Part shown: positions 1-64,000 of the stretch, in pieces | Position numbering within the stretch: the stretch's first letter is position 1 | Layout: every line of letters starts with the position of its first letter | Assembly (NCBI GenBank): GCA_934476235.1 | Contig: CAKSNL010000001.1 | Location: 44,497 to 108,496 of the forward strand | DNA length: 64,000 nucleotides | Source: an uncultured Clostridia bacterium | GTDB taxonomy: Bacteria; Bacillota; Clostridia; CAKSNL01; HGM11501 | Direction of reading: 5' to 3' | Translations under genes and position numbers: made by a program | Notes under the pieces: generated by a model | The model's input: only the letters and a program-made list of their open reading frames with translations | What the model was told of the DNA's origin: nothing | The model's database searches: none

Positions 1-86
1 GGCTCTTCCGTCTCGCTGCGGCTCGGTCACGCCTCGGTTCTGACAGTCCACCGGACTGTCATTCATTGCCTCGGCGCCGCTTCGCT

Positions 87-116
87 ACCTTTAGCAAGGA
101 GGGCATTTAAACTCCC
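87..116. repeat. Copy A of the shared intergenic motif CCTTTAGCAAGGAGGGC-TTTAAA-CTCCC
   Basis: Identical 17-mer plus flanks also found at 23178-23207. Confidence 0.5.
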
Positions 117-182
117 GCGCAGGTTTCGACAGAACTTTTAAAGGCGCTCTTGCGAAACGATGCTCCTTCGGCAGAACGCAAA

Positions 183-216
183 GCCCCCGGAACGGTACCG
201 TTCCGGGGGCTTTATC
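183..216. terminator. Rho-independent-type hairpin (GCCCCCGGAACGG/ACCGTTCCGGGGGC, perfect 13-bp stem) followed by CTTTATC
   Basis: Perfect GC-rich inverted repeat seen in the sequence, lying just past the minus-strand GT8 gene. Confidence 0.7.
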
Positions 217-1027
217 AATCATACATCTCGTCCATTTTTGCCTTTGCTTCGTTATAGAACACGCCGAGAACTCCGACGTAGCCGCTTTTCCACGGCTTAT
301 TTCTTCCGCAATAGTGAATGACCACCGAGTTTTCGCGCACCCAGTCCAAATTCAGTTTCTTTTCAAACGGCGAATGAAGCATGTAGAGCCGCTCCGTCAT
401 ATTATACCGGAACGTGTCGAGCGGAATTATCCTGCTGCCGTAAAGGCTGCTTATAATATCCTGATCCGGCAAAACGAGAAACTTTTTTCTGCGCTCGATG
501 AAGTCAAAGACCTCCGACGTGTCCTGTTCCTCGCGCAGCTTTTTAAGATTCATCAGCATGACGCCGGAATTGATATACGGGCTCTCCTCGTCCATATCAA
601 GCCTTAATTCGTTCACCTTGTGCATAACGGTGCTCTCCGTATGCGATGCGGCGGCAAAATATGAATCGCCCATATCGAGCGAATAAAGCTTCTCAAGCGA
701 TTTGTTCACGATTATATCCGGGTCCAAATAAAGCACTTTGTCAAGCTCCTTCGGCAAGTACTTTGCCGCAAAAATCCTGTAATATATCTCCTTGGGATAT
801 CTCGACGTTGTAGGTGCAAAATCGAGCATTTTTTCATCCGCCCGAATCATATTTATTCTGCCTTCATCTCCCAATATCCGCCTCGTTTTGTCAAGCGCCG
901 ACTCCTTCATGTCCGTGTGCAAAAGCCAAACCTCAAAAAATCCGCCCTTGTTCGACTCCTTCAGCGACGAAAGCATCACGTTAAGATACGGAACATAATT
1001 TTCGTCAAGCGTAACCAGAATGTTCAA
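215..1027 (-). CDS. Glycosyltransferase family 8 (LPS galactosyl/glucosyltransferase-like); apparent TTG start
   Basis: Translation shows GT8-type motifs (DPDIIV..., HYCGRNKPW). A GGAGGG RBS lies 6 nt upstream of a TTG at 1027. A strong terminator hairpin follows the stop at 183-216. Confidence 0.7.
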   Translation of the reverse strand: MNILVTLDENYVPYLNVMLSSLKESNKGGFFEVWLLHTDMKESALDKTRRILGDEGRINMIRADEKMLDFAPTTSRYPKEIYYRIFAAKYLPKELDKVLYLDPDIIVNKSLEKLYSLDMGDSYFAAASHTESTVMHKVNELRLDMDEESPYINSGVMLMNLKKLREEQDTSEVFDFIERRKKFLVLPDQDIISSLYGSRIIPLDTFRYNMTERLYMLHSPFEKKLNLDWVRENSVVIHYCGRNKPWKSGYVGVLGVFYNEAKAKMDEMYD

Positions 1028-1079
1028 TTCTTTCCCTCCTTAAAAATATAAGAGAGTCAAAAATGCTCTCTTATAAAGC

Positions 1080-2918
1080 TTATTTATCCGCGTTCAGCTT
1101 TGCTCTGTGATCTGCCTTCGCGCGCTGATCGGCGGTGAGCAGCCTCTTTCTCAATCTCAGGCTTTCGGGCGTAACCTCCAAAAGCTCGTCCGCCGTGATG
1201 AATTCAAGGCACTGTTCAAGGCTCATATCCTTAGCCGGAGTGAGTTTTAACGCATCGTCCGACCCGGAGGCACGGGTGTTTGTGATGTGCTTTTTCTTGC
1301 ACACGTTAACCACAACGTCGTCCACACGGCAATTCTCGCCGACGATCATGCCCTCATAGACCTTGTCGCCGGGCCTAATAAAGAGCGTTCCCCTGTCCTG
1401 TGCGTTAAACAGACCGTACGTTACCGCCTCGCCGGTTTCAAACGCGACTAGCGATCCTCTTGACCTTTCCGGAATGTCACCCTTGTAGGGTTCATAGTCC
1501 TTGAGCATGGAGTTAATGACCGCCGTGCCCTTGGTTGCCGTCAAAAGCTCGGTTCTGTAGCCGATAAGCCCTCTCGACGGAACATTGAACTCAAGCCTTG
1601 TATATCCGCCCGCTATCGGCACCATGTTGGTAAGCTCCGCTTTTCTTTTTGCCGAGCTTTCCATAACCGCGCCGGTGTACTCGTCCGGCACGTCGATAAA
1701 GAGATCCTCGATGGGCTCTAACTTCTCGCCGTTCTCCCCGGTCTTAAAGATTACCTGGGGGCGCGAAACCTGGAACTCATAGCCCTGGCGGCGCATATTC
1801 TCGATCAGTACGGAAAGGTGAAGTTCTCCTCTTCCCGACACAACGAACGAATCCGCACTGTCGGTGTCCTCCACTCTTAAGCTTATGTTGCTTTCAAGCT
1901 CTTTATACAGTCTTTCGCGAAGGTGTCTTGACGTTACAAAGCTTCCCTCACGCCCCGCGAACGGGCTGTTGTTGATGGAAAATGTCATCGACATTACGGG
2001 CTGATCTATCTCGACAAAGGGAAGCGGCTCAACCTTTGCGGGGTCGCAAAGCGTTTCTCCTATCTCGATATCCGTTATTCCCGAAAGGCAGACTACCTCG
2101 CCCGCTCCGGCGGATTCCGCTGTGCTGCGCTTTAAGCCCTCATAGGTATAGACCGCGGCAATCTTGCCCTGTCTTGTCTTTCCGTCGCGCGCCGAAACCG
2201 TGACATTGCTTCCGGTCTTAACCGTTCCGCGCTCGATGGTGCCGACCGCAATTCTTCCTGTGTATCCGTCAAAATCAATATTCGAAACAAGCATCTGAAA
2301 GGGCTCCGACGCGTTGCCCTTCGGCGCCGGAACATGCTTTAATATAAGGTCAAATAAAGGCTTCATATCGCCGCTCCCGGCTTCCGCGTCCATGCTCGCC
2401 CATCCGTCGCGGCCCGACGCGTAGATGACCGGCGAATCAAGCTGCTCGTCCGTCGCGTCAAGATCCATAAAGAGCTCCAAGACCTCGTCAACGACCTCGT
2501 AAGGTCTCGCGTTCGGTCTGTCAACCTTGTTTACGACAATTATCGGCACGAGGTTTAACGCAAGCGCCTTTTTGAGCACGAATCTCGTCTGCGGCATGCA
2601 GCCCTCAAACGCGTCAACCAATAAAAGAACGCCGTCAACCATTTCAAGTGCACGCTCAACCTCGCCTCCGAAATCGGCGTGACCGGGCGTATCGACAATA
2701 TTTATCTTAACATCATTATAATAAAGCGACGTATTTTTCGCAAGGATCGTGATTCCTCTTTCTCTTTCAAGATCGCCCGAGTCCATAACGCGCTCCTGAA
2801 TCTGCTCGTTCTGTCTGAACGTTCCGCTCTGCTTTAACATCGCGTCGACAAGCGTCGTCTTTCCGTGATCGACATGCGCTATAATCGCCACGTTTCTTAT
2901 ATTTTCGGTATTCATCAT
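1080..2918 (-). CDS. typA: Translational GTPase TypA/BipA
   Basis: N-terminus MMNTENIRNVAIIAHVDHGKTTLVD is the classic TypA/BipA G-domain. The longer ORF start (MTKKS at 2981) coincides with a TTGACA -35 box, so the start at 2918 is preferred. Confidence 0.9.
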   Translation of the reverse strand: MMNTENIRNVAIIAHVDHGKTTLVDAMLKQSGTFRQNEQIQERVMDSGDLERERGITILAKNTSLYYNDVKINIVDTPGHADFGGEVERALEMVDGVLLLVDAFEGCMPQTRFVLKKALALNLVPIIVVNKVDRPNARPYEVVDEVLELFMDLDATDEQLDSPVIYASGRDGWASMDAEAGSGDMKPLFDLILKHVPAPKGNASEPFQMLVSNIDFDGYTGRIAVGTIERGTVKTGSNVTVSARDGKTRQGKIAAVYTYEGLKRSTAESAGAGEVVCLSGITDIEIGETLCDPAKVEPLPFVEIDQPVMSMTFSINNSPFAGREGSFVTSRHLRERLYKELESNISLRVEDTDSADSFVVSGRGELHLSVLIENMRRQGYEFQVSRPQVIFKTGENGEKLEPIEDLFIDVPDEYTGAVMESSAKRKAELTNMVPIAGGYTRLEFNVPSRGLIGYRTELLTATKGTAVINSMLKDYEPYKGDIPERSRGSLVAFETGEAVTYGLFNAQDRGTLFIRPGDKVYEGMIVGENCRVDDVVVNVCKKKHITNTRASGSDDALKLTPAKDMSLEQCLEFITADELLEVTPESLRLRKRLLTADQRAKADHRAKLNADK

Positions 2919-2952
2919 ATCTCTTCTTTCTCGAAAAAAACTTAACTTATTT

Positions 2953-2981
2953 ATTTTACAATAAATGCTCTTTTTTGTCAA
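2953..2981 (-). promoter_or_regulatory. Sigma-A type promoter for typA (TTGACA, 17-nt spacer, TAAAAT)
   Basis: Read on the minus strand: ttgacaaaaaagagcatttattgtaaaat. Confidence 0.55.
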
Positions 2982-2998
2982 GTAAAAAGCAGAGGCTG

Positions 2999-4342
2999 CT
3001 AAGCCTCTGCTTTAGTGGATTTTTCCCAAATGTGCCACGCCTTAAGCTGCTTTATATAAAGGATGAGTCCGACCGCTCCCGCCGTTGTTTCCGCAGCCGG
3101 AAAAGCTATCCACGTATAGTCAAGCCCTAACTTTGACAGTGCGTAAAAAAGTGGAACGAGCACGAATATCTGCCTTGTCAGCATCAGCATAAGGCAGGTA
3201 AATCCCCTTCCTATCGCCTGAAAGAACACAGGCAGCATAAGCGAAAATACCGCGGAGGCAAAGCTCATCCCTATTATCGGGAACGCCGTTTTTCCTATCC
3301 TTATAACCTCATCAGATTTTGAGAACACCCTCATGACAGCCTCCGGGAAAAAGATGAAAAGCACTATTCCGATAATCATGAATAAAAGTGAGACCAGAAG
3401 CGAAAGCTCCATGATCTTACGGCAGCGGGCAAAGCTTTTTCTTGCGAAGTTATAGCTTATCACCGGTACGATACAGGTCTGAAGCCCGATAAGCGGAATG
3501 AAGAAGAAATTCTGTGCCTTATAGTAAAGTCCGAGAACGGTAACCGCCGAATCGGAAAATGAGGCAAGAATTGTGTTCAATATAAAAATATATACAGTAA
3601 AAAGCATTTCCATTGCGATCGAAGAATATCCGTAAACGTATATCTTTTTTATGTAATGCACCATGTCACCAATCGGAGGAATAGAAAATACCGCACCCGG
3701 AAACGTGACTATAGCGGACACCGCCTGTCCTATTACCGTTGCATACGCCGCGCCCGCAATTCCCATTTCGGGAAACGGTCCGATTCCGAATATCAGGATA
3801 GGGTCAAGCACAACATTTGTAAGCGCTCCGGCGACCTGTGCCGCCATCGGACGGCGCATGTTGCCACGCGCCTGATGTATCTTTGACCAGCTTCCCTCCA
3901 AAAATGAGCCGATTGAGCCGACGCACACGATATTTCCGTATATCACCGCCTGGCTGATGGCATGAGCGCCCGTTGCCGAGGTTTTAACATACGCCTCCAT
4001 ACAAAAAAAAGATATTGCCGCAAATAGTGCCCACGACATGAGTGCCAGAAGATTTGCCGTGCCCGCCGCGCCGTTCGCCTTTTCCCTCTCGCCCAGCGCG
4101 TCCTTCCTCGCCATGTAAATGTTTACGCCGACGCCCGTTCCGACCGCAAGAGCGATGATGATTATCTGCATCGGATAGACGACCGTCACCGCGGTCAGCG
4201 CATCATCGGAATATCTGCCGACAAAAAAACTGTCAACAATGTTATAAAGCGCCATGATGAGCTGGGCAAGCATCACCGGCGGCGCTATTTTTATTAATAT
4301 CTTTCCTATGTTTTCGGTTCCGAAATAACTGTTGTCTGTCAT
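2999..4342 (-). CDS. MATE family efflux transporter
   Basis: 447-aa polytopic membrane protein whose N-terminus (ILIKIAPPVMLAQLIMALYNIVDSFFVGRY) is typical of the MATE family. Confidence 0.8.
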   Translation of the reverse strand: MTDNSYFGTENIGKILIKIAPPVMLAQLIMALYNIVDSFFVGRYSDDALTAVTVVYPMQIIIIALAVGTGVGVNIYMARKDALGEREKANGAAGTANLLALMSWALFAAISFFCMEAYVKTSATGAHAISQAVIYGNIVCVGSIGSFLEGSWSKIHQARGNMRRPMAAQVAGALTNVVLDPILIFGIGPFPEMGIAGAAYATVIGQAVSAIVTFPGAVFSIPPIGDMVHYIKKIYVYGYSSIAMEMLFTVYIFILNTILASFSDSAVTVLGLYYKAQNFFFIPLIGLQTCIVPVISYNFARKSFARCRKIMELSLLVSLLFMIIGIVLFIFFPEAVMRVFSKSDEVIRIGKTAFPIIGMSFASAVFSLMLPVFFQAIGRGFTCLMLMLTRQIFVLVPLFYALSKLGLDYTWIAFPAAETTAGAVGLILYIKQLKAWHIWEKSTKAEA

Positions 4343-5127
4343 AATAAAGCTCCTGCGGACTTTTCAAATAACATCTTTGAAAAAGCCTCCTCCTTTTTGC
4401 TCATAAGACTGTTTAAGAATATCACAGAGCCCTTTTCCCCGTCGGTCTTTAATATTTTTTCTTCTTCAAGGCGGCGGCGCGTCTCCCTTGCCGTTCCCTC
4501 GCCCCCGTCAAATATCTTCACACCGGAGCCCAGGATTTTTTCTATCACCGGGCGCACAAAGGGGTAGTGCGTGCAGCCCAGAACGACCGAGTCTACCTTT
4601 TCGCAATTTTTAAAAAGCGAGGCAATGTAAGACTCTATCTCCTCCCCGTCAAATATGCCTTTTTCGACATATCCCGCCAGAAGGTCGCACGCAACCGGGA
4701 TTATCTTCGCCCTCTTTGAATAGTGCTCCATTAAATTTTTAAACTTTGCCTCATGTACCGTGATGGGCGTTGCCATGACCGCGACAACGGAATTTTCCTT
4801 ATAGAGCACCGCGGGCTTTAACGCAGGCTCGACGCCGATTACCGGCATATCATAAATCCGCCTTAAATCCTCGATCGCAACGCTCGTGGCAGTGTTGCAC
4901 GCAACCACAAGCGCCTTAACGTTCATTGACGCAAGATAAAAGGCGTTCTTTAGCACAAGCTCTTTGACCTCCGAAGGCTCACGGCTTCCGTAGGGCGCGT
5001 TTTTACTGTCGCCGAAATATATGTAATTTTCACACGGCATCAGGGCATAAAGCTCTTTTAATACGCTGATTCCGCCGACGCCGGAGTCAAACACCGCAAC
5101 CGGTCTTTTATCATTCATAAGGCTCAC
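4339..5127 (-). CDS. murI: Glutamate racemase
   Basis: Motifs VFDSGVGG, VVACNTAT and GCTHYP are MurI signatures. Confidence 0.9.
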   Translation of the reverse strand: MSLMNDKRPVAVFDSGVGGISVLKELYALMPCENYIYFGDSKNAPYGSREPSEVKELVLKNAFYLASMNVKALVVACNTATSVAIEDLRRIYDMPVIGVEPALKPAVLYKENSVVAVMATPITVHEAKFKNLMEHYSKRAKIIPVACDLLAGYVEKGIFDGEEIESYIASLFKNCEKVDSVVLGCTHYPFVRPVIEKILGSGVKIFDGGEGTARETRRRLEEEKILKTDGEKGSVIFLNSLMSKKEEAFSKMLFEKSAGALL

Positions 5128-5750
5128 TCGTTTTCCTCTGTTGATATTTCATATGCCAGGGTCATTAAGCTGTCGCTTAAGTGAACGTTTTCAACGGGCA
5201 GATGGCTTGTGATCTCGACGTGCGAGAAGTTCCAGACTCCTCTTATTCCGAGAGCCTCCAGCTTCTTTGCGACCTCGCTGGTCCCGTCCCTCGGAATTGC
5301 AAGCGCCGCAATATCCGGCTTGTTCTTTTCGCAGAATTCCTCAAGCTTATCCATTCCGGTAACCTTGAGCTTTCCCGCGCTTTTGCCCACCATTTCGGGA
5401 TTATTGTCAAATATTCCGATAAAGCGGAAGCCGCGCTTTGAAAATCCGGGGTAATTCAAAAGCGCGTGTCCTAGATTTCCGGCACCGATTATTATGACCT
5501 TATAGCACTTGTCAAGCCCTAAAATCTTGCTTATCTCATCGCGCAGAATCTCCACATTATAGCCGTATCCCTGCTGACCGAAGCCGCCGAAGCAGTTTAA
5601 GTCCTGTCTTACCTGAGAAGCGGTAAATCCGAGCTTTTTGCTCAGCACCTGGCTCGACACGCGCTCGATTCCCATATCCTTAAGGTCCGTAAGATACCTG
5701 TAGTATCTGGGCAGTCTCCTTATTACAACCAAAGGAACATTCTTTTCCAC
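5124..5750 (-). CDS. rex: Redox-sensing transcriptional repressor Rex
   Basis: N-terminal RRLPRYYRYL DNA-binding segment followed by a Rossmann motif (VIIIGAGNLG). Confidence 0.85.
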   Translation of the reverse strand: MEKNVPLVVIRRLPRYYRYLTDLKDMGIERVSSQVLSKKLGFTASQVRQDLNCFGGFGQQGYGYNVEILRDEISKILGLDKCYKVIIIGAGNLGHALLNYPGFSKRGFRFIGIFDNNPEMVGKSAGKLKVTGMDKLEEFCEKNKPDIAALAIPRDGTSEVAKKLEALGIRGVWNFSHVEITSHLPVENVHLSDSLMTLAYEISTEENE

Positions 5751-5752
5751 TG

Positions 5753-6403
5753 TTAATCCTCCTCATCATAAGCGGCGTACCGCTCATCAGTCTTTTCAAT
5801 TACCGCCGAGCCGCCGGTCGCCTCGGTCAGCCTTTTTTTCATGAGCTCCTCTTTTTCGTCCGTAACGCACAAAAGAAAGCTGACATCCGACAAAAACTCC
5901 GTATTTTCGGCTTTTAGCTCCATTTTTTTAAGCTCATATTCTATCTTTCCGAAAAAGTGGTACGCGCATTTTATCCTGTATACCGAAGAATACACCATCT
6001 TCACGCAGCCGGCGGCGCTTACCGCGTCCGCCGCGGCGCGGGAATACGCGCGCACAAGCCCTCCGCCGCCTAAAAGTATTCCGCCGAAATACCTTGTCAC
6101 GACGACCGCTGTATCGGTGAGTCCCTTTTTGTTCACGGCGTCAAGCACGGGCATGCCCGCCGTTCCGGAGGGCTCCCCGTCATCCGAAAACCTCGCAATG
6201 TTATTCTCCCTCACCCGGTAGGCATAGACATTGTGCCTTGCGTCCGGGTGCTTTTTCTTTATACTGTTTACAAAGGCGATTGCTTCCTCTTCGTTTCCGA
6301 CCGGCGAAATATAGCTTATAAAGCGCGATTTCTTTTCGGTAAATTCGGATGACGCCGCCTTTTTCACAGTTTTATAGCAACGCATAGCGCTTGTACCTTT
6401 CAT
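5753..6403 (-). CDS. YigZ/IMPACT family protein (UPF0029)
   Basis: Segment KKSRFISYISPV...AYRV...SDDGEPSGTAGMP matches the IMPACT/YigZ fold family. Confidence 0.7.
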   Translation of the reverse strand: MKGTSAMRCYKTVKKAASSEFTEKKSRFISYISPVGNEEEAIAFVNSIKKKHPDARHNVYAYRVRENNIARFSDDGEPSGTAGMPVLDAVNKKGLTDTAVVVTRYFGGILLGGGGLVRAYSRAAADAVSAAGCVKMVYSSVYRIKCAYHFFGKIEYELKKMELKAENTEFLSDVSFLLCVTDEKEELMKKRLTEATGGSAVIEKTDERYAAYDEED

Positions 6404-7637
6404 ATGTTATATTGTCCAAAAGCGCCTCGACCACGGTTCCTTCATCCGTATACTCAACGCTTTTTACAAGCTCACCTTCATGTATCGCCGAAAGGACCGC
6501 GCCGTCGCTGTACGGTATCAAAAGCTTAACATTTTTCTTTTTGCCGGGAAGAACCTCCTCGATTTCTCCTATGAGTGCATTAAGTCCCTCTCCGCTTTTT
6601 GCCGATATGCTGACGCAGTGAGAAAATCCGTGCTTTCCCGGGTGCGTTTTATGAGCAATGTCCGTCTTATTAAACACGCCTATCACCGGCTTATCTCCGC
6701 AGCCTAATTCCTCCAAAAGCTTTCTCACGACCGTTATGTGGTTTTCCATTTCCGGGCTTGACGAGTCGATCACATGTATTAAAATGTCCGCATTGACCGC
6801 CTCTTCAAGCGTTGACTTGAAAGCCTCTATAAACTGGTGCGGCAGTCTTCTTATAAATCCTACCGTGTCAATTATCCTGACCTCGCGCGAGTCCGAAAGC
6901 GTGAGCGAACGGCTGGTAAGGTCAAGCGTTTCGAAAAGCCTGTTTCTCGCCGTTACATCAGAGCCCGTGAGCGCGTTTATAAGCGTTGACTTCCCGGCAT
7001 TGGTATAGCCCACGATCGCCGCGGTCATGACCCCGTCCTTTTTCCTTCTCTGCCGTGAAAAATTCCTGCGCTTTTCAATCTCGGAAAGCTCCTCTTTAAG
7101 AGCGGACACTCTCCTCATGATATGCCTTCTGTCCGACTCAAGCTTTGTTTCGCCGGGACCTCTTGTTCCGATTCCGCCGCCCTGGCGCGAAAGCTGGTTT
7201 CCCATTCCCGAGAGCCTCGGGAGCATATATTTCATCTGCGCGAGCGCAACCTGAATCTTGCCCTCCGCACTTTTCGCTCGCTGCGCGAAAATGTCAAGTA
7301 TCAGCGTGTTCCTGTCGATTACTGTGATACCGCCGAGCGCATCCTCAATATTTCTTATCTGCGCGCCGGTAAGCTCATCATCCACCACTACCATGGACGC
7401 GGAGAGCGTTTCGCATGCGTTTTTCAGCTCCATAAGCTTGCCCTCGCCGAAATACGTGCCCGTTTCTATCACGTGGCGGTTTTGAACCATTTCGCCGACT
7501 ACCGTGCCTCCGGCGGTTTCGACAAGCTCGTTTAGCTCTCTCATCGACTCCTCGGTCGTGTCCGACAGACTGTTCAAAGCGTCGGTATGCACTCCGGCGA
7601 TGACAACCTTTTCCGCCTCTTTTATTGTTTCCTCCAT
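6372..7637 (-). CDS. hflX: GTPase HflX
   Basis: HflX N-domain followed by a G-domain (VGYTNAGKSTL, DTVGF). Confidence 0.9.
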   Translation of the reverse strand: MEETIKEAEKVVIAGVHTDALNSLSDTTEESMRELNELVETAGGTVVGEMVQNRHVIETGTYFGEGKLMELKNACETLSASMVVVDDELTGAQIRNIEDALGGITVIDRNTLILDIFAQRAKSAEGKIQVALAQMKYMLPRLSGMGNQLSRQGGGIGTRGPGETKLESDRRHIMRRVSALKEELSEIEKRRNFSRQRRKKDGVMTAAIVGYTNAGKSTLINALTGSDVTARNRLFETLDLTSRSLTLSDSREVRIIDTVGFIRRLPHQFIEAFKSTLEEAVNADILIHVIDSSSPEMENHITVVRKLLEELGCGDKPVIGVFNKTDIAHKTHPGKHGFSHCVSISAKSGEGLNALIGEIEEVLPGKKKNVKLLIPYSDGAVLSAIHEGELVKSVEYTDEGTVVEALLDNITYERYKRYALL

Positions 7638-7770
7638 ATAAGCCTCCGTTTTTAAGGTCTTACTTTAGTTATATATTTTTTATGCCGTTTTATGCAATTA
7701 TAATCTTACAGGTTAGTATACCACATATTTTCCTTTTCGTCAAATATTAAACTTATTTCCCGGGAAATGA

Positions 7771-7810
7771 AAAAAGCTCCGCCCTCCCCGAAAGGAAAAG
7801 CGGAGCCTTT
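7771..7810 (-). terminator. Hairpin GCTCCGCC...GGCGGAGC flanked by an A6 run (T-run on the minus strand); terminator for the nhaC-like gene
   Basis: Inverted repeat seen directly past the stop at 7818. Confidence 0.6.
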
Positions 7811-7817
7811 ATGCGTT

Positions 7818-9566
7818 TTAAGCCTTTTCTTTTGTGAACTTTTTGATGATGAGCAATGTAAGAACCATAAGCACAATGCTCAAAGGAAGCATGATGAATG
7901 CGTTCTGTATAAATCCCGCAGCGATGTAGCATACAAACGATACCGCGGCAACGGTTATCGCGTAAGGAAGCTGGGTCGTAACATGGTTTATGTGGTTTGA
8001 CTGGCTTCCCGCAGACGCCATTATCGTCGTATCGGATATGGGCGAGCAGTGGTCGCCGCAAACGGCACCCGCCATGCAAGCCGATATCGCAACAACGCAG
8101 ATTGAATTGTCAAGCGCGTTGTTTCCGAAAATTGCAAGAACGATGGGGATGAGAATTCCGAATGTTCCCCAGGATGTTCCGGTTGCAAACGCAAGACCGC
8201 ATGCGATTAAGAATACGATTGCCGGGAGCATTACGATTGCCGCGCCCGCGTAATTTCTTACAAACTCCGCTATAACGATCTTTGCGCCGAGACTGTCTGT
8301 CATCGTCTTAAGCGTCCACGCGCAGCCTAAGATCATGATAGCCGGAACCATTGCCTTAAAGCCCTCGGGAATCGACTCCATGCACTCTTTGAAGTTTAAC
8401 ACCTTTCTTAACATAAAGTAGATAACGCTGAAAATGAGACCGGCAAACGCGCCGCATACAAGACCGACAGATGCGTCCGCCTCAGAAAATGAAATAACGA
8501 AATCCCTGTAGCCGGCTTCTCCCGCGGTGAAGAATCCGCCGGAATAAATGAGCCCAAATATGCAGGCAATGATGAGCACGGCAACGGGAGCAACAAGGTC
8601 CCATACTATGCCGTTTTTGCCGTCGCCTGTGCTTTCAAGCGCCTTGAAAGCTTCCGCGTCGTCGGACGAGAAAAGATCGCCCGCCTCGGCATTTTCCTCA
8701 TGCTTTTTCATCGGTCCGTAATCGAACTTGCCCACTGCAAGAGTAATCATCATAGCAATGGTCAAAAACGCATAAAAGTTAAAAGGAATCGCCTTTATAA
8801 AGAGCGAAAAACCGTTCTGACCCTCGGGAACGAATCCGGCAACCGCAGCCGCCCAGGACGATATCGGCGCGATTATGCACACGGGAGCCGCCGTTGCGTC
8901 TATAATATAAGCGAGCTTTGCGCGCGAAATTTTGAACTTATCCGTTACCGGACGCATTACGGAGCCGACCGTCAGACAGTTAAAATAATCGTCAACAAAT
9001 ATCAGAACGCCGAGCGCTACGGTTGCAAGCTGAGCGCCGACCTTTGACTTTATGTGCTTCGACGCCCATCTTCCGAACGCCGCGGAGCCTCCCGCCTTGT
9101 TCATAAGCGCAACGATAGCACCCAAAACTATCAGGAAAAAGATTATTCCGATGTTATAGGAGTCCGCAACCGAAGCGATGAATCCGTCCGCAAAAAGATG
9201 GTCGATCGTGCCGGAAAAGCTTCCGCCGGCATAAAGCGCCGCGCCGGTTACAATTCCGATAAAGAGCGAGGAATACACCTCTTTTGTAATCAGGGCAAGC
9301 GCAATTGCGATGATGGGCGGCAAAAGCGCGAACCATGTCGCATAAAGCCCGATATCCTCCCTCGCGCCCGTGAGCGCTTTATCCAGATTTTCGTCGAAGT
9401 TTTCATCCTTGTCAACGTTTTCGGAATAATTGTCAATATATTCCCACGCGTCAAAATCATCTTCCGCCCCGTCATTCTCGGCTGCCACATTTGCGGCAAA
9501 CGAAAGCGCCAGAGAGAAAATGAGCATAAGACAAAGCAAAAGCTTCACATTCTTCATGTTTTTCAT
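7818..9566 (-). CDS. NhaC-family Na+/H+ antiporter with an N-terminal signal peptide and an acidic extension
   Basis: Roughly eleven hydrophobic segments typical of the NhaC family. An AAGGGGGAT RBS precedes the ATG at 9566. The N-terminus has a signal peptide plus a D/E-rich ~40-aa segment. Confidence 0.6.
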   Translation of the reverse strand: MKNMKNVKLLLCLMLIFSLALSFAANVAAENDGAEDDFDAWEYIDNYSENVDKDENFDENLDKALTGAREDIGLYATWFALLPPIIAIALALITKEVYSSLFIGIVTGAALYAGGSFSGTIDHLFADGFIASVADSYNIGIIFFLIVLGAIVALMNKAGGSAAFGRWASKHIKSKVGAQLATVALGVLIFVDDYFNCLTVGSVMRPVTDKFKISRAKLAYIIDATAAPVCIIAPISSWAAAVAGFVPEGQNGFSLFIKAIPFNFYAFLTIAMMITLAVGKFDYGPMKKHEENAEAGDLFSSDDAEAFKALESTGDGKNGIVWDLVAPVAVLIIACIFGLIYSGGFFTAGEAGYRDFVISFSEADASVGLVCGAFAGLIFSVIYFMLRKVLNFKECMESIPEGFKAMVPAIMILGCAWTLKTMTDSLGAKIVIAEFVRNYAGAAIVMLPAIVFLIACGLAFATGTSWGTFGILIPIVLAIFGNNALDNSICVVAISACMAGAVCGDHCSPISDTTIMASAGSQSNHINHVTTQLPYAITVAAVSFVCYIAAGFIQNAFIMLPLSIVLMVLTLLIIKKFTKEKA

Positions 9567-9904
9567 TTTTATCCCCCTTAAAATATTTTAAAATAAAATA
9601 AGCCATAGCCCGCAAAAAAGCCACAGCCAAAAATGATAGCACTCCGCCTTTTTGCGACAGTACAACGCATATTCTGCGCTGTCCCAACCTTAAAATACAA
9701 AGCAGGTATTAAAGGTTTCGGCGAAATCCCCTTTCAATCTCCGTTTTCTGCTTTAAATCTACGGAAAGCTACTTTTGTCATCCGCGCCTCTATCTTTTAT
9801 TTTTCCTTTATTTTACCACAACCGACATTTCCCGTCAAGCTTTTTATCGCGTTTTCGGAAATAATTTTTTTATCGGAATATGTCGGCAAACCTCAAGTTA
9901 ATGC

Positions 9905-9933
9905 TTGCAAAAAGCTGCATATTATGGTATACT
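9905..9933 (+). promoter_or_regulatory. Sigma-A type promoter (TTGCAA, 17-nt spacer, TGgTATACT extended -10)
   Basis: Seen upstream of the ORF starting at 9955. Confidence 0.55.
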
Positions 9934-9954
9934 TTTAAAAAAGGAGTGTTATTT

Positions 9955-10476
9955 ATGAAAAAAAGTTCCGTTAAAACTGTTTTTAAGTCGATATTTTTAA
10001 CGCTCGGAATTCTTTCTTTTTTATATAGCTTCGTAAACCCTATTGTATACCATTTCGGAGCGAAAACGGAAGCCATTGCCGACAGTATCGACTACACTCC
10101 GTCCGACGGGGGACTTTGCGATTACAGCGTCAGCTTTCACTACTTCGTGTCCGGAGTGCAGTATGACGGGTCGGTTAATTTCACCTCCCCGTTTGACGAG
10201 ACGATGGACTATGACATTCACACGGTAAGATACATTCCATTTATCCCGTCCTACGGCATAATTGACTTGGGCTATGAAATTCCCTTTTTAAATTATGTAT
10301 TTTTCGGATGCGGCATCATATTTATAATTGCAGGCATATTGATAAGGCAGAAAAAAGCCGAAAAAAAATCCCTCCTGCCGGAGGAGAAAAAAGCGTTTAT
10401 ATGCCCTGCATGCAAAAAGGAGATTGATTCTGACAGTATTTATTGCTCCCACTGCGGGCGCAAAATAATATTATAG
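9955..10476 (+). CDS. Hypothetical membrane protein with a C-terminal zinc-ribbon (CPACKK...CSHCGRK)
   Basis: An AAGGAG RBS sits 8 nt upstream of the ATG at 9955. The product has two TM segments and a CxxC...CxxC tail. Confidence 0.5.
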   Translation: MKKSSVKTVFKSIFLTLGILSFLYSFVNPIVYHFGAKTEAIADSIDYTPSDGGLCDYSVSFHYFVSGVQYDGSVNFTSPFDETMDYDIHTVRYIPFIPSYGIIDLGYEIPFLNYVFFGCGIIFIIAGILIRQKKAEKKSLLPEEKKAFICPACKKEIDSDSIYCSHCGRKIIL

Positions 10477-10485
10477 GAGATAAAA

Positions 10486-11802
10486 ATGTATAACATCAAG
10501 GACTACGGAGCCAAAGAAGGCTCTCTTTCGACAAAAGCGATCCAGAGCGCAATCGACGCGGCGTATGAATCCGGCGGGGGAACCGTGTTCATTCCGGAAG
10601 GCACATTCATATCCGGCACTTTAATAATTAAAGACAATATTCACATTGTCTTTGAGAACGGAGCCGTGATTTTGGGCAGCGTCAACATGGAGGATTTTCT
10701 CCCCCGCGAGGAAAATCCCGACAACGATACATACCAGGATAAGAGCCACAGCTATTTTCACCACTCTTTGTTTTATGCCGATTCGTGCAGAAACATTTCG
10801 TTTTCCGGGCTCGGCAAAATTGACATGCAGTCGGTCTGGGAGCCGGACGGTTCATGGCAGAGAGCGGTTAAAATCTTCGCGCTTAAAAACTGCACCGACG
10901 TTGTGATAAAGGACCTTATTTTGCGCAACGCGACAGACCTTGCGGTTTATTTCGCCGGGTGCGAAAACGTTACGGTCACTCGCCTTAACATTTTAACGCA
11001 TATTGACGGGATAAGCCCCGATTCTTGCAAAAACGTTGTAATATCGGACTGCATTATAAATTCGGGGGATGACGGCATCGTCCCGAAAAGCTCCTTCACT
11101 CTGGGGCGCTTTGCGGCGATGGAAAACCTCACCATATCAAACTGCATAATCTCATCAAGATGCAACGCGATAAAATTCGGAACCGAATCCAACACCGCAT
11201 TTTTAAACGTCGCCATTACAGGCTGCACGATATATAACACAAGATTTTCGGGCATAACTCTTCAGGCGGTGGACGGAGCTTTGGTAAACGGCTTTTCCGT
11301 TTCCGGAGTCACCATGAAAAACGTCGGCAATCCCATAATGCTTATGGTGCTTGACAGAGGGCGGGCTCCCGAGGGCACTATAATCGGCGAGATCAAAAAC
11401 GTGTCGCTTGCGGGAATCACGGCAACCGGTCCTTACGAGCCGTGGGAGGCGCCGACCTGGAACTATAAATCACACATGGAGGACGATAAGGTTCAGCCTC
11501 CCGTTCCCGCTCCGGTCATCATCGCCGGTCAGCCGGACAGTATCATTAAAAACGTTTCTATGTCGGATATGATATTTTCAATGCCCGGCGGCGGAACGAA
11601 GGAGGACCGCGAAATAAAGCTTCCCACCGTGCGCGACGGATATCCCGAATCTATCCGGTTCGGGCGGAAAACCCCGTGCTACGGCATGATTGCGGTAAAC
11701 GTTGATAATTTAAGGCTTTATAACGTTGACTTTTCCACGGAAAAGGAGGACGCGCGCGATGAGGCGGTATTTATAAACGTCACACGCTACAAAAGAATAT
11801 AA
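10486..11802 (+). CDS. Glycoside hydrolase family 28 (polygalacturonase-like), no signal peptide
   Basis: N-terminus YNIKDYGAKEGS...GGGTVFIPEGTF and the beta-helix segment NCIISSRCNAIKFGTES are GH28 hallmarks. Confidence 0.75.
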   Translation: MYNIKDYGAKEGSLSTKAIQSAIDAAYESGGGTVFIPEGTFISGTLIIKDNIHIVFENGAVILGSVNMEDFLPREENPDNDTYQDKSHSYFHHSLFYADSCRNISFSGLGKIDMQSVWEPDGSWQRAVKIFALKNCTDVVIKDLILRNATDLAVYFAGCENVTVTRLNILTHIDGISPDSCKNVVISDCIINSGDDGIVPKSSFTLGRFAAMENLTISNCIISSRCNAIKFGTESNTAFLNVAITGCTIYNTRFSGITLQAVDGALVNGFSVSGVTMKNVGNPIMLMVLDRGRAPEGTIIGEIKNVSLAGITATGPYEPWEAPTWNYKSHMEDDKVQPPVPAPVIIAGQPDSIIKNVSMSDMIFSMPGGGTKEDREIKLPTVRDGYPESIRFGRKTPCYGMIAVNVDNLRLYNVDFSTEKEDARDEAVFINVTRYKRI

Positions 11803-11837
11803 AATAACGGCGGAGAATTTCTCCGCCGTTATTTTAC
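11803..11837. terminator. Bidirectional terminator hairpin (AATAACGGCGGAGAA/TTCTCCGCCGTTATT) between the convergent GH28 gene and the etf fusion gene
   Basis: Perfect 13-bp stem flanked by A and T runs. Confidence 0.75.
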
Positions 11838-13199
11838 TATGTCCCCGGCTTCGGCTATGATTCCGTAGTCCGAGTATTTAAAAATCGGAGCGTCTTTATC
11901 GGGGTTCACCGCAATAATTGTTCCCGCTCCCTCCACTGCGCACATGTGCTGAACCGCGCCGGAAATGCCGACGGCTATATATATCTTCGGCGCCGCCGTT
12001 TTCCCCGTGAGCCCTATCTGCTCTTCATAAGGCGCCATATCCATATCGACGGCGGCTCTTGACGCGCCCATCTGTGCGCCGAGCTTTTCTTTAAGTGCGC
12101 AAAGCTCTTTGTAATTTTCTGCCGCGCCGCGTCCCAAAGAAAGTATTATGTCCGCACTGTCGGACTCTGTTCTTACGGTCGCCATCTGCGGGTTCGTTCT
12201 GCACTCGATTTTTGCCGTAACGTCTCCGCCGAGCGCCGGGCGGTACATATAAAGCCTTTTTCCGTCCGTCTCAAGCGCCGTACAGTCCGCGCAAAGCCCC
12301 GTCTCAAGCATTGCCGCGGCAATCGGCGCGTCGCGCCGCGAGGTTAAGTCTGCGTTCCAGAGTATTACCTCCGGGCGCTCTTTTTTTGCCCGTTCGGCTA
12401 TTTTACGAGGGTCCTTTTCCTCGATAAATATGACGTTTTCGGCAATTGCAAGAGCCTGCTTGGAAACCTCTTTTCCTACCGCCCAGACCTCTTTTAATTT
12501 CTTCTTTGCCGGGGGGATATTTACCTCGATCCTCTTTTTCTTTGAAAGCTTTTCAACGAGCGGCAAAAATTCATCGGGCTTTATAAATTTGCACTTTCTT
12601 TCGCTCTCCTGCCTGTAAAAGGTTTTTATAACCTTTGTCGGCGAGCCCGAAAATCCGCATTTTTTCCCGTCCGCCGAAATATCATGGGCTCCGAGAACCG
12701 TTACGCTCCCCGCCTTCGAGCGAAAGCTCGGGAACCTTAAGTCAAACATTCTTTCGACAGTCACCAAAACCGGAGTTTTCGCCTTCATCTCTCCGAGCCT
12801 TGTTCTGCACGAAACCGTGCCGTTTTTTTCCGAGATATCCAAAGCGTACGCGATAACCGGAATCCCCAGCATTTCGGAAATGCACGGACCGACCTGTGCG
12901 GTGTCCGAATCGGTCGACTGCTTTCCGCAAAGAATAATATCATAATTTTCTCTTGCCAGCGCTTTTGATAAGACATATCCCGTCGCGAGCGTGTCGCTTC
13001 CGGCAAACGCCTTGTCGGTCAAAAGCACCGCACGGACGCCGAGCCTTGTAAGCTCTGTCAATTTGCTCTCAGCCGCGGCGGGCGCCATGGAATAGACCGT
13101 CACATCGTCGGACAGGCGGAGCGCCGCCTCTATCGCCGAGGAATCAAACGGGCTTATCTCGCCTTTAACGACCTTAACACATACCGCAATCTTCATCAT
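11829..13199 (-). CDS. Fused electron-transfer flavoprotein: EtfB-like N-terminal domain plus EtfA FAD-binding C-terminal domain in one polypeptide
   Basis: The N-terminal ~215 aa carry EtfB motifs (FAGSDTLATGYVL, ILCGKQSTDSDTAQVGP, GSPTKVIK). The C-terminal ~200 aa carry EtfA domain II motifs (ASRAAVD, PKIYIAVGISGAVQHMCAVEGAGTIIAVNPDKDAPIF). The ATG start overlaps the kinase stop as ATGA. Confidence 0.7.
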   Translation of the reverse strand: MMKIAVCVKVVKGEISPFDSSAIEAALRLSDDVTVYSMAPAAAESKLTELTRLGVRAVLLTDKAFAGSDTLATGYVLSKALARENYDIILCGKQSTDSDTAQVGPCISEMLGIPVIAYALDISEKNGTVSCRTRLGEMKAKTPVLVTVERMFDLRFPSFRSKAGSVTVLGAHDISADGKKCGFSGSPTKVIKTFYRQESERKCKFIKPDEFLPLVEKLSKKKRIEVNIPPAKKKLKEVWAVGKEVSKQALAIAENVIFIEEKDPRKIAERAKKERPEVILWNADLTSRRDAPIAAAMLETGLCADCTALETDGKRLYMYRPALGGDVTAKIECRTNPQMATVRTESDSADIILSLGRGAAENYKELCALKEKLGAQMGASRAAVDMDMAPYEEQIGLTGKTAAPKIYIAVGISGAVQHMCAVEGAGTIIAVNPDKDAPIFKYSDYGIIAEAGDIVK

Positions 13200-14668
13200 T
13201 CGCACCCGTGGTATATCGGCGCCAATGCGTCATGCACCTTTTTGTAGCGCTTATACTGCTCTTTATAGATTTCGTTATTCTTCATATCGGGCTCCGTCAC
13301 GAAAACCTCCTCGTTGCAGAATGACACCGCCTCGCACGGACTTAAGAAAAATCCCGCCGCAACGCCAGCCAGCATTGCGCTTCCGAATGACGAGTCGGAA
13401 TACTTTTTCCCGACGAGCGTTATGCCCAGCATATCCGCCGTGATTGAACGCCAGAGCGGGCTTTTTCCTCCGCCGCCGATTATTACCGCCGTTTCGTCAT
13501 GCGGAATACCGATTTTGCCGAGCGCGTCCATACAGTCCGCTATCGACATGGAAACGCCCTCCAAAAGCGCCCTCGTAAAATGCGCCTTCGTGTGGTTCGC
13601 GCGCACACCGATGAAGCTCGCCGATAAAAGCGGGTCGGCATACGGCGTCAGCTCTCCGTTAAGGTAGGGGTGAAACATCAGCCCCTCCGCTCCGGGCGCT
13701 ATTTTTTCCGCGCCTGAGTCAAGCGTCTTATAATCCTCCCCGAACGTGTCACGGTACCACCTGTAGGACGCGGCGCACGATTTTGTCGCCGTTCCGGGAT
13801 ACCACAGCCCGTCAATTATATGCGAATAGTTGATAAGGTTCTTATCGGGATACGACCTGTCCGTCACGACGCAGATGCGCCCGGCGGTCGCAAGCTTTAT
13901 TGTCATGTTTCCTTTTTTAACCGCGCCGGAGGCAAAAACCTCCATAACCGTGTCCGTCGTTCCGCATATTACCGCGGTGCCGGGATAAAGCCCCGTGTCC
14001 TTCGCCGCATTTTCCGTGACTGTGCCGACAACATCTTGAGGATTTACCGCCTCGGGCAATATCGCCTTGTCGATTCCCGCGGCAGCGCAAAGAACGTCCG
14101 ACCATTTCTTTTCGTTTAAGTCAAAGAGCATGCTGCCTTCCGCCTCTATATAATCCGTCACATAGTCACCGGTGAGGCAGTGGCGCACATAGTCCTTCGC
14201 AAAAAATATTTTTCTGATTTTACTAAAAATTCCGGGCTCGTTATTCTTTATCCAGAGAAGCTGCGGAAGCGTCCAGATGGTGTCAACATTATGAAGAGAG
14301 CGCTTTTTTATCTCCTCGCCGAGCGTTTCTTTAAGGCAGTCAACCTCTTTTTTGCTCCGCGTATCCGTCCAGTAAATCGAAGGCATGAGCACATTAAAAT
14401 CCTCATCCATTAACACTGCGGTATGCGTCGCCGCGTCAAGCGCAACCGCCTTTATATCGGCGGGGGAAACGCCGGAGGTCTTTATCACCGAGCGGATATT
14501 TTCCTTCGCAGCATTATACCAATCGTCCGGATTCTGCTCCACGTAGCCCGCCTTCGGGTAATATGTGGGATATTCGTACGACGCTTCCGCAACGATTTTT
14601 CCCTCTTCGGAAAGAAGCGTTGCCTTGGACGCGCCGCCGCCGAAATCTATACCGAGAGCATATCTCAT
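13196..14668 (-). CDS. FGGY-family carbohydrate kinase
   Basis: N-terminus YALGIDFGGGASKATL and a 490-aa length match the FGGY family. Confidence 0.8.
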   Translation of the reverse strand: MRYALGIDFGGGASKATLLSEEGKIVAEASYEYPTYYPKAGYVEQNPDDWYNAAKENIRSVIKTSGVSPADIKAVALDAATHTAVLMDEDFNVLMPSIYWTDTRSKKEVDCLKETLGEEIKKRSLHNVDTIWTLPQLLWIKNNEPGIFSKIRKIFFAKDYVRHCLTGDYVTDYIEAEGSMLFDLNEKKWSDVLCAAAGIDKAILPEAVNPQDVVGTVTENAAKDTGLYPGTAVICGTTDTVMEVFASGAVKKGNMTIKLATAGRICVVTDRSYPDKNLINYSHIIDGLWYPGTATKSCAASYRWYRDTFGEDYKTLDSGAEKIAPGAEGLMFHPYLNGELTPYADPLLSASFIGVRANHTKAHFTRALLEGVSMSIADCMDALGKIGIPHDETAVIIGGGGKSPLWRSITADMLGITLVGKKYSDSSFGSAMLAGVAAGFFLSPCEAVSFCNEEVFVTEPDMKNNEIYKEQYKRYKKVHDALAPIYHGCE

Positions 14669-14690
14669 AAAAAAATCCTCTTTTCTTTCT

Positions 14691-14720
14691 AAAAAGCCCG
14701 GAATTGCTCCGGGCTTTTCA
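14691..14720 (-). terminator. Intra-operon hairpin (GCCCGGA...TCCGGGC) with a T-run on the minus strand, between the epimerase and kinase genes
   Basis: Inverted repeat flanked by A5 and T4-5. Possible partial terminator or attenuator inside the operon. Confidence 0.5.
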
Positions 14721-15590
14721 TTATTCTCCGAAGGTTATTTCGTGATAAAATTCCTTCGTCTTTCCTTTTTCCAATGCGGTTATCTCATCTTTTTCTTCTA
14801 TTTTGCCTGTCGAATCAACACTGTCGGGAAGTCCGCTCCACGGCTCGATACAGATATATCCGGCATCCGGGAACGACCAGATGACAAGATTCTTTTGCCC
14901 CGGGAACCGAACGCTCACTATCACTTCGCCGCTTTTATGCTTTAATGTGACAGACTCTGACAAAATGTCTTTAAATATCAGCGAATCTCTTTCTTTAAGC
15001 ATCCCGCCTGTTACCGAAAGCTCCTTCGTTCTCTCCGCCAAAAGCTCGCGCTTTCCGCTTAAGAGGGGACCTTCAAGCATATAATTAAAAAGCGTTTCTT
15101 CCTTTTCAAACTCAAAAACATAATCCTCTGTTTTTCCGGGGCAGGCATAACCTTCATGCGAGCCCGCCGAAAAATACATCGTCTTATCATCCTTGTTTTC
15201 CACACGGTATGTAACGCCGAGCGTATTGCCCGAAAGACTGTAAATGACCGAAAAGCCGTATAAGAACGGATAGCTTTCCTTGTACTTATCAAGACCCTTT
15301 GCACAAAATACAGCTTCGCTTTCGCTTATTTTTTCGGGCTCATAGTCCAAAAAACGCGCAAAGCCGTGCTTTGTCATTTCATAGCTTTTGCCGGACAGGG
15401 TGTATCTCCCGTCCTTTAACGCGCCGCAGACAGGGAAAACGATAGGTGCGTGAAAGCCCCAGACCGACTTATCGCCGCTCCACATATATTCTCTTCCCGT
15501 TTTGTCCGTCACGCTCGCAATTTCTGCGCCGAAATTTTTGATCTTAACTTTAAGGACTCCATTTTCGATTACGGTTATTTCGTCAGCCAT
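14721..15590 (-). CDS. Aldose 1-epimerase (mutarotase) family protein
   Basis: 289-aa product with the segment WSFPDAGYICIEPWSG, typical of the mutarotase family. A GAGGAGGA RBS lies upstream. Confidence 0.65.
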   Translation of the reverse strand: MADEITVIENGVLKVKIKNFGAEIASVTDKTGREYMWSGDKSVWGFHAPIVFPVCGALKDGRYTLSGKSYEMTKHGFARFLDYEPEKISESEAVFCAKGLDKYKESYPFLYGFSVIYSLSGNTLGVTYRVENKDDKTMYFSAGSHEGYACPGKTEDYVFEFEKEETLFNYMLEGPLLSGKRELLAERTKELSVTGGMLKERDSLIFKDILSESVTLKHKSGEVIVSVRFPGQKNLVIWSFPDAGYICIEPWSGLPDSVDSTGKIEEKDEITALEKGKTKEFYHEITFGE

Positions 15591-16363
15591 TTATGATCCT
15601 CCTCGGTAGTCATGAAAAATCCTCTGTTTTCGCCAGCCATTATCCAAAGGTAATAGTTGTTGTATCCGGGCGCCGCACAGCAGGGGTGATATCCTCTCGG
15701 AATCTCAACGAAATCGCCGCCGCGTACGGTATAGGTCTCGTCAATATCGCCCTCTTTTGTGTATACCTTCTGAATTCCGAAGCCCTGGGGCTTGTCGTAC
15801 TCATAATAGTAAACTTCCTCCAAAACGCCCTCTGTCGGCATATTGTCATCGTCATGCTTGTGAGGAGGATAGCTTGCCCACTGTCCGCCCTCGACATATG
15901 CCTCGCCGATGTAAATGAGGTTTGCCTTTACTCTCTCATCCAAAATAAAGTGCGCCTGTCTTCTCCAGCCGGGCTTGCCCATATCCTTGATTATCACGTC
16001 CTCGGGCTTAACCAAAACGGGCTCAAAGTCCTTCAGAGCGGGAGACTTGCAGACAGCGATCGTCACATCGCCCACACCGGTAACGGTGAACTTTCTGTTT
16101 CTCGGAACATAAAGGCAGGTTGCCGCTCCGTCAAAAGCGTTCTTTCTTTTGCCGATCTCGGTAAATTCAAACCCGTCGCCCTTGACCGTGCACTTTCCGC
16201 CGATAATTAAGAGTCCGTACTCTTTATCCTTTTCGGAATATGTTTTCGTTCCCCCGTCGGGAAGCTTTAACATATCGACCTCAATCATATTAAGCGATGA
16301 ATTTTCCTTAGTGATGACCGCGGCTTTGCCGTACTCATTTTTCCAGGTCTTCTTTAAATTCAT
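15575..16363 (-). CDS. iolB: 5-deoxy-glucuronate isomerase (KduI/IolB family, IolB-like)
   Basis: The C-terminal segment ASYPPHKHDDDNMPTEGVLEEVYYYE...GFGIQKVYT...IDETYTV closely resembles B. subtilis IolB. Confidence 0.8.
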   Translation of the reverse strand: MNLKKTWKNEYGKAAVITKENSSLNMIEVDMLKLPDGGTKTYSEKDKEYGLLIIGGKCTVKGDGFEFTEIGKRKNAFDGAATCLYVPRNRKFTVTGVGDVTIAVCKSPALKDFEPVLVKPEDVIIKDMGKPGWRRQAHFILDERVKANLIYIGEAYVEGGQWASYPPHKHDDDNMPTEGVLEEVYYYEYDKPQGFGIQKVYTKEGDIDETYTVRGGDFVEIPRGYHPCCAAPGYNNYYLWIMAGENRGFFMTTEEDHKWLTK

Positions 16364-17267
16364 TATAACCCAACTCCTTTAAAAATTCAATAACTTTTTT
16401 ATACTCGGGAACCGCGCTTCTCGCGCCGAGCTTTGTGCACTTAAGCGCAGATACGGCGCTTGAAAAAATGCAGCATTTATACATGTCAAACCCCTTCGCA
16501 AGTGCAAAGGCGAAAGCGCCGTGGAAAACATCGCCCGCGCCGTTGGAGTCAACGACCTCGGCGGGAAGCGCCGGGTATGACCTTACATTGTCGCCGTCAT
16601 ACATAATGCCGCCCTTTTTGCCCTGCGTTATGACAACTACTTCGGGGCGGTACGCCTCGTAAAGCGCCCTTGCCGCATCTTCCGCCGTTTCCTTTTTCGT
16701 AAATCCGAGTGCAAATTCCTCCGACGGAATCAAAATATCCGCATACTTTATTAAATTCTCCACGCCGTCATATAATCCTCCGGCGTCGTACAAAACCTTT
16801 GTACCGGACTCTTTTGCGAAACGGGCGCCCTCTGTCGCCGCGTCCATCTCATTGCCGTCTATCATTAATATGTCCGCCGCTTTTATTTCGTCCTTCTGCT
16901 CAGGAGAAAGCTTAAGCGGAGGAATATCGCCCCTGTAAAACACGCAGGTTCTCGTTTTCTCCTTTTCGCTTAAGAAAATGCACGAAGAAAACGACGAAAA
17001 TCCCGATGCGACATTGACCTTTGACGTGTCAACGCCGTACTTTTCCATATCGGCTTTTAAGAATATTCCCGGAGCATCCGTCGTCAGCGCTCCCAGATAC
17101 GACACATTTGCTCCGAGCTTTGCCGCCGCGACAAGACCCGTCGCGGTCGGTCCCCCTCCGGATGAAACGGCGCTCTTCGCGCGCTTTTTCGTGTCCTCAT
17201 CCGGGTACGAGTCAACGGTATAGAGCGTGTCATATACATTGGCGCCTATGCCTGTTATCCTCATCAT
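16335..17267 (-). CDS. PfkB-family sugar kinase (IolC-like 5-dehydro-2-deoxygluconokinase candidate)
   Basis: Ribokinase-fold motifs, including the NGAGD anion hole. Sits between iolB and the aldolase gene. Confidence 0.65.
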   Translation of the reverse strand: MMRITGIGANVYDTLYTVDSYPDEDTKKRAKSAVSSGGGPTATGLVAAAKLGANVSYLGALTTDAPGIFLKADMEKYGVDTSKVNVASGFSSFSSCIFLSEKEKTRTCVFYRGDIPPLKLSPEQKDEIKAADILMIDGNEMDAATEGARFAKESGTKVLYDAGGLYDGVENLIKYADILIPSEEFALGFTKKETAEDAARALYEAYRPEVVVITQGKKGGIMYDGDNVRSYPALPAEVVDSNGAGDVFHGAFAFALAKGFDMYKCCIFSSAVSALKCTKLGARSAVPEYKKVIEFLKELGYNEFKEDLEK

Positions 17268-18091
17268 GCCTTGTTTTCAGCTCCTAACAGTCTGATTTTC
17301 GACTTTGCAAATTCGCCCACATTTTTGATTGCATCCTTCATAAAGAGGTCGATGGCAATCTTTTCTCTCGAGGTCTCAAAAACCTTGTCAAGGAACGAAT
17401 AGCAAAGATCCGTGCCGAAGTTAATCTTTCTGATTCCGGCATTGACCGCCGCCTTTATCTGATCGTCCGGCACACCGCTTCCGCCGTGCAGTACAAGCGG
17501 AATTCCCGTAAGCTCTTTTATCTTCGAAATTCTCTCAATGTCAAGCTTGGGAGCCTTTTTATATCTTCCGTGAGCCGTGCCGACCAAGATTGCAAGCGCG
17601 CTGACGCCTGTCGCGTCAACATATGCCTTTGCCTCTCCGGGGTCGGTAAACTCCGCCATTGACTCGTCATTTACAGAGCCGATATGTCCCAGCTCGCCCT
17701 CGACCGGAACGCCGACGTGAGCGCAAAGCTCAGCCACGCGCGCGGTATAGCTCTTGTTTTCCTCAAACGGAAGGCTGGACGCGTCAATCATAATGCCGGT
17801 CGCGCCGTAGGTGAGCGCTCTTACGACCTCGTGCTCCGACGCGCCGTGGTCCAGGTGGAAGCAAACCGGAACCTTTGCCTTTTTTGCCGCCGCCAAAACT
17901 ATGGGAGCAAGGAAATATGCCTCTTCGTTTGTGAAAAGTCTTGAATAAGACTGTAATATTACCGGAGCGTTAAGCTCCTCCGCCGCGTTGATAACGCCCA
18001 TTACGGTCTCCATATTGTACACGTTGAATGCCGGGATCGCGAAATTTCCTTTTTCCGCGATGGCAAGTATCTCTTTAAGATTTACAAGCAT
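17264..18091 (-). CDS. Class II aldolase of the FbaA/GatY/IolJ family
   Basis: N-terminal segment IPAFNVYNMETVMGVINAAEE...PVILQ and an HLDHG metal site. Confidence 0.75.
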   Translation of the reverse strand: MLVNLKEILAIAEKGNFAIPAFNVYNMETVMGVINAAEELNAPVILQSYSRLFTNEEAYFLAPIVLAAAKKAKVPVCFHLDHGASEHEVVRALTYGATGIMIDASSLPFEENKSYTARVAELCAHVGVPVEGELGHIGSVNDESMAEFTDPGEAKAYVDATGVSALAILVGTAHGRYKKAPKLDIERISKIKELTGIPLVLHGGSGVPDDQIKAAVNAGIRKINFGTDLCYSFLDKVFETSREKIAIDLFMKDAIKNVGEFAKSKIRLLGAENKA

Positions 18092-19179
18092 TTTACAATT
18101 GCCTCCTCAAGTGTCAGAATTTCAATTCCCTTTTCTTTAAGCTCTTTTAATGCCAGATATTCCGCCGGAGACGCGGTAACAAGCTTCTTTGTGCCAACGT
18201 GAAGTGCGTCCGCCATTCTTCTTTTGGCAACAAGCTTCATAACGTCCGGCATATAAGCCTTCATTACGGGGTGTCCCGCAATCATCGTGTCGCGTCCGGT
18301 CATAAGCATCTCGCCGGTTTTTCCGAGCGCGGAAAGTATGCTTCTCGCCGGCTTTGTCTCCTCAAGGTCGCGCGCAAGATGTGCGGGATCCTGGAACACA
18401 AATTCGTCCTTCGTCTTTTTAACGCCGAGCTTTTTGCCGGAGATAAGCTCCGACAAAAACGCAGTATATGTAACGGGCTTTGCCGAAAGCGCGATGTTCC
18501 ACTCCTTGTATTCGCGCATGAACACCTTAGCGTCCGCCGGGTCGTATGCCACGATTTTTTTAGCGCCGGTGTTCTTTATTGCAGCCGCAGCCTTCTCCAT
18601 TGCCTCTCTGGTCTCAGCCGCCGCGCCCAAAAGGAAGTCATAAGCATATCCGGAGTCGGGCTCGTTCTTCATTACCGTGAAATCGACTCCCGCTTTCTTT
18701 AAGAGCTCAATTGCCTCTATTGCGTTAGCCGGAGCATTGCAGCGTGCGTCGCTTCCCAAAAAGAGGAGTACCTCCGCCTTCTCGGGAAGAGTCTCAATCT
18801 CGGCTTTAAGCTTCTTATCCAAAGTCTTTTTACCGTAAACGTTACCGGTCTTTTCAAGATTTGTGATGAGCTTTTCTATGTACTCGGGCATAACGCCGTC
18901 CATCGCCGCGGCAAGGCGTGCCTCCTTGGTGAATATAACGGGATCCCAGCCTGTCGCGCACTCCTTTGTGCATCCGCCGCAAAGCGCGCACTCGTATAAA
19001 TTGTCAACAACGTCGGAAAGCTTTGCCGAGTCTCTTACGACCATCGAAAGAGAAAGTGCTCTCGCTCTTGCCGTGTTTCTCTCCTGTCCCGTCGCGTTGC
19101 CGATGGGGCAAATATGGCGGCACATCCAGCAAAATCTGCATGCGTCAACCGTTTTTCTGCTTTTTTCAGATAACTGCAT
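18082..19179 (-). CDS. 4Fe-4S dicluster domain protein (GlcF/LutB-like electron-transfer subunit)
   Basis: Two CxxCxxCxxxCP motifs (CRFCWMCRHICP and CALCGGCTKEC) followed by a ~260-aa cysteine-poor domain. Confidence 0.6.
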   Translation of the reverse strand: MQLSEKSRKTVDACRFCWMCRHICPIGNATGQERNTARARALSLSMVVRDSAKLSDVVDNLYECALCGGCTKECATGWDPVIFTKEARLAAAMDGVMPEYIEKLITNLEKTGNVYGKKTLDKKLKAEIETLPEKAEVLLFLGSDARCNAPANAIEAIELLKKAGVDFTVMKNEPDSGYAYDFLLGAAAETREAMEKAAAAIKNTGAKKIVAYDPADAKVFMREYKEWNIALSAKPVTYTAFLSELISGKKLGVKKTKDEFVFQDPAHLARDLEETKPARSILSALGKTGEMLMTGRDTMIAGHPVMKAYMPDVMKLVAKRRMADALHVGTKKLVTASPAEYLALKELKEKGIEILTLEEAIVKCL

Positions 19180-19194
19180 ATCGCTTCCTCCTTC

Positions 19195-20616
19195 TTATAA
19201 ACCGAGCTTGAACGGATTCATGATTCCGTTGGGATCAAGCTGTTTCTTAATTCCTTCAAATACCTGCATTGCGGGACCGTACTGCTCCTTCATGAGTCTG
19301 CCGAGCTTGATGCCGACGCCGTGGTGGTCGTTAACGACACCGCCGTTTGCGATAGCCGTGCGCACACCGCAGCTCCAGATAGCGTTATGAAGTCTTAACG
19401 CCTCGTGAGGATCTGCCGGAACATCGTCAACTATGAATCTGTCGTAAACCATTGCGCCCCACTCGTACCAGTGCGAGAAGTGAGCGATAAAGCGCGCCAT
19501 CGGGAAATTCTCCTCGATTGCCTTTTTCATTGCCCAGTATATTTTTTCAATCTTGTCGTAAGGAGCGATCGTATCCATGGTTCCGAACATCTGCGGAAGG
19601 TCCATCATATGACCGGGATAGAAGAATGTGATCTTCTCGTCCCACCACTTTTTACCGTACTCGCTGCCTAAGTCCTCTGCTCCGTACTTTTTAACGAAGG
19701 TATCCAAAAGAATCTTCTCTTCAACCGCGACAAGCTCGGAAACGCCCTCGATAGCCACGTTCATAAACGCGCCCTTCTTCTCAACGCCGACAATCTTTTT
19801 GATAAGCGTGGAGGTCTCCGCCTCGTCGTAAAGACGCATAACGGAGGGCTTGAACTTCTGGAGCAGCTCGCGCGCGCCGTTGAACGCGTCGCTCATATTC
19901 TTGAATAAGAATCCGCGGAAGCGTCTTTCCTCGGGCATATCGTAAATTCTCATCTGAGCCTTTGTGATAATACCGAGCGTGCCCTCGGAGCCGATGAATA
20001 TCTGGTTAAGGTCGGGACCTGCCGCATGCTTGGGAGCCGGCGATGTCTCGATAATGTCGCCGTTCGGGAGCACGACCTCCATTTGAAGCGTCATATCGTC
20101 AATCTTTCCGTATTTCGTGGAAACGACGCCGATACCTCTGTGAGCCAAAAAGCCGCCGACCGTTGAACATGTAAGTGAGCTGGGATAGTGCATCGTAGCA
20201 TATCCTCTTTCGTTTGCTGCCCATTCGATGTGCTTATAGATGGCGCCCGTTCCGCACTCTATGTACATTCCCTGTTCGTTGATGTCATAAATCTTATCCA
20301 TTCTCTTGGTATCCAATACGATACCGCCGCAAACGGGAATGGCGCCGCCCTGCGTTCCGCCGCCGCCGCCCCATGCGGTCACGGGAATCTTATAGTAGTT
20401 TGCAATCTTTAATACGTTGGAAACCTCTTTTGCGTCCTTGGGCGATACAATGATCGCTCCCTCGGGCATTCTCTCCCCGCGGTCAGCCCACATTCTTGAA
20501 AGCCAGAAGTAGTCCACGCTGTGAGATATCTTGTCTATCGTGCGTGTCGAGCAGTTTTCTCTGCCGACCGCGTCCTCAAGCTCGGACGCGATCATATCAA
20601 ATAAAAAATCGTTCAT
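19195..20616 (-). CDS. FAD-linked oxidase (GlcD / D-lactate dehydrogenase family)
   Basis: FAD_binding_4 type N-domain (WGGGGGTQGG) and an FAD-oxidase C-terminal domain ending HHGVGIKLG...MNPFKLG. Confidence 0.8.
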   Translation of the reverse strand: MNDFLFDMIASELEDAVGRENCSTRTIDKISHSVDYFWLSRMWADRGERMPEGAIIVSPKDAKEVSNVLKIANYYKIPVTAWGGGGGTQGGAIPVCGGIVLDTKRMDKIYDINEQGMYIECGTGAIYKHIEWAANERGYATMHYPSSLTCSTVGGFLAHRGIGVVSTKYGKIDDMTLQMEVVLPNGDIIETSPAPKHAAGPDLNQIFIGSEGTLGIITKAQMRIYDMPEERRFRGFLFKNMSDAFNGARELLQKFKPSVMRLYDEAETSTLIKKIVGVEKKGAFMNVAIEGVSELVAVEEKILLDTFVKKYGAEDLGSEYGKKWWDEKITFFYPGHMMDLPQMFGTMDTIAPYDKIEKIYWAMKKAIEENFPMARFIAHFSHWYEWGAMVYDRFIVDDVPADPHEALRLHNAIWSCGVRTAIANGGVVNDHHGVGIKLGRLMKEQYGPAMQVFEGIKKQLDPNGIMNPFKLGL

Positions 20617-20639
20617 TTTATTTTTCCTTTCTCTAAAAA

Positions 20640-22043
20640 TTATTCTTCGATCGGGTCAAATTCAAGACCCGGAATGAACTTGCAGAATTCCTTAAGCACA
20701 TCGGCATACGTTCCGTATATCTCGCTCATGTGGTGTATGTAAGGACCCTCGATGAGCTTTCTTTCAAGCTTTGAAAGATCGGAAAACTCAGCCCACATAT
20801 GCGTTCCGAAGGTGTGGGGTCCGTCCGTCGTCTTAAAGTTTCCGCCAAGAAGCGTGTAGCGCCCCGCCTCTCCCTGGAAGCGCGCGATGGTGTATTCTCC
20901 GTCCTTCGCTCTGAAGCTCGGCTTCGTGTTCCAAAGCTCCGCCTTCACGCCCTCTTTCTTAACCGAATACGGGAACGGACCGCAGTGCCACAAAAGCTCG
21001 GCGTTCTTATTTTCGGGATGGCGCACGGTGAATTCTCCGAAGGTCGGCGCGTCCTCTCCGCGTGCGGCGCACATTAATATCGCCTGGCTGATCGCGCCGT
21101 GAATGTCCGACTCACAGGCAACGATATAGCCCATATCATACAAAATGCTCATCGCAAGGCACGGATTTGCGCGGAACGCCAAGGGCATGCTCGTCCAGCA
21201 CTCGGAAGCCAGAACCGAGGCTTTCGTGTCGTTAAATATCTCAATATACGCATAAACGAACGTCAGCATTCTCTTAAGCGTTTCATCGTCAAGATTCTTA
21301 ACGTCGTAAAGCTCCTTTAAGCGCACAAGATCCTCCTTAAGCTCCTTTGCCTTTTCTTCGTAGAGCCTTTCGAGCTTTTTCTCCATAACCGTCATGTTAA
21401 CGGTGTTTAAGTTGATTCCGAACTTTTCGGTCAGCTCCAGCTCGTTTGACATAACGCTCTTGAACGGGTCAAGCCTCGTTCCGACCATGGTTACGCGCAA
21501 GGTCTTAAAGTTTTTGACCATTGTGGCAACCGACAAAAACTTTTTAACGCCGTCTGAGAAAACGCCGTCCGTCATGCGGCAGTTCTCAATGTAGGAAAAC
21601 GGCACCCCGAGGCGCTTTAACTGCTTGCTTATTGCAAAAAGTCCACACTGGCAGTCGGTGTATCTTCCGCCGTCCGGCTCAAACACATCGTCCAGCGGTC
21701 CCCACAAAAGAACCGGAACGCCCATAAGCTTTGCGACCTGACCCGCCGCCTCTTCGCTTCCGAAGTTGCAGTTGATTAAAAATACCGCGTCAACCCCCTC
21801 CGCTTTGAAACGCTCCGCAACGCGCGGCGCGTCATACGGGTCATACAAAAGCCCTTCTTCATTTAAAAATGCAAGATCCGTAAACTCCGTCTTGTCGTCG
21901 GAAAAGCTTTCCTTTATGTAAGGAAGTACTTTTTCCTTGTTTTCCCACGCCTTTTTCGGTTCAAATATTCCCTTTCTGGTCGCGGCGTCAGCCAAATGGC
22001 GGCGCATGGGAATAAGCCCGATTTTTAATTTATAGTCAAGCAT
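20640..22043 (-). CDS. L-fucose/L-arabinose isomerase family protein
   Basis: 467-aa product resembling the short fucose-isomerase-like family of Firmicutes. It is the first gene of the operon and has the RBS AAAGGAAAGAGGGAG. Confidence 0.5.
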   Translation of the reverse strand: MLDYKLKIGLIPMRRHLADAATRKGIFEPKKAWENKEKVLPYIKESFSDDKTEFTDLAFLNEEGLLYDPYDAPRVAERFKAEGVDAVFLINCNFGSEEAAGQVAKLMGVPVLLWGPLDDVFEPDGGRYTDCQCGLFAISKQLKRLGVPFSYIENCRMTDGVFSDGVKKFLSVATMVKNFKTLRVTMVGTRLDPFKSVMSNELELTEKFGINLNTVNMTVMEKKLERLYEEKAKELKEDLVRLKELYDVKNLDDETLKRMLTFVYAYIEIFNDTKASVLASECWTSMPLAFRANPCLAMSILYDMGYIVACESDIHGAISQAILMCAARGEDAPTFGEFTVRHPENKNAELLWHCGPFPYSVKKEGVKAELWNTKPSFRAKDGEYTIARFQGEAGRYTLLGGNFKTTDGPHTFGTHMWAEFSDLSKLERKLIEGPYIHHMSEIYGTYADVLKEFCKFIPGLEFDPIEE

Positions 22044-22082
22044 GTCTTCTCCCTCTTTCCTTTTTGATTTTACTTCGAAACT

Positions 22083-22111
22083 ATATTATCACACATTCAG
22101 GCAAAAATCAA
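22083..22111 (-). promoter_or_regulatory. Sigma-A type promoter for the 9-gene operon (TTGATT, 17-nt spacer, TAATAT)
   Basis: Read on the minus strand: ttgatttttgcctgaatgtgtgataatat. Confidence 0.5.
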
Positions 22112-22167
22112 TAGTTTTTTGAAATATTTTTTCATTTATTTTTTGTTTTTCGCGCTTTCCATACATT

Positions 22168-22190
22168 GTATTGTGAAAATTATTTTCAGA
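22168..22190. promoter_or_regulatory. Operator-like repeat copy 1 (TGTATTGTGAAAATTATTTTCAG)
   Basis: Twice-occurring ~22-nt motif in the divergent rpiR/operon region. The GAAAATTATTTTC core is near-palindromic. Confidence 0.45.
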
Positions 22191-22204
22191 ACATCCGTTT
22201 CCGG

Positions 22205-22233
22205 TTGACTTTTTTTGCCCCTTGCGGTATAAT
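22205..22233 (+). promoter_or_regulatory. Sigma-A type promoter for rpiR (TTGACT, 17-nt spacer, TATAAT)
   Basis: Consensus boxes seen 40 nt upstream of the ATG at 22274. Confidence 0.6.
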
Positions 22234-22237
22234 CAGA

Positions 22238-22260
22238 CTGTATTGAAAATAATTTTCATT
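22238..22260. promoter_or_regulatory. Operator-like repeat copy 2 (TGTATTGAAAATAATTTTCATT), immediately downstream of the rpiR -10 box
   Basis: Second copy of the motif. Its position suggests autoregulation. Confidence 0.45.
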
Positions 22261-22273
22261 TTCGGAGGCTCAA

Positions 22274-23110
22274 ATGGATAAAACTCTTTTGAAAATACAG
22301 GTTTTATATAACGATATGGGAAAGTCGGAAAAGAAGATTGCGGACTATATCCTATCAGACCCCGGCGCCCTCTTGCCCCTTTCCATAACGGATCTGGCGG
22401 ACAGGAGCAACAGCAGCGAGGCAACCATCGTGCGCTTTGCAAAAAGGCTCGGGCTCTCGGGCTATCAGGAGCTTAAGATAACGCTTGCCCAGGAAAGCGG
22501 AAAGGCGGCAAACACGCACGATATTGATATTGACGATTCGCTTTCCGAAATATATGACAAGGTCACGAGCGACATTTACCGTTCTCTTGAGATGACGAAA
22601 AAATCGCTTAGTCCCGAGGAGCTTACCGCCGCTGCCGAAGCGGTGCTCTCCGCCGGCAAGGTCGTCATCTTCGGTCTGGGCAATTCCGCCTCCGTCGCGG
22701 CGGACGCGGGGCACAAATTCTTCCGCGCCGGGATCGACGCGGCGGCGTATTCGGACAACCACATGCAGGCTATCGCCGCGTCGCACCTTAAAGAGGGGGA
22801 CGTTGCCATCGGCATATCTCATTCCGGTTCCTCGCGCGATATTGCGGACGCGTTAAAGATTGCGCGCGAGCATAACGCCAAAACTATCGCCATCACAAAC
22901 AAGGGCAGATCACCCGTCGCCGGAATGGCGGATTTAAAGCTTTTCACCGCGTCGCAGGAAACGGAGTATACTATTTTGGGCTTAAACTCCAGAATTGCCG
23001 CCCTCGCGATAATCGACACGATATATTCCTACATCGTGTGCCACAAAAAGGGTGACGCGCTCTCTGCCATAGCGAATGTGGAGGACGCGTTAAAGAGTAA
23101 GAAATATTAA
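22274..23110 (+). CDS. MurR/RpiR family transcriptional regulator (HTH plus SIS domain)
   Basis: N-terminal HTH (ATIVRFAKRLGLSGYQELK) and a C-terminal SIS sugar-phosphate-binding domain. Confidence 0.85.
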   Translation: MDKTLLKIQVLYNDMGKSEKKIADYILSDPGALLPLSITDLADRSNSSEATIVRFAKRLGLSGYQELKITLAQESGKAANTHDIDIDDSLSEIYDKVTSDIYRSLEMTKKSLSPEELTAAAEAVLSAGKVVIFGLGNSASVAADAGHKFFRAGIDAAAYSDNHMQAIAASHLKEGDVAIGISHSGSSRDIADALKIAREHNAKTIAITNKGRSPVAGMADLKLFTASQETEYTILGLNSRIAALAIIDTIYSYIVCHKKGDALSAIANVEDALKSKKY

Positions 23111-23170
23111 AAAAGCGCCGAAATATACCGAGTATTCCTAAAAATCCTCCCGGTTTTTATTGCATAAAAA

Positions 23171-23220
23171 CCACCCTCCTTTAGCAAGGAGGGCTTTAAA
23201 GGCTCCCTTGCTAAAGGGAG
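23171..23220. repeat. Copy B of the shared motif, here part of a ~50-nt imperfect palindrome (CTCCTTTAGCAAGGAGGG ... CTCCCTTGCTAAAGGGAG)
   Basis: Inverted repeat seen in a convergent intergenic region. Confidence 0.5.
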
Positions 23221-23304
23221 CTGTCATTTTTCTTAAAAATGACTGAGGGATTTTTCAGTACACCCGCATAAGTCAAGGGGTAATTTTTTACGCACCCCCC
23301 ACAT

Positions 23305-23326
23305 AGCGCCATGCGGCGCTTTTTTA
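23305..23326 (+). terminator. Short GC hairpin (AGCGCC-ATGC-GGCGCT) plus T6, a candidate terminator downstream of rpiR
   Basis: The stem is only 6 bp, so this is a weak call. Confidence 0.4.
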
Positions 23327-23456
23327 TTGCATAAAAAAATGCCCGGAGCCTTAAGTACTCCGGGCGGAAGGAACATATAATAAGGCTTTTACACCCTATT
23401 ACCTTTTTTATTTGCACGGAGCGGAAAATACCGCTCCGTGCTTTGCTAAGAAAATT

Positions 23457-23609
23457 TTAGTTAATGTCAATCCAATTGATCTTGCCTTTACCCATAAGCT
23501 TGCCCTCGCCCTCAATAGTTTTGAGTGTGCTTGCCATTATTATGTCGCCGGACTCGATTTTTGTAACCTCAAGGGTCGGCGCTTCATATTTTTTCATTTC
23601 TTTCATCAT
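23457..23609 (-). CDS. Small hypothetical protein (50 aa, MMKEMKKYEAPTLEV...GKINWIDIN), translationally coupled to the upstream beta-helix protein gene
   Basis: A strong RBS AAGAGGAGG overlaps the TAA stop of the 948-aa gene. The product is hydrophilic with no Cys and no TM segment. Confidence 0.4.
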   Translation of the reverse strand: MMKEMKKYEAPTLEVTKIESGDIIMASTLKTIEGEGKLMGKGKINWIDIN

Positions 23610-23625
23610 TTCAAAACGCCTCCTC

Positions 23626-26472
23626 TTAATCAGTATACTCAACAAGTTTTTCATTCGCCTTGGTGAATGAAACCGCGCTTCCGTAAACATACTGCACCTT
23701 GTCAATACCCTTTATCTTGTAATAGCTTACGGGAACATAAGTGTAAGTCGTGTTTTCATCAAGCGTTATGCTGCCAGGCTCTGCCTCGTCCATATCTACG
23801 ATGAAGCCCTTGCCTTCCCCGAAGACTGCGGATACGCCCTCGTCGCCTTCATTAAACCGAAGCTTGGAGGTTGTTTCAAGAACTTCCGCCCCGCTTGTCT
23901 TTACGAACGCGGTTCCGAAGTACTCAAGGGGAGTATTTGCGTCATTTCCGGACGTTGTCAAAAATCTTATAACGCCGTAGCTGTTCCCGTCCTTCTCATA
24001 TACGCCCTTGTCGGTCTCTATCTTAAGGTCGGGCGCCTTTGTCCATTCAAGCATTCCCTCGCCGTTCACGAATGCGAATAATTTTCCGTCGCCGTCGCTC
24101 ACAATAGCCGAAGTGTCGGCAAGTGTTGCGCCGCTCTCGATATATCCGATGTAAACGCCCTGTCTTGCAAGATTCTCGGGCTTCGTTTCATTCTTCGCGC
24201 TCTCAGCCACGCCGTGAACGCCTATCTTGCCTGAAAAACCGTTTTTAACAGTCAGGTTCTGCCCGCTTCCCGAAGCAAAGTAAACATTTCTGATTTTGCC
24301 CTTGTCATCTCCTGCCGTGGGAACATTTTCTATAATGCTTGTTGAGCCGTTTAAGTTTAAGCTTCCGGTTATAAACCATACTCCGAATCCGTTGCCGGTC
24401 ACATTCGTATCGGTCAGATTAACGGTTCCGTTAGCAAACACCATTCCTCTTTCAAACCCTGTTATTGTCACATTCTGAGTGTTTAACGTAGCGTACTGAT
24501 TGTTCACATAAACGCCGTATCCGTTCTTATCGGCACCTTCTACCGTAACATTTTCAAGCGTGAGTACCGAAGGATTGGCGGATGATGCATTGTGCTGGCT
24601 GAATGCGTAATCATTTGCCCCGGTCGCGGTCTTTTTTACCGTCAGGTTTCTCATTGTGATATTCTGCCTTGTAAAAATCGTTATCCCGCTGTTTACGCTG
24701 ATCGTCTTTCCGCGTCCCTCTACGGTAAAGGTTCCCATTCCGAATTTAAAATAGGAATTGTCATTCGCTTGGGAAATCGTCACGTCATCGAGCAGATACA
24801 CCGTGCCCCCGTTATACTTATTATCCGTGGGCAAAAGGTCGTAAAAGTCGGTGAAAAGGCTCCATTCACCGTTTAGATTCAATGCCAGCTTCTTTTCAGC
24901 GTCTGCATAGAATACGGAGCCGTCTTCAATAATGCCTTCACATTTATTGTTGCCCGCAACGGTTCCCGTTACGGCTGCGCCGCTGACCGCATATATGTTA
25001 AACGGTGTGTTTTTTGTTATATTCGCTTCGCTGCCGACATTTAACGTTACGCCCGCGCCGATATATACCGGAGCTTTTCTTGCAGCCGTTGCACTGTTGC
25101 CGGTTATTGTTCCGCTGTTTAACGTAACCGTTTCGGCTTTGTCAAGCCAAACTGCGCAGTTAAAGCCTTCTATTGTTATATTGTCGGCAATGAGTGAAGC
25201 GTTGTCATGAGCTAAATAAATCGCCGTTCCTTTAGTCGTTCCGGCATTTTTAATAGTAACGCCATCAAGCGTGAGTACCGAGGGAGTGCCGGCAGCTGCC
25301 ACATTCTGCAATATTGCATAATCGGTATCGCCTGCCGCGGTCTTTTCGATTGTAAGGTTCTTAAGGGTAAGCTTCTGTCTCGGGAAAATATGTATTCCGG
25401 AAGCTACGCTAATCGTCTTTCCGCAGCCCTCTATCGTCAATTTGCCCGCGCCGAATTTCATGTTGCTTCCGGCATTTCCTTTTGTCATGCTGACATTGTC
25501 AAAAAGATACATCGTGCAGTTATTCCAGTCGCTGTCTTTCGTCATAGGCTCGCTGAAATCCTCGTAAAAATGCCAGCTGTTCGTAGTTTCACTGCTGTTT
25601 CTTCTTCCGTATATGGCAATCTTTTTATCGGTATCGGCATAAACCGTATCGCCCTCCGCCAAAACGCTTTCAATCTTGTTGTTATTTGCAACGGTTCCCG
25701 TTAAAGCCGCATTTTTTGTCAGATATACGTTAAACGGAATATTTTCGCTGATAGCTGCGTTCTCCGAAACATTGACCGTTCCGCCGGCTGCATATACGGC
25801 TCCGTATCCGCCGGTGTTTCCGGTAATCGTTCCGCCGTTTATGTTAACCGTTGAGCTTCCGCTGTGTATGGCAATAGTTCCGAATGCCGAAGCCACGCAG
25901 TTTCTAAATTCGCCGCCGTTTATGTTGACAGTCGTGCCGCCGCCCTGTATGAATATAACAGAGCCGTTTCCGCCCTGAACAGAGTCAAACACGGTTCCTT
26001 CTTCAATATTGAGAACGCCGCCGTTCGTGCTTCCAATATATGTGAAAAGTGCGTAGGAAGCTCTTGTCTCGTTCGTTACCGTGATGTTTTTAAGCGTAAG
26101 ATTTCCCGATGCGAGCCCTATATACGAGCCAAGGTCTCCGTTCTTTGCAACCGTCAGCGTATTTCCGCCGCCGTCAAGCGTAAAATTCTTGCTTCCGAGG
26201 TCATAGTAATACGATATTACCGCACCGCTGGTATTTTTAAGTTCCTTGTCTCCGGTCAGCGTTGCGTTCGCCAAAAGTACGATTTTTCCGCCGTCCGGCA
26301 CGTTTTCTATCGCTTCTTCAAGCGTCGTATAATTTGCGCTCAAAGCTCCGTCCGCATTGTACACCGCGGCAACCTCGCCCTCAGCAAAGGACGGCACCGC
26401 AAGTGCAAAAACGCACAAAAGAGCGACTGACAAAACGAGCATCGCCTTTCCGATTCTGTTTCCGATTTTCAT
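23626..26472 (-). CDS. Secreted parallel beta-helix repeat protein (pectate-lyase-fold / adhesin-like) with an internal ~225-aa tandem duplication
   Basis: Signal peptide MKIGNRIGKAMLVLSVALLCVFALAVPSFA. Abundant G/N/T-rich beta-helix rungs (NITV, GGTxTGN, NVTI). Two ~65%-identical repeat units at about 24312-24987 and 24987-25662. A GGAGG RBS precedes the ATG at 26472. Confidence 0.7.
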   Translation of the reverse strand: MKIGNRIGKAMLVLSVALLCVFALAVPSFAEGEVAAVYNADGALSANYTTLEEAIENVPDGGKIVLLANATLTGDKELKNTSGAVISYYYDLGSKNFTLDGGGNTLTVAKNGDLGSYIGLASGNLTLKNITVTNETRASYALFTYIGSTNGGVLNIEEGTVFDSVQGGNGSVIFIQGGGTTVNINGGEFRNCVASAFGTIAIHSGSSTVNINGGTITGNTGGYGAVYAAGGTVNVSENAAISENIPFNVYLTKNAALTGTVANNNKIESVLAEGDTVYADTDKKIAIYGRRNSSETTNSWHFYEDFSEPMTKDSDWNNCTMYLFDNVSMTKGNAGSNMKFGAGKLTIEGCGKTISVASGIHIFPRQKLTLKNLTIEKTAAGDTDYAILQNVAAAGTPSVLTLDGVTIKNAGTTKGTAIYLAHDNASLIADNITIEGFNCAVWLDKAETVTLNSGTITGNSATAARKAPVYIGAGVTLNVGSEANITKNTPFNIYAVSGAAVTGTVAGNNKCEGIIEDGSVFYADAEKKLALNLNGEWSLFTDFYDLLPTDNKYNGGTVYLLDDVTISQANDNSYFKFGMGTFTVEGRGKTISVNSGITIFTRQNITMRNLTVKKTATGANDYAFSQHNASSANPSVLTLENVTVEGADKNGYGVYVNNQYATLNTQNVTITGFERGMVFANGTVNLTDTNVTGNGFGVWFITGSLNLNGSTSIIENVPTAGDDKGKIRNVYFASGSGQNLTVKNGFSGKIGVHGVAESAKNETKPENLARQGVYIGYIESGATLADTSAIVSDGDGKLFAFVNGEGMLEWTKAPDLKIETDKGVYEKDGNSYGVIRFLTTSGNDANTPLEYFGTAFVKTSGAEVLETTSKLRFNEGDEGVSAVFGEGKGFIVDMDEAEPGSITLDENTTYTYVPVSYYKIKGIDKVQYVYGSAVSFTKANEKLVEYTD
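24312..25662 (-). repeat. Intragenic tandem duplication (2 x ~675 nt) within the beta-helix protein gene
   Basis: The protein segments VYADTDKKIAIYG...LTLDGVTIKN and FYADAEKKLALNL...LTLENVTVEG align along their length. The DNA copies are diverged, so this is an old duplication. Confidence 0.6.
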
Positions 26473-26883
26473 CGTTTGTTTCCTCCCTTTCCTTTTTACA
26501 ATTTATATTGCCTCATCAGTTTTATAAAACGTCATAAATCTAAAACTGCCATTCTGATCTTAAGTTTATTTTATCATTTCGCTTATTGCCTTTCATTAAG
26601 TTTTTTGACATTATTGCACTATTTTCTTTGATTTTTTGACATTTGTATTTTTATTTTCGGTTCCGAAGATTATAATTCATTAAAAAATAATGGATAAACC
26701 CGAAAACAAAGTGGTTGACTTAAAGCTCCATGATATATTAAAATACAGTCAATGTCAAAAAACTAAAGAAATTACCGAAAAAAGCGCAAAAAATTCCGAT
26801 TGACGAAGCAAGGCAAAATGTTCTATAATATATAGGAACGTATTTCGTAAAAGTAATACAAATTTTTAAAGAGGTGTTTTTTA

Positions 26884-27840
26884 ATGTTAAAGAAAATATC
26901 CGAAATCGGCATTGTCCCGGTCATCAAGATTAATGACGCGGAAAAGGCAGTTCCGCTTGCAAAAGCGCTGATTGACGGCGGTCTCCCCATCGCGGAAATC
27001 ACGTTCCGTACGGACGCGGCGGAGGAGTCGATAAGACGTGTGAGCGCGGCATTCCCCGAAATGCTCGTCGGCGCCGGCACGGTACTGACCGTTGAGCAGG
27101 CAAAGCGCGCGAAGGACGCGGGCGCAAAATTCATCGTCAGCCCCGGCTTCAATCCCAAGGTCGTTTCCTGGTGCCTTGAAAATGACATTACTCCCACACC
27201 CGGCTGCACATCGCCCTCCGAGATCGAGGCGGCGCTTGAGCTCGGGCTTAAGGCGGTAAAGTTCTTCCCGGCTGAGCAGAGCGGCGGAATCGCAAAGATA
27301 AAGGCGCTCTCCGCTCCCTATTCCGGTCTTAAATTCATCCCGACCGGCGGAATAAGCCTTGACAATCTGACTTCATACATAACCAATAAAAAGATATTGG
27401 CATGCGGCGGAAGCTTCATGGTAAAGGAGGACTACATCAATAATTGTGAGTGGGACAAGATTACCGAGCTTACCAGAAAGTCGGTAAACGTTATGCTCGG
27501 GCTTGAGATAGGTCACATCGGCATTAACGCCCGGAGCAATTCCGAGGCTGAAAGCATTGCCGACCGTTTCTCGCTCCTTTTCGGAAACGCAGAAAAGAGA
27601 ACCACGTCCAAGAGCATATTCGCGGGCGACTCGATCGAGGTCATGCTCCCCGAAGGAAGAGGCAAAAACGGTCACATCGCTATTTTAACAAACTCGGTTG
27701 ACAGAGCGTGCTACCACCTCGGAAAGCAGGGCTTCTCGTTCGATACCGACAGTGCCAAATATAATGACGACGGCTCGCTCAAATTCATATACTTCAATGA
27801 TGAAATCGGCGGCTTCGGCGTTCACCTTGTTCAGAGATAA
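26884..27840 (+). CDS. eda: KDPG/KHG aldolase (Eda) fused to a C-terminal ~100-aa VOC/glyoxalase-like domain
   Basis: The first ~210 aa match KDPG aldolase (VIKINDAEKAVPLAKAL, GAGTVLT, FIVSPG). The tail HIGINARS...SIEVMLPEGRG...HIAILT resembles a VOC fold. Confidence 0.8.
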   Translation: MLKKISEIGIVPVIKINDAEKAVPLAKALIDGGLPIAEITFRTDAAEESIRRVSAAFPEMLVGAGTVLTVEQAKRAKDAGAKFIVSPGFNPKVVSWCLENDITPTPGCTSPSEIEAALELGLKAVKFFPAEQSGGIAKIKALSAPYSGLKFIPTGGISLDNLTSYITNKKILACGGSFMVKEDYINNCEWDKITELTRKSVNVMLGLEIGHIGINARSNSEAESIADRFSLLFGNAEKRTTSKSIFAGDSIEVMLPEGRGKNGHIAILTNSVDRACYHLGKQGFSFDTDSAKYNDDGSLKFIYFNDEIGGFGVHLVQR

Positions 27841-27863
27841 AATAAAGAGAGGAATCACATAAA

Positions 27864-28892
27864 ATGAAAAAGATAGTTACACTCGGCGAAATTATGCTTC
27901 GCTTAAAATCACCCGCATTCGAAAGATTCATGCAGACTCCGGCGCTTGAGGCGACCTTCGGAGGCGGAGAGGCTAACGTTGCCGTTTCGCTCGCAAATTA
28001 CGGAATGGATGCAAAATTCGTTACCGCGCTCCCGAAAAATGACATTGCGGACGCGCTTGTCCGCGAGCTCCGCGGCTTCGGAGTTGACGTGTCGGATATT
28101 GCATATACCGACGGAAGGCTCGGCATCTACTATCTTGAGTCGGGTACAAACCAGCGCCCCTCCAAGGTAATATATGACAGAGCATATTCCGCAATTTCGC
28201 TTGCGACTCCCGGGACCTTTGATTTTGGCAAGGTTTTCGAAGGTGCGGACTGGTTTCACATCACCGGCATCACCCCCGCTCTTTCCCAGAGTGCGGCTGA
28301 CCTTTCCATAGCGGCAGTCAAGGCGGCAAAGGAAATGGGGCTCACCGTCTCGTGCGACTTAAACTACAGAAAGAACCTCTGGAAGTACGGTAAAGAGGCG
28401 CGCGAGGTTATGAGCGAGATCGCACGCTATGTGGATGTACTCATCGCCAACGAGGAGGACTGCCAGAAGTCTCTCGGAATCGAGAACAACGCCGAGGTTA
28501 CAAGCGGAGTGCTTGATACCAAGAAATACGAGGAGCTTGCCAAGAACGTTCTTTCGGCATATCCCAACGCTTCGAAAATTGCAATCACTCTGCGTGAGAG
28601 CAAGAGCGCAAGCCACAACGACTGGTCCGCCTGCATCTCGGACGGCAAGGAGTTCTACGTTTCCAAGAAGTACGAAATCAAGAACATCGTTGACAGAGTC
28701 GGCGGCGGCGACAGCTTCGGCGCGGGTCTTATCTACGGTCTTTTAAATTACGGCGATGATAAGAAGGCGCTTGAATTCGCGGTTGCGGCAAGCTGCTTAA
28801 AGCACACCATCTCCGGCGACTTTAACCGTGTCAGCGTCAAAGAGGTTGAGTCTCTTATGGGAGGCGACGGCTCGGGAAGAGTTCAGAGATAA
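27864..28892 (+). CDS. kdgK: 2-dehydro-3-deoxygluconokinase (PfkB family)
   Basis: KdgK-like N-terminus ([12 protein letters not shown]) and a [10 protein letters not shown] anion-hole motif. Sits directly downstream of eda. Confidence 0.8.
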
Positions 28893-29192
28893 AAGAGCAA
28901 AAGAGCCTTCGGGCGAAAAGCCATAAACCAAAAAAAGTAATTCACAAGCTGCTGAGGTCTTAATGACCTAAAGACGGTAAGCTTATACAATGGATCGGAG
29001 TTACCGCAGCAACCGCAAGGCGTTACAGTGAACAAATCGAGACCTCTGCTTTTGCCGGCAAGCTTGAATTTCAAAAAACGCACATGCTGACGATCCTGTT
29101 GTTATAACGGGCAAAACCAAGACGGCGTCAAATGTAAAACACAAGGTATTTCTTATGTCGGAAATATTGTTTTAAAAAGGAGCGTTTCAAAA

Positions 29193-29909
29193 TTGAATAC
29201 AATAAGCATCAAAAAAGCTTCCCCGAAAATGATTGCCCACAGGGGACTGAGCGGCATTGAGCCCGAGAACACCGCAGCTGCATTTATAGCTGCCGGAAAC
29301 CGAAGCTATTTCGGAATAGAAAGCGATGTTCATAAAACTCGCGACGGAAGGTTTGTTATCATTCACGATGACAACACCCTCAGAACCTCGGGAACTGATA
29401 TGATTATTGAAAGCTCTGATTACGCCGCTTTGAAAGACATAACGCTTTTCGGAACGGACAGTCGCCCTCATCCCGAACTTAAAATACCGTTGCTTGAGGA
29501 CTACATAGCAATATGCGCAAGATATGACAAAACCGCTGTTTTGGAACTGAAAAAACACTTTGATAAAGATGACGTCAAACAAATTGTCGGCATAATAAAC
29601 GAATTAAGGCATCTTGAAAAAACGATATTTATATCTTTTGATTGGGAGAACCTGTTTTTTGTCAGAAATTTTGCTCAAAACCAAGCCGTTCAGCTTTTAG
29701 CAGGCTCGTGCAACGAAAGACTTTTGGAAGAGTTGATATCAAATCGCTTCAGCCTTGACATAGAACACCAAGCGCTCTCACGATATATTGTTGAAACGCT
29801 GCACGCAAACGGTCTTGAGGTCAACTGCTGGACAGTTAATGATAAAGACCTCGGTGAAAGGCTTGCCGCATACGGGGTCGACTATATAACAACCAATATT
29901 TTGGAATAA
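29193..29909 (+). CDS. Glycerophosphodiester phosphodiesterase family protein (TTG start)
   Basis: HR(G)D active-site motifs (IAHRGLSG...ENT, ESDVHKTRDG...IIHDD). An AAGGAG RBS lies 9 nt upstream of the TTG at 29193. Confidence 0.8.
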   Translation: MNTISIKKASPKMIAHRGLSGIEPENTAAAFIAAGNRSYFGIESDVHKTRDGRFVIIHDDNTLRTSGTDMIIESSDYAALKDITLFGTDSRPHPELKIPLLEDYIAICARYDKTAVLELKKHFDKDDVKQIVGIINELRHLEKTIFISFDWENLFFVRNFAQNQAVQLLAGSCNERLLEELISNRFSLDIEHQALSRYIVETLHANGLEVNCWTVNDKDLGERLAAYGVDYITTNILE

Positions 29910-30050
29910 AAGCGGTCCTGTGTTAACAGTTGGGATTAAAATAATTAAGACGGCAGATCCTCCGGGAAAAATATTTTGATTACCCAAAAGTATTTTTAAA
30001 CCGCCAAGCGCCGCTTAATGATTTACAGCTATTTTATGCCGCAATCGGCA

Positions 30051-30076
30051 AAAGAGCCTTCGGGCTCTTTTTTCTT
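30051..30076 (+). terminator. Rho-independent terminator (AAAGAGCC-TTCG-GGCTCTTT plus TTTTCTT)
   Basis: Perfect hairpin with a UUCG loop and a T-run. Confidence 0.8.
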
Positions 30077-30103
30077 GCATTTTTTTATCCCGTGTGGTAT
30101 ACT
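30075..30103 (+). promoter_or_regulatory. Sigma-A type promoter (TTGCAT, 17-nt spacer, TGgTATACT)
   Basis: Seen upstream of the membrane-protein ORF at 30137. Confidence 0.55.
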
Positions 30104-30136
30104 CATGGTATATACTATCAAAAAGGTGGATTTTGC

Positions 30137-30673
30137 ATGAAGGACAAATTAAGGCTTCCCCTTAAGCTTTTCGGGGACAGAGTTTTATTCATAGTTGTGA
30201 CCTGGGTGTTCTCCGTAACGCTTTCGGTGTTCTTAACTCTCATCACCCCCGGTGTCAACATCGGCATATACTACTCGATAATGACCGCCATCCCCTATAC
30301 CATGCTCATTTACTACGAAGCCTACGATTCGGGAAGCCACGAGTCCGGTCAGGGGCACGCCTCGTTAAAAAGCGCCGCTTTAAGGCTTTTGCTCTGGCAG
30401 ATACCGACTTTTGTTCTGCTCGCCTTCTATATTGCGGGCGTGCTCGGTGCATTTAACCCGGAGCCTCTGGGAAGGATTTTCGGCGGAATCTACTTCGCGC
30501 CTTATATGGGACCCCGCGGAATATCGGAAAGCGCCGGCATAAATATACTCCAGTTCTCGCTTTTCACTATTCTTGAATCGGCGGTCTTCATTATCGCATA
30601 TTTTCTCGGAATGAACGATATCGTCATCATCAAAAAGAAAAAGAAGAATTCCTCCGCCCCAACCAAAAAATAA
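30137..30673 (+). CDS. Hypothetical polytopic membrane protein
   Basis: An AAAGGTGG RBS precedes the ATG at 30137. The product has 4-5 TM segments and a lysine-rich tail. Confidence 0.5.
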   Translation: MKDKLRLPLKLFGDRVLFIVVTWVFSVTLSVFLTLITPGVNIGIYYSIMTAIPYTMLIYYEAYDSGSHESGQGHASLKSAALRLLLWQIPTFVLLAFYIAGVLGAFNPEPLGRIFGGIYFAPYMGPRGISESAGINILQFSLFTILESAVFIIAYFLGMNDIVIIKKKKKNSSAPTKK

Positions 30674-30677
30674 GATA

Positions 30678-30709
30678 AGCCCGCGCTCATATGAGCGCGG
30701 GCTTTTTTG
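30678..30709 (+). terminator. Rho-independent terminator (AAGCCCGCGCTCAT/ATGAGCGCGGGCTT plus T6)
   Basis: Perfect 14-bp stem and a T-run. Confidence 0.85.
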
Positions 30710-30738
30710 TTGACTATTTTTCATATATATGGTAAAAT
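30710..30738 (+). promoter_or_regulatory. Sigma-A consensus promoter (TTGACT, 17-nt spacer, TAAAAT)
   Basis: Seen 20 nt upstream of the RBS AAGGAGGGG for the ORF at 30759. Confidence 0.6.
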
Positions 30739-30758
30739 ATCATCTAAGGAGGGGAAAT

Positions 30759-31817
30759 ATGGAAGCAAAAGCAAAAAAGACAGAGATAAACGTCTTAAAT
30801 ATATTTTTGTGCCTTTTGGTGATGCTTATACATTGTATGGGCAACGCCGTATCGCAGACCGACCCGGAGCTGGGCTCATATGCCGTTTCCGCGGCGATTT
30901 TCAGGCTGTCGTCATTTGCGGTTCAGGGATTCATCTTTTTAAGCGCGGTAAAGCTTTTTATGAAAAAAGACGGCGCGCCGTACGGACAATTCATGCTCCG
31001 GAGGATAACCTCCGTTTTCCTGCCGTACATTTTTTATGTTCTGGTTTACTACTTAATCAGGCTTTTTTCAAAAAACGAGGAGTTTGACATTCTTTATTTT
31101 ATAAGGAGCGTTTTCATTGGCGACATGCACGCTCACTTTTATTTTGTCGTTCTTATCATGCAGTTTTACCTCTTGTTTCCGCTTTTTAAAAAGCTTTATG
31201 ACAAAGAAAACGCCGCAGCGGTTACTGCGCTCTCTTTTTGCGTTTCGCTCGCGTTTCAGTTTGCATTTCCGCACGCATTAAATCTACTTTTCGGAATTGA
31301 TTTTATCTATACCGACAGGATTTTTCTCACATATTTTGCCTACTGGACTTTAGGTGCCTTTGCGGGAATCAACTATGAAGCTTTTAAGGCGGCGCTATTT
31401 AAAATAAAGTATCCCGTATTTATATGCTTTTTGATATTCGCCGCAATACTTTGCCCGGAAAATTACCGCGTGATGCGCTTTTCAGAGTACATACCGGGGT
31501 TCGGCGAGCTGTTTTTCGCCTACACCTTCCCCGCGATTCTGACATTTTTTATTCTTGCCAACCTTATTTCCGATTTAAGGATATTTAAAAGCGGCTTCTT
31601 TTCTTTAATGAACAAGGTATCGTACAGGGTCTATCTCATTCACCCTATCGTGCTTTGCTTATTTGATAAATTGTTCGGTGAGATTTTAAAAGATAATCCC
31701 GCCGCGCTTAATATAATAAGGTATCTCGCGGTCGTTATAATTTCCTTTGCCGTTTCGATGCTGATTGAAAAGCTTAAGGAAGTGGTCATATATTTAACCA
31801 AAAAGCTCACGGCTTAA
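30759..31817 (+). CDS. Acyltransferase family 3 (membrane O-acyltransferase, OafA-like)
   Basis: About ten TM helices with a conserved N-terminal His (LIHCMGN), typical of acyltransferase_3. Confidence 0.65.
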   Translation: MEAKAKKTEINVLNIFLCLLVMLIHCMGNAVSQTDPELGSYAVSAAIFRLSSFAVQGFIFLSAVKLFMKKDGAPYGQFMLRRITSVFLPYIFYVLVYYLIRLFSKNEEFDILYFIRSVFIGDMHAHFYFVVLIMQFYLLFPLFKKLYDKENAAAVTALSFCVSLAFQFAFPHALNLLFGIDFIYTDRIFLTYFAYWTLGAFAGINYEAFKAALFKIKYPVFICFLIFAAILCPENYRVMRFSEYIPGFGELFFAYTFPAILTFFILANLISDLRIFKSGFFSLMNKVSYRVYLIHPIVLCLFDKLFGEILKDNPAALNIIRYLAVVIISFAVSMLIEKLKEVVIYLTKKLTA

Positions 31818-31830
31818 GCCGTGAGCTTTT
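31801..31830. terminator. Bidirectional terminator (AAAAGCTCACGGCTTAAGCCGTGAGCTTTT)
   Basis: Perfect palindrome flanked by A/T runs, lying between convergent genes. Confidence 0.8.
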
Positions 31831-33920
31831 TAATTAAAGTCAAATACAACGTTTTTGTTTTCGTCAAGCTTTAAATGCGCGGAAAATTCCTTTCCGCTCT
31901 TTTTGGATATAAACCCCTCAATCTTATACGTTTTTCCTGTTGCGAGGAGGTTTTTAACGTTTGAAATGGAAATGTCCCGTCCGCAGATGGTGCCGCTTAT
32001 CTTAAATTTGCAGCCGTCCTTATAGCCCTTGCAGCCGTATCCGAAGCGGTTTCTCACAACATCGTTCCCGCAAAGAGGGCACTTTCCCGCAACGTCACCG
32101 AAAAAGCCGGTGTCCGTGTCGCGCTCCGGGGGCTTTGTGTCCTTTTTAAAGACCTCGCTTATCTCCCTTTTCGCAAGCTCCACACTGTCGGACACTCCGA
32201 TCTCCCCGCGGTACACTTTCTTAAGCGCCTTGCCGAGCTCTCCGGTCTTATATTTATCCATACTTATCTGCATTTTGGAAAGCGACTCTATCAAAAATTC
32301 TCCGCCCGGAAGTATCGTGTAAACGTCCTTTTTAAGCGAGATATAGCCGCTCTTTTTTGCGTTCTCGATAATTCCCGTCCGCGTTGCCTCCGTGCCGAGC
32401 TCCAGTCCCTCAAATATTGCCCGGTACTCCTCGGCATCGTCCTCGTCCGCCTTTGAAATATCCTCCTTGAACGGATTTTTAAGGTAATTGTTCAAGGTCT
32501 CTATCGTGTAGTGCTTGGGAGGCGAGGTCTCCTTTTCGGCGAGCGAGAAAAGAATATTTACCTCATCGCCTTTATTTAAGCGCGGAAGCACCTTGTCCTT
32601 TTTGTTGTAATCGTCATACTTGGTCCAGCCCTTTTCAAGCATTACAACGCCCTTTAACGAAAAGGACTCTTTATCGCCGACCGCAACGGTGATCTCCGTT
32701 TTTTCAACCTTGCACTCCTCAGAGCAGAAAACTGCGGCAAAGCGGCGCATGATGGCGCTGTACACCTTATATTCCGCCTCCGAAAGCGCCTTTTTATCGG
32801 GAATCTTATGCGTCGGCGTCAGCGCGGAATGGGACTCTATCTTGGAATCGTCGAATATCGTTTTCTTATCCTTGAACACGAGCGGGTAGCCTATCTTGCA
32901 AAACGCCGCGATGATGTTTTTTACCTTGCCCTTTTCGGCGGTCGCAAGGTACTCGGAGTTTGTTCTGGGATATGTCACATATCCTTTTTCGTAGAGCGCC
33001 TGAACGATCTTTAAGCTCTCGTCCATCGGCATTTTATACTTTTTTCCGAGCATGTTCTGAAGCTTGGTAAGAGAGTAAAGCTTGCCGGGCGATAAAGTCT
33101 CTTTTTTCGTTTTCTTTTGGGTCACGGTCGCCTTTTCGCCATTTAAAAGATTGCAGTATTCCGTCGCCTCGGAAAGCTCTGACAGGCTGAACTTTTTCTT
33201 GCTTAAAAGCTCGACCTCTTCCCCGTTTGTCTTTTCCTTGCTTAAAGGCGCATAATACTTTTCGCTCTTAAAATTTCTTATCGCCATGTCGCGGTCATAT
33301 ACCGCCTTGACTATCGGAACGATTACCCTTCCGACTCTTAAAAGCGTGCCCGTCTTAAGCGAAGCATACCGTGTCAAATTAACTCCGTAGAGCCAGTCTA
33401 TGTATGTTCTGGCATAGCCCTCGTTTGCAAGCGGGTCGTACTCCGAATCGTCCGCCAGAGAAGAGAGCCCCTCTCTTATCGTTTCCGTTGTCTGATCTGG
33501 AAGCCAGAGCCTTTTTACCGCCTTTCCCGTTACTCCCGTTTTTTTAATGCAGGTTCTGACGATGATTTCTCCCTCGCGGTCAGAGTCCCCGGCGTTTACT
33601 ATCGTGTCAACGTCGGTTCTTGACGCGAGCGACTTTATCGTGTTAAACTGCGACTTGACGCCCGGGTCCACCTTTCCCGCCCTGTCGTGCTTTAATGAAA
33701 ATTCGAATTTTTCCGGAAAGCAGGGAATATTGTCCATCGTCCAGTGCTTTTTATCGGACGGACTGTAGTACTCTATGTCCTCAAGCGAAAAAAGATGCCC
33801 GAACGCCCATGTAACGATATATCCGCCGCCCTCTAAAAAGCCCGCTCCCTTTTGCATTTTCCCGATTGCGGACGCAATATTTCTTGCAAGCGACGGCTTT
33901 TCGGCAATGATAAGTATCAT
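31830..33920 (-). CDS. topB: DNA topoisomerase III
   Basis: Toprim N-terminus (MILIIAEKPSLARNIA...WAFGHL), the topo IA core and C-terminal Cys4 zinc ribbons. Confidence 0.85.
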   Translation of the reverse strand: MILIIAEKPSLARNIASAIGKMQKGAGFLEGGGYIVTWAFGHLFSLEDIEYYSPSDKKHWTMDNIPCFPEKFEFSLKHDRAGKVDPGVKSQFNTIKSLASRTDVDTIVNAGDSDREGEIIVRTCIKKTGVTGKAVKRLWLPDQTTETIREGLSSLADDSEYDPLANEGYARTYIDWLYGVNLTRYASLKTGTLLRVGRVIVPIVKAVYDRDMAIRNFKSEKYYAPLSKEKTNGEEVELLSKKKFSLSELSEATEYCNLLNGEKATVTQKKTKKETLSPGKLYSLTKLQNMLGKKYKMPMDESLKIVQALYEKGYVTYPRTNSEYLATAEKGKVKNIIAAFCKIGYPLVFKDKKTIFDDSKIESHSALTPTHKIPDKKALSEAEYKVYSAIMRRFAAVFCSEECKVEKTEITVAVGDKESFSLKGVVMLEKGWTKYDDYNKKDKVLPRLNKGDEVNILFSLAEKETSPPKHYTIETLNNYLKNPFKEDISKADEDDAEEYRAIFEGLELGTEATRTGIIENAKKSGYISLKKDVYTILPGGEFLIESLSKMQISMDKYKTGELGKALKKVYRGEIGVSDSVELAKREISEVFKKDTKPPERDTDTGFFGDVAGKCPLCGNDVVRNRFGYGCKGYKDGCKFKISGTICGRDISISNVKNLLATGKTYKIEGFISKKSGKEFSAHLKLDENKNVVFDFN

Positions 33921-35026
33921 ACCTTTTCAGCCTCATGCAAAAGCTTCACGGCATATTCTGCGTTCTCTTCCGCCTTCTTTTTAAGAACGGCGTTTGCCGT
34001 GTGGAGCTTTTCGCGGTGGGAGGAAAGCCCCCCGACCAGAGAATCGAATGTTCTTTTCATTTTTTCGGGCTCCATATCCTCCACGTCAATCATATAAGGC
34101 TGGCTGAGCGATTCCATGAACGCGCTTATCTTCGGATCGTAAACAAGCGCCATCGCCGGTATCTCCAGCGTTGTCGCATATATAAGAGAGTGAAGGCGCA
34201 TCCCTATCAATACCTCCGCCCCGGAAAGAACGGAAAACATCTCCGCGACCGTCAGATTCCTGTTTATTATGTATGAAGGGTGCTTCATCTTTTCCATAAC
34301 CTCTTTTGACACATCCATGTCCAGAGGATACTGCATCGGAACGAAAAGCGGATGTATATCGTACTTTTCGACCATGTAGTCGCATAATGACGCCATCGCC
34401 TCCGAAAAATTGCCGGACGAATTTTTCCACGACCTTATAGATACCGCGCAGACCTTTGTTCCGTCCGGCACGCCGGCTCTTTTTATAAAGAACTGCCCGG
34501 TCAGCGCTTCCTTTAAGTTAATGGTAAACGCCGGGTCGGCAGTGATTATTATTTCGGGCTTTGTAACGCCGAGCTTTTTAAGCTCCTCATCGGACTTGTC
34601 GTCGCGCAGCGTTATTAAGTCCACCTTGTTTAATATCCTTGCCGTCAGCCGCCTGTCCGCACGCGTATTTATCGGACCTATTCCGTTTGCATAAAGCATC
34701 GTCTTAAGCCCGCATTTTTCGGCGAGCGCGATTATCATGAGATAATATTTAAGCGACTTTGAGCTCGTCACGTCCTGAAGCAGGCTTCCGCCGCCGAATA
34801 TGAGCATCTTCGCCTGTTTCATTTCTTTTTTTATCTTAAAATAATTATAGCGGTTTACCGATTTGACCCCGTAGTCACGGGCGGTTTCCTCGGGCGTTTT
34901 TGAAAGCACGGTCACCGAAATATCGGGAGAACGCTGCTTTAATGTGTTCAAAATCGCCCAGAGCAACGCCTCATCCCCGCTGTTGGCAAAGCCATGGTAA
35001 CCTGAAATCACTATGTCCGACATCAT
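33917..35026 (-). CDS. csaB: Polysaccharide pyruvyl transferase CsaB
   Basis: N-terminus VISGYHGFANSGDEALL and a 369-aa length match the CsaB family. Confidence 0.8.
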   Translation of the reverse strand: MMSDIVISGYHGFANSGDEALLWAILNTLKQRSPDISVTVLSKTPEETARDYGVKSVNRYNYFKIKKEMKQAKMLIFGGGSLLQDVTSSKSLKYYLMIIALAEKCGLKTMLYANGIGPINTRADRRLTARILNKVDLITLRDDKSDEELKKLGVTKPEIIITADPAFTINLKEALTGQFFIKRAGVPDGTKVCAVSIRSWKNSSGNFSEAMASLCDYMVEKYDIHPLFVPMQYPLDMDVSKEVMEKMKHPSYIINRNLTVAEMFSVLSGAEVLIGMRLHSLIYATTLEIPAMALVYDPKISAFMESLSQPYMIDVEDMEPEKMKRTFDSLVGGLSSHREKLHTANAVLKKKAEENAEYAVKLLHEAEKV

Positions 35027-37083
35027 TTCATCTCCGAATCAGAAATTTTCGCTTCCGGCGCAAGCACACGGATAATGCGCACGAGCACAAGGTTTGCCAC
35101 ATAAACGAATACCGACAGTACGACGCCGATTATCACGCCGTTAACGACTCTCATATATATAACTGAAAGGTCGGTAAACACATGGCAGAAGCTGTTCATA
35201 ACAGACGCCGAAAGGATCGACGTGCCGACCGCGAAGAACCACTGCACAAGCTTTATTTTCGAGTTCCTCATATAGTAAACGAATAAAACAAGCGAAGGAT
35301 AGCCTATCAAAAACTCCTTTGTTCTCGGGCGTGCCGGGAACGCGTTTGTTATTGCCGTTCTCATCGTCTGCTCAAGCGAGCTTATCTTGTTTACGTTGCC
35401 GCTTCTTATGATATAGTAAAGTCCGATAAGTCCGATAAAGCCGCCTATTATCACCCAGTATACCTTGATATCGGAAAGGAGCACCTTTTTAACGGCAGCG
35501 CCCAGATTCTCCCTGTCCTCCTTCTTGGACGACGCAAAGTAATATGCCGCCGCCGTATACAAAAGCGGAACCATGAGCGAAAGCTTTATTCCTCTGAATA
35601 TATAGTTATTTATATAGTAATCAACGCCGGAAAGCATTGCCCCCATTCCAAGCGCACCGATGCACAAAATCGCAAGCATGAGCGCCGCGATAATAAATAT
35701 CTGGGGAACCGTTTTATATTTCGTGCCCAAAACCGTGCAGGCTTTCATAACCGCCGTCATGGCAAAGCATGAAATGACAAGACAGTAGAACGTCGGATAT
35801 AAAAGCACCAGTGTAAGCGGCATAATAAAGGTTGCGCCGAACGCAAGAACCGAAATGACAAGCGCCGCGGTTTCAAGCTTTCTGTTCTTAAATTCAAAAA
35901 GCATCTCTATGGCTTTAAGCACCAAAAGGATCATTATGACCGCCGAGCATGCCGACGGAAATCTTACATCCGTTTTATAGTCGAACGATGCGGGCTCCTC
36001 ACCGAATTTAAATCCGTACTTTTCCGCACGGTTAATATATTCCTTTACCGCGGTCAGCGTGTAGTCGGCGCACTCGTCATATTCGATTCCGTCCGCTGCA
36101 ATCTGCGTTACTGTGATGAATCTTATATTTCTGTCAACCGACGAATTGAAATACTGGTTCACCCTGTAGTCATAATGTGTGTCGTCATCCTGCGAGTCGT
36201 CATAGGTCTCATATGACCTTAAGACCTTTTTGCTTCCGTTCTTACCCATCACGGTATTGAATATCTTACTGTAGCCTAAGCACTTCTGGTTCGAAAGCTG
36301 ATCTGTGTTTTCCGTTACGACCAGTGTCATATCGTTACGGTTTATCATTTCCCCTATCCAATTATAATTTGCCTTTATAATGTCCTCTTTGTCGTATTCT
36401 CTTACGTATGCCTTTATATTGAAGTATCTTACGTTATAGTCTTTTACTATCTTTTCGATATAGCCTATATAGTCCTGGCGCGAATAGTTTTTTACCTTAT
36501 ATACAAGCGCGATATCAAACCCGTCGTTTTTAAGCTTTTCTATCACGTCCCTGTCATAGCCTAAGGTGAAGTTCCAGAGCTTTTCCCTTCCGTCAAAGAA
36601 GGCGTATATATCCATGTTCTCGATGCCGTTGATCTTTATATACTCATCCGACGAATATTTAAGCGGAATCATCTCGGCAAGCTTTTCCTTCGTCCGTTCA
36701 TTCTTTGTCATAAGAAGATAAGAATCATACGAAACCATAGGATACTTTTCCGCAATGAGGTTTGCAATACGTATGCTCTCATCCTCGTACTTATGTTTTA
36801 AAACATTGTACTTAATGCATGTAAGCTCTCCGCGGGACACTAAGGAGTTCACATCGTCCTCCATAACGGAGACGGTGGTGACTCCCGTTTCTTTGTATTT
36901 TCTCATCATCTCGGCAAGCTTGACCGGAGAGATCTTGTTTTTTATATCGTTATATAAAAGCGATAAAACGACCTTATCATTAGCCTTTTCATTAACTGCT
37001 CTCCTCGCCACAGAGGGTATAAGCGAGAGAAACATAGCTGCGATAATTATCCAGATTCCGAATTTTTCAATTTTTTTCTTCAT
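35023..37083 (-). CDS. Large polytopic membrane protein (DUF5693-like) associated with the SCWP locus
   Basis: N-terminal TM anchor, a ~380-aa extracytoplasmic domain, then about 8 TM helices. Overlaps csaB and the murJ-like gene. Confidence 0.45.
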   Translation of the reverse strand: MKKKIEKFGIWIIIAAMFLSLIPSVARRAVNEKANDKVVLSLLYNDIKNKISPVKLAEMMRKYKETGVTTVSVMEDDVNSLVSRGELTCIKYNVLKHKYEDESIRIANLIAEKYPMVSYDSYLLMTKNERTKEKLAEMIPLKYSSDEYIKINGIENMDIYAFFDGREKLWNFTLGYDRDVIEKLKNDGFDIALVYKVKNYSRQDYIGYIEKIVKDYNVRYFNIKAYVREYDKEDIIKANYNWIGEMINRNDMTLVVTENTDQLSNQKCLGYSKIFNTVMGKNGSKKVLRSYETYDDSQDDDTHYDYRVNQYFNSSVDRNIRFITVTQIAADGIEYDECADYTLTAVKEYINRAEKYGFKFGEEPASFDYKTDVRFPSACSAVIMILLVLKAIEMLFEFKNRKLETAALVISVLAFGATFIMPLTLVLLYPTFYCLVISCFAMTAVMKACTVLGTKYKTVPQIFIIAALMLAILCIGALGMGAMLSGVDYYINNYIFRGIKLSLMVPLLYTAAAYYFASSKKEDRENLGAAVKKVLLSDIKVYWVIIGGFIGLIGLYYIIRSGNVNKISSLEQTMRTAITNAFPARPRTKEFLIGYPSLVLFVYYMRNSKIKLVQWFFAVGTSILSASVMNSFCHVFTDLSVIYMRVVNGVIIGVVLSVFVYVANLVLVRIIRVLAPEAKISDSEMK

Positions 37084-38590
37084 TTTCCGCCTGTCCGCCT
37101 TTCTTTTCTCTTTTGATTATGTGACCCATAACGCCGCTTAATGCCAAAAGAACGATGTACACCGCGCCGCACGCCGCTATCGGAACCAAGAATGTGACAT
37201 ATCCGTGTGTAAAGCCGGGGCTGAACGCATTGAACAAAAGGTATATAGCCACTGCCGCCGCACCGCAGAGCACGGTCTTTACAATGTCGCCAACCGTCTG
37301 CTTATTTAAGTAATTTCCTATTGCGTCCCTCATTTTCACCGCTATAAAAACCGCATACAGCGTTGACAAAAGCGCCGTTGCTCCCGCGGTCATAACCTCC
37401 GCTGCTCCCTTCGGCGCCCAGAGCTTTATACCGGCGTTTAAGATGACATTTGATATGATGACCGCGAGCGTTCCCGAAACGGTGTATTTATATTCGCCCG
37501 AAAGGTACAAGACCTTGTTGAAAAGCTCCTGCGTCGTGTAGCCCAGTATCGAGAGCGTATACATTAAAAATATCACCGCGACGGCGGAAGTTGACTCGCT
37601 CGTAAACGCTCCGCGCTCGTATATGAGCCTTATGACATCGCTTCCGAAAAATGCGACTACCAAAATAAACGGAATAAATATCGCCGTCATTATGTTTATA
37701 ATATAGCCGACTAAGTCTTTAACATAGTCAAGCCTTCCCTCCTCGTAATTTTTCGATATGGACGGGAAAACGACCGTTGACATCGCCACTATAAACACAC
37801 TCGAAATTGTTATAAAAAGGTTGGATGCATAGTTAAAGGTTGACGCCATGCCGGGCGACGAGCTGACGAACGCCCTGTCAATATATATGCAGAGCTGAAA
37901 CATCATGTTGGATAAAAATATCCAGAGTATCTCGGGGTTTTTATTCTTCGCCGAAGCCGGAGAGCCGCCTCTTCCGGCAAACGTATATCCGTGCTTATAA
38001 AACGCCGGAAGCTGAACGGCGATATGTAAAAACCATCCGAAGGTGGTGACCGCAGCGACAGACAGTATAGACACGTTTTTTATAAACAGTGCAATTATAA
38101 GCACCGCATTAAAAGGCAGGCTCATGACCGATGTGATGAAGTACGCCTTCTTATTCTGCAAAAGTCCCGAAATGATATATGCTATAACAACGAACAGAAG
38201 CGACGGCGCCATGATATACATCATTTTTACCGCCAGCAAATAATCGTCCCCCGATATCTCGGGCAGAATTATTTTTACGATGGGACCCGAAAAAAGCGCC
38301 ATTAAGACAGCCGCCAGGGAAAGATACAGAGCGCTTTTTCTTAAAAAGTGGGCTGCATAGCCTTTTTCGTTTCCCGCGTTCTCCGCCTTATTCAAATTTT
38401 TTATAACAAGCGTTGAAAGCGCCACGCCTATCCCTGTGAATATAAGATTGACAAGTCCGAATACCTGAAAATATATGTCAGCCTCCACGCCTGTGCCGAA
38501 AACCCCCGCAAACACCATGTCGCGGTAAAAGCCAAGCCCTTTGGCAATAAGTATGCCCAAAACTACCAATATATAAGCACTGCCTATCAT
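37067..38590 (-). CDS. MurJ/MviN-like polysaccharide flippase (MOP superfamily)
   Basis: The RDMVFAGVFG motif near the N-terminus and 14 predicted TM segments. A strong RBS AGGAGGAG precedes the start. Confidence 0.75.
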   Translation of the reverse strand: MIGSAYILVVLGILIAKGLGFYRDMVFAGVFGTGVEADIYFQVFGLVNLIFTGIGVALSTLVIKNLNKAENAGNEKGYAAHFLRKSALYLSLAAVLMALFSGPIVKIILPEISGDDYLLAVKMMYIMAPSLLFVVIAYIISGLLQNKKAYFITSVMSLPFNAVLIIALFIKNVSILSVAAVTTFGWFLHIAVQLPAFYKHGYTFAGRGGSPASAKNKNPEILWIFLSNMMFQLCIYIDRAFVSSSPGMASTFNYASNLFITISSVFIVAMSTVVFPSISKNYEEGRLDYVKDLVGYIINIMTAIFIPFILVVAFFGSDVIRLIYERGAFTSESTSAVAVIFLMYTLSILGYTTQELFNKVLYLSGEYKYTVSGTLAVIISNVILNAGIKLWAPKGAAEVMTAGATALLSTLYAVFIAVKMRDAIGNYLNKQTVGDIVKTVLCGAAAVAIYLLFNAFSPGFTHGYVTFLVPIAACGAVYIVLLALSGVMGHIIKREKKGGQAENEEKN

Positions 38591-38772
38591 ATAACTCCTC
38601 CTTTTTCAGTGCGTCATCTTTTTAAGAATCCGTTTCAGCATAAAATACGCATTATACTTATTTTATACCATATTAATATATTAGTCAATCATTTCCTTAA
38701 TTTTTTTATTGCAAAATACCCTTTTTGGTATTAGAATATAGATATACACTCAGAAAGAAAGGACTAAATATA

Positions 38773-41484
38773 ATGATGAAGAAACTATCTGCTCTTCTTG
38801 TCGCTCTCGTAATTTTATCGACCGGCATATTTGCCTCCGAGATCTACAGGACAGAAGAAGTCATCCCGATTGCGGACGGTATCACTTTAACAAAGGTACG
38901 GAGCTTTTATTCCGATCATAATTTAAGCTATTCATATATAAAGGCGGATCTTAATAACGAGAATGTGGGGCTCCGCCTCCTGACACCGTACACAGGGACG
39001 GACTCGCTTGACACCGTCGGTAACATCGCCTCGTCGTATCCCGGGACGGTCGCAGCGTTAAATGCTGACTTTTTCTCCACGGTCAAAAGCGGAAAGGCGC
39101 TTTCGCTCGGTATTGAGATACAGGACGGGCACCTTTTGCAGTCGCCGATAAATCCCGATACTATGGCAACGGTATATGAAAAAGACGGCGTGGTCGATAT
39201 GTCCTATCTCGGCTTTAACGTGATGGTTGTGGCGCCGAACTGGGAATACGCCCCCATTGCGCACATAAACAAGCACACCGCCTACTACGGCGCGATATTG
39301 ATGTACACAAAGGACTTTAACGGAGGATACTCCCCCGCTCCCGGCGGCGAGGTGCTGGAGGTCGTTGTCGAGGACGGAATGATAAAGGAATTCAGGCGCA
39401 ATATGCCGCCGGTCCAAATCCCCGAGAACGGCTGCGTCTTAGTCGTTTCGGAAGGCTCCACCATGTTTTTCGCCAATAATTTCGCGGTCGGCGATCCGGT
39501 CAAGTTCGATTACTATGTTACTCCGGACATTTTATCGTCCGACACGGCGTTCGGCGGAGGCGCCATGCTCGTTTCCGACGGCAAAGTTGTCACCGGCTTT
39601 TCGCACGTCATCTCGGGCTATAACCCGAGAAGCGCCATAGGCATAGATGAAAGCGGAAAAACGGTATACCTGGTCGCAGTGAACGGCAGAACGAGCGAGA
39701 GCCGCGGCATGACGATGAGCGAGCTTGCCGCGCTCATGGCTGACTTGGGCTGCTACAAAGCCGTGAATTTGGACGGCGGCGGCTCCACAAACATGGTAGC
39801 CTCCACCATATGGGCGGAAAAGATACACACGGTGAATAAACCGAGCGAAAACAGGCGCGTTGTTAACGCGGTCGGTCTTTCATATTCGTCAGAGCCCGGC
39901 ACGCCTTCCGGCATCGCGCTTGAGGCGGACGCAAGCTCCGTTTTCATCGGGCAGTCAGCAAAAATTTCCTATGCCGTATATGATGAGCATAAGCGCCCCG
40001 TATCGGGAGACGTCACATGGTTATCAGACGGCGGAGAGGTCGCGGGCGGCTACTTTACCGGTACTGTCGGCGGGAACGCATTGATCCGCGCCGAATCGGG
40101 CAGCGCTTCGGGCGAGCTTAACATTTTCGTGATCGACAAGATCGCCGGAATCGAAACGGAGCGCACAGTCTCCCTTTCTCCCGGCGAAAGCGCGGATATT
40201 CCGATAATCGTGTATGACTTCGAGGGGCACAGGTGCTCCGTTTATAACTATGAGCCCTTCTCATTTGACACAACCGATCCGTCGGTCGCATATGCAAAGG
40301 ACGGCGTTATCCACGCGGTCGGAAACGGCAGCGCGGTAATCTCGGTATCAAAGGACAGTGCCGTATCTTATATCGGCGTCACCGTCGGCGCCGCTCCCTA
40401 TGACTATACCGAGGATTTTGAAACTGCCTCCGGCGAATTTTCCTCCTACCCGGCATATGTCGGAGGGGACTGGTCCCTTTCAAATGAATTTTTCCGCTCC
40501 GGCTCATCGTCCGGCAGACTTTATTATGACTTTACCGCGGATACCGACGATACGAAGGCGGCGTACTTTTCCCTTTCTTCACCCGTAAGATTATCGGATG
40601 ACGAAAGCTCCGTTTCCGTATACGCGAAAACTGGCGAGGGCTTTTCCCACTCGCTCAAAGCGCTTTTAACCGACAAAAACGGCAAGGCGCTCTATGTCGG
40701 ATTCAAAAAGACGGAGGACGGCGACTTTGCCCGTTACACTGCCGATATCCCGGCGGACGCGGCGCGCCCCGTTACACTTTCCAAAATATACGTTGCCGCA
40801 CTCTCCGGCGAGGAGAAGGACGAAGGATATGTTTATTTTGACGACCTTTCCTTCCGTGCCGCAGAAAGCGCGCCCCTTCCCTATGTTCCGAAAAATGTGT
40901 ATGACGACCCGGCAGAGTCCGACGGCGCGGGAAGGACCTTCTCTGTAGGCGCAGTTAAAAACAGCGGAACGCTCCTTTCAAAGCTTGCGGCGGAGAAAAT
41001 GACATCCGCACTTTCCGGCTCCTCTGCCTTTGCCCTCTTCGGAAGCGACAATTCATCTGCTGTGAACAAGCGAAATACTTTTTATAAGACTGAGGACGAG
41101 GACGCGCTTTATATAAGTGTCAACTCAGGCTCGGGCGGAATCAGAAAGGCGGACTCTTCACAGTGGGACAAGATTTTGTCCTCGGTAAGCTCCACCGGTA
41201 AAAAGAACATCTTCATTCTTTCCGAAACTCCGGTCTTATCTTCGGACAGCTTCGAAAACGAAGCGGCAACAGGATTTTTCTCAAAGCTTTCACAAAGCGG
41301 TAAAAACATATTTGTAATAGAGCACGGAAGCGTTGATTCTCTCAAAATAATTGACGGGGTGCGCTATTTCACCCTTGCGGACACGGCTGAAAATGCGGCA
41401 ACGTCAACCAAAATCAATAATTATTCATACCTTGAATTTTCATTCGGAAGCAATGTGACCTACCGCGTAAAGCGCGTTTTTTAA
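38773..41484 (+). CDS. Secreted phosphodiester glycosidase family protein (NAGPA-like domain) with C-terminal Ig-like/carbohydrate-binding-like domains
   Basis: Signal peptide MMKKLSALLVALVILSTGIFA and the NLDGGGSTNMV signature of the phosphodiester glycosidase family. Confidence 0.7.
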   Translation: MMKKLSALLVALVILSTGIFASEIYRTEEVIPIADGITLTKVRSFYSDHNLSYSYIKADLNNENVGLRLLTPYTGTDSLDTVGNIASSYPGTVAALNADFFSTVKSGKALSLGIEIQDGHLLQSPINPDTMATVYEKDGVVDMSYLGFNVMVVAPNWEYAPIAHINKHTAYYGAILMYTKDFNGGYSPAPGGEVLEVVVEDGMIKEFRRNMPPVQIPENGCVLVVSEGSTMFFANNFAVGDPVKFDYYVTPDILSSDTAFGGGAMLVSDGKVVTGFSHVISGYNPRSAIGIDESGKTVYLVAVNGRTSESRGMTMSELAALMADLGCYKAVNLDGGGSTNMVASTIWAEKIHTVNKPSENRRVVNAVGLSYSSEPGTPSGIALEADASSVFIGQSAKISYAVYDEHKRPVSGDVTWLSDGGEVAGGYFTGTVGGNALIRAESGSASGELNIFVIDKIAGIETERTVSLSPGESADIPIIVYDFEGHRCSVYNYEPFSFDTTDPSVAYAKDGVIHAVGNGSAVISVSKDSAVSYIGVTVGAAPYDYTEDFETASGEFSSYPAYVGGDWSLSNEFFRSGSSSGRLYYDFTADTDDTKAAYFSLSSPVRLSDDESSVSVYAKTGEGFSHSLKALLTDKNGKALYVGFKKTEDGDFARYTADIPADAARPVTLSKIYVAALSGEEKDEGYVYFDDLSFRAAESAPLPYVPKNVYDDPAESDGAGRTFSVGAVKNSGTLLSKLAAEKMTSALSGSSAFALFGSDNSSAVNKRNTFYKTEDEDALYISVNSGSGGIRKADSSQWDKILSSVSSTGKKNIFILSETPVLSSDSFENEAATGFFSKLSQSGKNIFVIEHGSVDSLKIIDGVRYFTLADTAENAATSTKINNYSYLEFSFGSNVTYRVKRVF

Positions 41485-41504
41485 AAAAGATTAATAAGAC
41501 CGCG

Positions 41505-41538
41505 AAAGAGGGGCTTGCCTTTTGGCAAGCCCCTCTTT
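41505..41538. terminator. Bidirectional terminator (AAAGAGGGGCTTGCC/GGCAAGCCCCTCTTT)
   Basis: Perfect 15-bp stem between convergent genes. Confidence 0.85.
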
Positions 41539-41549
41539 TTAACATATAA

Positions 41550-42263
41550 CTATCTTACCTTGATGCTTTCCAAAACCTCTCCGACCTTATCGTGCGAAAC
41601 AAAGTTTGCGATATTGTCGATCGGCGTCGAGTCCTTATTGATAAGCGCCAGATACTGCCCGTGAAAGTATCCCAAAAGCCCCGCCGCGGGATACACCGTG
41701 AGCGATGTTCCGGCAACGATCAAAAGATCCGCCTTCGCGATATGCCAAATCGCACCGCTTACCACGTCATCTGACAGTGCCTCATCATAAAGCACCACGT
41801 CGGGCTTTATCACGCCCCCGCAGGAGCAGGTCGGAATTCCCTCGGAATGTAACATAAAGTCCGCATCGTACATTTTGCCGCACTTTGTGCAGTAGTTTCT
41901 CTCCACGCTCCCGTGAAGCTCGTAAACATTTTTGCTTCCCGCCTTCTGATGAAGCGAATCTATATTCTGCGTTATTATCGCTTTAAGCTTGCCGGCTTTT
42001 TCAAGCTCGGCAAGCTTTTTATGCGCCGCGTTCGGCAAAACACCGGGATTCAGCATTTTCCCGCGGTAATAGTCAAAAAACTCCTTTGTGTGCTTTTCAA
42101 AATAACCGTGGCTTAAAATAAACTCGGGCGGGATGTCGTTTTTCTCGTTATAGAGCCCGTCCTTGCTCCGAAAGTCCTTTATTCCGGACTCGGTACTGAC
42201 GCCGGCACCCCCGAAAAAGACAATGTACTTACTCTGATCTATCATAAGCTGAAGCTTGTTCAT
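41550..42263 (-). CDS. cobB: NAD-dependent protein deacylase (sirtuin, CobB family)
   Basis: GAGVSTESGIKDFRS Rossmann motif and a Cys4 zinc site (CTKCG...CSCGG). Confidence 0.85.
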   Translation of the reverse strand: MNKLQLMIDQSKYIVFFGGAGVSTESGIKDFRSKDGLYNEKNDIPPEFILSHGYFEKHTKEFFDYYRGKMLNPGVLPNAAHKKLAELEKAGKLKAIITQNIDSLHQKAGSKNVYELHGSVERNYCTKCGKMYDADFMLHSEGIPTCSCGGVIKPDVVLYDEALSDDVVSGAIWHIAKADLLIVAGTSLTVYPAAGLLGYFHGQYLALINKDSTPIDNIANFVSHDKVGEVLESIKVR

Positions 42264-42274
42264 TTTATCATCTC

Positions 42275-42307
42275 CGAAAAAAATTACGGGCGGGAGATCC
42301 CCGCCCG
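42275..42307 (-). terminator. Hairpin CGGGCGGG-AGAT-CCCCGCCCG with a T-run on the minus strand, downstream of tagO
   Basis: Inverted repeat seen in the sequence. Confidence 0.55.
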
Positions 42308-42313
42308 CTGTAT

Positions 42314-43348
42314 TTATTGTTCTTCTTTTTTCATTCTGCCCCAGTAACGGAACACCAAAGCGCCGATAACGCCCAGAACCGCAATGATTATTGCAAGAAG
42401 CTTTGACTTAAACGACAGTACCGCGACCGCGCCGAGAATCACACATATAGCGTAAATAATCAGCACCGCCTGCTTGTGGGAAAAGCCCATATCCACCAGT
42501 CTGTGGTGAAGATGCCCCCTGTCCGGCGACATGATCGGTCTGTGCTCACGGAGCCTTCTGAAAATGGCAAAGCTCGTGTCAAATATCGGAATACCGAACG
42601 CGATGAAGGGTACGGCAAACGCGATTATCGTGTGAACCTTAAACAGTCCAAGAACAGAAAGCGAAGCCATCACAAAGCCCAGAAACGTCGATCCCGTATC
42701 GCCCATGAATATGGAAGCCGGGCTGAAATTATACGGCAGAAATCCGGAGCATGCGCCCACAAGAGCCGCGCACATTACCGCGATTGCATAATCTCCGCGC
42801 ATAAGCGCTATTAAAAACATCGAAAACGACGCTATCGCCGAAACACCGGCGGCGAGCCCGTCCAGCCCGTCAATCAGATTCACCGCATTTGTCAGCGCGA
42901 CTATCCACAATATCGTAATGGGATAGGAAAGCCAGCCGAATTCGATACCGCCGCTTTTTAAGAACGGCAGCATAATCCGTTCGATCCTCACCCCGGCGAT
43001 GACCGGAATCGCCGCCGCTGCTATCTGAAACACAAGCTTAAACTTTGCGCTAAGCGCATACTTATCATCAAACACACCGAGCACTACCATTATAAGCGCG
43101 CCCGCCAAAATAGCGGCAACTTTTAAGTCAACCTCGGTAAACACCACCGTTGACACCAAAAATCCCAAAAATATTGCAAGACCGCCGATAAGCGGAACGG
43201 AATCGGTGTGCATTCTTCTTTTATCCTTCGGAATATCTATAGCGCCGATCTTCTTTGCAAGCTTTTTCACAAAAGGCGTTGACAAAAAAGCCAGCAAAAA
43301 CGCGCATACAAACGACAGAAGGATCTTTACCGTATCAGTCAATTTCAA
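42314..43348 (-). CDS. tagO: Undecaprenyl-phosphate N-acetylhexosamine-1-phosphate transferase (GT4 MraY-like, TagO/WecA)
   Basis: Polytopic protein with the DDxxD-like region VLGVFDDKYAL and the NAVNLIDGLDGLA motif. Confidence 0.8.
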   Translation of the reverse strand: MKLTDTVKILLSFVCAFLLAFLSTPFVKKLAKKIGAIDIPKDKRRMHTDSVPLIGGLAIFLGFLVSTVVFTEVDLKVAAILAGALIMVVLGVFDDKYALSAKFKLVFQIAAAAIPVIAGVRIERIMLPFLKSGGIEFGWLSYPITILWIVALTNAVNLIDGLDGLAAGVSAIASFSMFLIALMRGDYAIAVMCAALVGACSGFLPYNFSPASIFMGDTGSTFLGFVMASLSVLGLFKVHTIIAFAVPFIAFGIPIFDTSFAIFRRLREHRPIMSPDRGHLHHRLVDMGFSHKQAVLIIYAICVILGAVAVLSFKSKLLAIIIAVLGVIGALVFRYWGRMKKEEQ

Positions 43349-43353
43349 TCCTC

Positions 43354-44349
43354 CTATCGTGCGATAAATCCAAGTTTTTTGTAAACCTTGTTAAGCGTCT
43401 TGTCCGCAACGTACGACGCGGTCTTCGCGCCGTTTTTGTATACGGATTCGATGTAGTCTTTGTTCCTGCTGATGTCTTCGTAACGCTCTCTTACGGGGCG
43501 GAGCATTTCGATGACCGCCTCCGCCGTCTTTACCTTAAAATCGCCGTAGCCCGCGCCGGAAAAACGCGAAACCGCGTCCTCAATGCTCTCGCCGGTTGCA
43601 ATGGAGTAGATCGAAAGGAGGTTATTTATTCCGTCCTTCCCCTCTTTATACTCGATCTTAGCGTCCGAATCCGTCACCGCGCTCTTAAACTTCTTCATTA
43701 TAACCTCGGGCGGATCAAGCACCGCTATGCTTCCCTTGGGGTCGGACTTGCTCATCTTGCTCGTAGGATCGGTAAGGCTCATTATCTTTGCGCCCACCTT
43801 CGGAATTACCGCCTCGGGGATCTTAAAGACCTCGCCGTAGACCCCGTTGAACCTCTTGGCTATCGTCTGCGTTAATTCAAGGTGCTGCTTCTGGTCGATT
43901 CCGACCGGCACCTTGTCCGTCTGATAAAGCAAAATGTCCGCCGCCATTAGCGTGGGGTACGTGTAAAGCCCCGCATTGATATTATCCGCGTGCTTTGCGC
44001 ATTTATCCTTAAACTGCGTCATCCTCGAAAGCTCGCCCATATAGGTGTAGCAGTTTAAGACCCATGCAAGCTGCGCATGAGCCGGAACATGGCTCTGGAA
44101 ATAAATAAGGCTCTTCTCGGGATCCAGCCCGCACGCCAAATAAAGCGCCATAAATTCCATGCATCTTTTCCTAAGCGTTGCCGGGTCCTGGCGCACCGTT
44201 ATACAGTGCTCGTCAACAACGCAAAAGCAGCACTCATACTCATCCTGCATCAAAAGCCAGTTTTTAACCGCTCCCAGATACCCGCCGAGCCCAAGCTCGC
44301 CTGACGGCTGAATGCCGCTGAAAACTCTCTGTTTTTTCTCTTCTGCCAT
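43354..44349 (-). CDS. trpS: Tryptophan--tRNA ligase
   Basis: HIGH-like segment SGIQPSGELGLGGYLGA and a KMSKS motif. Confidence 0.9.
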   Translation of the reverse strand: MAEEKKQRVFSGIQPSGELGLGGYLGAVKNWLLMQDEYECCFCVVDEHCITVRQDPATLRKRCMEFMALYLACGLDPEKSLIYFQSHVPAHAQLAWVLNCYTYMGELSRMTQFKDKCAKHADNINAGLYTYPTLMAADILLYQTDKVPVGIDQKQHLELTQTIAKRFNGVYGEVFKIPEAVIPKVGAKIMSLTDPTSKMSKSDPKGSIAVLDPPEVIMKKFKSAVTDSDAKIEYKEGKDGINNLLSIYSIATGESIEDAVSRFSGAGYGDFKVKTAEAVIEMLRPVRERYEDISRNKDYIESVYKNGAKTASYVADKTLNKVYKKLGFIAR

Positions 44350-44363
44350 AAAAATACCCTTTC

Positions 44364-45575
44364 TTATATGCTCTTTAAAACATCGCCCATTGTCTTCATT
44401 CCGCTCTCAATCTGATTAAGAGTGGGCGTCGAATAGTTAAGTCTGAACATATTGCATTTTTTATCGATATCGACCATCGCGGTGGCGCCGGGCACGAAAA
44501 CGACCTTGTGCTCCACGCAGGTCTTCATGATCTCTTTCGTATCAACATCCGAATCGAACTTGCACCAGAGGAAGATTCCGCCCTCGGGCGTCGTGTGAGT
44601 GATGTTTTCGGGGAAATATTTGTCTATGCAGTCAATCATAAGGGCGCACTTTTCCCTGTACATATCAATGCTCTTTTTAATGTGCGCGTCAAAGTCATAT
44701 TCCGTGATGAATTTATAGACCATCATCTGCGTAAGGCACGGGGTGTGAACGTCCGACACCTGCTTGCAAACGACCATTCTGTCAAATATATCGTTTCTCA
44801 TAATGCCGTAGCCTATTCTCATGCCGGGCGAAATGAGCTTGGAATATGAGCTTGCGTAAATAACTCTTCCCTCTTTATCCATCGACTTGATGGTGGGAAT
44901 GTCGTCCCCCGAAAATCTCAGCTTCCCGTAAGGATTGTCCTCAAGTATATAAAAATCATACTTTTCCGCCAGCTCTAAGACCTTTTTTCTCTTTTCAAGG
45001 CTCATTGTGATGCCTGTCGGATTCTGGAACGTCGGAATCGTATATAAAAGCTTTATCTTTTCCTTTTTTGCCAGCTCTTCAAGAGCATCGGTATCCAGCC
45101 CGTCGTCCAAAACTTCAATCCCAACAAGCTTTCCGCCGTATGAGCGGAGCGCGTTAAGACCGCCTATAAAGCTCGGCGCCTCGACCGCGACAGTGTCCCC
45201 CTCGTTTATAAGGCTCTTGGCGCAAAGGTCTATCACCTGCTGACCGCCGGTCGTGATAAGGCACCCGTCGCCCTCTTTCATTATTCCCTCTTTTTTCATT
45301 TCCTCGCTTACGAATGTGCGAAGAGGCGCATACCCCTCCGTCACCCCGTACTGAAGCGCGGCAGTTCCGTGTTCCTTTAATATCTCATCGGCAAGGCGCG
45401 CAAGAACTTCGTTCGGGAATATCTCTGACGAAGGATTCCCTCCCGCAAACGATATTATATCGCTCTGCCCGACCATCTTGAATATCTCTCTTATAGCGGA
45501 AGCCTGAAGCGGCTTTACTCTTTCCGCGATAAAATCTTTACTCATAATATAAGACCTGCCTTTCTCATATACCAT
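44364..45575 (-). CDS. PLP-dependent aminotransferase class I/II
   Basis: Fold-type I motifs (SYSKLISPGMRIGY has the Lys). The start may instead be the internal MSKDF at 45545. Confidence 0.75.
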   Translation of the reverse strand: MVYEKGRSYIMSKDFIAERVKPLQASAIREIFKMVGQSDIISFAGGNPSSEIFPNEVLARLADEILKEHGTAALQYGVTEGYAPLRTFVSEEMKKEGIMKEGDGCLITTGGQQVIDLCAKSLINEGDTVAVEAPSFIGGLNALRSYGGKLVGIEVLDDGLDTDALEELAKKEKIKLLYTIPTFQNPTGITMSLEKRKKVLELAEKYDFYILEDNPYGKLRFSGDDIPTIKSMDKEGRVIYASSYSKLISPGMRIGYGIMRNDIFDRMVVCKQVSDVHTPCLTQMMVYKFITEYDFDAHIKKSIDMYREKCALMIDCIDKYFPENITHTTPEGGIFLWCKFDSDVDTKEIMKTCVEHKVVFVPGATAMVDIDKKCNMFRLNYSTPTLNQIESGMKTMGDVLKSI

Positions 45576-45639
45576 AATATTTTACCACAATTAATAAAAT
45601 TTGTAAAGCACAATTTAAAAGAGGGTACGGCGGCTTTTC

Positions 45640-46374
45640 TCAGCGCACCTCCTTCGGCGTTTTTCCCGTTACATCAAAAAACACCTTCCGGAAATAATTT
45701 GACGATGAAAAGCCGACCCTTTCGCTTACCTCCTCCACGGTCATATCGGTATGCATCAAAAGGTCAAGCGCATTCTGAATCATAATATTATGCTTGTAAG
45801 AGATCGGGGTGACGCCCGTTGCCGATTTAAACAGCTTGAAAAGCCCGGAGCTGCTCATGTGGCAAAGCCCGGCGAGCGTATCAATCGTCACCGGCATATT
45901 GTAATTGCTCTCGATATAGTCAATTGCCGGGCGGACCGCCGTTTTCCCGGAAAATACCGGTTCCTTTGCCATGCGCTTATAAAGCTCTGAAAGCAACCGG
46001 TAAAGGTGCGAAACCGAAATATAAATATCATCGGAATTATACATTTCATCAAGCAGTCTTCCCGGATAGCCTCTTACTATCTGAAAGCGATATTCATAAA
46101 AACTGTACGGCTTGACAAAGGAAAAATGCACTGAATAAAACTCTATCCCGGGAGTCCCGGACCATACCGAATAATATTTCGTCCCTTTTGCAATGTAAAT
46201 GAGATCTCCCTCCTTTGCAAAATAGCTTTTGCCTTTATAAAGGAACTGCGCATTTCCCTTTTTGATATATCCGATACACGGATTTTCAAAATCAAGCACA
46301 GAGCCTACCGTGTGCGTACGGCTGAACTTTGCAACATTACATTCGTACGATGAAATAAGCGTGTCCGTTTTCAT
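45640..46374 (-). CDS. AraC-family transcriptional regulator (cupin plus HTH)
   Basis: C-terminal AraC HTH. A GGAGG RBS sits 7 nt upstream of the ATG at 46374. Divergent from the dehydrogenase operon. Confidence 0.8.
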   Translation of the reverse strand: MKTDTLISSYECNVAKFSRTHTVGSVLDFENPCIGYIKKGNAQFLYKGKSYFAKEGDLIYIAKGTKYYSVWSGTPGIEFYSVHFSFVKPYSFYEYRFQIVRGYPGRLLDEMYNSDDIYISVSHLYRLLSELYKRMAKEPVFSGKTAVRPAIDYIESNYNMPVTIDTLAGLCHMSSSGLFKLFKSATGVTPISYKHNIMIQNALDLLMHTDMTVEEVSERVGFSSSNYFRKVFFDVTGKTPKEVR

Positions 46375-46522
46375 AAAAACCTCCGTTTTGCCTTTCTTCG
46401 GCGCGCCGACAGTAACTATCGTCACTTTTTACAGTATCGTGGTGTTTTTATACAGTATATTATATTTTATTTGCCTTGTCAATGCGTTATAATGGTGAAA
46501 ACAATATACGGAGGTGTGTGAT

Positions 46523-47545
46523 ATGAAAAATCCTGAGATAGTGTTTACAGACGTAAATACAGCAAAGCTTTTAGACTCTGAGGACCGCGAACTTCTTGAA
46601 AACGAAGTCAGAGTCAAAACGGTTATCAGCATGATCAGCCCGGGAACCGAAAGAGCAAACATAACCGGCAATCCGAACGTTAGCATAGCGTCAAAAGAAA
46701 ATGAAAAAGCCGTATTTCCGAGATATTCCGGCTACAGCAGTGCCGGAACCGTCACGGAAGTGGGCGAAAAAGTAACCTCTGTCAAGGCGGGCGACAGAGT
46801 GGCTATGTACCAGAGCCTTCACAGGCTCTATAATATATTGCCCGAAAGAAATGTTGTGAAAATAGAATCTGACGATATTTCTTTTGAGGAAGCTGCCATC
46901 TGCCATATCGGCAGTTTTCCTCTGGCTGCAATCAGAAAGACGCGTGTTGAAATAGGCGAATCGGCTCTTGTAATGGGGCTCGGAACCCTGGGACAGCTTG
47001 CGGCGGCTTATTTTCATGCGGCAGGGGCTCTGCCCGTCATCGCCGCCGACCCTTTGGAAAGCCGCAGAAACAAGGCGCTGAAATTCGGCGCAGACTATGC
47101 CCTTGACCCTGCAAATGAAGGCTTCTGTGATAAAATAAAGGAACTGTCCGGCGGCGGAATCAATGCTGCGGTTGAGGTTACCGGGCTCGGAATCGGGCTT
47201 GACGAATGTCTTGACTGCATGGCAAAATTCGGACGCGTGGCGCTTTTGGGCTGCACGAGAGACAAAAACTTTACGATAGATTATTACAGAAAGGTGCACG
47301 GACCGGGAATAAGCTTAATCGGTGCCCATACTGCGGCAAGACCCGAAAACGATTCATATCCGGGATATTTCACTCACCGCGACGACATAAAGTCGCAGCT
47401 TAAGATGATTGCGATGAAAAGGGTCAATCTTAAGGCGATGATAGACGAGACCCATTCCCCCGCCGAGTGCACAGAGGTTTACAGCCGTTTGGTAAAAGAA
47501 AAAGATTTCCCGACGTTTGTTCAGTTTGACTGGAGGAAAATATGA
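46523..47545 (+). CDS. Medium-chain dehydrogenase/reductase family oxidoreductase
   Basis: Rossmann motif LVMGLGTLGQLAAAYF with a GroES-like N-domain. A GGAGG RBS lies upstream of the ATG at 46523. Confidence 0.7.
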   Translation: MKNPEIVFTDVNTAKLLDSEDRELLENEVRVKTVISMISPGTERANITGNPNVSIASKENEKAVFPRYSGYSSAGTVTEVGEKVTSVKAGDRVAMYQSLHRLYNILPERNVVKIESDDISFEEAAICHIGSFPLAAIRKTRVEIGESALVMGLGTLGQLAAAYFHAAGALPVIAADPLESRRNKALKFGADYALDPANEGFCDKIKELSGGGINAAVEVTGLGIGLDECLDCMAKFGRVALLGCTRDKNFTIDYYRKVHGPGISLIGAHTAARPENDSYPGYFTHRDDIKSQLKMIAMKRVNLKAMIDETHSPAECTEVYSRLVKEKDFPTFVQFDWRKI

Positions 47546-48555
47546 GAAAAATAAAAGTAATTCAGATAGGCATAGGGCACGACCACGCAACCGCAATTCT
47601 GGACTGTATGCTGGCACTGCCGGATATTTTCGAAATAGCGGCGCTTGCGGTGCCTGAAAGCGAAAAGGCGGATTTTGCGGACAGAATCGAAAAATATAAA
47701 GAAAAACTCCCTCTCATGACGGTGGAGGAAGCGTTTGATACGGACGGTCTTGATGCCGTGACAGCGGAAACCGAAGAGGTAAACCTCACAAAATATGCTC
47801 TTCTTGCGGCAAAAAGGGGCTTGCCGGTGCATATGGATAAGCCCGGCGGGCTTGATGCGGCGGAATTTAATGAGCTGATAGACACAGTCAAAGCCAACGA
47901 ATCGGTGTTTCATACAGGCTACATGTACCGGTATAACGAATCCGTCGCCGAGGCGGTAAGAAAGGCAAAATCGGGAGAGCTAGGAGAGGTCTACTCTGTC
48001 GAGGCACATATGGACTGCTGGCATACTCCCGAAAAAAGGCAGTGGCTTTCGCGTTTTCCGGGCGGCATGATGTTCTATCTCGGCTGCCATTTGATTGATC
48101 TGATATTGCAGATAATGGGCGAGCCGCAGAAAATAATCCCGATGAATCAGTCCACCGGGATTGACGGCGTTACCGGCGAGGATTTTGGATTCACATTATT
48201 TAAATACAAAAACGGGGTATCCTTCGCCAAAACATGCGCAACGGAGCTCGGCGGTTTTTCAAGGCGGCAGCTTGTAATATGCGGTTCAAAGGGAACGGTG
48301 GAATTAAGACCGCTTGAAAAATATGAAGACGACGGAACTCTTTACACAAATGTTTGCTATACGGATAATGAAAAGGGCACGGACTGGATGTATTTTTCAC
48401 CTTTCTTAAAATCAGCGCCGGCTGACCGTTACAATAATATGATGTCAAGCTTTGCGAAAATGGTTCGCGGCGAAATCAAAAATCCGTTCGGGTATGATTA
48501 TGAACTAAAGCTTTATAAAATACTTTTAAAGTCATGCGGTATAAATAAGGTATAA
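47542..48555 (+). CDS. Gfo/Idh/MocA family oxidoreductase
   Basis: N-terminal MRKIKVIQIGIGHDH Rossmann segment. Confidence 0.8.
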   Translation: MRKIKVIQIGIGHDHATAILDCMLALPDIFEIAALAVPESEKADFADRIEKYKEKLPLMTVEEAFDTDGLDAVTAETEEVNLTKYALLAAKRGLPVHMDKPGGLDAAEFNELIDTVKANESVFHTGYMYRYNESVAEAVRKAKSGELGEVYSVEAHMDCWHTPEKRQWLSRFPGGMMFYLGCHLIDLILQIMGEPQKIIPMNQSTGIDGVTGEDFGFTLFKYKNGVSFAKTCATELGGFSRRQLVICGSKGTVELRPLEKYEDDGTLYTNVCYTDNEKGTDWMYFSPFLKSAPADRYNNMMSSFAKMVRGEIKNPFGYDYELKLYKILLKSCGINKV

Positions 48556-48568
48556 TCGGGAGGTAATT

Positions 48569-49534
48569 ATGTATAAAAAAGTTTTGCTTATAGGCGGAGG
48601 AGGGACTTTGGGAAGTTATTCCTCGGAGGAATTGCTTAAAAGAGGCTGCATTGCAGATGTAATATGTCTTGAAAATAAGGTATCGGAGAATAAAAACCTG
48701 CATTATTTTAATATGAATGCCGACCTTGACGGCTTAACTGGATTTTTAAAAGACAGGTGTTATGACGGAATTATAAATTTCATTCATTATACCGATCCCG
48801 AGTCTTACAAGAGTGTGCACAGACTGCTTTGCCAAAAAACATCCCATTTGGTTTTCCTTTCGTCATACCGCGTCTATGCCGACTTGCAGCACCCGGTGAC
48901 GGAGGATGCTCCTTTGCTTTACGATGTATGCTGCGATGATGTATTTCTGAAAACGGAGGACTATGCCGTTCCAAAGTCAAAGTGCGAGCGTTTTATCCGC
49001 GGGGAGAGCGGCACCTCAAACTGGACGATCGTGCGCCCCGTAATTTCATTTTCGGACAAACGCTTTGACCTCGTAACTGTATCGGGGCGCGAATTAATTG
49101 ACCGCACCGCCCGCGGTGAGAAAATTTATCTCCCGTTTGAAGCAAAGAACCTTACCGCCGGGCTTGACTGGGCGGGAAACTCAGGGAAAATGATTGCCGA
49201 CCTTGTCTTAAACGAGCGCGCGTTCGGTGAGACTTATACCGTTTCATCCGCTCAAAATCTGACCTGGGGAGAAGTTGCGGATATTTACTCCGAGCTTATC
49301 GGCGCAGATTTTGAATGGGTCGATACAAAGGCGTACTCGGAGTATCAACACCGCACCTCCGATATTCCGTACATACTGAAATATGACCGTTTATTTGACC
49401 GCAAAATCAATAATACCAAAATTCTTGATGTTACAGGATTGACGCGCGGGGATTTTATATCCGTTAAAGACGGAATAAAAATCGAGCTTGAGAAAATATT
49501 CTCAAAATCATACGGGCAGATTCCGACCCCGTAA
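48569..49534 (+). CDS. NAD-dependent epimerase/dehydratase (extended SDR)
   Basis: LLIGGGGTLGSY glycine-rich motif and the YxxxK region. Confidence 0.7.
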   Translation: MYKKVLLIGGGGTLGSYSSEELLKRGCIADVICLENKVSENKNLHYFNMNADLDGLTGFLKDRCYDGIINFIHYTDPESYKSVHRLLCQKTSHLVFLSSYRVYADLQHPVTEDAPLLYDVCCDDVFLKTEDYAVPKSKCERFIRGESGTSNWTIVRPVISFSDKRFDLVTVSGRELIDRTARGEKIYLPFEAKNLTAGLDWAGNSGKMIADLVLNERAFGETYTVSSAQNLTWGEVADIYSELIGADFEWVDTKAYSEYQHRTSDIPYILKYDRLFDRKINNTKILDVTGLTRGDFISVKDGIKIELEKIFSKSYGQIPTP

Positions 49535-49694
49535 CCGGTTCATGCGTCCGCTTTGATTTTTTCATCAGCCTTCCCGTGGGCTCCGTTTCCAGAAATGAGT
49601 TTGTCTTTTCCATTTTGTCCTCCTTAAAAAAATAAGCGCGCACCGAAGCAGCCGGATTTATACCGTTCGGATACGCACTGACTTAAATATAAAA

Positions 49695-49753
49695 AATGAG
49701 CAGTCCCTTACAATCGGTCTTACACCTTTCGGGCTGCTCATTGCTTTTTTATT
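49695..49753 (+). terminator. Long hairpin (AATGAGCAGTCCC...GGGCTGCTCATT) plus T6
   Basis: 12-bp stem with one bulge and a large loop, followed by TTTTTT. Confidence 0.6.
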
Positions 49754-49826
49754 TTACCACCGCAAAGCACAAAAAGTCAAGCATTTTCCGGACAGGCAGT
49801 TAATATAAATAAACGAGGTGGTTTAT

Positions 49827-50747
49827 ATGAAAACATTTTTATGCTGCATGGGAGTGCTTTTTGCGTCATTCATTCTTCTGCCCTCCCTTGCCTTTTCGGG
49901 GGACTTAAAAAGTGCGGACATCCCCGACCCCGAAATAACGGATGAGTCCGGCGAGATAACGCTTAAAGACGGAACGGAAGAGAAAAAGCTGCCGCTTGAA
50001 GAGTACATAGAGGGCGTTGTGCTTGCCGAAATGCCCGCGTCATATAACGAGGAGGCGCTAAAGGCGCAGTCCGTCGCCGCAAGAACATATGCCGTGAACA
50101 AAATGCGCTCAAAGGTTCATGAGAACGGCGCGCTCTGCACGGACTACTCCTGCTGTCAGGCATACGTCGCCCCGGAAAATTACACCGGCGGCGAGGAAAA
50201 CCTTAAAAAAGTAAAAAAAGCCGTTCTGTCGACCGCCGGAGTCATCATGACCTATGACGGAGAGCCGATAACCGCGGTGTTTCACGCAATGAGCGCCGGG
50301 CAGACCGCCTCAGCAAAGGACGTGTGGGGCTCGGACGTTCCGTATTTAAAACCGGTCGACAGCCCGCTTGAGAAAAACGAGGAAAACTTTGAAACGACAT
50401 TAAAGGTTCCCCTTTCAGAATTTACCGAAAAGCTCAAAACGCTTTCTTCGGACTATACGGGAGGGCTTGACGTTCCGCCTCCGGAGCGTGACGGCTCTGG
50501 CTACATAAGGCGCATTACGATAGGCGGAGTCACCTTCTCCGGCAACTCTTTAAGAAACCTCTTTTCTTTAAGGTCGACCAATTTCAATTTAGGGTTTGAC
50601 GGTGATTTTGCCGTTTTCACCGTCCGCGGATACGGACACGGCGTGGGAATGAGCCAGCATGGGGCAAACCTCCTTGCCCAAAACGGCGAAAACTACAAGG
50701 AAATATTAAAGACCTACTACACCGGCATAAGCTTTGACCGCATATAA
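49827..50747 (+). CDS. spoIID: SpoIID/LytB domain protein (stage II sporulation protein D-like)
   Basis: Signal peptide and the SpoIID signature GYGHGVGMSQHGAN. A GAGGTGG RBS lies upstream of the ATG at 49827. Confidence 0.8.
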   Translation: MKTFLCCMGVLFASFILLPSLAFSGDLKSADIPDPEITDESGEITLKDGTEEKKLPLEEYIEGVVLAEMPASYNEEALKAQSVAARTYAVNKMRSKVHENGALCTDYSCCQAYVAPENYTGGEENLKKVKKAVLSTAGVIMTYDGEPITAVFHAMSAGQTASAKDVWGSDVPYLKPVDSPLEKNEENFETTLKVPLSEFTEKLKTLSSDYTGGLDVPPPERDGSGYIRRITIGGVTFSGNSLRNLFSLRSTNFNLGFDGDFAVFTVRGYGHGVGMSQHGANLLAQNGENYKEILKTYYTGISFDRI

Positions 50748-50770
50748 AAAAGGACCGTAAGGTCCTTTTT
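50746..50770. terminator. Bidirectional terminator (AAAAAGGACCGTAAGGTCCTTTTT)
   Basis: Perfect palindrome between convergent genes. Confidence 0.85.
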
Positions 50771-51575
50771 ATACGTTTTTCATCCACTCGCGTGCAAGAA
50801 AAGTCCATTTTGCGTTTGACGGATTGTTATACTTCGGGTTGCCGCACTCGGTTATTTCGTTTGCAAGCGCCATTCCGTGAGGCGCGGACTTAAATATGTG
50901 AAGCTCAAACTGCCTGCCAGCCTTTGCATAAGCGTTCGCAAGTGCAAGTGCGTTAAATACCGGAACCGTCGCATCGTCCGACGTGTGGATTATGCACGCC
51001 GGAGATGACTTTCCGTCAACATATTCCTCAAGCGACCATTTGTGCTTATCCTCCCCGGAAAACTCGCTTTTTCCCAAAATATTTGAAAAGCTTCCCGTAT
51101 GCGTCGGCACGTTAAGCGAAATGACCGGATAGACCGGGATTATGCCGAGAGGCTTATTATATCCCTCCTCCATCGGAACTTCCGAATAAATTTCCTTCAG
51201 ATGCCAGAGTGTGCCGAGCGCCGTGCAGAGGTGACCGCCGGCGGAAAACCCTGTCGCAAACACTCTTTCGGGATTGATCATATATTTTTTCGCATTGTCC
51301 TTAATGTATTTCATCGCCTTGGACGCTTCAATGAGCGGGCGCGGAAAAAGCGCCTTTTCGCCGACCGAATAGTGCAAAACAAAAGCCGCCGTTCCCTTTC
51401 CTACAAAGTCAAGAGCGACGGGCTCGCCCTCCCTGTCATAGCAGACACAGCCGTATCCTCCCCCGGGGATGACCAGCAGAGCGTCCCTCAAAAAACCCGG
51501 CAATGTATCGGGCGCATAAACCTCAAGGTACACATTTTCATCGTTATTATCAAGCGGAATTTTTTCGTATATCAT
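50769..51575 (-). CDS. Alpha/beta hydrolase (esterase)
   Basis: GFSAGG nucleophile elbow and an HGGG-like oxyanion segment (IPGGGYG). A GGAGGAAGG RBS lies upstream of the ATG at 51575. Confidence 0.7.
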   Translation of the reverse strand: MIYEKIPLDNNDENVYLEVYAPDTLPGFLRDALLVIPGGGYGCVCYDREGEPVALDFVGKGTAAFVLHYSVGEKALFPRPLIEASKAMKYIKDNAKKYMINPERVFATGFSAGGHLCTALGTLWHLKEIYSEVPMEEGYNKPLGIIPVYPVISLNVPTHTGSFSNILGKSEFSGEDKHKWSLEEYVDGKSSPACIIHTSDDATVPVFNALALANAYAKAGRQFELHIFKSAPHGMALANEITECGNPKYNNPSNAKWTFLAREWMKNV

Positions 51576-51640
51576 TAAATTACCTTCCTCCGATTCTGAA
51601 TCGAGTGTAAGTATACCACAACAAAAAATCAATGTCAATA

Positions 51641-51669
51641 TTGCTTTTTTATGAAAAAAGTGCTATACT
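51641..51669 (+). promoter_or_regulatory. Sigma-A type promoter (TTGCTT, 17-nt spacer, TATACT) for nifS-thiI
   Basis: Boxes seen in the sequence. Confidence 0.5.
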
Positions 51670-51684
51670 GCTGATATATTAATA

Positions 51685-52815
51685 TTGGGAAGTGTTTTTT
51701 TGATTTATCTGGATAACAGTGCAACGACAAAGCCGTGCCCCGAAGCGGTCCGCGCGGTGAGCGACGCACTCATAAATAACTTCGGCAATCCCTCGTCGCG
51801 CTACAGCCTCGGGCTTGACGCCGAAAAGCTCTTAAAAGAATCGCGCGCGGCGGTCGCCTCCTCGCTTAACGCGGAGATGAAAAACATCATCTTCACCTCA
51901 GGAGGAACCGAGAGCGACAATCTTGCCATTTTAGGCGGAGCGAACATAAAAAAAGGCTCTCACGCAGTGACGACCGCAATCGAGCATCCGGCAGTGCTCA
52001 ACGCCTTTTCCGACCTTGAAAAGCGCGGATTTTCAGTCACCTACCTAAAGCCCGACCCGGACGGTGTCGTCAGCGCAGAGTCTGTAATAAACGCAGTTGA
52101 CGACAAAACATCGTTTGTCAGCGTTATGCATGTAAATAACGAGACCGGCGCCGTTATGCCCATAGAAAAGCTCGCGCCTTTAATAAAGCGGAAAGCTCCG
52201 CGCGCTTATTTTCATGTGGACGCGGTGCAGTCGTACGGAAAGATTCCGCTCTATCCGAAAAAGTGGGGAATCGACCTCCTTTCCGTCAGCAGCCACAAGG
52301 TGCACGGTCCCAAGGGCGTCGGCGCGCTTTATAAGGCTGACGGGGTGACCTTGCACCCCACCATTTTCGGCGGAGGGCAGGAAAATAACCTTCGCTCCGG
52401 AACGGAGAATATGCCGGGAATTTCCGGCTTTGCCGCCGCGGCAAGGCTTATTGACCCCATGAGCCACCACGAAAAAATGAGCGCGCTTAAAAAGGAGTTT
52501 GCCGAAAAGCTCCTGGCTCTTCCCGGAGTTGAATTAAACGGCTCACTGGAGCGCTCGGTTCCTTATATATTAAACGTTTCCTTTGTCGGCATCCGCTCGG
52601 AAATAATGTTAAACGCACTGTCGGAGGCTTCGGTATTCGTCAGTGCCGGCTCCGCCTGCGCAAAAGGCACAGGAAAAGCAAACGCGGCGCTGCGCGCCCA
52701 GGGCGCGCCCCATGCGGACAATGCGATAAGGTTCAGCTTTTCGCGCGATACCACTATAGAGGAGCTTTCCGAGGCGTACAAAATAATAATAAAAAAACTG
52801 GAGTATTTAAGATGA
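51685..52815 (+). CDS. nifS: Cysteine desulfurase (NifS/IscS class V aminotransferase)
   Basis: Motifs LDNSATTKP and SVSSHKVHGPKGVGALY (PLP Lys), plus an SAGSACA active-site Cys loop. The exact start is uncertain (TTG at 51685 or TTG at 51700). Confidence 0.85.
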   Translation: MGSVFLIYLDNSATTKPCPEAVRAVSDALINNFGNPSSRYSLGLDAEKLLKESRAAVASSLNAEMKNIIFTSGGTESDNLAILGGANIKKGSHAVTTAIEHPAVLNAFSDLEKRGFSVTYLKPDPDGVVSAESVINAVDDKTSFVSVMHVNNETGAVMPIEKLAPLIKRKAPRAYFHVDAVQSYGKIPLYPKKWGIDLLSVSSHKVHGPKGVGALYKADGVTLHPTIFGGGQENNLRSGTENMPGISGFAAAARLIDPMSHHEKMSALKKEFAEKLLALPGVELNGSLERSVPYILNVSFVGIRSEIMLNALSEASVFVSAGSACAKGTGKANAALRAQGAPHADNAIRFSFSRDTTIEELSEAYKIIIKKLEYLR

Positions 52816-53984
52816 AAGAAATTATTCTTGCCAAAACAGGCGAACTTATATTAAAAGGCGGAAACCGCAGAAGGTTTCAGGATATGTTAAAGGGCAACAT
52901 GTCGCGTGCGTTAAAGCCGGTCGGCGCTTTTAAGATATATGACCGCCAGGCGACGATTTACGTTGAGCCCGGGGACGGGGCGGATATTGACGCGATGCTC
53001 TCGGCGCTTCGCAAGGTTTTCGGAATCGTGAACCTTTCGCGTGCCGGAATCGTCCCCAAGGACATGGAAAACATCATGAAATTCGCTCCGGAATACCTTG
53101 AATCGGAGCTTGGTGCGGTCAGAACATTCAAGGTGGAGTCCAGAAGGGCGGATAAATCGTTTCCCTATAAGTCGCCCGAAATCTCCGCCATGGTCGGCGG
53201 CGCTCTTTTGGAGCGTTTTCCTCATCTTAAGGTTGACGTGGTAAATCCCGATCTCGTAGTTCATGTTGACGTCAGAGAGACGGACGCTTACGTTTATGCC
53301 GGGAAAATTCCCGGCGCCGGAGGAATGCCGACGGGAACAAACGGGCGCGCAATGCTGCTTTTATCCGGCGGAATCGACAGTCCCGTCGCGGGTCACATGA
53401 TCGCAAAGCGCGGAGTATACATTGAAGCGATACACTTTTACAGCTATCCCTATACCGGAGAAAAGGCGAAGGAAAAGGTCATCGCCCTTGCGGACAAACT
53501 CGGCGAATACACAAGCGGTCTTCCCCTTCACATCGTGCCGTTCACCGAGGCTCAGCTTGCAATACGCGATAACTGCCCCCCGGAGCATATGACGCTTGTT
53601 ATGCGCCGTCTGATGATGAGGATCGCCTCCGAATTTGCCAAAAGGCGCGACTGTCAGGCGCTTATCACGGGCGAATCTGTCGGTCAGGTGGCAAGCCAGA
53701 CCATATGGGCGCTCGGGGTGACGGATAAAGTGTGCGACCTTCCCGTTTTCCGTCCCTGCATCGGAATGGATAAGGAGGAGATCATCGTCCGTGCAAGGAA
53801 CATCGAGACCTTTGAAACCTCAATTCTCCCCTACGAGGACTGCTGCACGGTGTTCACTCCCAAGCATCCTACGACGCATCCGAATATCGACAATATCTTA
53901 AAAAGCGAAAGTCACATTCCGGTTGACGAGCTTGTGAAAAAAGCGGTTGACGGAATCGAAACTATCCGCATACGCAAATATTAA
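52812..53984 (+). CDS. thiI: tRNA 4-thiouridine synthase ThiI
   Basis: THUMP domain and a PP-loop SGGIDSPVA. Confidence 0.85.
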   Translation: MKEIILAKTGELILKGGNRRRFQDMLKGNMSRALKPVGAFKIYDRQATIYVEPGDGADIDAMLSALRKVFGIVNLSRAGIVPKDMENIMKFAPEYLESELGAVRTFKVESRRADKSFPYKSPEISAMVGGALLERFPHLKVDVVNPDLVVHVDVRETDAYVYAGKIPGAGGMPTGTNGRAMLLLSGGIDSPVAGHMIAKRGVYIEAIHFYSYPYTGEKAKEKVIALADKLGEYTSGLPLHIVPFTEAQLAIRDNCPPEHMTLVMRRLMMRIASEFAKRRDCQALITGESVGQVASQTIWALGVTDKVCDLPVFRPCIGMDKEEIIVRARNIETFETSILPYEDCCTVFTPKHPTTHPNIDNILKSESHIPVDELVKKAVDGIETIRIRKY

Positions 53985-53998
53985 AAAGAGGTGCTTAT

Positions 53999-55240
53999 AT
54001 GAACGCTGAATTAATCGCAGTCGGCAGCGAGCTTTTAATGGGTCAGATTGCAAATACGGACGCGCAGTATATCTCGTCGCGCCTCTCGTCGCTCGGTGTG
54101 AACGTTCACTTTCACACCGTCGTCGGGGACAACCGCGCAAGACTTACCGATACGCTGAAAATTGCCTTCTCGCGCTCAGAATGTGTTATCCTGACCGGAG
54201 GGCTGGGTCCGACTTATGACGATATGACAAAGGAGACCGTCGCGTCGTTTTTCAACCTTCCGCTTTCATATGATAAAAGGGCGTTGGAGGAGCTCACAGA
54301 ATACTTTGAAAAACGCAAAAAGGTCATGACCCCTTCAAACAAAAAGCAGGCTCTCCTTCCCGGGGATTCCAAAGTGCTCTATAACGAGTACGGAACCGCG
54401 CCGGGATGCATTATTGAGAAAAACGGCAAAATAGCGGCAATGCTCCCCGGTCCGCCGAGGGAAATGCGCCCGATGTTTGACAAATATCTTTATCCGTATT
54501 TTAAGGAAAAGACGGGCTCTGTCGTGTACTCCGAATACCTTCATCTTTTCGGAATCGGAGAGGCGGAGGCGGAATCAAAAATCTCCCACCTTACCGGAAG
54601 CGAAAACCCGACGGTCGCTCCGTACGTCAGCATCGGCGAAACGGTGCTTCGCATAAGCGCAAGCGCCGCGAATGAAAAGGATGCCTCCCTTTTGACCGGG
54701 AAAATGAAAAATGAAATATATTCTGTTTTGGGTGAGTGGATATATGCCGAAGGGCGCTCGTCCACACTGCCTCAGACGGTTTTAAGGCTTTTGACCGATA
54801 AAAAGCTCAAATTAGCCGCCGCGGAGTCCTGCACCGGAGGAATGGTGTCCTCCGCAATAACGGATCTTCCCGGCTCGTCGGAGGTGTTTTTGTATGGTGC
54901 GGTGACATATGCAAACTCGGCAAAAATGAGCGCGCTTTCGGTCAGCCCGGAAACGCTCAAAAAGCACGGCGCGGTATCCGAAGAAACGGCAATCGAAATG
55001 GCAAGGGGCGTCCGCCTCGCAGCTAAGAGCGATATCGGCGTTTCTACGACCGGCATTGCCGGACCTGGCGGCGGCACTCCCGACAAGCCCATTGGCACCG
55101 TATATATCGCAATCTCGACCGGGAAGGGCGACAAAGCAATAAAGCTTTTCCTCCCCGGCGACAGGGCGAGGGTGAGAAAAACCGCCGTCTTAAACGTCTA
55201 CGACCTTATAAGGCGCACCGTTCTTTCGGGAAACTATTAA
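53999..55240 (+). CDS. cinA: Competence/damage-inducible protein CinA (MocF-like N-domain plus PncC-like C-domain)
   Basis: N-terminus AELIAVGSELLMGQIANTDAQYIS and a C-terminal nicotinamide-nucleotide amidohydrolase domain. Confidence 0.85.
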   Translation: MNAELIAVGSELLMGQIANTDAQYISSRLSSLGVNVHFHTVVGDNRARLTDTLKIAFSRSECVILTGGLGPTYDDMTKETVASFFNLPLSYDKRALEELTEYFEKRKKVMTPSNKKQALLPGDSKVLYNEYGTAPGCIIEKNGKIAAMLPGPPREMRPMFDKYLYPYFKEKTGSVVYSEYLHLFGIGEAEAESKISHLTGSENPTVAPYVSIGETVLRISASAANEKDASLLTGKMKNEIYSVLGEWIYAEGRSSTLPQTVLRLLTDKKLKLAAAESCTGGMVSSAITDLPGSSEVFLYGAVTYANSAKMSALSVSPETLKKHGAVSEETAIEMARGVRLAAKSDIGVSTTGIAGPGGGTPDKPIGTVYIAISTGKGDKAIKLFLPGDRARVRKTAVLNVYDLIRRTVLSGNY

Positions 55241-55627
55241 AAAAGCTGGATCTCGCTTTCCGTTTTAAAAAATGTTCTGTACCGCGCCGCGCCGGTGTAT
55301 CTGAAAAATTCACCAACAGTTATCGCGGCATCGGATATGCGTGCGGTTACAACAGGCTTCACTTTCACACTTTTGATGAAATTTCGCTTATAAAGCAGGG
55401 CGATATCACATATATTTCGGACAGCATCATTGACAAAGTTACCGGAAAAAGCCTTATATATTCAAGGGCGTATCAGCTTCACAATCTCTATACTGTGCCC
55501 GACAAAATGTATGAGCGCAGCCGGCTGTATATCGGGCGGGCACTTCATTAACGTGTTTGTTTCGCACAATAACATAACTCCGTTAAAATACGGGCAGATA
55601 CGAAAAGAAAAAATTTTTAAAAAAGGC

Positions 55628-55656
55628 TTGACAAAACATTTGTTCGCATTTATAAT
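55628..55656 (+). promoter_or_regulatory. Consensus sigma-A promoter for recA (TTGACA, 17-nt spacer, TATAAT)
   Basis: Perfect hexamers and spacing, seen 60 nt upstream of the recA ATG. Confidence 0.7.
55634..55646. promoter_or_regulatory. LexA (Cheo/DinR-type) box candidate 1 (AAACATTTGTTCG) within the promoter spacer
   Basis: GAAC-N4-GTTC-like dyad with degenerate left half. Confidence 0.4.
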
Positions 55657-55666
55657 ATAAGAAAAG

Positions 55667-55680
55667 CGAATGTTTGTTCC
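55667..55680. promoter_or_regulatory. LexA box candidate 2 (CGAATGTTTGTTCC) just downstream of the -10 box
   Basis: Matches 12 of 14 positions of the CGAACRNRYGTTYC consensus. Confidence 0.45.
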
Positions 55681-55715
55681 CATTTAAATATGATTAACGA
55701 AAGGACGTATTATAT

Positions 55716-56816
55716 ATGAAAAAATCCTCATCTTCTTCAAAGGCAGCAAAGCCCACGGCTAATATGACAAAGGAGGAGGCGCTCCAGACCACACTCGCGC
55801 AGATTGAAAAGGAGTATGGCAAGGGCACCATCATGAAGCTCGGAGCAACCAATAATATGGAGGTCGAGTCGATTTCAACCGGTATTTTAAGCCTTGATAT
55901 CGCACTCGGCATCGGAGGTCTTCCCAAGGGCAGAATCGTTGAGGTGTACGGTCCCGAATCGTCAGGTAAGACCACACTCACGCTTCTTGTTGCGGCGGAG
56001 TGCCAGAGAAATAAAGGCGTTGTAGCGTTTGTTGACGCGGAGCACGCTCTTGATCCCGAATATGCAAAGACTCTCGGTGTCGATATTGACGAGCTTTTGG
56101 TTTCCCAGCCCGACACCGGCGAGCAGGCGCTTGCCATAGTTGAAGCGCTTGTACGAAGCAGCGCGGTTGACCTTATAATCGTTGACTCTGTCGCGGCTCT
56201 CGTTCCCAAGGCGGAAATTGACGGTGAGATGGACGAGCAGCAGGTCGGTCTTCAGGCAAGGCTCATGTCAAAGGCTTTAAGAAAGCTTGCCGGCATAATC
56301 AATAAGACCAATACCATCGTAATATTTATCAACCAGCTTCGTGAAAAGGTCGGCGTAATGTTCGGCAATCCCGAAACAACGACCGGCGGTATGGCGCTTA
56401 AATTCTACTCCTCCGTCCGCCTTGACATAAGGAAGGGCGACGCGATCAAGGAGGGCGGTTCGATAATCGGCTCCAAGACAAAGGTCAAGGTCGTTAAAAA
56501 CAAGGTTGCTCCTCCCTTCAAGAAGGCGGAATACGATATGATCTACGGTCAGGGCTTCACCCCCGAGGGCGTTGTGCTTGATATGGCGATCGACGCTGAT
56601 ATAATAAACAAGGCGGGTGCATGGATCTCGTATAACGGAAACAGAATTGCACAGGGCCGCGAAAACGCGAAACAGTATCTTGTTGAGCATCCCGATATAT
56701 ATTCCGAAGTCAAGGAAAAGGTGCTTGAATATTATAAGACTCCCGGCGCCGGAACGTCGGAGGATCTTTTGGAGGATGAGGAAGCAAGTCCCGAGGCTTT
56801 GGGTGACGAAGAATAA
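55716..56816 (+). CDS. recA: Recombinase RecA
   Basis: Walker [13 protein letters not shown] and the full RecA core. An acidic C-terminal tail is present. Confidence 0.95.
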
Positions 56817-56820
56817 AATA

Positions 56821-56858
56821 AAAAAGGCTTTCGAATGAAAATTCGAAAGCTTTTTTTT
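56821..56858. terminator. Bidirectional terminator (AAAAAGGCTTTCGAAT-GAAA-ATTCGAAAGCTTTTTTTT)
   Basis: 10-bp stem, an A-run and a T8 run. Confidence 0.85.
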
Positions 56859-57894
56859 ATTTTTCAACCGTTCTTAACAATAAATGAGCATAGCCTCTTA
56901 TAAGAAAGTCGTTCGGGTGGTTAACGTTATTTCCCGTCATATCGTAGAATTTCTTATGGTTCAAAAGCGCCAGGTGATAATCCGTCATATCCGCCATGAC
57001 CGTGCGTTCATCCGTCAAATGCGCGAGCGCGTCTTTCTGGATTATCTGATTACCCCAGAAAAATTTAAGCTCTTTATTCGGCACCATCGGAGCAATCAAA
57101 ATAAACTCACACTCCGGCATCTTTTTTGCAATCGCGTCCCTTATTCCTCTTATATCCGCCTCAAACTCATCGTTCGGCGTACCGCCGTTGTTCATCCCGA
57201 AAGCAATGATCGCAAGGTCGCTCTCATGGCAAAGCGCGTTTTCGCTGACCGTTTCAAGCCCCCATTTGCTCGACTTGCCGCCGACAGAGGTGTTGACAAA
57301 AGAAATACCGTCATATCCGTATCTCTTTTTAAGCTCATCTGTAAAAAGCTCGATCCATGTCGGCATACCGGGCGCACGTCCCGAGCGGCTTGTCGCATTC
57401 GCACCCTCGGAGATACTGTCGCCGAAAAGCAAAATCTTAACCGGCTCCTTATTTTCGAGCTTTTTAATGAGCCCCGAAAGCTTATTCCCCTGTTTTTCGG
57501 GAATGAATCCGTCCCACGAGTCAGAATGAGTGTATGTAACGGCAATCTGCTTTGGATACATGAGCACCGTTTCGGCGAACGCCAAAAACTTGCCGTTCTG
57601 CCTTTCAAAGCTCTTGCCCTCTATCTTTTCGTCAAGATAATAGTCCTTATATTTCATGACCGGAATGTTCCCGCCGGGAAGCACTCTTAAAACTCCGCCC
57701 TCAAAGCTGTAGTCCGTGCCCTCTTTATATGTAATCTTGAGCTCGGAATCCGTCACGCTCAGTATCTTATCCGGCTTATACAAAAGGTTGACCGGCAAAA
57801 TACCGCCGTTTTCATCCTCCAGAACAAACGCCGACTCGTCATACATTACGTTTCCCGTCCAGTAGGGAATCAGGTAGTTATCTATGTTATACAT
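56857..57894 (-). CDS. SGNH/GDSL hydrolase family esterase with an N-terminal beta-sandwich domain
   Basis: Block I motif LLFGDSISEG, a GxND-like block (FGMNNG) and a 345-aa length. Confidence 0.65.
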   Translation of the reverse strand: MYNIDNYLIPYWTGNVMYDESAFVLEDENGGILPVNLLYKPDKILSVTDSELKITYKEGTDYSFEGGVLRVLPGGNIPVMKYKDYYLDEKIEGKSFERQNGKFLAFAETVLMYPKQIAVTYTHSDSWDGFIPEKQGNKLSGLIKKLENKEPVKILLFGDSISEGANATSRSGRAPGMPTWIELFTDELKKRYGYDGISFVNTSVGGKSSKWGLETVSENALCHESDLAIIAFGMNNGGTPNDEFEADIRGIRDAIAKKMPECEFILIAPMVPNKELKFFWGNQIIQKDALAHLTDERTVMADMTDYHLALLNHKKFYDMTGNNVNHPNDFLIRGYAHLLLRTVEK

Positions 57895-57942
57895 TATTTC
57901 CTCCGTAAAACCAAAGCGTCCGGTCTCCCGGACGCTTATGTA

Positions 57943-58992
57943 TTAGTCTAAGTTAGGCTTCTTAAGAAATCCGGGAATCTGGGGATAGCCGTCATCGTCA
58001 TTGTCAAGTCCGAAAATAGAGTCAACCTTTTTCTTTTTCTCCTTGCCCTCAAATCCGGTTGCGATAACGGTGATGGAAACATCGTCACCCATCGACTCGT
58101 CGGTAATCATGCCCATCTTGAAGAACACGTTGGGATCAGCATAGCTCTGAATCAGCTCCGCCGCCTCGTTAACCTCAAAGAGCGAAAGGTCGCTGTTGCC
58201 GCTGATGCACATAAGTATGCCCGTTGCGCCTTCAATATTTGTTTCAAGAAGCGGTGCTTCGATAGCAGCCTTTGCCGCAAGCTCCGCTCTGTTCTCGCCC
58301 GATGCACGGCCGATTCCGAAGTGTGCGCAGCCCGCGTCCTTCATAACGCTTGTAACGTCCGCAAAGTCCGCATTGATAAAGCCGACGCTTCCGATAAGCT
58401 CCGTAATACCCTGAACACCCTGGCGGAGAGCCTCGTCAGCCATAACGAACGCATCCTTAAGACTTGTCTTTGCGCTTCCGATGGTCAAAAGCTTGTCGTT
58501 GGGAATTACAACGATGGTGTCAACATCCTCTTTTAATGCTTCAATACCCTCCAGAGCCTTATCCATTCTTCTTTTGCCTTCAAACTGGAAGGGCTTTGTA
58601 ACAATACCGACAGTCAAAATGCCCTTCTGCTTTGCGATTCCGGCAATAACGGGAGCAGCGCCCGTTCCGGTTCCGCCGCCCATACCTGCCGCGATGAATA
58701 CCATGTCAGCCTTTTCGATGAGCTTTTCAATCTCTCCGGCAGACTCTTCAGCCGCCTTTTTACCGATTTCAGGATCGCAGCCCGCACCGAGTCCCTTAGT
58801 AACCTTCTCGCCGATCTGAAGAGTTATTTCAGCCTTTGAGCACTTAAGTGACTGAGCATCAGTATTCACAGCGATGAAATCAACATGCTTAACGCCCGCC
58901 TCAATCATTCGGTTTACAGCGTTGTTACCGCCGCCGCCGACGCCGATTACCTTAATAACCTGTGTTTCTTCCAAATTTTTATCTTCCGGCAT
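57943..58992 (-). CDS. ftsZ: Cell division protein FtsZ
   Basis: [11 protein letters not shown] tubulin signature. An AAGGAGG RBS lies 8 nt upstream of the ATG at 58992. The longer ORF start is unlikely. Confidence 0.9.
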
Positions 58993-59027
58993 ATTTTTTG
59001 CCTCCTTATGCAATTTTACTATTATAT

Positions 59028-59054
59028 ATTATAACATTTTTTCAAATTTGTCAA
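59028..59054 (-). promoter_or_regulatory. Sigma-A type promoter for ftsZ (TTGACA, 15-nt spacer, TATAAT)
   Basis: Read on the minus strand: ttgacaaatttgaaaaaatgttataat. The spacer is slightly short. Confidence 0.4.
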
Positions 59055-59071
59055 TGAGAATTGCGAATTTT

Positions 59072-60007
59072 TTATAAATTCTCCGCATTTTCTTCGGTGT
59101 TTTCGCTCTGACCGTTATTTTCCCCTTCCGCTCCTTCCGTTTCATCTTTCGTTTTTTCGGGCGCTCTTTCCTCCTCGCTTCTGTATGACACTCCGGAATC
59201 CGGATTTGACGCGTCAATGACTCCGCGTACATTTTCCGGAAGCTTTCCCAAAACCTCTCTTATATATGCCATTTTATAAGAAAGCTCATCGTCCGAGCCC
59301 AAGGAACCGATTTTTATTTTCAGCGTGCCGTTCAAAACAAAAATTATGTTGTATTCGTCGGAAAGGTCAATTTCCGTTATATTCGAAAATCCGTATTCAT
59401 TTATACTGCCGAGGCACCTTAAAAGCGTCTCTGTCTGATTTTCGTCAGCCGTCGCCGCCGTCTGCCCGAGCTTAAAATCCCCGTCGGACAAGCCTTTAAT
59501 CAGCGGAAGCAGAAAATCGTCTCCCTCCGCCTCCTTAATGCTTTTTCCGTTTTTGTCTGTCACTACGTTTCTCGTTTCAAGCGCCAGAACATATGCGCCG
59601 GGAAGCTCCTTAACCGTAATGGTGACGGTGGACGGAAGCTTCTTTTTTACCTCCGCCTCGCTGATATAAGGAATCGCCTCTATCGCCCGTTTACTGTAGG
59701 ATGATGTGTGCGAAAAAATGCTTTCTCCTTCAAAAAGCCCCGATACCTCCGCTATTTTTTCGCTCGGGACAAGCGCATTGCCCTCGACAGAGAGACTTTT
59801 GACGGAAAAAAGCGGTGTTTTAAGGATGATAATTATTGCACACAAAAGAACCAATATGAGGAAAAACGCTCCGAAAATTCTGCGCTTCATTCTTTCTCGT
59901 TTTCTGCGTTTTTTTCCGCGCATACGTTTTTCTTTCTCGCGTCTTTCAAGCTCCTCGCGGTATTTTTTCATTTCCGCTTCGGAGTATCTTCTGTCATCTT
60001 TCCTCAA
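59072..60007 (-). CDS. ftsQ: Cell division protein FtsQ/DivIB (POTRA) with a highly basic N-terminus and an acidic C-terminal tail
   Basis: Single TM segment followed by POTRA-like and FtsQ-like beta domains. Apparent TTG start overlapping the murA stop (TTGA). Confidence 0.65.
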   Translation of the reverse strand: MRKDDRRYSEAEMKKYREELERREKEKRMRGKKRRKRERMKRRIFGAFFLILVLLCAIIIILKTPLFSVKSLSVEGNALVPSEKIAEVSGLFEGESIFSHTSSYSKRAIEAIPYISEAEVKKKLPSTVTITVKELPGAYVLALETRNVVTDKNGKSIKEAEGDDFLLPLIKGLSDGDFKLGQTAATADENQTETLLRCLGSINEYGFSNITEIDLSDEYNIIFVLNGTLKIKIGSLGSDDELSYKMAYIREVLGKLPENVRGVIDASNPDSGVSYRSEEERAPEKTKDETEGAEGENNGQSENTEENAENL

Positions 60008-61263
60008 TCCATCACTTCCTTCCTGATGTCCGCTCCGAGCGCTCTTAAATTAAGGTCGAACGCTTCATAGCCTCTTTCAATATAGCAGATTTTTTCTATT
60101 TCACTTGTTCCGTTTGCCGCAAGCGCGGCAACGGTGAGCGCCGCTCCGCCCCGAAGGTCCGCCGCCGCAACATGCGCGCCGGTAAGAGATTTAACGCCCC
60201 TTATAATAGCGACATTTCCGTCCGTCACGATATCCGCTCCCATTCTGACAAGCGGGTCGACCTGGCGGAATCTGTCCCTGAACACATTTTCAACAATCAT
60301 CGAAGTGCCCTCAGCCGTTGTCATAAGGCTCATGAACACGGACTGCATATCCGTCGGGAATCCCGGGTACGGATACGTTCTGATCCTTTTTACCGCAGAA
60401 AGTCTTTTTCCCGGCATTACCTCTGCCTCATCCTTATTAAGCCTTATGTCAGCCCCGCACTCCGAAAGAGCCGAATAAAACGCCTCCAAATGCAAAGGGT
60501 CCGTGTTTTTCACCGTGACATGCCCGCCCGTCATAAGCGCGCCGCATATGTAGGTCGCCGCCTCGATACGGTCGGGAATCACTCTGTGCTTACAGTCATT
60601 ATACTTTTTTTGCCCGTATATATAAATTTTATCCGTCCCGGCGCCGTGAATTTTTACCCCGACCTCTTTTAAATAATCCTCAAGGTCCTTTATTTCCGGC
60701 TCCTTTGCCGCGTTGCTTATCACGGTAAGTCCGTCCGCCCCCGTCGCCGCGAGCATGATATTCTCCGTCGCGCCGACCGAGGGAAACTCAAGGTGTATCG
60801 ATGCCGGATGGATATTTCTTGCGTCGCAGGTTATTATTCCGCCCGATTCCTCGATATTTATTCCCATTTCGCGGAGCGCGAAAAGGTGCAGATCAATGGG
60901 GCGCGGTCCGATTTCGCACCCGCCGGGCAGCGTTATTTTTCCGCCCTTGCAGCGCGATATCAAAGCTCCCAGAAAGATTACGGACGAGCGCATCTTAAGC
61001 ATAAGATACTCGGGGATCTCATTTTTATTGAGCGATTCGGAATTGACCGTTATGACTCCGGGCTCGCATTTTACCTTGCAGCCGAGATACTTTAATATTT
61101 CGGCGGATTCCTTTACGTCGCTTAAATCCGGGCAGTCGGTTATAACGCTTTCTCTGCCCGTTATGACGCTTGCCGCAAGGATCGGCAATACTGAATTTTT
61201 CGCGCCGTGAACGGTTATTTCGCCCGAAAGAGGTCTCCCTCCGTTTACTATGTATTTATCCAA
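60004..61263 (-). CDS. murA: UDP-N-acetylglucosamine 1-carboxyvinyltransferase
   Basis: N-terminus DKYIVNGGRPLSGEITVHGAKNS and the active-site Cys loop region. TTG start with an AGGAGGTG RBS. Confidence 0.9.
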   Translation of the reverse strand: MDKYIVNGGRPLSGEITVHGAKNSVLPILAASVITGRESVITDCPDLSDVKESAEILKYLGCKVKCEPGVITVNSESLNKNEIPEYLMLKMRSSVIFLGALISRCKGGKITLPGGCEIGPRPIDLHLFALREMGINIEESGGIITCDARNIHPASIHLEFPSVGATENIMLAATGADGLTVISNAAKEPEIKDLEDYLKEVGVKIHGAGTDKIYIYGQKKYNDCKHRVIPDRIEAATYICGALMTGGHVTVKNTDPLHLEAFYSALSECGADIRLNKDEAEVMPGKRLSAVKRIRTYPYPGFPTDMQSVFMSLMTTAEGTSMIVENVFRDRFRQVDPLVRMGADIVTDGNVAIIRGVKSLTGAHVAAADLRGGAALTVAALAANGTSEIEKICYIERGYEAFDLNLRALGADIRKEVMD

Positions 61264-61316
61264 ATCAAGGCACCTCCTATGCACATTTTATGCAAGGAAG
61301 AGCGCAATTGTTAATG

Positions 61317-62414
61317 TTATTTGATAAGCCTTCTCGCCGCAGTGTATATTTTATCCGTTGCGTCAAATATCGCGGCGGTCTTTGCCTTCCGGCTCATGTC
61401 CGATAACAGGTTTTTATCGTTTATAAGCGTCTTTATCTGTGCGTTAAGCCCGACTCCGGTAAGCTCGCTGTCATGAATCAGCACTGCTGCTCCCCTGTCC
61501 GAAAGATATTTTGCGTTGTACTCCTGGTGATTATGCGCAACATTCGGACTCGGAACCACGATAGACGGCTTTCCGGACGCTGCAAGCTCGCTGACAGTCA
61601 CCGCGCCTGTTCTGCATACGATAAGGTCCGACGCGGCAAACGCAAAGTCGGTATTGTAAATATAGGGCATGACCGTTATGTTTTTGGGAATCTCGGTTCC
61701 GCTCTCTTTAACCTTTTTCATGACCTCGTCATAATTTCTTTCGCCGGTCGACGCGATTATGTTGTATTCGTCGGCAAGGTTTTTGACAATGATTTCTGTC
61801 AGCGCGTCGTTAATGCTTTTTGCACCGAGGCTTCCGCCCATAATGAGCACAGTCGGTTTTTCGTCCAGATTGAACTTAAGCCGCGCCTCGTAGCGCGTCA
61901 CCTTCAAAAGGTCCGCTCTTACCGGGTTTCCCGTGAGCACTATTTTTCTGTGCTTCTTTAAATAATTTTTTGTGGTGTCAAAGCTTGTCGCAACTGCGGA
62001 AACCTTGTCCGCAAGCAATTTTACCGTAAGACCGGGGAAAACGTTCTGCTCGTGAATAATCGTCGGCACACCCATTTTTGAAGCCGCGTAAAGAAGCGGT
62101 CCGCAGACATATCCTCCCGTTCCGATTACGATGTCCGGGCGGAACTTTTCGATTATTTTCTTCCCTTCGGAAACCGCGCGGATCGCCTTTATGCCGTACA
62201 CGATGTTCATCGGAGAAAGACTGCGCCTTAAACCGTACACGTCAATATATTTTATATCTATATTCTGTGCGGGCACAAGTTTTTTTTCAAGCCCGTGCTT
62301 TGTGCCGACATAAAGTATCTCAGAATCCGGCTCCTTCTCCTTTATATATTTGGCGATAGCGATCGCGGGATTGATGTGTCCTCCCGTTCCTCCGCCCGAT
62401 ACGATAAGTCTCAT
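61317..62414 (-). CDS. murG: UDP-GlcNAc--undecaprenyl-PP-MurNAc-pentapeptide GlcNAc transferase
   Basis: N-terminus MRLIVSGGGTGGHINPAIAIA is the MurG signature. Confidence 0.9.
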   Translation of the reverse strand: MRLIVSGGGTGGHINPAIAIAKYIKEKEPDSEILYVGTKHGLEKKLVPAQNIDIKYIDVYGLRRSLSPMNIVYGIKAIRAVSEGKKIIEKFRPDIVIGTGGYVCGPLLYAASKMGVPTIIHEQNVFPGLTVKLLADKVSAVATSFDTTKNYLKKHRKIVLTGNPVRADLLKVTRYEARLKFNLDEKPTVLIMGGSLGAKSINDALTEIIVKNLADEYNIIASTGERNYDEVMKKVKESGTEIPKNITVMPYIYNTDFAFAASDLIVCRTGAVTVSELAASGKPSIVVPSPNVAHNHQEYNAKYLSDRGAAVLIHDSELTGVGLNAQIKTLINDKNLLSDMSRKAKTAAIFDATDKIYTAARRLIK

Positions 62415-62431
62415 TTTAAAATCCTGCCTTT

Positions 62432-63619
62432 CTATTTTACACTGTGGATAACGCCGGCGCCGATTTTCTGATAGCGCGATATGTTAAGCACAAGTCCCAC
62501 TGCAATAAGCATGAAAAGAAGCGACGTTCCGCCCGATGAGAAGAACGGAAGCTGCATACCGGTCGACGGCACTGCGTTTGTTACGACAGCGATATTTATC
62601 ACGACCTGAAGTCCTATCATCGCGGACACTCCGAACGCAATAAGGCATCCGAACATATCCCTTGAATTTAACGCAATCTTTATACCGCGCCATACGAAAA
62701 GCGCAAACATAAGCATTACGACGATTCCGCCGAATATTCCCATTTCCTCGCAGATGACCGCAAAGATATAATCGTTTGATGCCATGGGAAGCCAGCTGTA
62801 TTTCTGCCTTGACTGACCGAAGCCGACGCCGAAAAGACCGCCGGAGCATATCGCATAAAGCGAGTTTAATATCTGCCATCCGTTCCCCAGAGGGTCATTT
62901 TCCGGGTGCATATATCCGAATATTCTCGCCATTCTGAAGGGCTCCTTGATAATGAGGAAGACCACCGCCAAAACTCCGACAATTCCGATTGCCGCTATGT
63001 GACTCTTTTTCATGCCGCGCGCAAAAAGCATTGTAAATCCTATCGCGCATATGATAAGCGCACCGGACAAGTGCTTCTGCATTGCCGCGCCCGCAGCCGG
63101 AATCAGTATTATTATCTCCCCGCGCCACTCATATAAGAGCCTTTGCGAAAGCGACATTCTTTTCGTATTTCTCTTTTTTTCGCTGCTTAATATATCCGCA
63201 AGGTATATTATAAGCGCTATTTTCATTATTTCCGTGGGCTGAATCGAAATGGGACCTATAAATATCCACCTCGTCGCGCCGAGCCTTTCCTCGCCCACAA
63301 ACGGCGTTATGAAAACGAGCGCGACCGACGCCCAATATATGAGCGACGACCACTTTTTAAGGAACATATAGTCCCTGTAATTTGCCACAGCAAGCATAAC
63401 AAGAAAGCTTCCCGCGGCGATTATGCAATTTTTTATAATTCCCTTATAAGGATTCTGTGCATTGACCGAGTCAGGCGTTCCGGCGCTTATCAGCATCAAA
63501 AGCCCGGCACAGGTCAGAGCGCATATCAAAATCAGATAAAGACCGTCCATCTCGCCCTTCTTGCGCGTTTTTCTATTCAGCTTTCCGCCGTCTTTCGTCG
63601 CCGCAATTGCCTTGCTCAT
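62432..63619 (-). CDS. ftsW: SEDS-family peptidoglycan glycosyltransferase (FtsW/SpoVE/RodA)
   Basis: Ten TM helices with SEDS conserved segments (GGTSLLF ... near the C-terminus). Confidence 0.85.
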   Translation of the reverse strand: MSKAIAATKDGGKLNRKTRKKGEMDGLYLILICALTCAGLLMLISAGTPDSVNAQNPYKGIIKNCIIAAGSFLVMLAVANYRDYMFLKKWSSLIYWASVALVFITPFVGEERLGATRWIFIGPISIQPTEIMKIALIIYLADILSSEKKRNTKRMSLSQRLLYEWRGEIIILIPAAGAAMQKHLSGALIICAIGFTMLFARGMKKSHIAAIGIVGVLAVVFLIIKEPFRMARIFGYMHPENDPLGNGWQILNSLYAICSGGLFGVGFGQSRQKYSWLPMASNDYIFAVICEEMGIFGGIVVMLMFALFVWRGIKIALNSRDMFGCLIAFGVSAMIGLQVVINIAVVTNAVPSTGMQLPFFSSGGTSLLFMLIAVGLVLNISRYQKIGAGVIHSVK

Positions 63620-63634
63620 GAATTCCTGCCTTTC

Positions 63635-64000
63635 TTATAACGCAAAGAGAGTTATATATAAAGCGCTGATCAGGGCGCCGAGTAATGTTACTCCCGACGC
63701 GACCGCTACGATTTTTCTTTCCGACCAGCCCTTTTTTTCAAAATGATGGTGAATGGGAGTCATCAAAAACACTCTTTTTCCGCCGGTTGCCTTGAAATAC
63801 GTCACCTGGATTATAACGGAAAGCGTTTCGAAAAAGAAAACGAAGCCGACTGCTATCAGTGTAAGCTGAAGTCCCATTGCACATGCCGAGGCACCGATAA
63901 GTCCGCCGAGAAAAAGCGAGCCCGTGTCCCCCATAAATACCTTTGCCGGGTATTTGTTGAAATACAAAAATCCCAAAACGCCTCCTATTGAGGCAAAAAG
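63635..64000 (-). CDS. mraY: Phospho-N-acetylmuramoyl-pentapeptide transferase MraY (3' portion; the gene continues past the window end)
   Basis: C-terminal MraY segments ([18 protein letters not shown]). The ORF is open to coordinate 64000. Confidence 0.8.

Follow-up and report, generated by a model that had tools for sequence, protein, structure and literature searches.

An oxidase-like flavoenzyme and an Fe-S protein are encoded side by side in a sugar operon that also carries an Etf, and the locus raises the question of which substrate these proteins act on and where the electrons go. The window analyzed here is a stretch of 64,000 nucleotides from an uncultured Clostridia bacterium. The original prediction had described an FAD-linked oxidase of 473 aa and an Fe-S protein of 365 aa; both ORFs were found at exactly the positions that it gave. 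The three redox proteins concerned are:

19195 to 20616, minus strand: VAO/PCMH-fold flavoenzyme of 473 aa (FADox), Pfam FAD_binding_4 (1.9e-34) and FAD-oxidase_C (2.8e-21)
18082 to 19179, minus strand: Fe-S partner of 365 aa, Pfam Fer4_8 and Fer4_17, both confined to residues 11-77
11829 to 13205, minus strand: single-chain EtfB-EtfA fusion, a 458-aa ORF from GTG, Pfam ETF twice and ETF_alpha

The two Pfam matches agree with the assignment of FADox as an FAD-linked oxidase. Its best match in the PDB was alkyl-DHAP synthase (ADPS; 2uuu, 1e-38), and LDHD (5e-31) and LctD (7qh2_C, 2.8e-27) were also matched. In the alignment, the equivalents of ADPS Arg419, Tyr578, His616 and His617 are all kept, and the active-site residues aligned to the ADPS catalytic residues (R261, H379, H382, Y391, H431 and H432) are invariant among 66 sequences with a mean column identity of 92.6%. 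The three metal ligands of LctD and LDHD align to H, Y and H in FADox, so that two of the three are replaced; specifically, Tyr391 and His431 occupy the positions of LctD His384 and Glu422. The score against the GlcD model TIGR00387 was 184 bits (cutoff 568), the source names of these proteins are all generic, and no well-characterized family with a known substrate was found to cover them. Judged from these alignments, the FADox active site is of the alkyl-DHAP-synthase type and not of the metal-dependent D-2-hydroxyacid type, and the proposed analogy to lactate, glycolate and other hydroxyacid dehydrogenases was not supported.

The Fe-S partner contains two cluster motifs, one formed by C14, C17, C20 and C24 (CxxCxxCxxxCP) and one by C64, C67, C70 and C74 (CxxCxxCxxxC). 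Both motifs had been predicted to end in CP, but this is true of the first only, the second being followed by A. The long cysteine-poor domain was found as described: C147 and C364 are the only other cysteines across the remaining ~290 residues, and only 8 cysteines are invariant among the homologues. The HMM searches that had been suggested matched FAD_binding_4, FAD-oxidase_C and Fer4-type domains, and Pfam detected no CCG domain in the partner. Matches to the NCBIfam models TfrB, DsrK, GlpC, LdhH and GlcF were all far under their cutoffs. Foldseek, run on an AF2 model (pLDDT 87), returned EtfD first (9ojn; E 1.8e-12, TMq 0.77), then LutA and HdrB. Alignment with canonical CCG partners revealed that all ten CCG cluster cysteines are replaced across the two CCG-fold domains, by S143, D175-S176, D213..D216, A266, I300-A301 and S337..E340; S176, D213 and D216 are invariant polar residues at these former CCG positions. 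The partner thus has the fold of EtfD, HdrD and GlpC, with both cubane [4Fe-4S] sites kept and the CCG domains devoid of clusters. The view that it is neither a canonical GlcF nor a canonical LutA was borne out, since all of the CCG cysteines are gone and the fold is kept. EtfD-type proteins are partners of Etf (PMC13083937).

Translation of the Etf fusion probably begins at the ATG at 13196, and a database protein (P0121) is 100% identical to the resulting 455-aa sequence. In the ORF, EtfB occupies residues ~1-230, domain I of EtfA ~235-345 and the a-FAD domain ~346-458; its AF2 model (pLDDT 89) was also run through Foldseek. The fusion is 28-34% identical to bifurcating Etfs versus 16-23% to non-bifurcating ones. 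Signatures of bifurcating Etfs have been defined (PMC9232219), and among 55 Etf fusions we found the b-FAD motif D(G/S)DTAQVGP in 53-55, SPT in 54-55, the N5-contacting Arg in all 55 and TGLCADCT in ~55. The Arg of the RxFxG NAD+ motif, by contrast, is present in five of five solved bifurcating EtfBs and is not conserved in the fusions, where S, K, N or P is found instead. Alignment to bifurcating Etfs further showed that the EtfB N-terminal hairpin is deleted and that the EtfA part carries no ferredoxin domain. By these sequence features the fusion is an Etf of the bifurcating type, made compact and joined into a single chain. The earlier suggestion of possible bifurcation therefore stands as far as most signatures go but not for the NAD-motif Arg; bifurcation or confurcation is plausible, and NAD-linked confurcation is not secured because this Arg is not conserved and the hairpin and ferredoxin domain are missing.

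The operon consists of nine minus-strand genes, so tightly packed that adjacent genes overlap or lie no more than 52 nt apart, in the order fucose-isomerase-like protein, FADox, Fe-S partner, class II aldolase, PfkB kinase, IolB, aldose epimerase, FGGY kinase and EtfB-EtfA fusion. The Etf is thus the last gene, as had been predicted, and is followed by a strong terminator. The neighboring features are:

22274 to 23110, plus strand: RpiR/MurR-family regulator, divergent from the operon, Pfam HTH_6 and SIS
20640 to 22043, minus strand: fucose-isomerase-family aldose-ketose isomerase of 467 aa, first gene of the operon, weak Fucose_iso_C match
17264 to 18091, minus strand: class II (FBA/TBA/IolJ-type) ketose-phosphate aldolase, Pfam F_bP_aldolase 1.4e-87
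16335 to 17267, minus strand: PfkB-family sugar kinase (ribokinase/IolC-like), Pfam PfkB 1.5e-45
15575 to 16363, minus strand: IolB/KduI-family cupin aldose-ketose isomerase, TIGR04378 at 257 bits (cutoff 205)
14721 to 15590, minus strand: aldose 1-epimerase (mutarotase), accessory gene, Pfam Aldose_epim
14692 to 14718, no strand assigned: palindromic hairpin with an 11-bp stem in the 52-nt epimerase/FGGY gap, from a terminator-like scan
13196 to 14668, minus strand: XylB-like FGGY carbohydrate kinase, TIGR01312 at 389 bits (cutoff 380)
11799 to 11837, minus strand: intrinsic terminator closing the operon, 18-bp stem and T-run, from a terminator scan

Xylulokinases were the best PDB matches of the FGGY kinase, which reached only 154 bits against the GlpK model (cutoff 590). 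The PfkB kinase scored 107 bits against the IolC model (cutoff 300). The fucose-isomerase-like protein scored 109 bits against the SftI model (cutoff 700) and had no sequence match in the PDB; it is possibly of the XylA-II type, for which there is a precedent (PMC2873477). The 11-bp hairpin may possibly serve as an internal attenuator or processing site, and the divergent gene is likely to encode a phosphosugar-sensing regulator of the operon.

We assessed the conservation of this arrangement across 41 related loci with enough flanking DNA. FADox was present in all 41, the Etf fusion in 38, IolB in 40, and the aldolase, PfkB kinase and FGGY kinase in 39 each. The fucose-isomerase-like gene is an optional member (31/41), the epimerase was found in 9/41 loci versus 25/41 for DUF4867, which replaces or joins it in many cassettes, and the RpiR/MurR-family regulator adjoins 28/41. 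Minimal cassettes at two loci (L013 and L016) contain only EtfBA, FADox, the Fe-S partner and the FGGY kinase, and that of L016 is flanked by housekeeping genes. This arrangement is far from chance, and the FAD enzyme, Fe-S protein and Etf fusion are conserved together as the Etf-linked unit that had been proposed. Homologues of FADox have a median identity of 87.7% to the window protein, and cassette neighbors 54-68%; homologues of the Fe-S partner number more than 2361, and at least 549 species genomes carry the cassette. All of the top cassette matches are MAGs of uncultured Clostridia and Planctomycetia from the gut or rumen. The module, unstudied so far, is thus shared by hundreds of bacterial species of these habitats.

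Among all of the genes, the FGGY kinase is in tightest linkage with FADox and the Fe-S partner. This trio also occurs with FADox relatives of 55%, 41%, 41% and 40% identity, and XylB is the best-scoring model for the kinases of the distant trios. No Etf was found near the relatives of 41-55% identity at those loci, and in some of their partners the Fe-S cysteines are mostly or wholly missing; IMG gives the relative with 55% identity (P0241) the name alkyl-dihydroxyacetone-phosphate synthase. Canonical FADox relatives have complete CCG-type electron-transfer partners. ADPS-like motifs are also present in two fusion proteins, one joining FADox, Fer4 and two CCG domains (P0282) and the other joining PfkB to FADox (P0331). 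The locus of the latter has the same architecture (two kinases, cupin isomerase, aldolase, FADox and partner) built from non-orthologous parts, and the two-kinase architecture is repeated in the L095 relative. The absence of a nearby Etf and the Fe-S-poor partners suggest that the partner may have a role other than electron transfer, or that the ancestral reaction may need no external acceptor, and they count against the proposal that follows.

These observations lead us to propose, as the likeliest reading, that the module is a dehydrogenase coupled to Etf, possibly by confurcation, and acting on a sugar or polyol phosphate that a kinase has made; we regard this proposal as having about an even chance of being correct. 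With equal reserve, the two ORFs may be the catalytic core of a soluble four-protein module made up of the XylB-like FGGY kinase, FADox, the Fe-S partner and EtfBA. Given the ADPS-type residues, the FGGY kinase linkage and the PfkB fusion, the substrate is more plausibly a sugar or polyol in phosphorylated form than lactate, glycolate or glycerate; the linkage to a XylB-like kinase, with no such linkage to a hydroxyacid gene, also speaks against the earlier analogy. The kinase would phosphorylate a sugar or polyol; the simplest candidates for its product are an alditol phosphate and a ketose phosphate that ends like DHAP. FADox in complex with the Fe-S partner would carry out the two-electron oxidation of this product. 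The two [4Fe-4S] clusters would relay the electrons to the mobile a-FAD of the fused Etf, and at the b-FAD reduced ferredoxin would supply a further electron for the reduction of NAD+, a confurcation as in Ldh-EtfAB. The Fe-S protein could be placed either between FADox and Etf or on a low-potential ferredoxin branch. The oxidized sugar phosphate would be converted by the IolB-like cupin isomerase, PfkB kinase and class II aldolase to triose phosphates, and the matching free aldose would enter the same route via the fucose-isomerase-like protein, mutarotase or DUF4867, and the FGGY kinase. If this is true, quinone-free fermenters would gain an outlet for the electrons of a couple near -190 mV, following the logic of GlpK/GlpD or EryA/EryB. 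Overall, the original observation was confirmed and its interpretation is partly supported.

That the kinase scores as XylB means that FADox could instead act before it, converting a polyol to D-xylulose. FADox, the Fe-S partner and Etf would then oxidize a free polyol such as xylitol or D-arabitol to a ketose, the FGGY kinase would phosphorylate this, the fucose-isomerase-like protein and mutarotase would bring xylose to the same kinase, and IolB, PfkB and the aldolase would form a separate branch. The kinase is above the XylB equivalog cutoff, as noted, with xylulokinases at the top in the PDB, and the distant trio kinases score likewise; in Clostridium, a FucI-family isomerase together with DUF4867 and xylB has been validated or proposed as a module for xylose (PMC2873477, PMC6158908), and minimal cassettes would be self-sufficient because Xu5P is a central metabolite. 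We nonetheless consider this order of events unlikely, since polyol-to-ketose oxidation is normally NAD-linked without need for an Etf, the ADPS-type site and PfkB-FADox fusion indicate a phosphorylated substrate, the co-occurrence of IolB, PfkB and the aldolase (39-40 of 41 loci) favors one pathway, and the two-kinase architecture recurs in L095. Reversal of the electron flow is improbable. An NADH-driven bifurcating reductase, like the caffeyl-CoA or crotonyl-CoA reductase-Etf complexes, would have FADox reduce a high-potential sugar-derived carbonyl or enone phosphate and the Fe-S protein yield reduced ferredoxin. The bifurcating-type signatures, the reversibility of Ldh-EtfAB and a two-cluster protein that could be the low-potential branch, like EtfX/FixX or the CarE ferredoxin domain (PMC9232219), are consistent with this. 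The cassette, however, encodes no dehydratase or other step making a high-potential acceptor, the NAD-motif Arg is not conserved, and the CCG-type partners of canonical relatives are typical of substrate-oxidizing, quinone-linked dehydrogenases.

Two further explanations strike us as quite improbable, to much the same degree. In the first, a 2-hydroxyacid dehydrogenase like LctD or GlcDEF, coupled to Etf and acting on D-lactate, glycolate or glycerate, would clear a hydroxyacid by-product of the sugar pathway; FADox shares its Pfam architecture with GlcD and LctD and matches LctD and LDHD structures, the Etf is of the bifurcating type, and some cassette variants include a MurQ-like double-SIS protein. 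The canonical MurQ reaction releases D-lactate. Such genes occur in only a few variants, however, the LctD ligands His384 and Glu422 are exchanged, GlcD models are far under cutoffs with ADPS the best match, and both the tight sugar-kinase linkage and the kinase fusion point elsewhere. ADPS itself is non-redox, which counts against a dehydrogenase, and covalent flavin-N5 chemistry might swap or remove a group (ether or ester) beside a sugar-phosphate carbonyl, with the Fe-S protein and Etf only keeping or restoring the flavin redox state and the cluster-less CCG domains being a substrate-binding or catalytic part. The invariance of all four ADPS catalytic residues, the extreme conservation of FADox, the invariant S176, D213 and D216, and the relatives that function with partners lacking Fe-S cysteines and no Etf nearby would all fit. 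Yet the stoichiometric encoding of Etf in 38 of 41 loci and the retained cubane sites argue for a real electron flux, as do the complete electron-transfer partners of canonical relatives.

The proposed Etf-coupled sugar-phosphate dehydrogenase can be compared with several known systems. Like Ldh-EtfAB (LctBCD) of Acetobacterium woodii (PDB 7QH2), it combines a VAO-fold FAD_binding_4/FAD-oxidase_C dehydrogenase with an Etf bearing the DGDTAQVGP b-FAD motif, SPT anchor and N5-contacting Arg, has an Fe-S relay and occurs in fermentative anaerobes; FADox aligns with LctD at 2.8e-27, and the EtfB part with LctB at 3e-27. It differs in its ADPS-type site with a broken metal triad, in its fused Etf without the N-terminal ferredoxin domain, EtfB hairpin or conserved NAD-motif Arg, in its Fe-S centers on a separate HdrD-like protein, and in its linkage to sugar kinases and an aldolase rather than lactate genes. 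ADPS/AGPS (PDB 2UUU, 4BBY) includes the closest solved structure to FADox (1e-38), with equivalents of the four catalytic residues and of the AHxSHxY...Y segment of the Dictyostelium enzyme; however, the N-terminal ~140-200 residues of ADPS are missing from FADox, FADox resides in a bacterial sugar-catabolic operon with a kinase and Fe-S and Etf redox partners and no lipid context, and ADPS catalyzes a reaction without net redox.

Mycobacterial EtfD (9OJN), with its homologues FadF and DgcB, belongs to the HdrD-like ETF oxidoreductases, a family that works with Etf; it ranks first among the structures matched by the Fe-S partner and has the same domain order, two cubane [4Fe-4S] sites and then two CCG-fold domains. 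The partner, in contrast, has no membrane/haem-b domain and no D1 or D2 clusters, and is a soluble protein of 365 aa whose gene always adjoins a flavoenzyme gene. A flavin dehydrogenase paired with a [4Fe-4S]x2/CCG protein, and fused to it in relatives, is also the plan of GlcDEF glycolate oxidase, GlpABC/GlpC, LutABC, LdhH, TfrB and YdiJ, whereas here the CCG clusters are lost, the FADox site is ADPS-type and not GlcD-type, and the output is probably to Etf rather than a quinone or membrane partner. Finally, GlpK/GlpD and Brucella EryA/EryB differ from the module in the fold of the dehydrogenase (DAO/GlpD, versus VAO for FADox), in passing electrons to the respiratory chain and not to Etf, and in the kinase, which here is XylB-like and not GlpK-like (154 bits on the GlpK model, cutoff 590). 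They share with it an FGGY kinase closely linked to a flavin-dependent, NAD-independent dehydrogenase; in both systems the FGGY kinase acts first and the flavin dehydrogenase then acts on the polyol phosphate.

Both open reading frames singled out in the original prediction are borne out (19195..20616(-), encoding 473 aa, and 18082..19179(-), encoding 365 aa), as is their setting in a sugar operon with an Etf at its end: nine packed genes lie on the minus strand, and the last of them encodes a fusion of EtfB and EtfA (EtfBA).

Genes of the operon, or cassette (window coordinates, all minus strand)
20640-22043, minus: fucose-isomerase-like protein, first gene
19195..20616, minus: VAO-fold flavoenzyme (FADox), Pfam FAD_binding_4 1.9e-34 and FAD-oxidase_C 2.8e-21
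18082..19179, minus: Fe-S protein (the partner), Pfam 4Fe-4S dicluster families at residues 11-77 only
17264-18091, minus: class II aldolase
16335-17267, minus: PfkB kinase
15575-16363, minus: IolB-type isomerase, TIGR04378 257 bits (cutoff 205)
14721-15590, minus: aldose 1-epimerase
13196-14668, minus: XylB-like FGGY kinase (FGGY), TIGR01312 389 bits (cutoff 380)
11829-13205, minus: EtfB-EtfA fusion, ETF twice plus ETF_alpha

A gene for an RpiR regulator lies upstream in divergent orientation, and a terminator with an 18-bp stem follows the Etf gene. A perfect palindromic hairpin (14692-14718, 11-bp stem, AAAAGCCCGG...CCGGGCTTTT) lies in the one intergenic gap of any size within the operon, right before the FGGY-EtfBA gene pair, where it may serve as an attenuator inside the operon or as a site of RNA processing. 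As listed, the EtfBA reading frame opens with GTG (VRMMKIAV...). Because a 100%-identical database protein (P0121) has 455 aa, translation probably begins instead at the ATG at 13196, where the frame overlaps the end of FGGY.

The two Pfam domains anticipated for the flavoenzyme, FAD_binding_4 and FAD-oxidase_C, were both found. The closest solved structure of FADox is alkyl-DHAP synthase (ADPS; 2uuu at 1e-38 and 4bby at 1e-36), which outranks D-lactate dehydrogenase (LDHD, 5e-31) as well as glycolate oxidase and LctD, the dehydrogenase subunit of Ldh-EtfAB (about 1e-27). The catalytic residues of ADPS, which we take to be Arg419, Tyr578 and the His616/His617 loop, were reportedly assigned by Nenci et al. 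in 2012, and we located their positions in the alignments through the mutant entries 4bc7 (R419H) and 4bca (Y578F). All have equivalents in FADox: R261 and Y391 align with R419 and Y578, the ADPS loop sHHHGVG corresponds to nDHHGVG (H431, H432), and the FADox segment AHFSHWYEWGAMVYDRF aligns with AHiSHtYtnGvclYfiF of the Dictyostelium enzyme. These ADPS-matched residues are invariant across 66 family members. FADox differs from ADPS in lacking its N-terminal domain, since the alignment begins only at ADPS residue 139 (Dictyostelium) or 202 (guinea pig), and in being surrounded by sugar genes instead of a lipid substrate context. In LctD, the metal of the substrate site is held by His377, His384 and Glu422, with the catalytic His423 adjoining (PMC9232219). 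The homologous LDHD residues align with H379, Y391 and H431 (ligands) and H432 (catalytic His) of FADox, so that the first ligand and the catalytic His are kept but two of the three ligands are gone. Nor does FADox reach the equivalog cutoffs for GlcD (TIGR00387, 184.5 versus 567.9 bits; PRK11230, 98 versus 897). The proposed analogy with hydroxyacid dehydrogenases acting on lactate or glycolate is not supported, and with the metal triad broken and the GlcD scores this low, a 2-hydroxyacid substrate is unlikely; by active site and model scores we reject the reading as a lactate or glycolate dehydrogenase. By analogy with ADPS, a substrate with a DHAP-like or sugar-phosphate end would be the better lead.

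The partner carries two CxxCxxCxxxC motifs (C14, C17, C20, C24 and C64, C67, C70, C74), whose eight cubane cysteines are invariant in 19 sequences, and it has just two other cysteines. In a Foldseek search, its AlphaFold model (pLDDT 87, pTM 0.88) matched EtfD of Mycobacterium smegmatis best, over the soluble part of that protein (E 1.8e-12, TMq 0.77), followed by LutA and HdrB. That it is no canonical GlcF or LutA, as had been suspected, is correct: the CCG fold is present, but the Pfam search gave no match to PF02754 (CCG), and all ten CCG cysteines are replaced. Aligned with the canonical partners of related flavoenzymes, the window protein has S143 in place of FVGC, D175-S176 in place of CCG and D213..D216 in place of CPxC; farther on, A266 stands at the DPC motif, I300-A301 replaces a further CCG and S337..E340 a further CPxC. 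Of the replacements, S176, D213 and D216 are themselves invariant. The partner is therefore a stripped-down protein of the EtfD/HdrD/GlpC type. EtfD, an acceptor of electrons from ETF, has two cubane clusters as well as two CCG domains whose clusters are unusual; FadF and DgcB, which are homologous to it, are likewise Etf-linked (PMC13083937). The match covers only the soluble part of the 742-residue EtfD (TMt 0.40), however, and the membrane domain with haem b has no counterpart in the 365-aa partner, in which inspection of the sequence revealed no long hydrophobic segment. In distant relatives of FADox, the partners (L088:10113-11159 and L095:5030-6328) have also lost most of the cubane cysteines, yet they retain the motifs of the cluster-less CCG domains (FQD, SPxE/D), and for this reason the partner may have a conserved role other than electron transfer.

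EtfBA can be aligned with both subunits, EtfB and EtfA, of the bifurcating Etfs 4KPU, 5OL2, 6FAH, 7KOE and 7QH2, and its predicted model (pLDDT 89) superposes on both; its identity is 28-34% to bifurcating Etfs versus 16-23% to non-bifurcating ones. We scored 55 such fusions for the signature motifs defined experimentally for Ldh-EtfAB (PMC9232219). The b-FAD motif D(G/S)DTAQVGP (DSDTAQVGP in the window) is kept in 53-55 of 55 by position, with Val in 48; the SPT anchor of the EtfB arm has S in 55, P in 54 and T in 55; the EtfA Arg that hydrogen-bonds N5 of b-FAD, R322 of RPAxGG, is present in all 55; and the domain I segment TGLCADCT is found in 50-55 by position. The NAD+ motif RxFxG keeps its F/Y (52/55) and G (54/55), whereas its Arg, which each of the five bifurcating EtfBs of known structure has, is variable (S 16, K 12, N 7, P 6, others). 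The fusion departs from bifurcating (group 2) Etfs in being a single chain of 455/458 aa (ETF twice plus ETF_alpha) instead of two separate subunits, in having no Fer4 domain, where some group members carry an N-terminal ferredoxin domain on EtfA, and in lacking the EtfB N-terminal hairpin after VCxKxV, with domain I shortened. Judged by its motifs, EtfBA belongs to the bifurcating type, in a compact form with a single chain. The retained b-FAD signatures make a second flavin likely; NAD(H) coupling is uncertain, the NAD-motif Arg being variable and the hairpin and the ferredoxin domain missing. An Etf-dependent, perhaps bifurcating, enzyme had been proposed, and the b-FAD motif, SPT anchor and N5 Arg speak for that proposal; its bifurcating part is plausible, though the variable Arg and the missing ferredoxin domain make it less secure.

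An exhaustive search over 50%-identity representatives placed the next FADox clusters at 55%, 47% and 40-42% identity, and all those inspected share the ADPS-like motifs. The 55% relative (P0241) is named 'alkyldihydroxyacetonephosphate synthase' in IMG; two Pect-lyase_RHGA_epim proteins adjoin it. The trio of XylB-like FGGY, FADox and partner is repeated in the gene contexts of the relatives.

Gene contexts of FADox relatives
P0241: LacI, FGGY, FADox, 372-aa partner, MFS, KduI, PfkB, FucI-like, aldolase; no Etf
P0243: FADox, partner and FGGY, with GFO oxidoreductases, inositol-phosphate-synthase-like gene, PfkB, SIS and ABC transporter; no Etf
P0247: FGGY, FADox, CCG protein
P0249: FADox, CCG protein; FGGY at the far end of the cluster, beyond two dehydrogenase genes and an ABC transporter

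Two natural fusions, both with ADPS-like motifs, join FADox to Fer4 and two CCG domains (P0282) and to a PfkB kinase (P0331). The P0331 locus consists of DeoR, PfkB-FADox, a degenerate partner, a DeoC-type aldolase, a cupin phosphoglucose-isomerase-like protein, a ROK kinase and an ABC sugar transporter, and is thus the function set of the window operon assembled from unrelated parts. Taken together, the trio contexts, the fusions and this locus argue for a complex of FADox and partner, for a FADox substrate that is a kinase product, and for a single pathway in which FADox works with both kinases, the isomerase and the aldolase. Among the relatives, the partner is fully canonical at one extreme (L087, L092, L093) and nearly cysteine-free at the other (L088, L095). 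Etf was seen only in the gut Clostridia/Planctomycete form, in which the partner is without CCG clusters, and this restriction fits a switch of electron output from a CCG-cluster/quinone route to a soluble Etf.

More than 2361 homologues of the Fe-S protein (E<=1e-5) were found among 8000 candidates scored, and every named one carries the label '(Fe-S)-binding protein' or 'Fe-S oxidoreductase'. The cassette occurs in at least 549 genomes in a scan of one genome per species. The best 80 of these are all metagenome-assembled from gut or rumen and comprise Clostridia (Oscillospiraceae-like, Ructibacterium, Fimenecus, 'Ruminococcus sp. RUG') and Planctomycetia/Thermoguttaceae; carriers were sampled from people (Hadza and others), goats, deer, yaks and horses, and the human-gut genome HGM11501 is about 94% identical to the window. 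Among 41 loci with enough flanking DNA, FADox is present in all 41, IolB in 40, FGGY, aldolase and PfkB in 39 each, the Etf fusion in 38, the fucose-isomerase-like gene in 31, DUF4867 in 25 and the epimerase in 9. Two loci, L013 and L016 (the latter with an adjoining RpiR gene and flanking housekeeping genes), are reduced to EtfBA, FADox, Fe-S protein and FGGY, and these four are therefore the core. Median identity to the window protein is 87.7% for FADox, Planctomycete copies included, 56% for the Fe-S protein, 55% for Etf and 61-68% for the other enzymes; mean column identity is 92.6% for FADox versus 67.6% for Etf. By these comparisons FADox is under exceptional constraint, which the explanations tried do not account for; many protein interfaces and demanding chemistry are candidates. 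Between Clostridia and Planctomycetia (L001-L086), FADox is 82-90% identical and every other cassette protein 40-68%.

Variants of the cassette (L020, L037, L063, L085, L012, L014, L061, L072, L038) carry extra genes between IolB and FGGY or EtfBA, namely NagA (above cutoff), an N-acylglucosamine 2-epimerase, a divergent NagB-like protein, a GKRP/MurQ-like double-SIS protein of ~560 aa, a PMI-like cupin and an M20 amidohydrolase, which hint at a side entry for amino sugars or ether sugars. Thermoguttaceae cassettes are split between PfkB and IolB by unrelated genes, such as that for a SIR2_2-domain protein (L027:13101-14696) or those for an MscS-like channel and a DUF4838/GH67N protein (L059:12885-17296).

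Pectin- or uronate-related genes flank the operon on both sides in the window, which also holds a lysine riboswitch.

Neighbouring features
10486-11802, plus: GH28/rhamnogalacturonase-like beta-helix protein, convergent with the Etf gene
23626-26472, minus: 948-aa secreted protein with pectate-lyase-like adhesive domain and internal duplication
26884-28892, plus: pair encoding KDPG-aldolase and a KdgK-like PfkB protein
9629-9800, minus: lysine riboswitch, full length (RF00168, 103 bits)

The riboswitch precedes a reading frame (7818-9566, minus) for a 582-aa membrane protein of the Na_H_antiporter (NhaC) family, presumably a lysine-regulated transporter. GH28, GH10, GH31, GH42 and GH67N-like neighbours recur around the cassettes, none consistently, and we rejected a single pectin or xylan context.

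The module most likely carries out an Etf-coupled oxidation of a kinase-made sugar or polyol phosphate, possibly confurcating by analogy with Ldh-EtfAB. A kinase would produce the sugar or polyol phosphate, which FADox and the partner would oxidise; electrons would pass through the two cubane clusters to the a-FAD of Etf and, at b-FAD, reduce NAD+ jointly with an electron supplied by reduced ferredoxin, on the model of Ldh-EtfAB. The Fe-S protein, placed here between FADox and Etf, may instead belong to the ferredoxin branch, and FADox may act before the kinase instead of after it. Three further enzymes, the cupin isomerase, PfkB kinase and class II aldolase, would convert the oxidised product to triose phosphates. 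The fucose-isomerase-like protein, DUF4867/mutarotase and XylB-like kinase, which may let a free aldose in, resemble XylA-II, CAC2611 and XylB of the clostridial xylose module (PMC2873477, PMC6158908); the function of DUF4867 is not known (PMC11968277).

Several established routes could be considered for the substrate. A glycerol kinase with a glycerol-3-phosphate dehydrogenase is attractive because the partner is GlpC-like and FADox has a DHAP-type site, but the kinase is XylB-like and scores 154 bits against the GlpK cutoff of 590, and we keep glycerol 3-phosphate as one candidate substrate only. Among the myo-inositol models, IolB alone passes its cutoff (257 versus 205); the PfkB kinase reaches 107 versus 300 on IolC, the aldolase is a generic class II enzyme, IolG, IolE and IolD are absent from the operon, and GFO_IDH_MocA is confined to Planctomycete versions of the cassette, so that a complete inositol pathway is not favoured. 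A sulfoquinovose pathway was dismissed, the SftI-like match being weak (109 versus 700) and a transaldolase or sulfolactaldehyde gene absent, as was an amino-sugar or MurNAc route, whose NagA, AGE, NagB-like and MurQ/GKRP-like genes are confined to some cassette variants. A more radical reading, which we consider improbable, is that FADox performs ADPS-type chemistry on a sugar phosphate, with the cluster-less CCG domains of the partner forming the substrate-binding or catalytic site and electrons going to a minimal single-chain bifurcating Etf. Enolisation beside a carbonyl could then be followed by a covalent flavin-N5 adduct, and the reaction could be an oxidative cleavage or an oxidation at an alpha-alkoxy or alpha-hydroxy ketone, for example in a plant-fibre sugar that is methylated or in anhydro form. 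A non-redox ADPS-like reaction and a partner role outside electron transfer are further candidates, because some relatives have no Etf and cluster-less partners.

A full-text literature search found no paper describing the cassette. The module is uncharacterised, widespread and directly testable: its carriers number at least several hundred species among the uncultured Clostridia and Planctomycetia of gut and rumen, and no studied member is known for any of the three redox proteins. Three features stand out as unusual: a flavoenzyme conserved at nearly 90% across phyla, a partner stripped of every CCG cluster, and an Etf compacted into a single chain. If Etf-coupled oxidation of a kinase product is correct, it would carry electron confurcation through an Etf beyond lactate and acyl-CoA metabolism into the oxidation of sugar or polyol phosphates, explain how quinone-free fermenters handle an oxidation that respiring bacteria send to the respiratory chain, and give a function to bacterial proteins annotated 'alkyl-DHAP synthase', '(Fe-S)-binding protein' and 'FAD-binding protein'. 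ADPS-type sugar-phosphate chemistry, if true, would make for a new enzyme reaction and open methylated or anhydro-type sugars to strict fermenters by a new route. Against known systems, the module fails the defining features of each, namely the LctD metal triad, a two-subunit Etf with ferredoxin domain, the CCG cysteines, the EtfD membrane domain, and the N-terminal domain and lipid context of ADPS. It would nevertheless act like the Etf-coupled flavin dehydrogenase Ldh-EtfAB, with which FADox shares the FAD_binding_4 and FAD-oxidase_C fold, and it combines elements of the GlcDEF/GlpABC-type pairs with those of the EtfD-type Etf partners.

Follow-up and report, generated by a model that had tools for sequence, protein, structure and literature searches.

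Small genes coupled to large secreted-protein genes in gut and rumen Clostridia encode candidate precursors resembling those of linear polyphosphorylated peptides

INTRODUCTION

The linear polyphosphorylated peptides (LPPs) are relatives of the lasso peptides that were described in 2026 (Popov et al., Nat Commun; PMC13381572). Their precursors are 35–200 aa long and have a conserved N-terminus ending in xxS and a hypervariable C-terminus; the consensus is YxxPxVLxHQxIxFETxxS, in which the Ser lies at Tyr+18, and in LppA the phosphorylation site is Ser3 of the core (PMC13381572). [quoted passage not shown] The motif [Y/W]xxPx[LVIFA], present in both lasso and LPP leaders, has been defined experimentally as the RRE-binding motif (PMC13381572, PMC6784204). 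SpI/RRE systems of a Clostridia type (SSN clusters 4 and 9, from Lachnospiraceae, Ruminococcus and Desulfitobacteriaceae) have no reported precursor (PMC13381572, Supplementary Data 1). Here we describe a two-gene locus in which a small ORF follows the gene for a large secreted protein, together with the peptide family to which the small ORF belongs, and we compare them with these systems.

RESULTS AND DISCUSSION

Organization of the locus

The locus lies on the minus strand of the window, by which we mean the whole 64-kb stretch of DNA that was analysed. Its features are listed below with the evidence for each.

23626..26472, minus strand: partner gene, encoding a 948-aa secreted protein (translation, Pfam, AF2 model, Foldseek, conservation profile)
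23619..23627, minus strand: Shine–Dalgarno sequence AAGAGGAGG, 9 nt 5′ of the start codon
23457..23609, minus strand: small ORF of 50 codons plus TAA, MMKEMKKYEAPTLEVTKIESGDIIMASTLKTIEGEGKLMGKGKINWIDIN (translation, homologues, dN/dS)
23538..23609, minus strand: predicted leader, residues 1–24, to D22-I23-I24 (family conservation, analogy with LppA)
23571..23588, minus strand: Y8-E-A-P11-T-L13, a match to the RRE-binding motif (sequence motif, family conservation)
23529..23531, minus strand: codon of Ser27 (Ser in 99 % of the family, always at Tyr+19)
23460..23537, minus strand: predicted core or tail, residues 25–50 (alignments)
23331..23441, minus strand: 3′ UTR with three hairpins (terminator scan, RNA fold)

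The original prediction placed a strong ribosome-binding site over the TAA stop of the large gene, and this is what is seen: AAGAGGAGG (23627–23619) covers the final two bases of that stop codon (23628–23626). The spacer between it and the ATGATG that starts at 23609 is CGTTTTGAA, which we count as 9 nt and not as the 8 nt given originally. The stop-GGAGGCGTTTTGAA-ATGATG junction is kept across all related loci, and L001–L011 all keep GGAGGCGTTTT(G/T)A(A/G) and, after it, ATGATG. Beyond the stop codon of the small ORF (TAA, 23459–23457), the terminator scan identifies the last of the hairpins (23365–23341) and its U-run as an intrinsic terminator, which closes a two-gene operon. The 3′ UTR has an RNA-fold z of −6.4, and its hairpins are kept in L001 and L010 despite base changes. 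The small ORF is co-transcribed with the gene for a large protein secreted by a Sec-type route and is translated directly after it.

The 50-aa peptide contains eight Lys, six Glu and no Cys, and inspection of its translation reveals no hydrophobic signal segment, exactly as in the hydrophilic, Lys/Glu-rich product without a signal peptide that was first described. Ten close homologues were found at 70–100 % identity, with the reading frame kept behind related partner genes, and dN/dS in this frame is 0.07–0.34, so both the conservation and the substitution pattern bear out the proposal of a real small protein, as do the conserved ribosome-binding site, spacing and terminator. The pair of genes is retained in three unrelated genomic contexts, and among relatives the peptide is 78–86 % identical as against only 41 % for the partner. 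The small ORF is a true gene, and purifying selection acts on it. Its very small size and its position as the final cistron ahead of a structured 3′ UTR might be taken to mean that it has no function at the protein level, either as a chance ORF or as one whose translation merely stabilizes the 3′ end of the mRNA; the dN/dS values, the maintenance of invariant residues in at least 164 peptides whose contexts are unrelated and the lack of any match above the Rfam threshold all speak against this, and such an explanation, to which we give only a vanishing probability, is effectively refuted by the conservation data. An RNA element was rejected since the Rfam matches fall far under threshold, and an extension of the partner by frameshifting or readthrough was rejected since the open frame upstream shows no conservation.

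The partner protein

The description of the partner as a 948-aa secreted β-helix protein holds on several grounds. Its N-terminus has a signal-like helix followed by ...PSFA|EGE (translation and AF2 model), Pfam Pectate_lyase_5 matches at 30 bits against a cut-off of 24.3, and the AF2 model consists of short β-strands with pLDDT of 80–90 across residues 33–760. All of its top PDB matches in Foldseek are right-handed β-helix proteins (PL6 lyases, tailspikes, Ag43 and Hap), and these matches are weak, with E-values from 4e-5 to 1e-1 and low TM owing to the domain arrangement. The modelled architecture is a signal peptide, tandem right-handed β-helix regions and a conserved C-terminal domain at about residues 800–948. 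This last domain is the best-conserved region of the window's partner family (60–64 % identity in the conservation profile), and on its own it is left unfolded by AF2 (pLDDT ~30). Pfam reports no known wall-anchor domain in the window's partner.

The peptide family and its conserved anatomy

The family comprises at least 164 distinct unannotated peptides of 29–128 aa (median 50), carried mostly by uncultured gut and rumen Clostridia. An exhaustive HMM search gave 37 cluster representatives and a profile search 86 clusters, and scans with a hand-made degenerate DNA pattern gave 59 family loci; two long proteins in the profile search, P0026 and P0028, were set aside as repeat proteins with chance similarity. 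The source annotation of the members is 'hypothetical protein' only. Neither the window peptide nor 36 relatives have a match above threshold in Pfam-A or NCBIfam, the sub-threshold matches of 36 members being to DUF5972 (E ≥0.1) and to lasso models (E ≥0.07), and a literature search for family sequence strings or DUF5972 returned nothing. No family match was found in plasmid and phage collections by tblastn or in viral contigs by the DNA-pattern scan, so the family is not obviously mobile or phage-borne.

The family consensus is KK-Y-E-x-P-x-h-x-[VIL]-T-x-h-x3-D-[VI]-I-x-x-S. In a positional profile of the 164 distinct peptides, Y is present in 99 %, E in 96 %, P in 100 %, D in 94 % and S in 99 %, at fixed spacing, and the position two residues past the Pro is L, I, V or M. 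Conservation drops right past the invariant Ser, and the tails are variable. By analogy with F-3/E-2/T-1 of LppA, the leader boundary is inferred to lie after residue 24. Ser27, the sole acceptor candidate that is conserved throughout the family, is then a candidate phospho-acceptor and the putative counterpart of LppA core Ser3; alternatively, it could occupy position −1 of a site cut by a signal-peptidase-type enzyme, T/M-A-S|G. The AF2 model of the peptide alone is extended and has no secondary structure, as would be expected of a strand-donating leader. Though variable family-wide, the tail in the window's subfamily keeps KL(M/L)GxGK(I/V)xWI(D/E)I(N/Q); a subfamily tail so well conserved counts against a reading of the peptide as an LPP-like precursor.

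Relationship to the LPP systems

LPP precursors such as LppA of Paenibacillus alginolyticus resemble the family in being small Bacillota peptides with a YxxPx(V/L) start and with three conserved residues followed by x-x-Ser and a hypervariable region. The RRE-binding motif is matched by Y8-E-A-P11-T-L13 in the window peptide, and the family's lengths, conserved N-terminus and hypervariable C-terminus agree with those of LPP precursors. The full LPP consensus is absent: in contrast to LPP leaders the family has D-[VI]-I, lacks HQ and FET and separates Tyr from Ser by one residue more, which places the Ser at Tyr+19. Against the family HMM, published LPP precursors reach scores of 0.4–8.9 bits, values that fall in the range of the decoys, and in an hhalign comparison with LPP precursors the family matches over only 18 columns, with P = 0.0024.

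A direct link to these systems comes from L046 and L100, the two of about 59 family loci in which LPP-type enzyme genes lie beside the peptide. The L046 peptide scores 33.3 bits on a family HMM that was built without it; 9 nt past its gene is that of an Hpr_kinase_C protein, followed by genes for an 86-aa RRE and a 144-aa GDSMLP peptidase, of which the latter two are homologous to RRE/SpI pairs of PMC13381572 Supplementary Data 1 (E 9e-14 and 1e-15). In L100 the order is NTP_transf_5, kinase, a 1089-aa secreted protein, peptide, kinase, PqqD (E 3e-18) and SpI-like peptidase, and the peptide (29.8 bits) is encoded 14 nt downstream of the secreted-protein gene. The core-gene order in both, namely precursor, HprK-like kinase, discrete PqqD RRE and SpI-like peptidase, is that of LPP loci, and their SpI and RRE proteins resemble SSN clusters 4 and 9 rather than cluster 1 (PMC13381572). 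The peptidase in both is SipW-like and of the signal-peptidase type. No MsbA-like gene is seen on either L046 or L100, both of which are short contigs.

Most family members differ from LPPs in lying outside gene clusters and capsule loci, alone behind large secreted-protein genes, and no LPP-type enzyme genes are found at the other ~55 loci. Around the window peptide no LPP cluster is found: tblastn detects no RRE, kinase, SpI-like or NTP_transf_5 genes in the 64 kb, which also contain no RRE-sized ORF, and no maturation genes appear past the window edges in the extended view. We nevertheless consider it probable, by analogy with the LPP systems, that the ORF encodes an LPP-like leader–core precursor whose maturation genes lie elsewhere and whose core is phosphorylated and exported. 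As in LppA, the YEAPTL segment would bind an RRE as an added β-strand, and the RRE would present the peptide to the kinase for phosphorylation of the invariant Ser27; an SpI-like peptidase would then cut off the leader (approximately residues 1–24), and the modified core of about 26 residues would be exported. The enzymes would be encoded beyond the 64-kb window and serve several dispersed precursor genes, and the mature peptide may act outside the cell with the secreted protein or with the cell envelope.

Dispersed RiPP precursors that are served in trans by one enzyme set are represented by the ProcA peptides of the prochlorosins. These are similar in that each genome has many paralogous precursors, which combine a single conserved leader with diverse cores and are mostly encoded far from the enzymes; the precursors described here differ in being coupled to unrelated large secreted-protein genes, and the chemistry is different as well. 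To our knowledge no such translational coupling is present among prochlorosins, and no RiPP precursor is known to be coupled one-to-one in this way to large secreted proteins, which counts against the LPP-like reading.

Coupling to secreted-protein genes across the family

A same-strand upstream gene at −8 to +58 nt is present at 46 of 55 informative loci (including metagenome matches). Same-strand ORFs of at least 500 aa end within 60 nt upstream of 27 of 38 peptides, as against six of 128 control genes at the same loci (p ~1e-27), and the coupling of the peptide gene to a secreted-protein gene is more than chance. The partners are usually large, mutually unrelated and signal-peptide-bearing, with signal-peptide-like N-termini in 28 of the 32 complete ones, and include β-helix proteins, BspA-type LRR proteins, GH2, GH3 and GH5 enzymes and esterases. 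In the cultivable isolate GCA_001603005.1 the family peptide P0112 is encoded behind an LRR/DUF285 protein. Neither blast nor phmmer finds a domain common to all of them, and a C-terminal helical motif seen in several partner clusters proved to be an internal repeat and not a peptide-specific module. None of ~52 partners has a Pfam wall-anchor domain, while Cu_amine_oxidN1 or SLH is present on neighbouring secreted proteins that have no peptide. At L040, L024/L053 and L072 the partner gene is in tandem and each copy has its own peptide copy, an arrangement that fits a stoichiometric partner better than a RiPP precursor.

The dedicated relationship with the surface protein that was first proposed from the tight coupling is therefore strongly supported, both by the three contexts of the window's pair and family-wide. 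Of the roles then listed (chaperone, maturation factor, immunity or regulatory peptide), a chaperone-like or adaptor function is retained below as a rival; the evidence otherwise points to a RiPP precursor, the listed roles being disfavoured by the leader/core anatomy, the YxxPx(L) motif and the two members within LPP-type gene sets. An immunity protein of a polymorphic toxin was rejected since CAZymes and adhesins make up the partners and the peptides have a common leader; an accessory gene of a DGR was also considered and rejected.

If the LPP-like reading is correct, the family provides candidate precursors for the Clostridia-type SpI/RRE systems that lack one in PMC13381572, and the LPP-like class would reach beyond the capsule loci of Bacilli and take in uncultured Clostridia of the gut and rumen. 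An arrangement in which dozens of scattered precursor genes are each translationally coupled to the gene of a different large secreted protein is undescribed for RiPPs. The coupling also offers a testable handle on the purpose of phosphorylated linear peptides, which it would tie to extracellular or surface proteins, and it draws attention to numerous small genes in gut microbiomes that have gone unannotated. A more specific reading, which we think unlikely, is that RiPP chemistry is put to a new use here, each peptide being matured by RRE-guided phosphorylation, possibly with nucleotidyl or glycosyl modification, and exported as the dedicated extracellular partner of the protein encoded upstream. 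Were this so, the peptide could tether an anchor-less enzyme or adhesin to a cell-wall polymer, or could instead complete the conserved C-terminal domain of its partner, and gut Clostridia would possess a modular, peptide-based surface display with one private RiPP per surface protein.

Alternative explanations

The peptide might instead be an unprocessed, dedicated partner of the co-encoded secreted protein (an adaptor, an escort or a strand-complementing piece) that is made 1:1 with it through translational coupling. The peptide's variable tail would attach to the cognate protein, for instance to the conserved C-terminal domain, and its conserved N-terminal strand would dock on a shared cellular component such as the machinery for secretion or retention. 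The direct coupling at most loci, the frequent signal-peptide-like N-termini of the partners and the private peptide of every tandem partner copy are as expected of such a partner, and the tail type follows the partner class. The strongly conserved C-terminal domain that AF2 does not fold alone, the extended, disordered peptide and the missing wall anchors, which set the partners apart from neighbouring peptide-less secreted proteins, point the same way. Type III secretion chaperones and Tat REMPs (NapD) are substrate-specific and encoded beside the exported substrate, and like the peptide such chaperones are small, mostly acidic and leaderless; they are, however, folded proteins of 90–150 aa with no similarity to it in sequence or fold, and we know of no Sec-pathway equivalent. 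Moreover, the peptide has no signal peptide and the partner is Sec-exported, so without an exporter of its own the peptide would end up in a different compartment from the partner. The partners have no detectable common domain and hence no evident common binding site, natural partner–peptide fusions number zero among more than 120 clusters, the members in kinase/RRE/peptidase operons are left unaccounted for, and the co-variation of tail and partner may be mere co-inheritance of a two-gene module. On balance we regard an unprocessed partner as a possible but doubtful explanation.

That the peptide is an exported signal of the quorum-sensing or kin-recognition type, its production reporting that a given extracellular enzyme or adhesin is being expressed, we consider very unlikely. 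A conserved leader for export and processing with a variable tail as the signal would suit the family's anatomy, as would the several differently tailed paralogues per genome (for example L025 and L032), the acidic-aromatic motifs that end many tails and the co-transcription with enzymes of the public-good type (GH2, GH3, GH5 and esterases). However, genes for a receptor, regulator or exporter do not recur around the loci, the leader is neither of the double-glycine nor of the Sec type, and signalling is largely a functional sub-case of the LPP-like reading and not a separate mechanism. A lasso-peptide precursor is extremely improbable. The precursors of paeninodin-type and other lasso peptides (PbaA, PadeA and FusA) share with the family the segment MKK-(Y/W)-x-x-P-x-L-E-V, which in them binds a discrete RRE as a β-strand, and the YxxPxL motif, the likeness to the PbaA leader MKKEWLKPELEV and weak matches to NF033528 lasso_cyano (E 0.074) and the NF033524 paeninodin family (E 0.21) are in keeping with this. 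In contrast to lasso precursors, the family has a longer conserved region that ends in the invariant Ser and no lasso-compatible core: there is no conserved Thr at −2, and the tails have no consistent Gly/Ala/Ser at position 1 with Asp/Glu at 7–9. Genes for a macrolactam cyclase or B2 protease are absent near the loci (115 neighbouring ORFs, L046 and L100), and the enzymes of L046 and L100 are the cyclase-free LPP set.

Other leader types were also considered. A Sec signal was rejected, the leader not being of that type. In the double-glycine motif, positions −4, −7, −12 and −15 are hydrophobic, Glu occupies −8 and GG, GA or GS lies at −2/−1; no C39-ABC transporter recurs near the family loci, and on manual registration the family consensus fails the motif in every register. 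Gly directly follows the invariant Ser in only 49 % of the members.

The two-gene operon

The small ORF follows the gene of its large partner on the minus strand and is itself followed by an intrinsic terminator, so that partner and small ORF form a self-contained operon, with these features:

26472..23626, minus strand: partner ORF, 948 codons, TAA stop at 23628-23626
23627-23619, minus strand: Shine-Dalgarno sequence AAGAGGAGG, overlapping the partner TAA stop
23609-23457, minus strand: small ORF, 50 codons, ATGATG at 23609 after a 9-nt spacer from AAGAGGAGG, TAA at 23459-23457
23365-23331, minus strand: intrinsic terminator, formed by the last hairpin and a U-run

The overlap of ribosome-binding site and stop codon, and the 50-codon ORF opening with ATGATG, are present as originally predicted, with exactly the translation quoted then; the junction is indeed tight, although the spacer is 9 nt long and not 8 nt as claimed. 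The 3′ UTR beyond the small ORF is about 130 nt long and structured, with three hairpins (RNA fold z = -6.4). The operon is set among divergent sugar-metabolism genes, with a KDPG aldolase and PfkB upstream and a convergent RpiR regulator downstream. We note that all three hairpins (23331-23441, minus strand) are retained with base changes in two related loci (L001 and L010) and that only the last is a canonical terminator. In the first, an A-rich tract comes after a GC-rich stem of 11 bp, and this hairpin may terminate or stabilise transcripts arriving from the convergent RpiR side. An Rfam search of the small-ORF region gave no match near threshold.

The small ORF is a real small-protein gene, as had been suggested: its reading frame is kept in homologues of 49-51 aa, which form ten clusters in public assemblies (70-100 % identity), and its dN/dS is 0.07-0.34 (pairwise Nei-Gojobori). 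For the same pairs the peptides are 78-86 % identical, whereas the partners share 41 % identity. Related contigs keep the junction stop-GGAGGCGTTTT(G/T)A(A/G)-ATGATG as well as the hairpins beyond the ORF, and the ORF is conserved behind homologous beta-helix genes, the two-gene module recurring in three unrelated neighbourhoods: between aldolase and RpiR genes as in the window, flanked by ClpP and FtsK, and flanked by a ROK kinase and an ABC ATPase. The peptide and RpiR genes of a related strain are separated by an inserted restriction-modification pair, RE_AlwI and a D12-class methylase (L001, 6748-11740; L003, 4016-6566), accompanied in L001 by a large serine recombinase, marking this spot as an integration site.

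The partner protein

The partner begins with a signal-peptide-like helix followed by ...PSFA|EGE, matches Pfam Pectate_lyase_5 above threshold, and is modelled by AF2 as stacked short strands (pLDDT 80-90 at residues 33-760); its top PDB matches are right-handed beta-helix proteins throughout, with weak E-values. Its description as a secreted beta-helix protein is therefore fair. When residues 1-50 and 800-948 were compared with the beta-helix body in nine homologues, conservation was highest in the signal peptide (59 % identity) and in the C-terminal domain (60-64 %), against 13-38 % for the body. AF2 leaves the C-terminal segment (814-948) unfolded alone, with a pLDDT of about 30 versus 80-90 in the body. 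This pattern suggests a diversifying, surface-exposed body joined to a constrained C-terminal module that may be partner-dependent for folding.

A large family of small proteins coupled to secreted proteins

The window peptide is a member of a large family that carries no annotation. Searched exhaustively with a profile, 1.8 billion representatives yielded 37 matches, and a profile search of a 5.8-billion-cluster set retrieved 86 clusters, every one of at most 66 aa and with 'hypothetical protein' as the sole name. Among GTDB species representatives a degenerate DNA pattern located 41 true family loci, almost all of them in uncultured gut or rumen Clostridia and with several copies per genome; it found about 18 further loci in metagenomes and none in viral contigs. 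The profile of 164 distinct peptides is K-K-Y(99%)-E(96%)-x-P(100%)-x-[LIVM]-x-[VIL]-T-x-[IFL]-x-x-x-D(94%)-[VI]-I-x-x-S(99%), and conservation collapses immediately past the serine. The tails that follow are very diverse and 10-100 residues long; the window's subfamily retains KLMGKGKIxWIDIN. AF2, given the family alignment, predicts no secondary structure for the lone peptide.

The tails of five members (L015, L018, L044, L048 and L060) form one subfamily ending ...(F/I)DL(P/E)(E/G)(D/E)(D/E)(P)F/Y, for example GGDGDFDLEEEPFN; these ends resemble the acidic-aromatic C-terminal tip of bacterial SSB, possibly by coincidence. In a genome assembly deposited at NCBI (L064; GCA_001603005.1, contig LVAJ01000013.1, 3409-7099), a 32-aa member, MKKYEAPEMEVVAFDAEDVITASDDLLPADRD, lies behind a 1184-aa LRR_5/DUF285 surface protein, with a GerE-type response regulator upstream of the pair, and this strain, if cultivable, is a possible experimental entry point.

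The dedicated relationship with a surface protein that had been proposed is supported by coupling across the family: of 55 informative loci, 46 have a same-strand ORF whose end lies -8 to +58 nt (median about 14) ahead of the peptide start, and in 44 of these 46 it is at least 240 aa long or runs off the contig. A partner of at least 500 aa lies upstream of 27/38 peptides versus 6/128 control genes (p ~1e-27); in a few loci (L030-L032) the large gene is directly downstream instead. Signal-peptide-like N-termini are found in 28 of 32 complete partners. By BLAST and phmmer the partners are many unrelated clusters, not one family, with Pfam domains that include GH2/GH3/GH5, SASA and GDSL esterases, NPCBM, beta-helix/Pectate_lyase_5, BspA-type LRR and DUF285, Flg_new and DUF4886. 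Where partner genes are in tandem there is one peptide gene for each copy (L040, L024/L053 and L072). None of about 52 peptide-coupled partners has a recognisable Pfam wall-anchor domain; adjoining large secreted proteins that have no peptide often end in Cu_amine_oxidN1 or SLH (L014-L100, L066-L068), an uncontrolled observation. The neighbourhoods of family loci contain no recurring biosynthetic or export gene.

Resemblance to lasso and polyphosphorylated peptide precursors

Leaders of lasso peptides bind a discrete PqqD-like domain (RRE) as an added beta-strand through the motif [Y/W]xxPx[L/V/I/F/A] (PMC6784204; PMC13381572), which the N-terminus of the window peptide fits; family members match lasso precursor models at sub-threshold levels only. 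Linear polyphosphorylated peptides (LPPs) of Bacillota, described in 2026, derive from precursors of 35-200 aa with a conserved N-terminal YxxPxVLxHQxIxFETxxS and hypervariable C-termini. The precursor is presented by a discrete RRE to a SipW-like, signal-peptidase-type (SpI-like) leader peptidase, core Ser3 is polyphosphorylated by an HprK-like kinase, and the remaining members of the core set are NTP_transf_5 and an MsbA-like pump (PMC13381572). The two groups share a plan of YxxPxh, three conserved residues, two variable ones, an invariant serine and then variability, although the present family has one extra residue between Tyr and Ser and lacks HQ and FET. Alignment of the family with LPP precursors by hhalign covered 18 columns (P = 0.0024); the family HMM scores published LPP precursors no better than decoys.

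Two clear family members, scoring 33.3 and 29.8 bits with an HMM built without them, lie within LPP-type gene sets. In an uncultured Bacilli MAG (L046) a 128-aa peptide is followed after 9 nt by a 243-aa P-loop protein carrying Hpr_kinase_C (E 7e-7), an 86-aa RRE and a 144-aa GDSMLP peptidase, an order identical to lppA-K-B-S. The second, a metagenome contig (L100), encodes NTP_transf_5 (E 1e-37), a kinase and a 1089-aa secreted NPCBM/Flg_new_2 protein, then, 14 nt later, the peptide, a kinase, PqqD (E 3e-18) and an SpI-like peptidase; a module of large secreted protein plus peptide can thus share one locus with maturation genes. The RRE and peptidase of L046 have homologues in the pair from SSN cluster 4 of the published LPP survey (E 9e-14 and 1e-15; PMC13381572 Supplementary Data 1), and L100 proteins match entries of clusters 4 and 9 (Anaerocolumna, Ruminococcus), for which no precursor was reported (PMC13381572).

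The window peptide is coupled to a secreted protein, bipartite with an RRE-type motif, and of the same family as peptides of kinase/RRE/SpI operons. By analogy with the studied precursor LppA, its YEAPTL segment would bind an RRE, Ser27 would be phosphorylated, an SpI-like peptidase would remove the leader (approximately residues 1-24) and a core of about 26 residues would be exported; cleavage might alternatively follow the invariant serine, where T/M-A-S|G obeys the -3/-1 rule. No RRE, kinase or SpI-like peptidase was found in the 64-kb window or just past its edges, nor near about 55 other family loci. RiPP logic does not account for the one-to-one coupling with secreted proteins, and this keeps alive a rival explanation in which the peptide partners the large protein stoichiometrically; the conserved C-terminal domain that AF2 does not fold alone is also consistent with that rival. 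Given the RRE-type motif and the LPP-type loci, the specific roles of the original prediction (chaperone, maturation factor, immunity or regulatory peptide) are not the best fit, and we consider it rather likely that the peptide encoded by the window ORF is an orphan precursor, LPP-like and belonging to a new subfamily of this recently described kind. The unusual genomic coupling makes the biology of LPP-like peptides testable.

Other genes in the window

A 582-aa Na+/H+ antiporter ORF (7818-9566, minus strand) has a faint match to DUF6520 at residues 4-37, with its transporter domain starting at residue 229, and the DUF6520-like stretch could represent a small gene, fused or mis-started. A cell-envelope polysaccharide block (30729-41484) encodes an acyltransferase_3 protein, a CsaB-like polysaccharide pyruvyl transferase, DUF5693, a MurJ-type flippase and a 919-aa NAGPA phosphodiester glycosidase, and is noteworthy because polysaccharide loci are the reported setting of LPP and paeninodin clusters.
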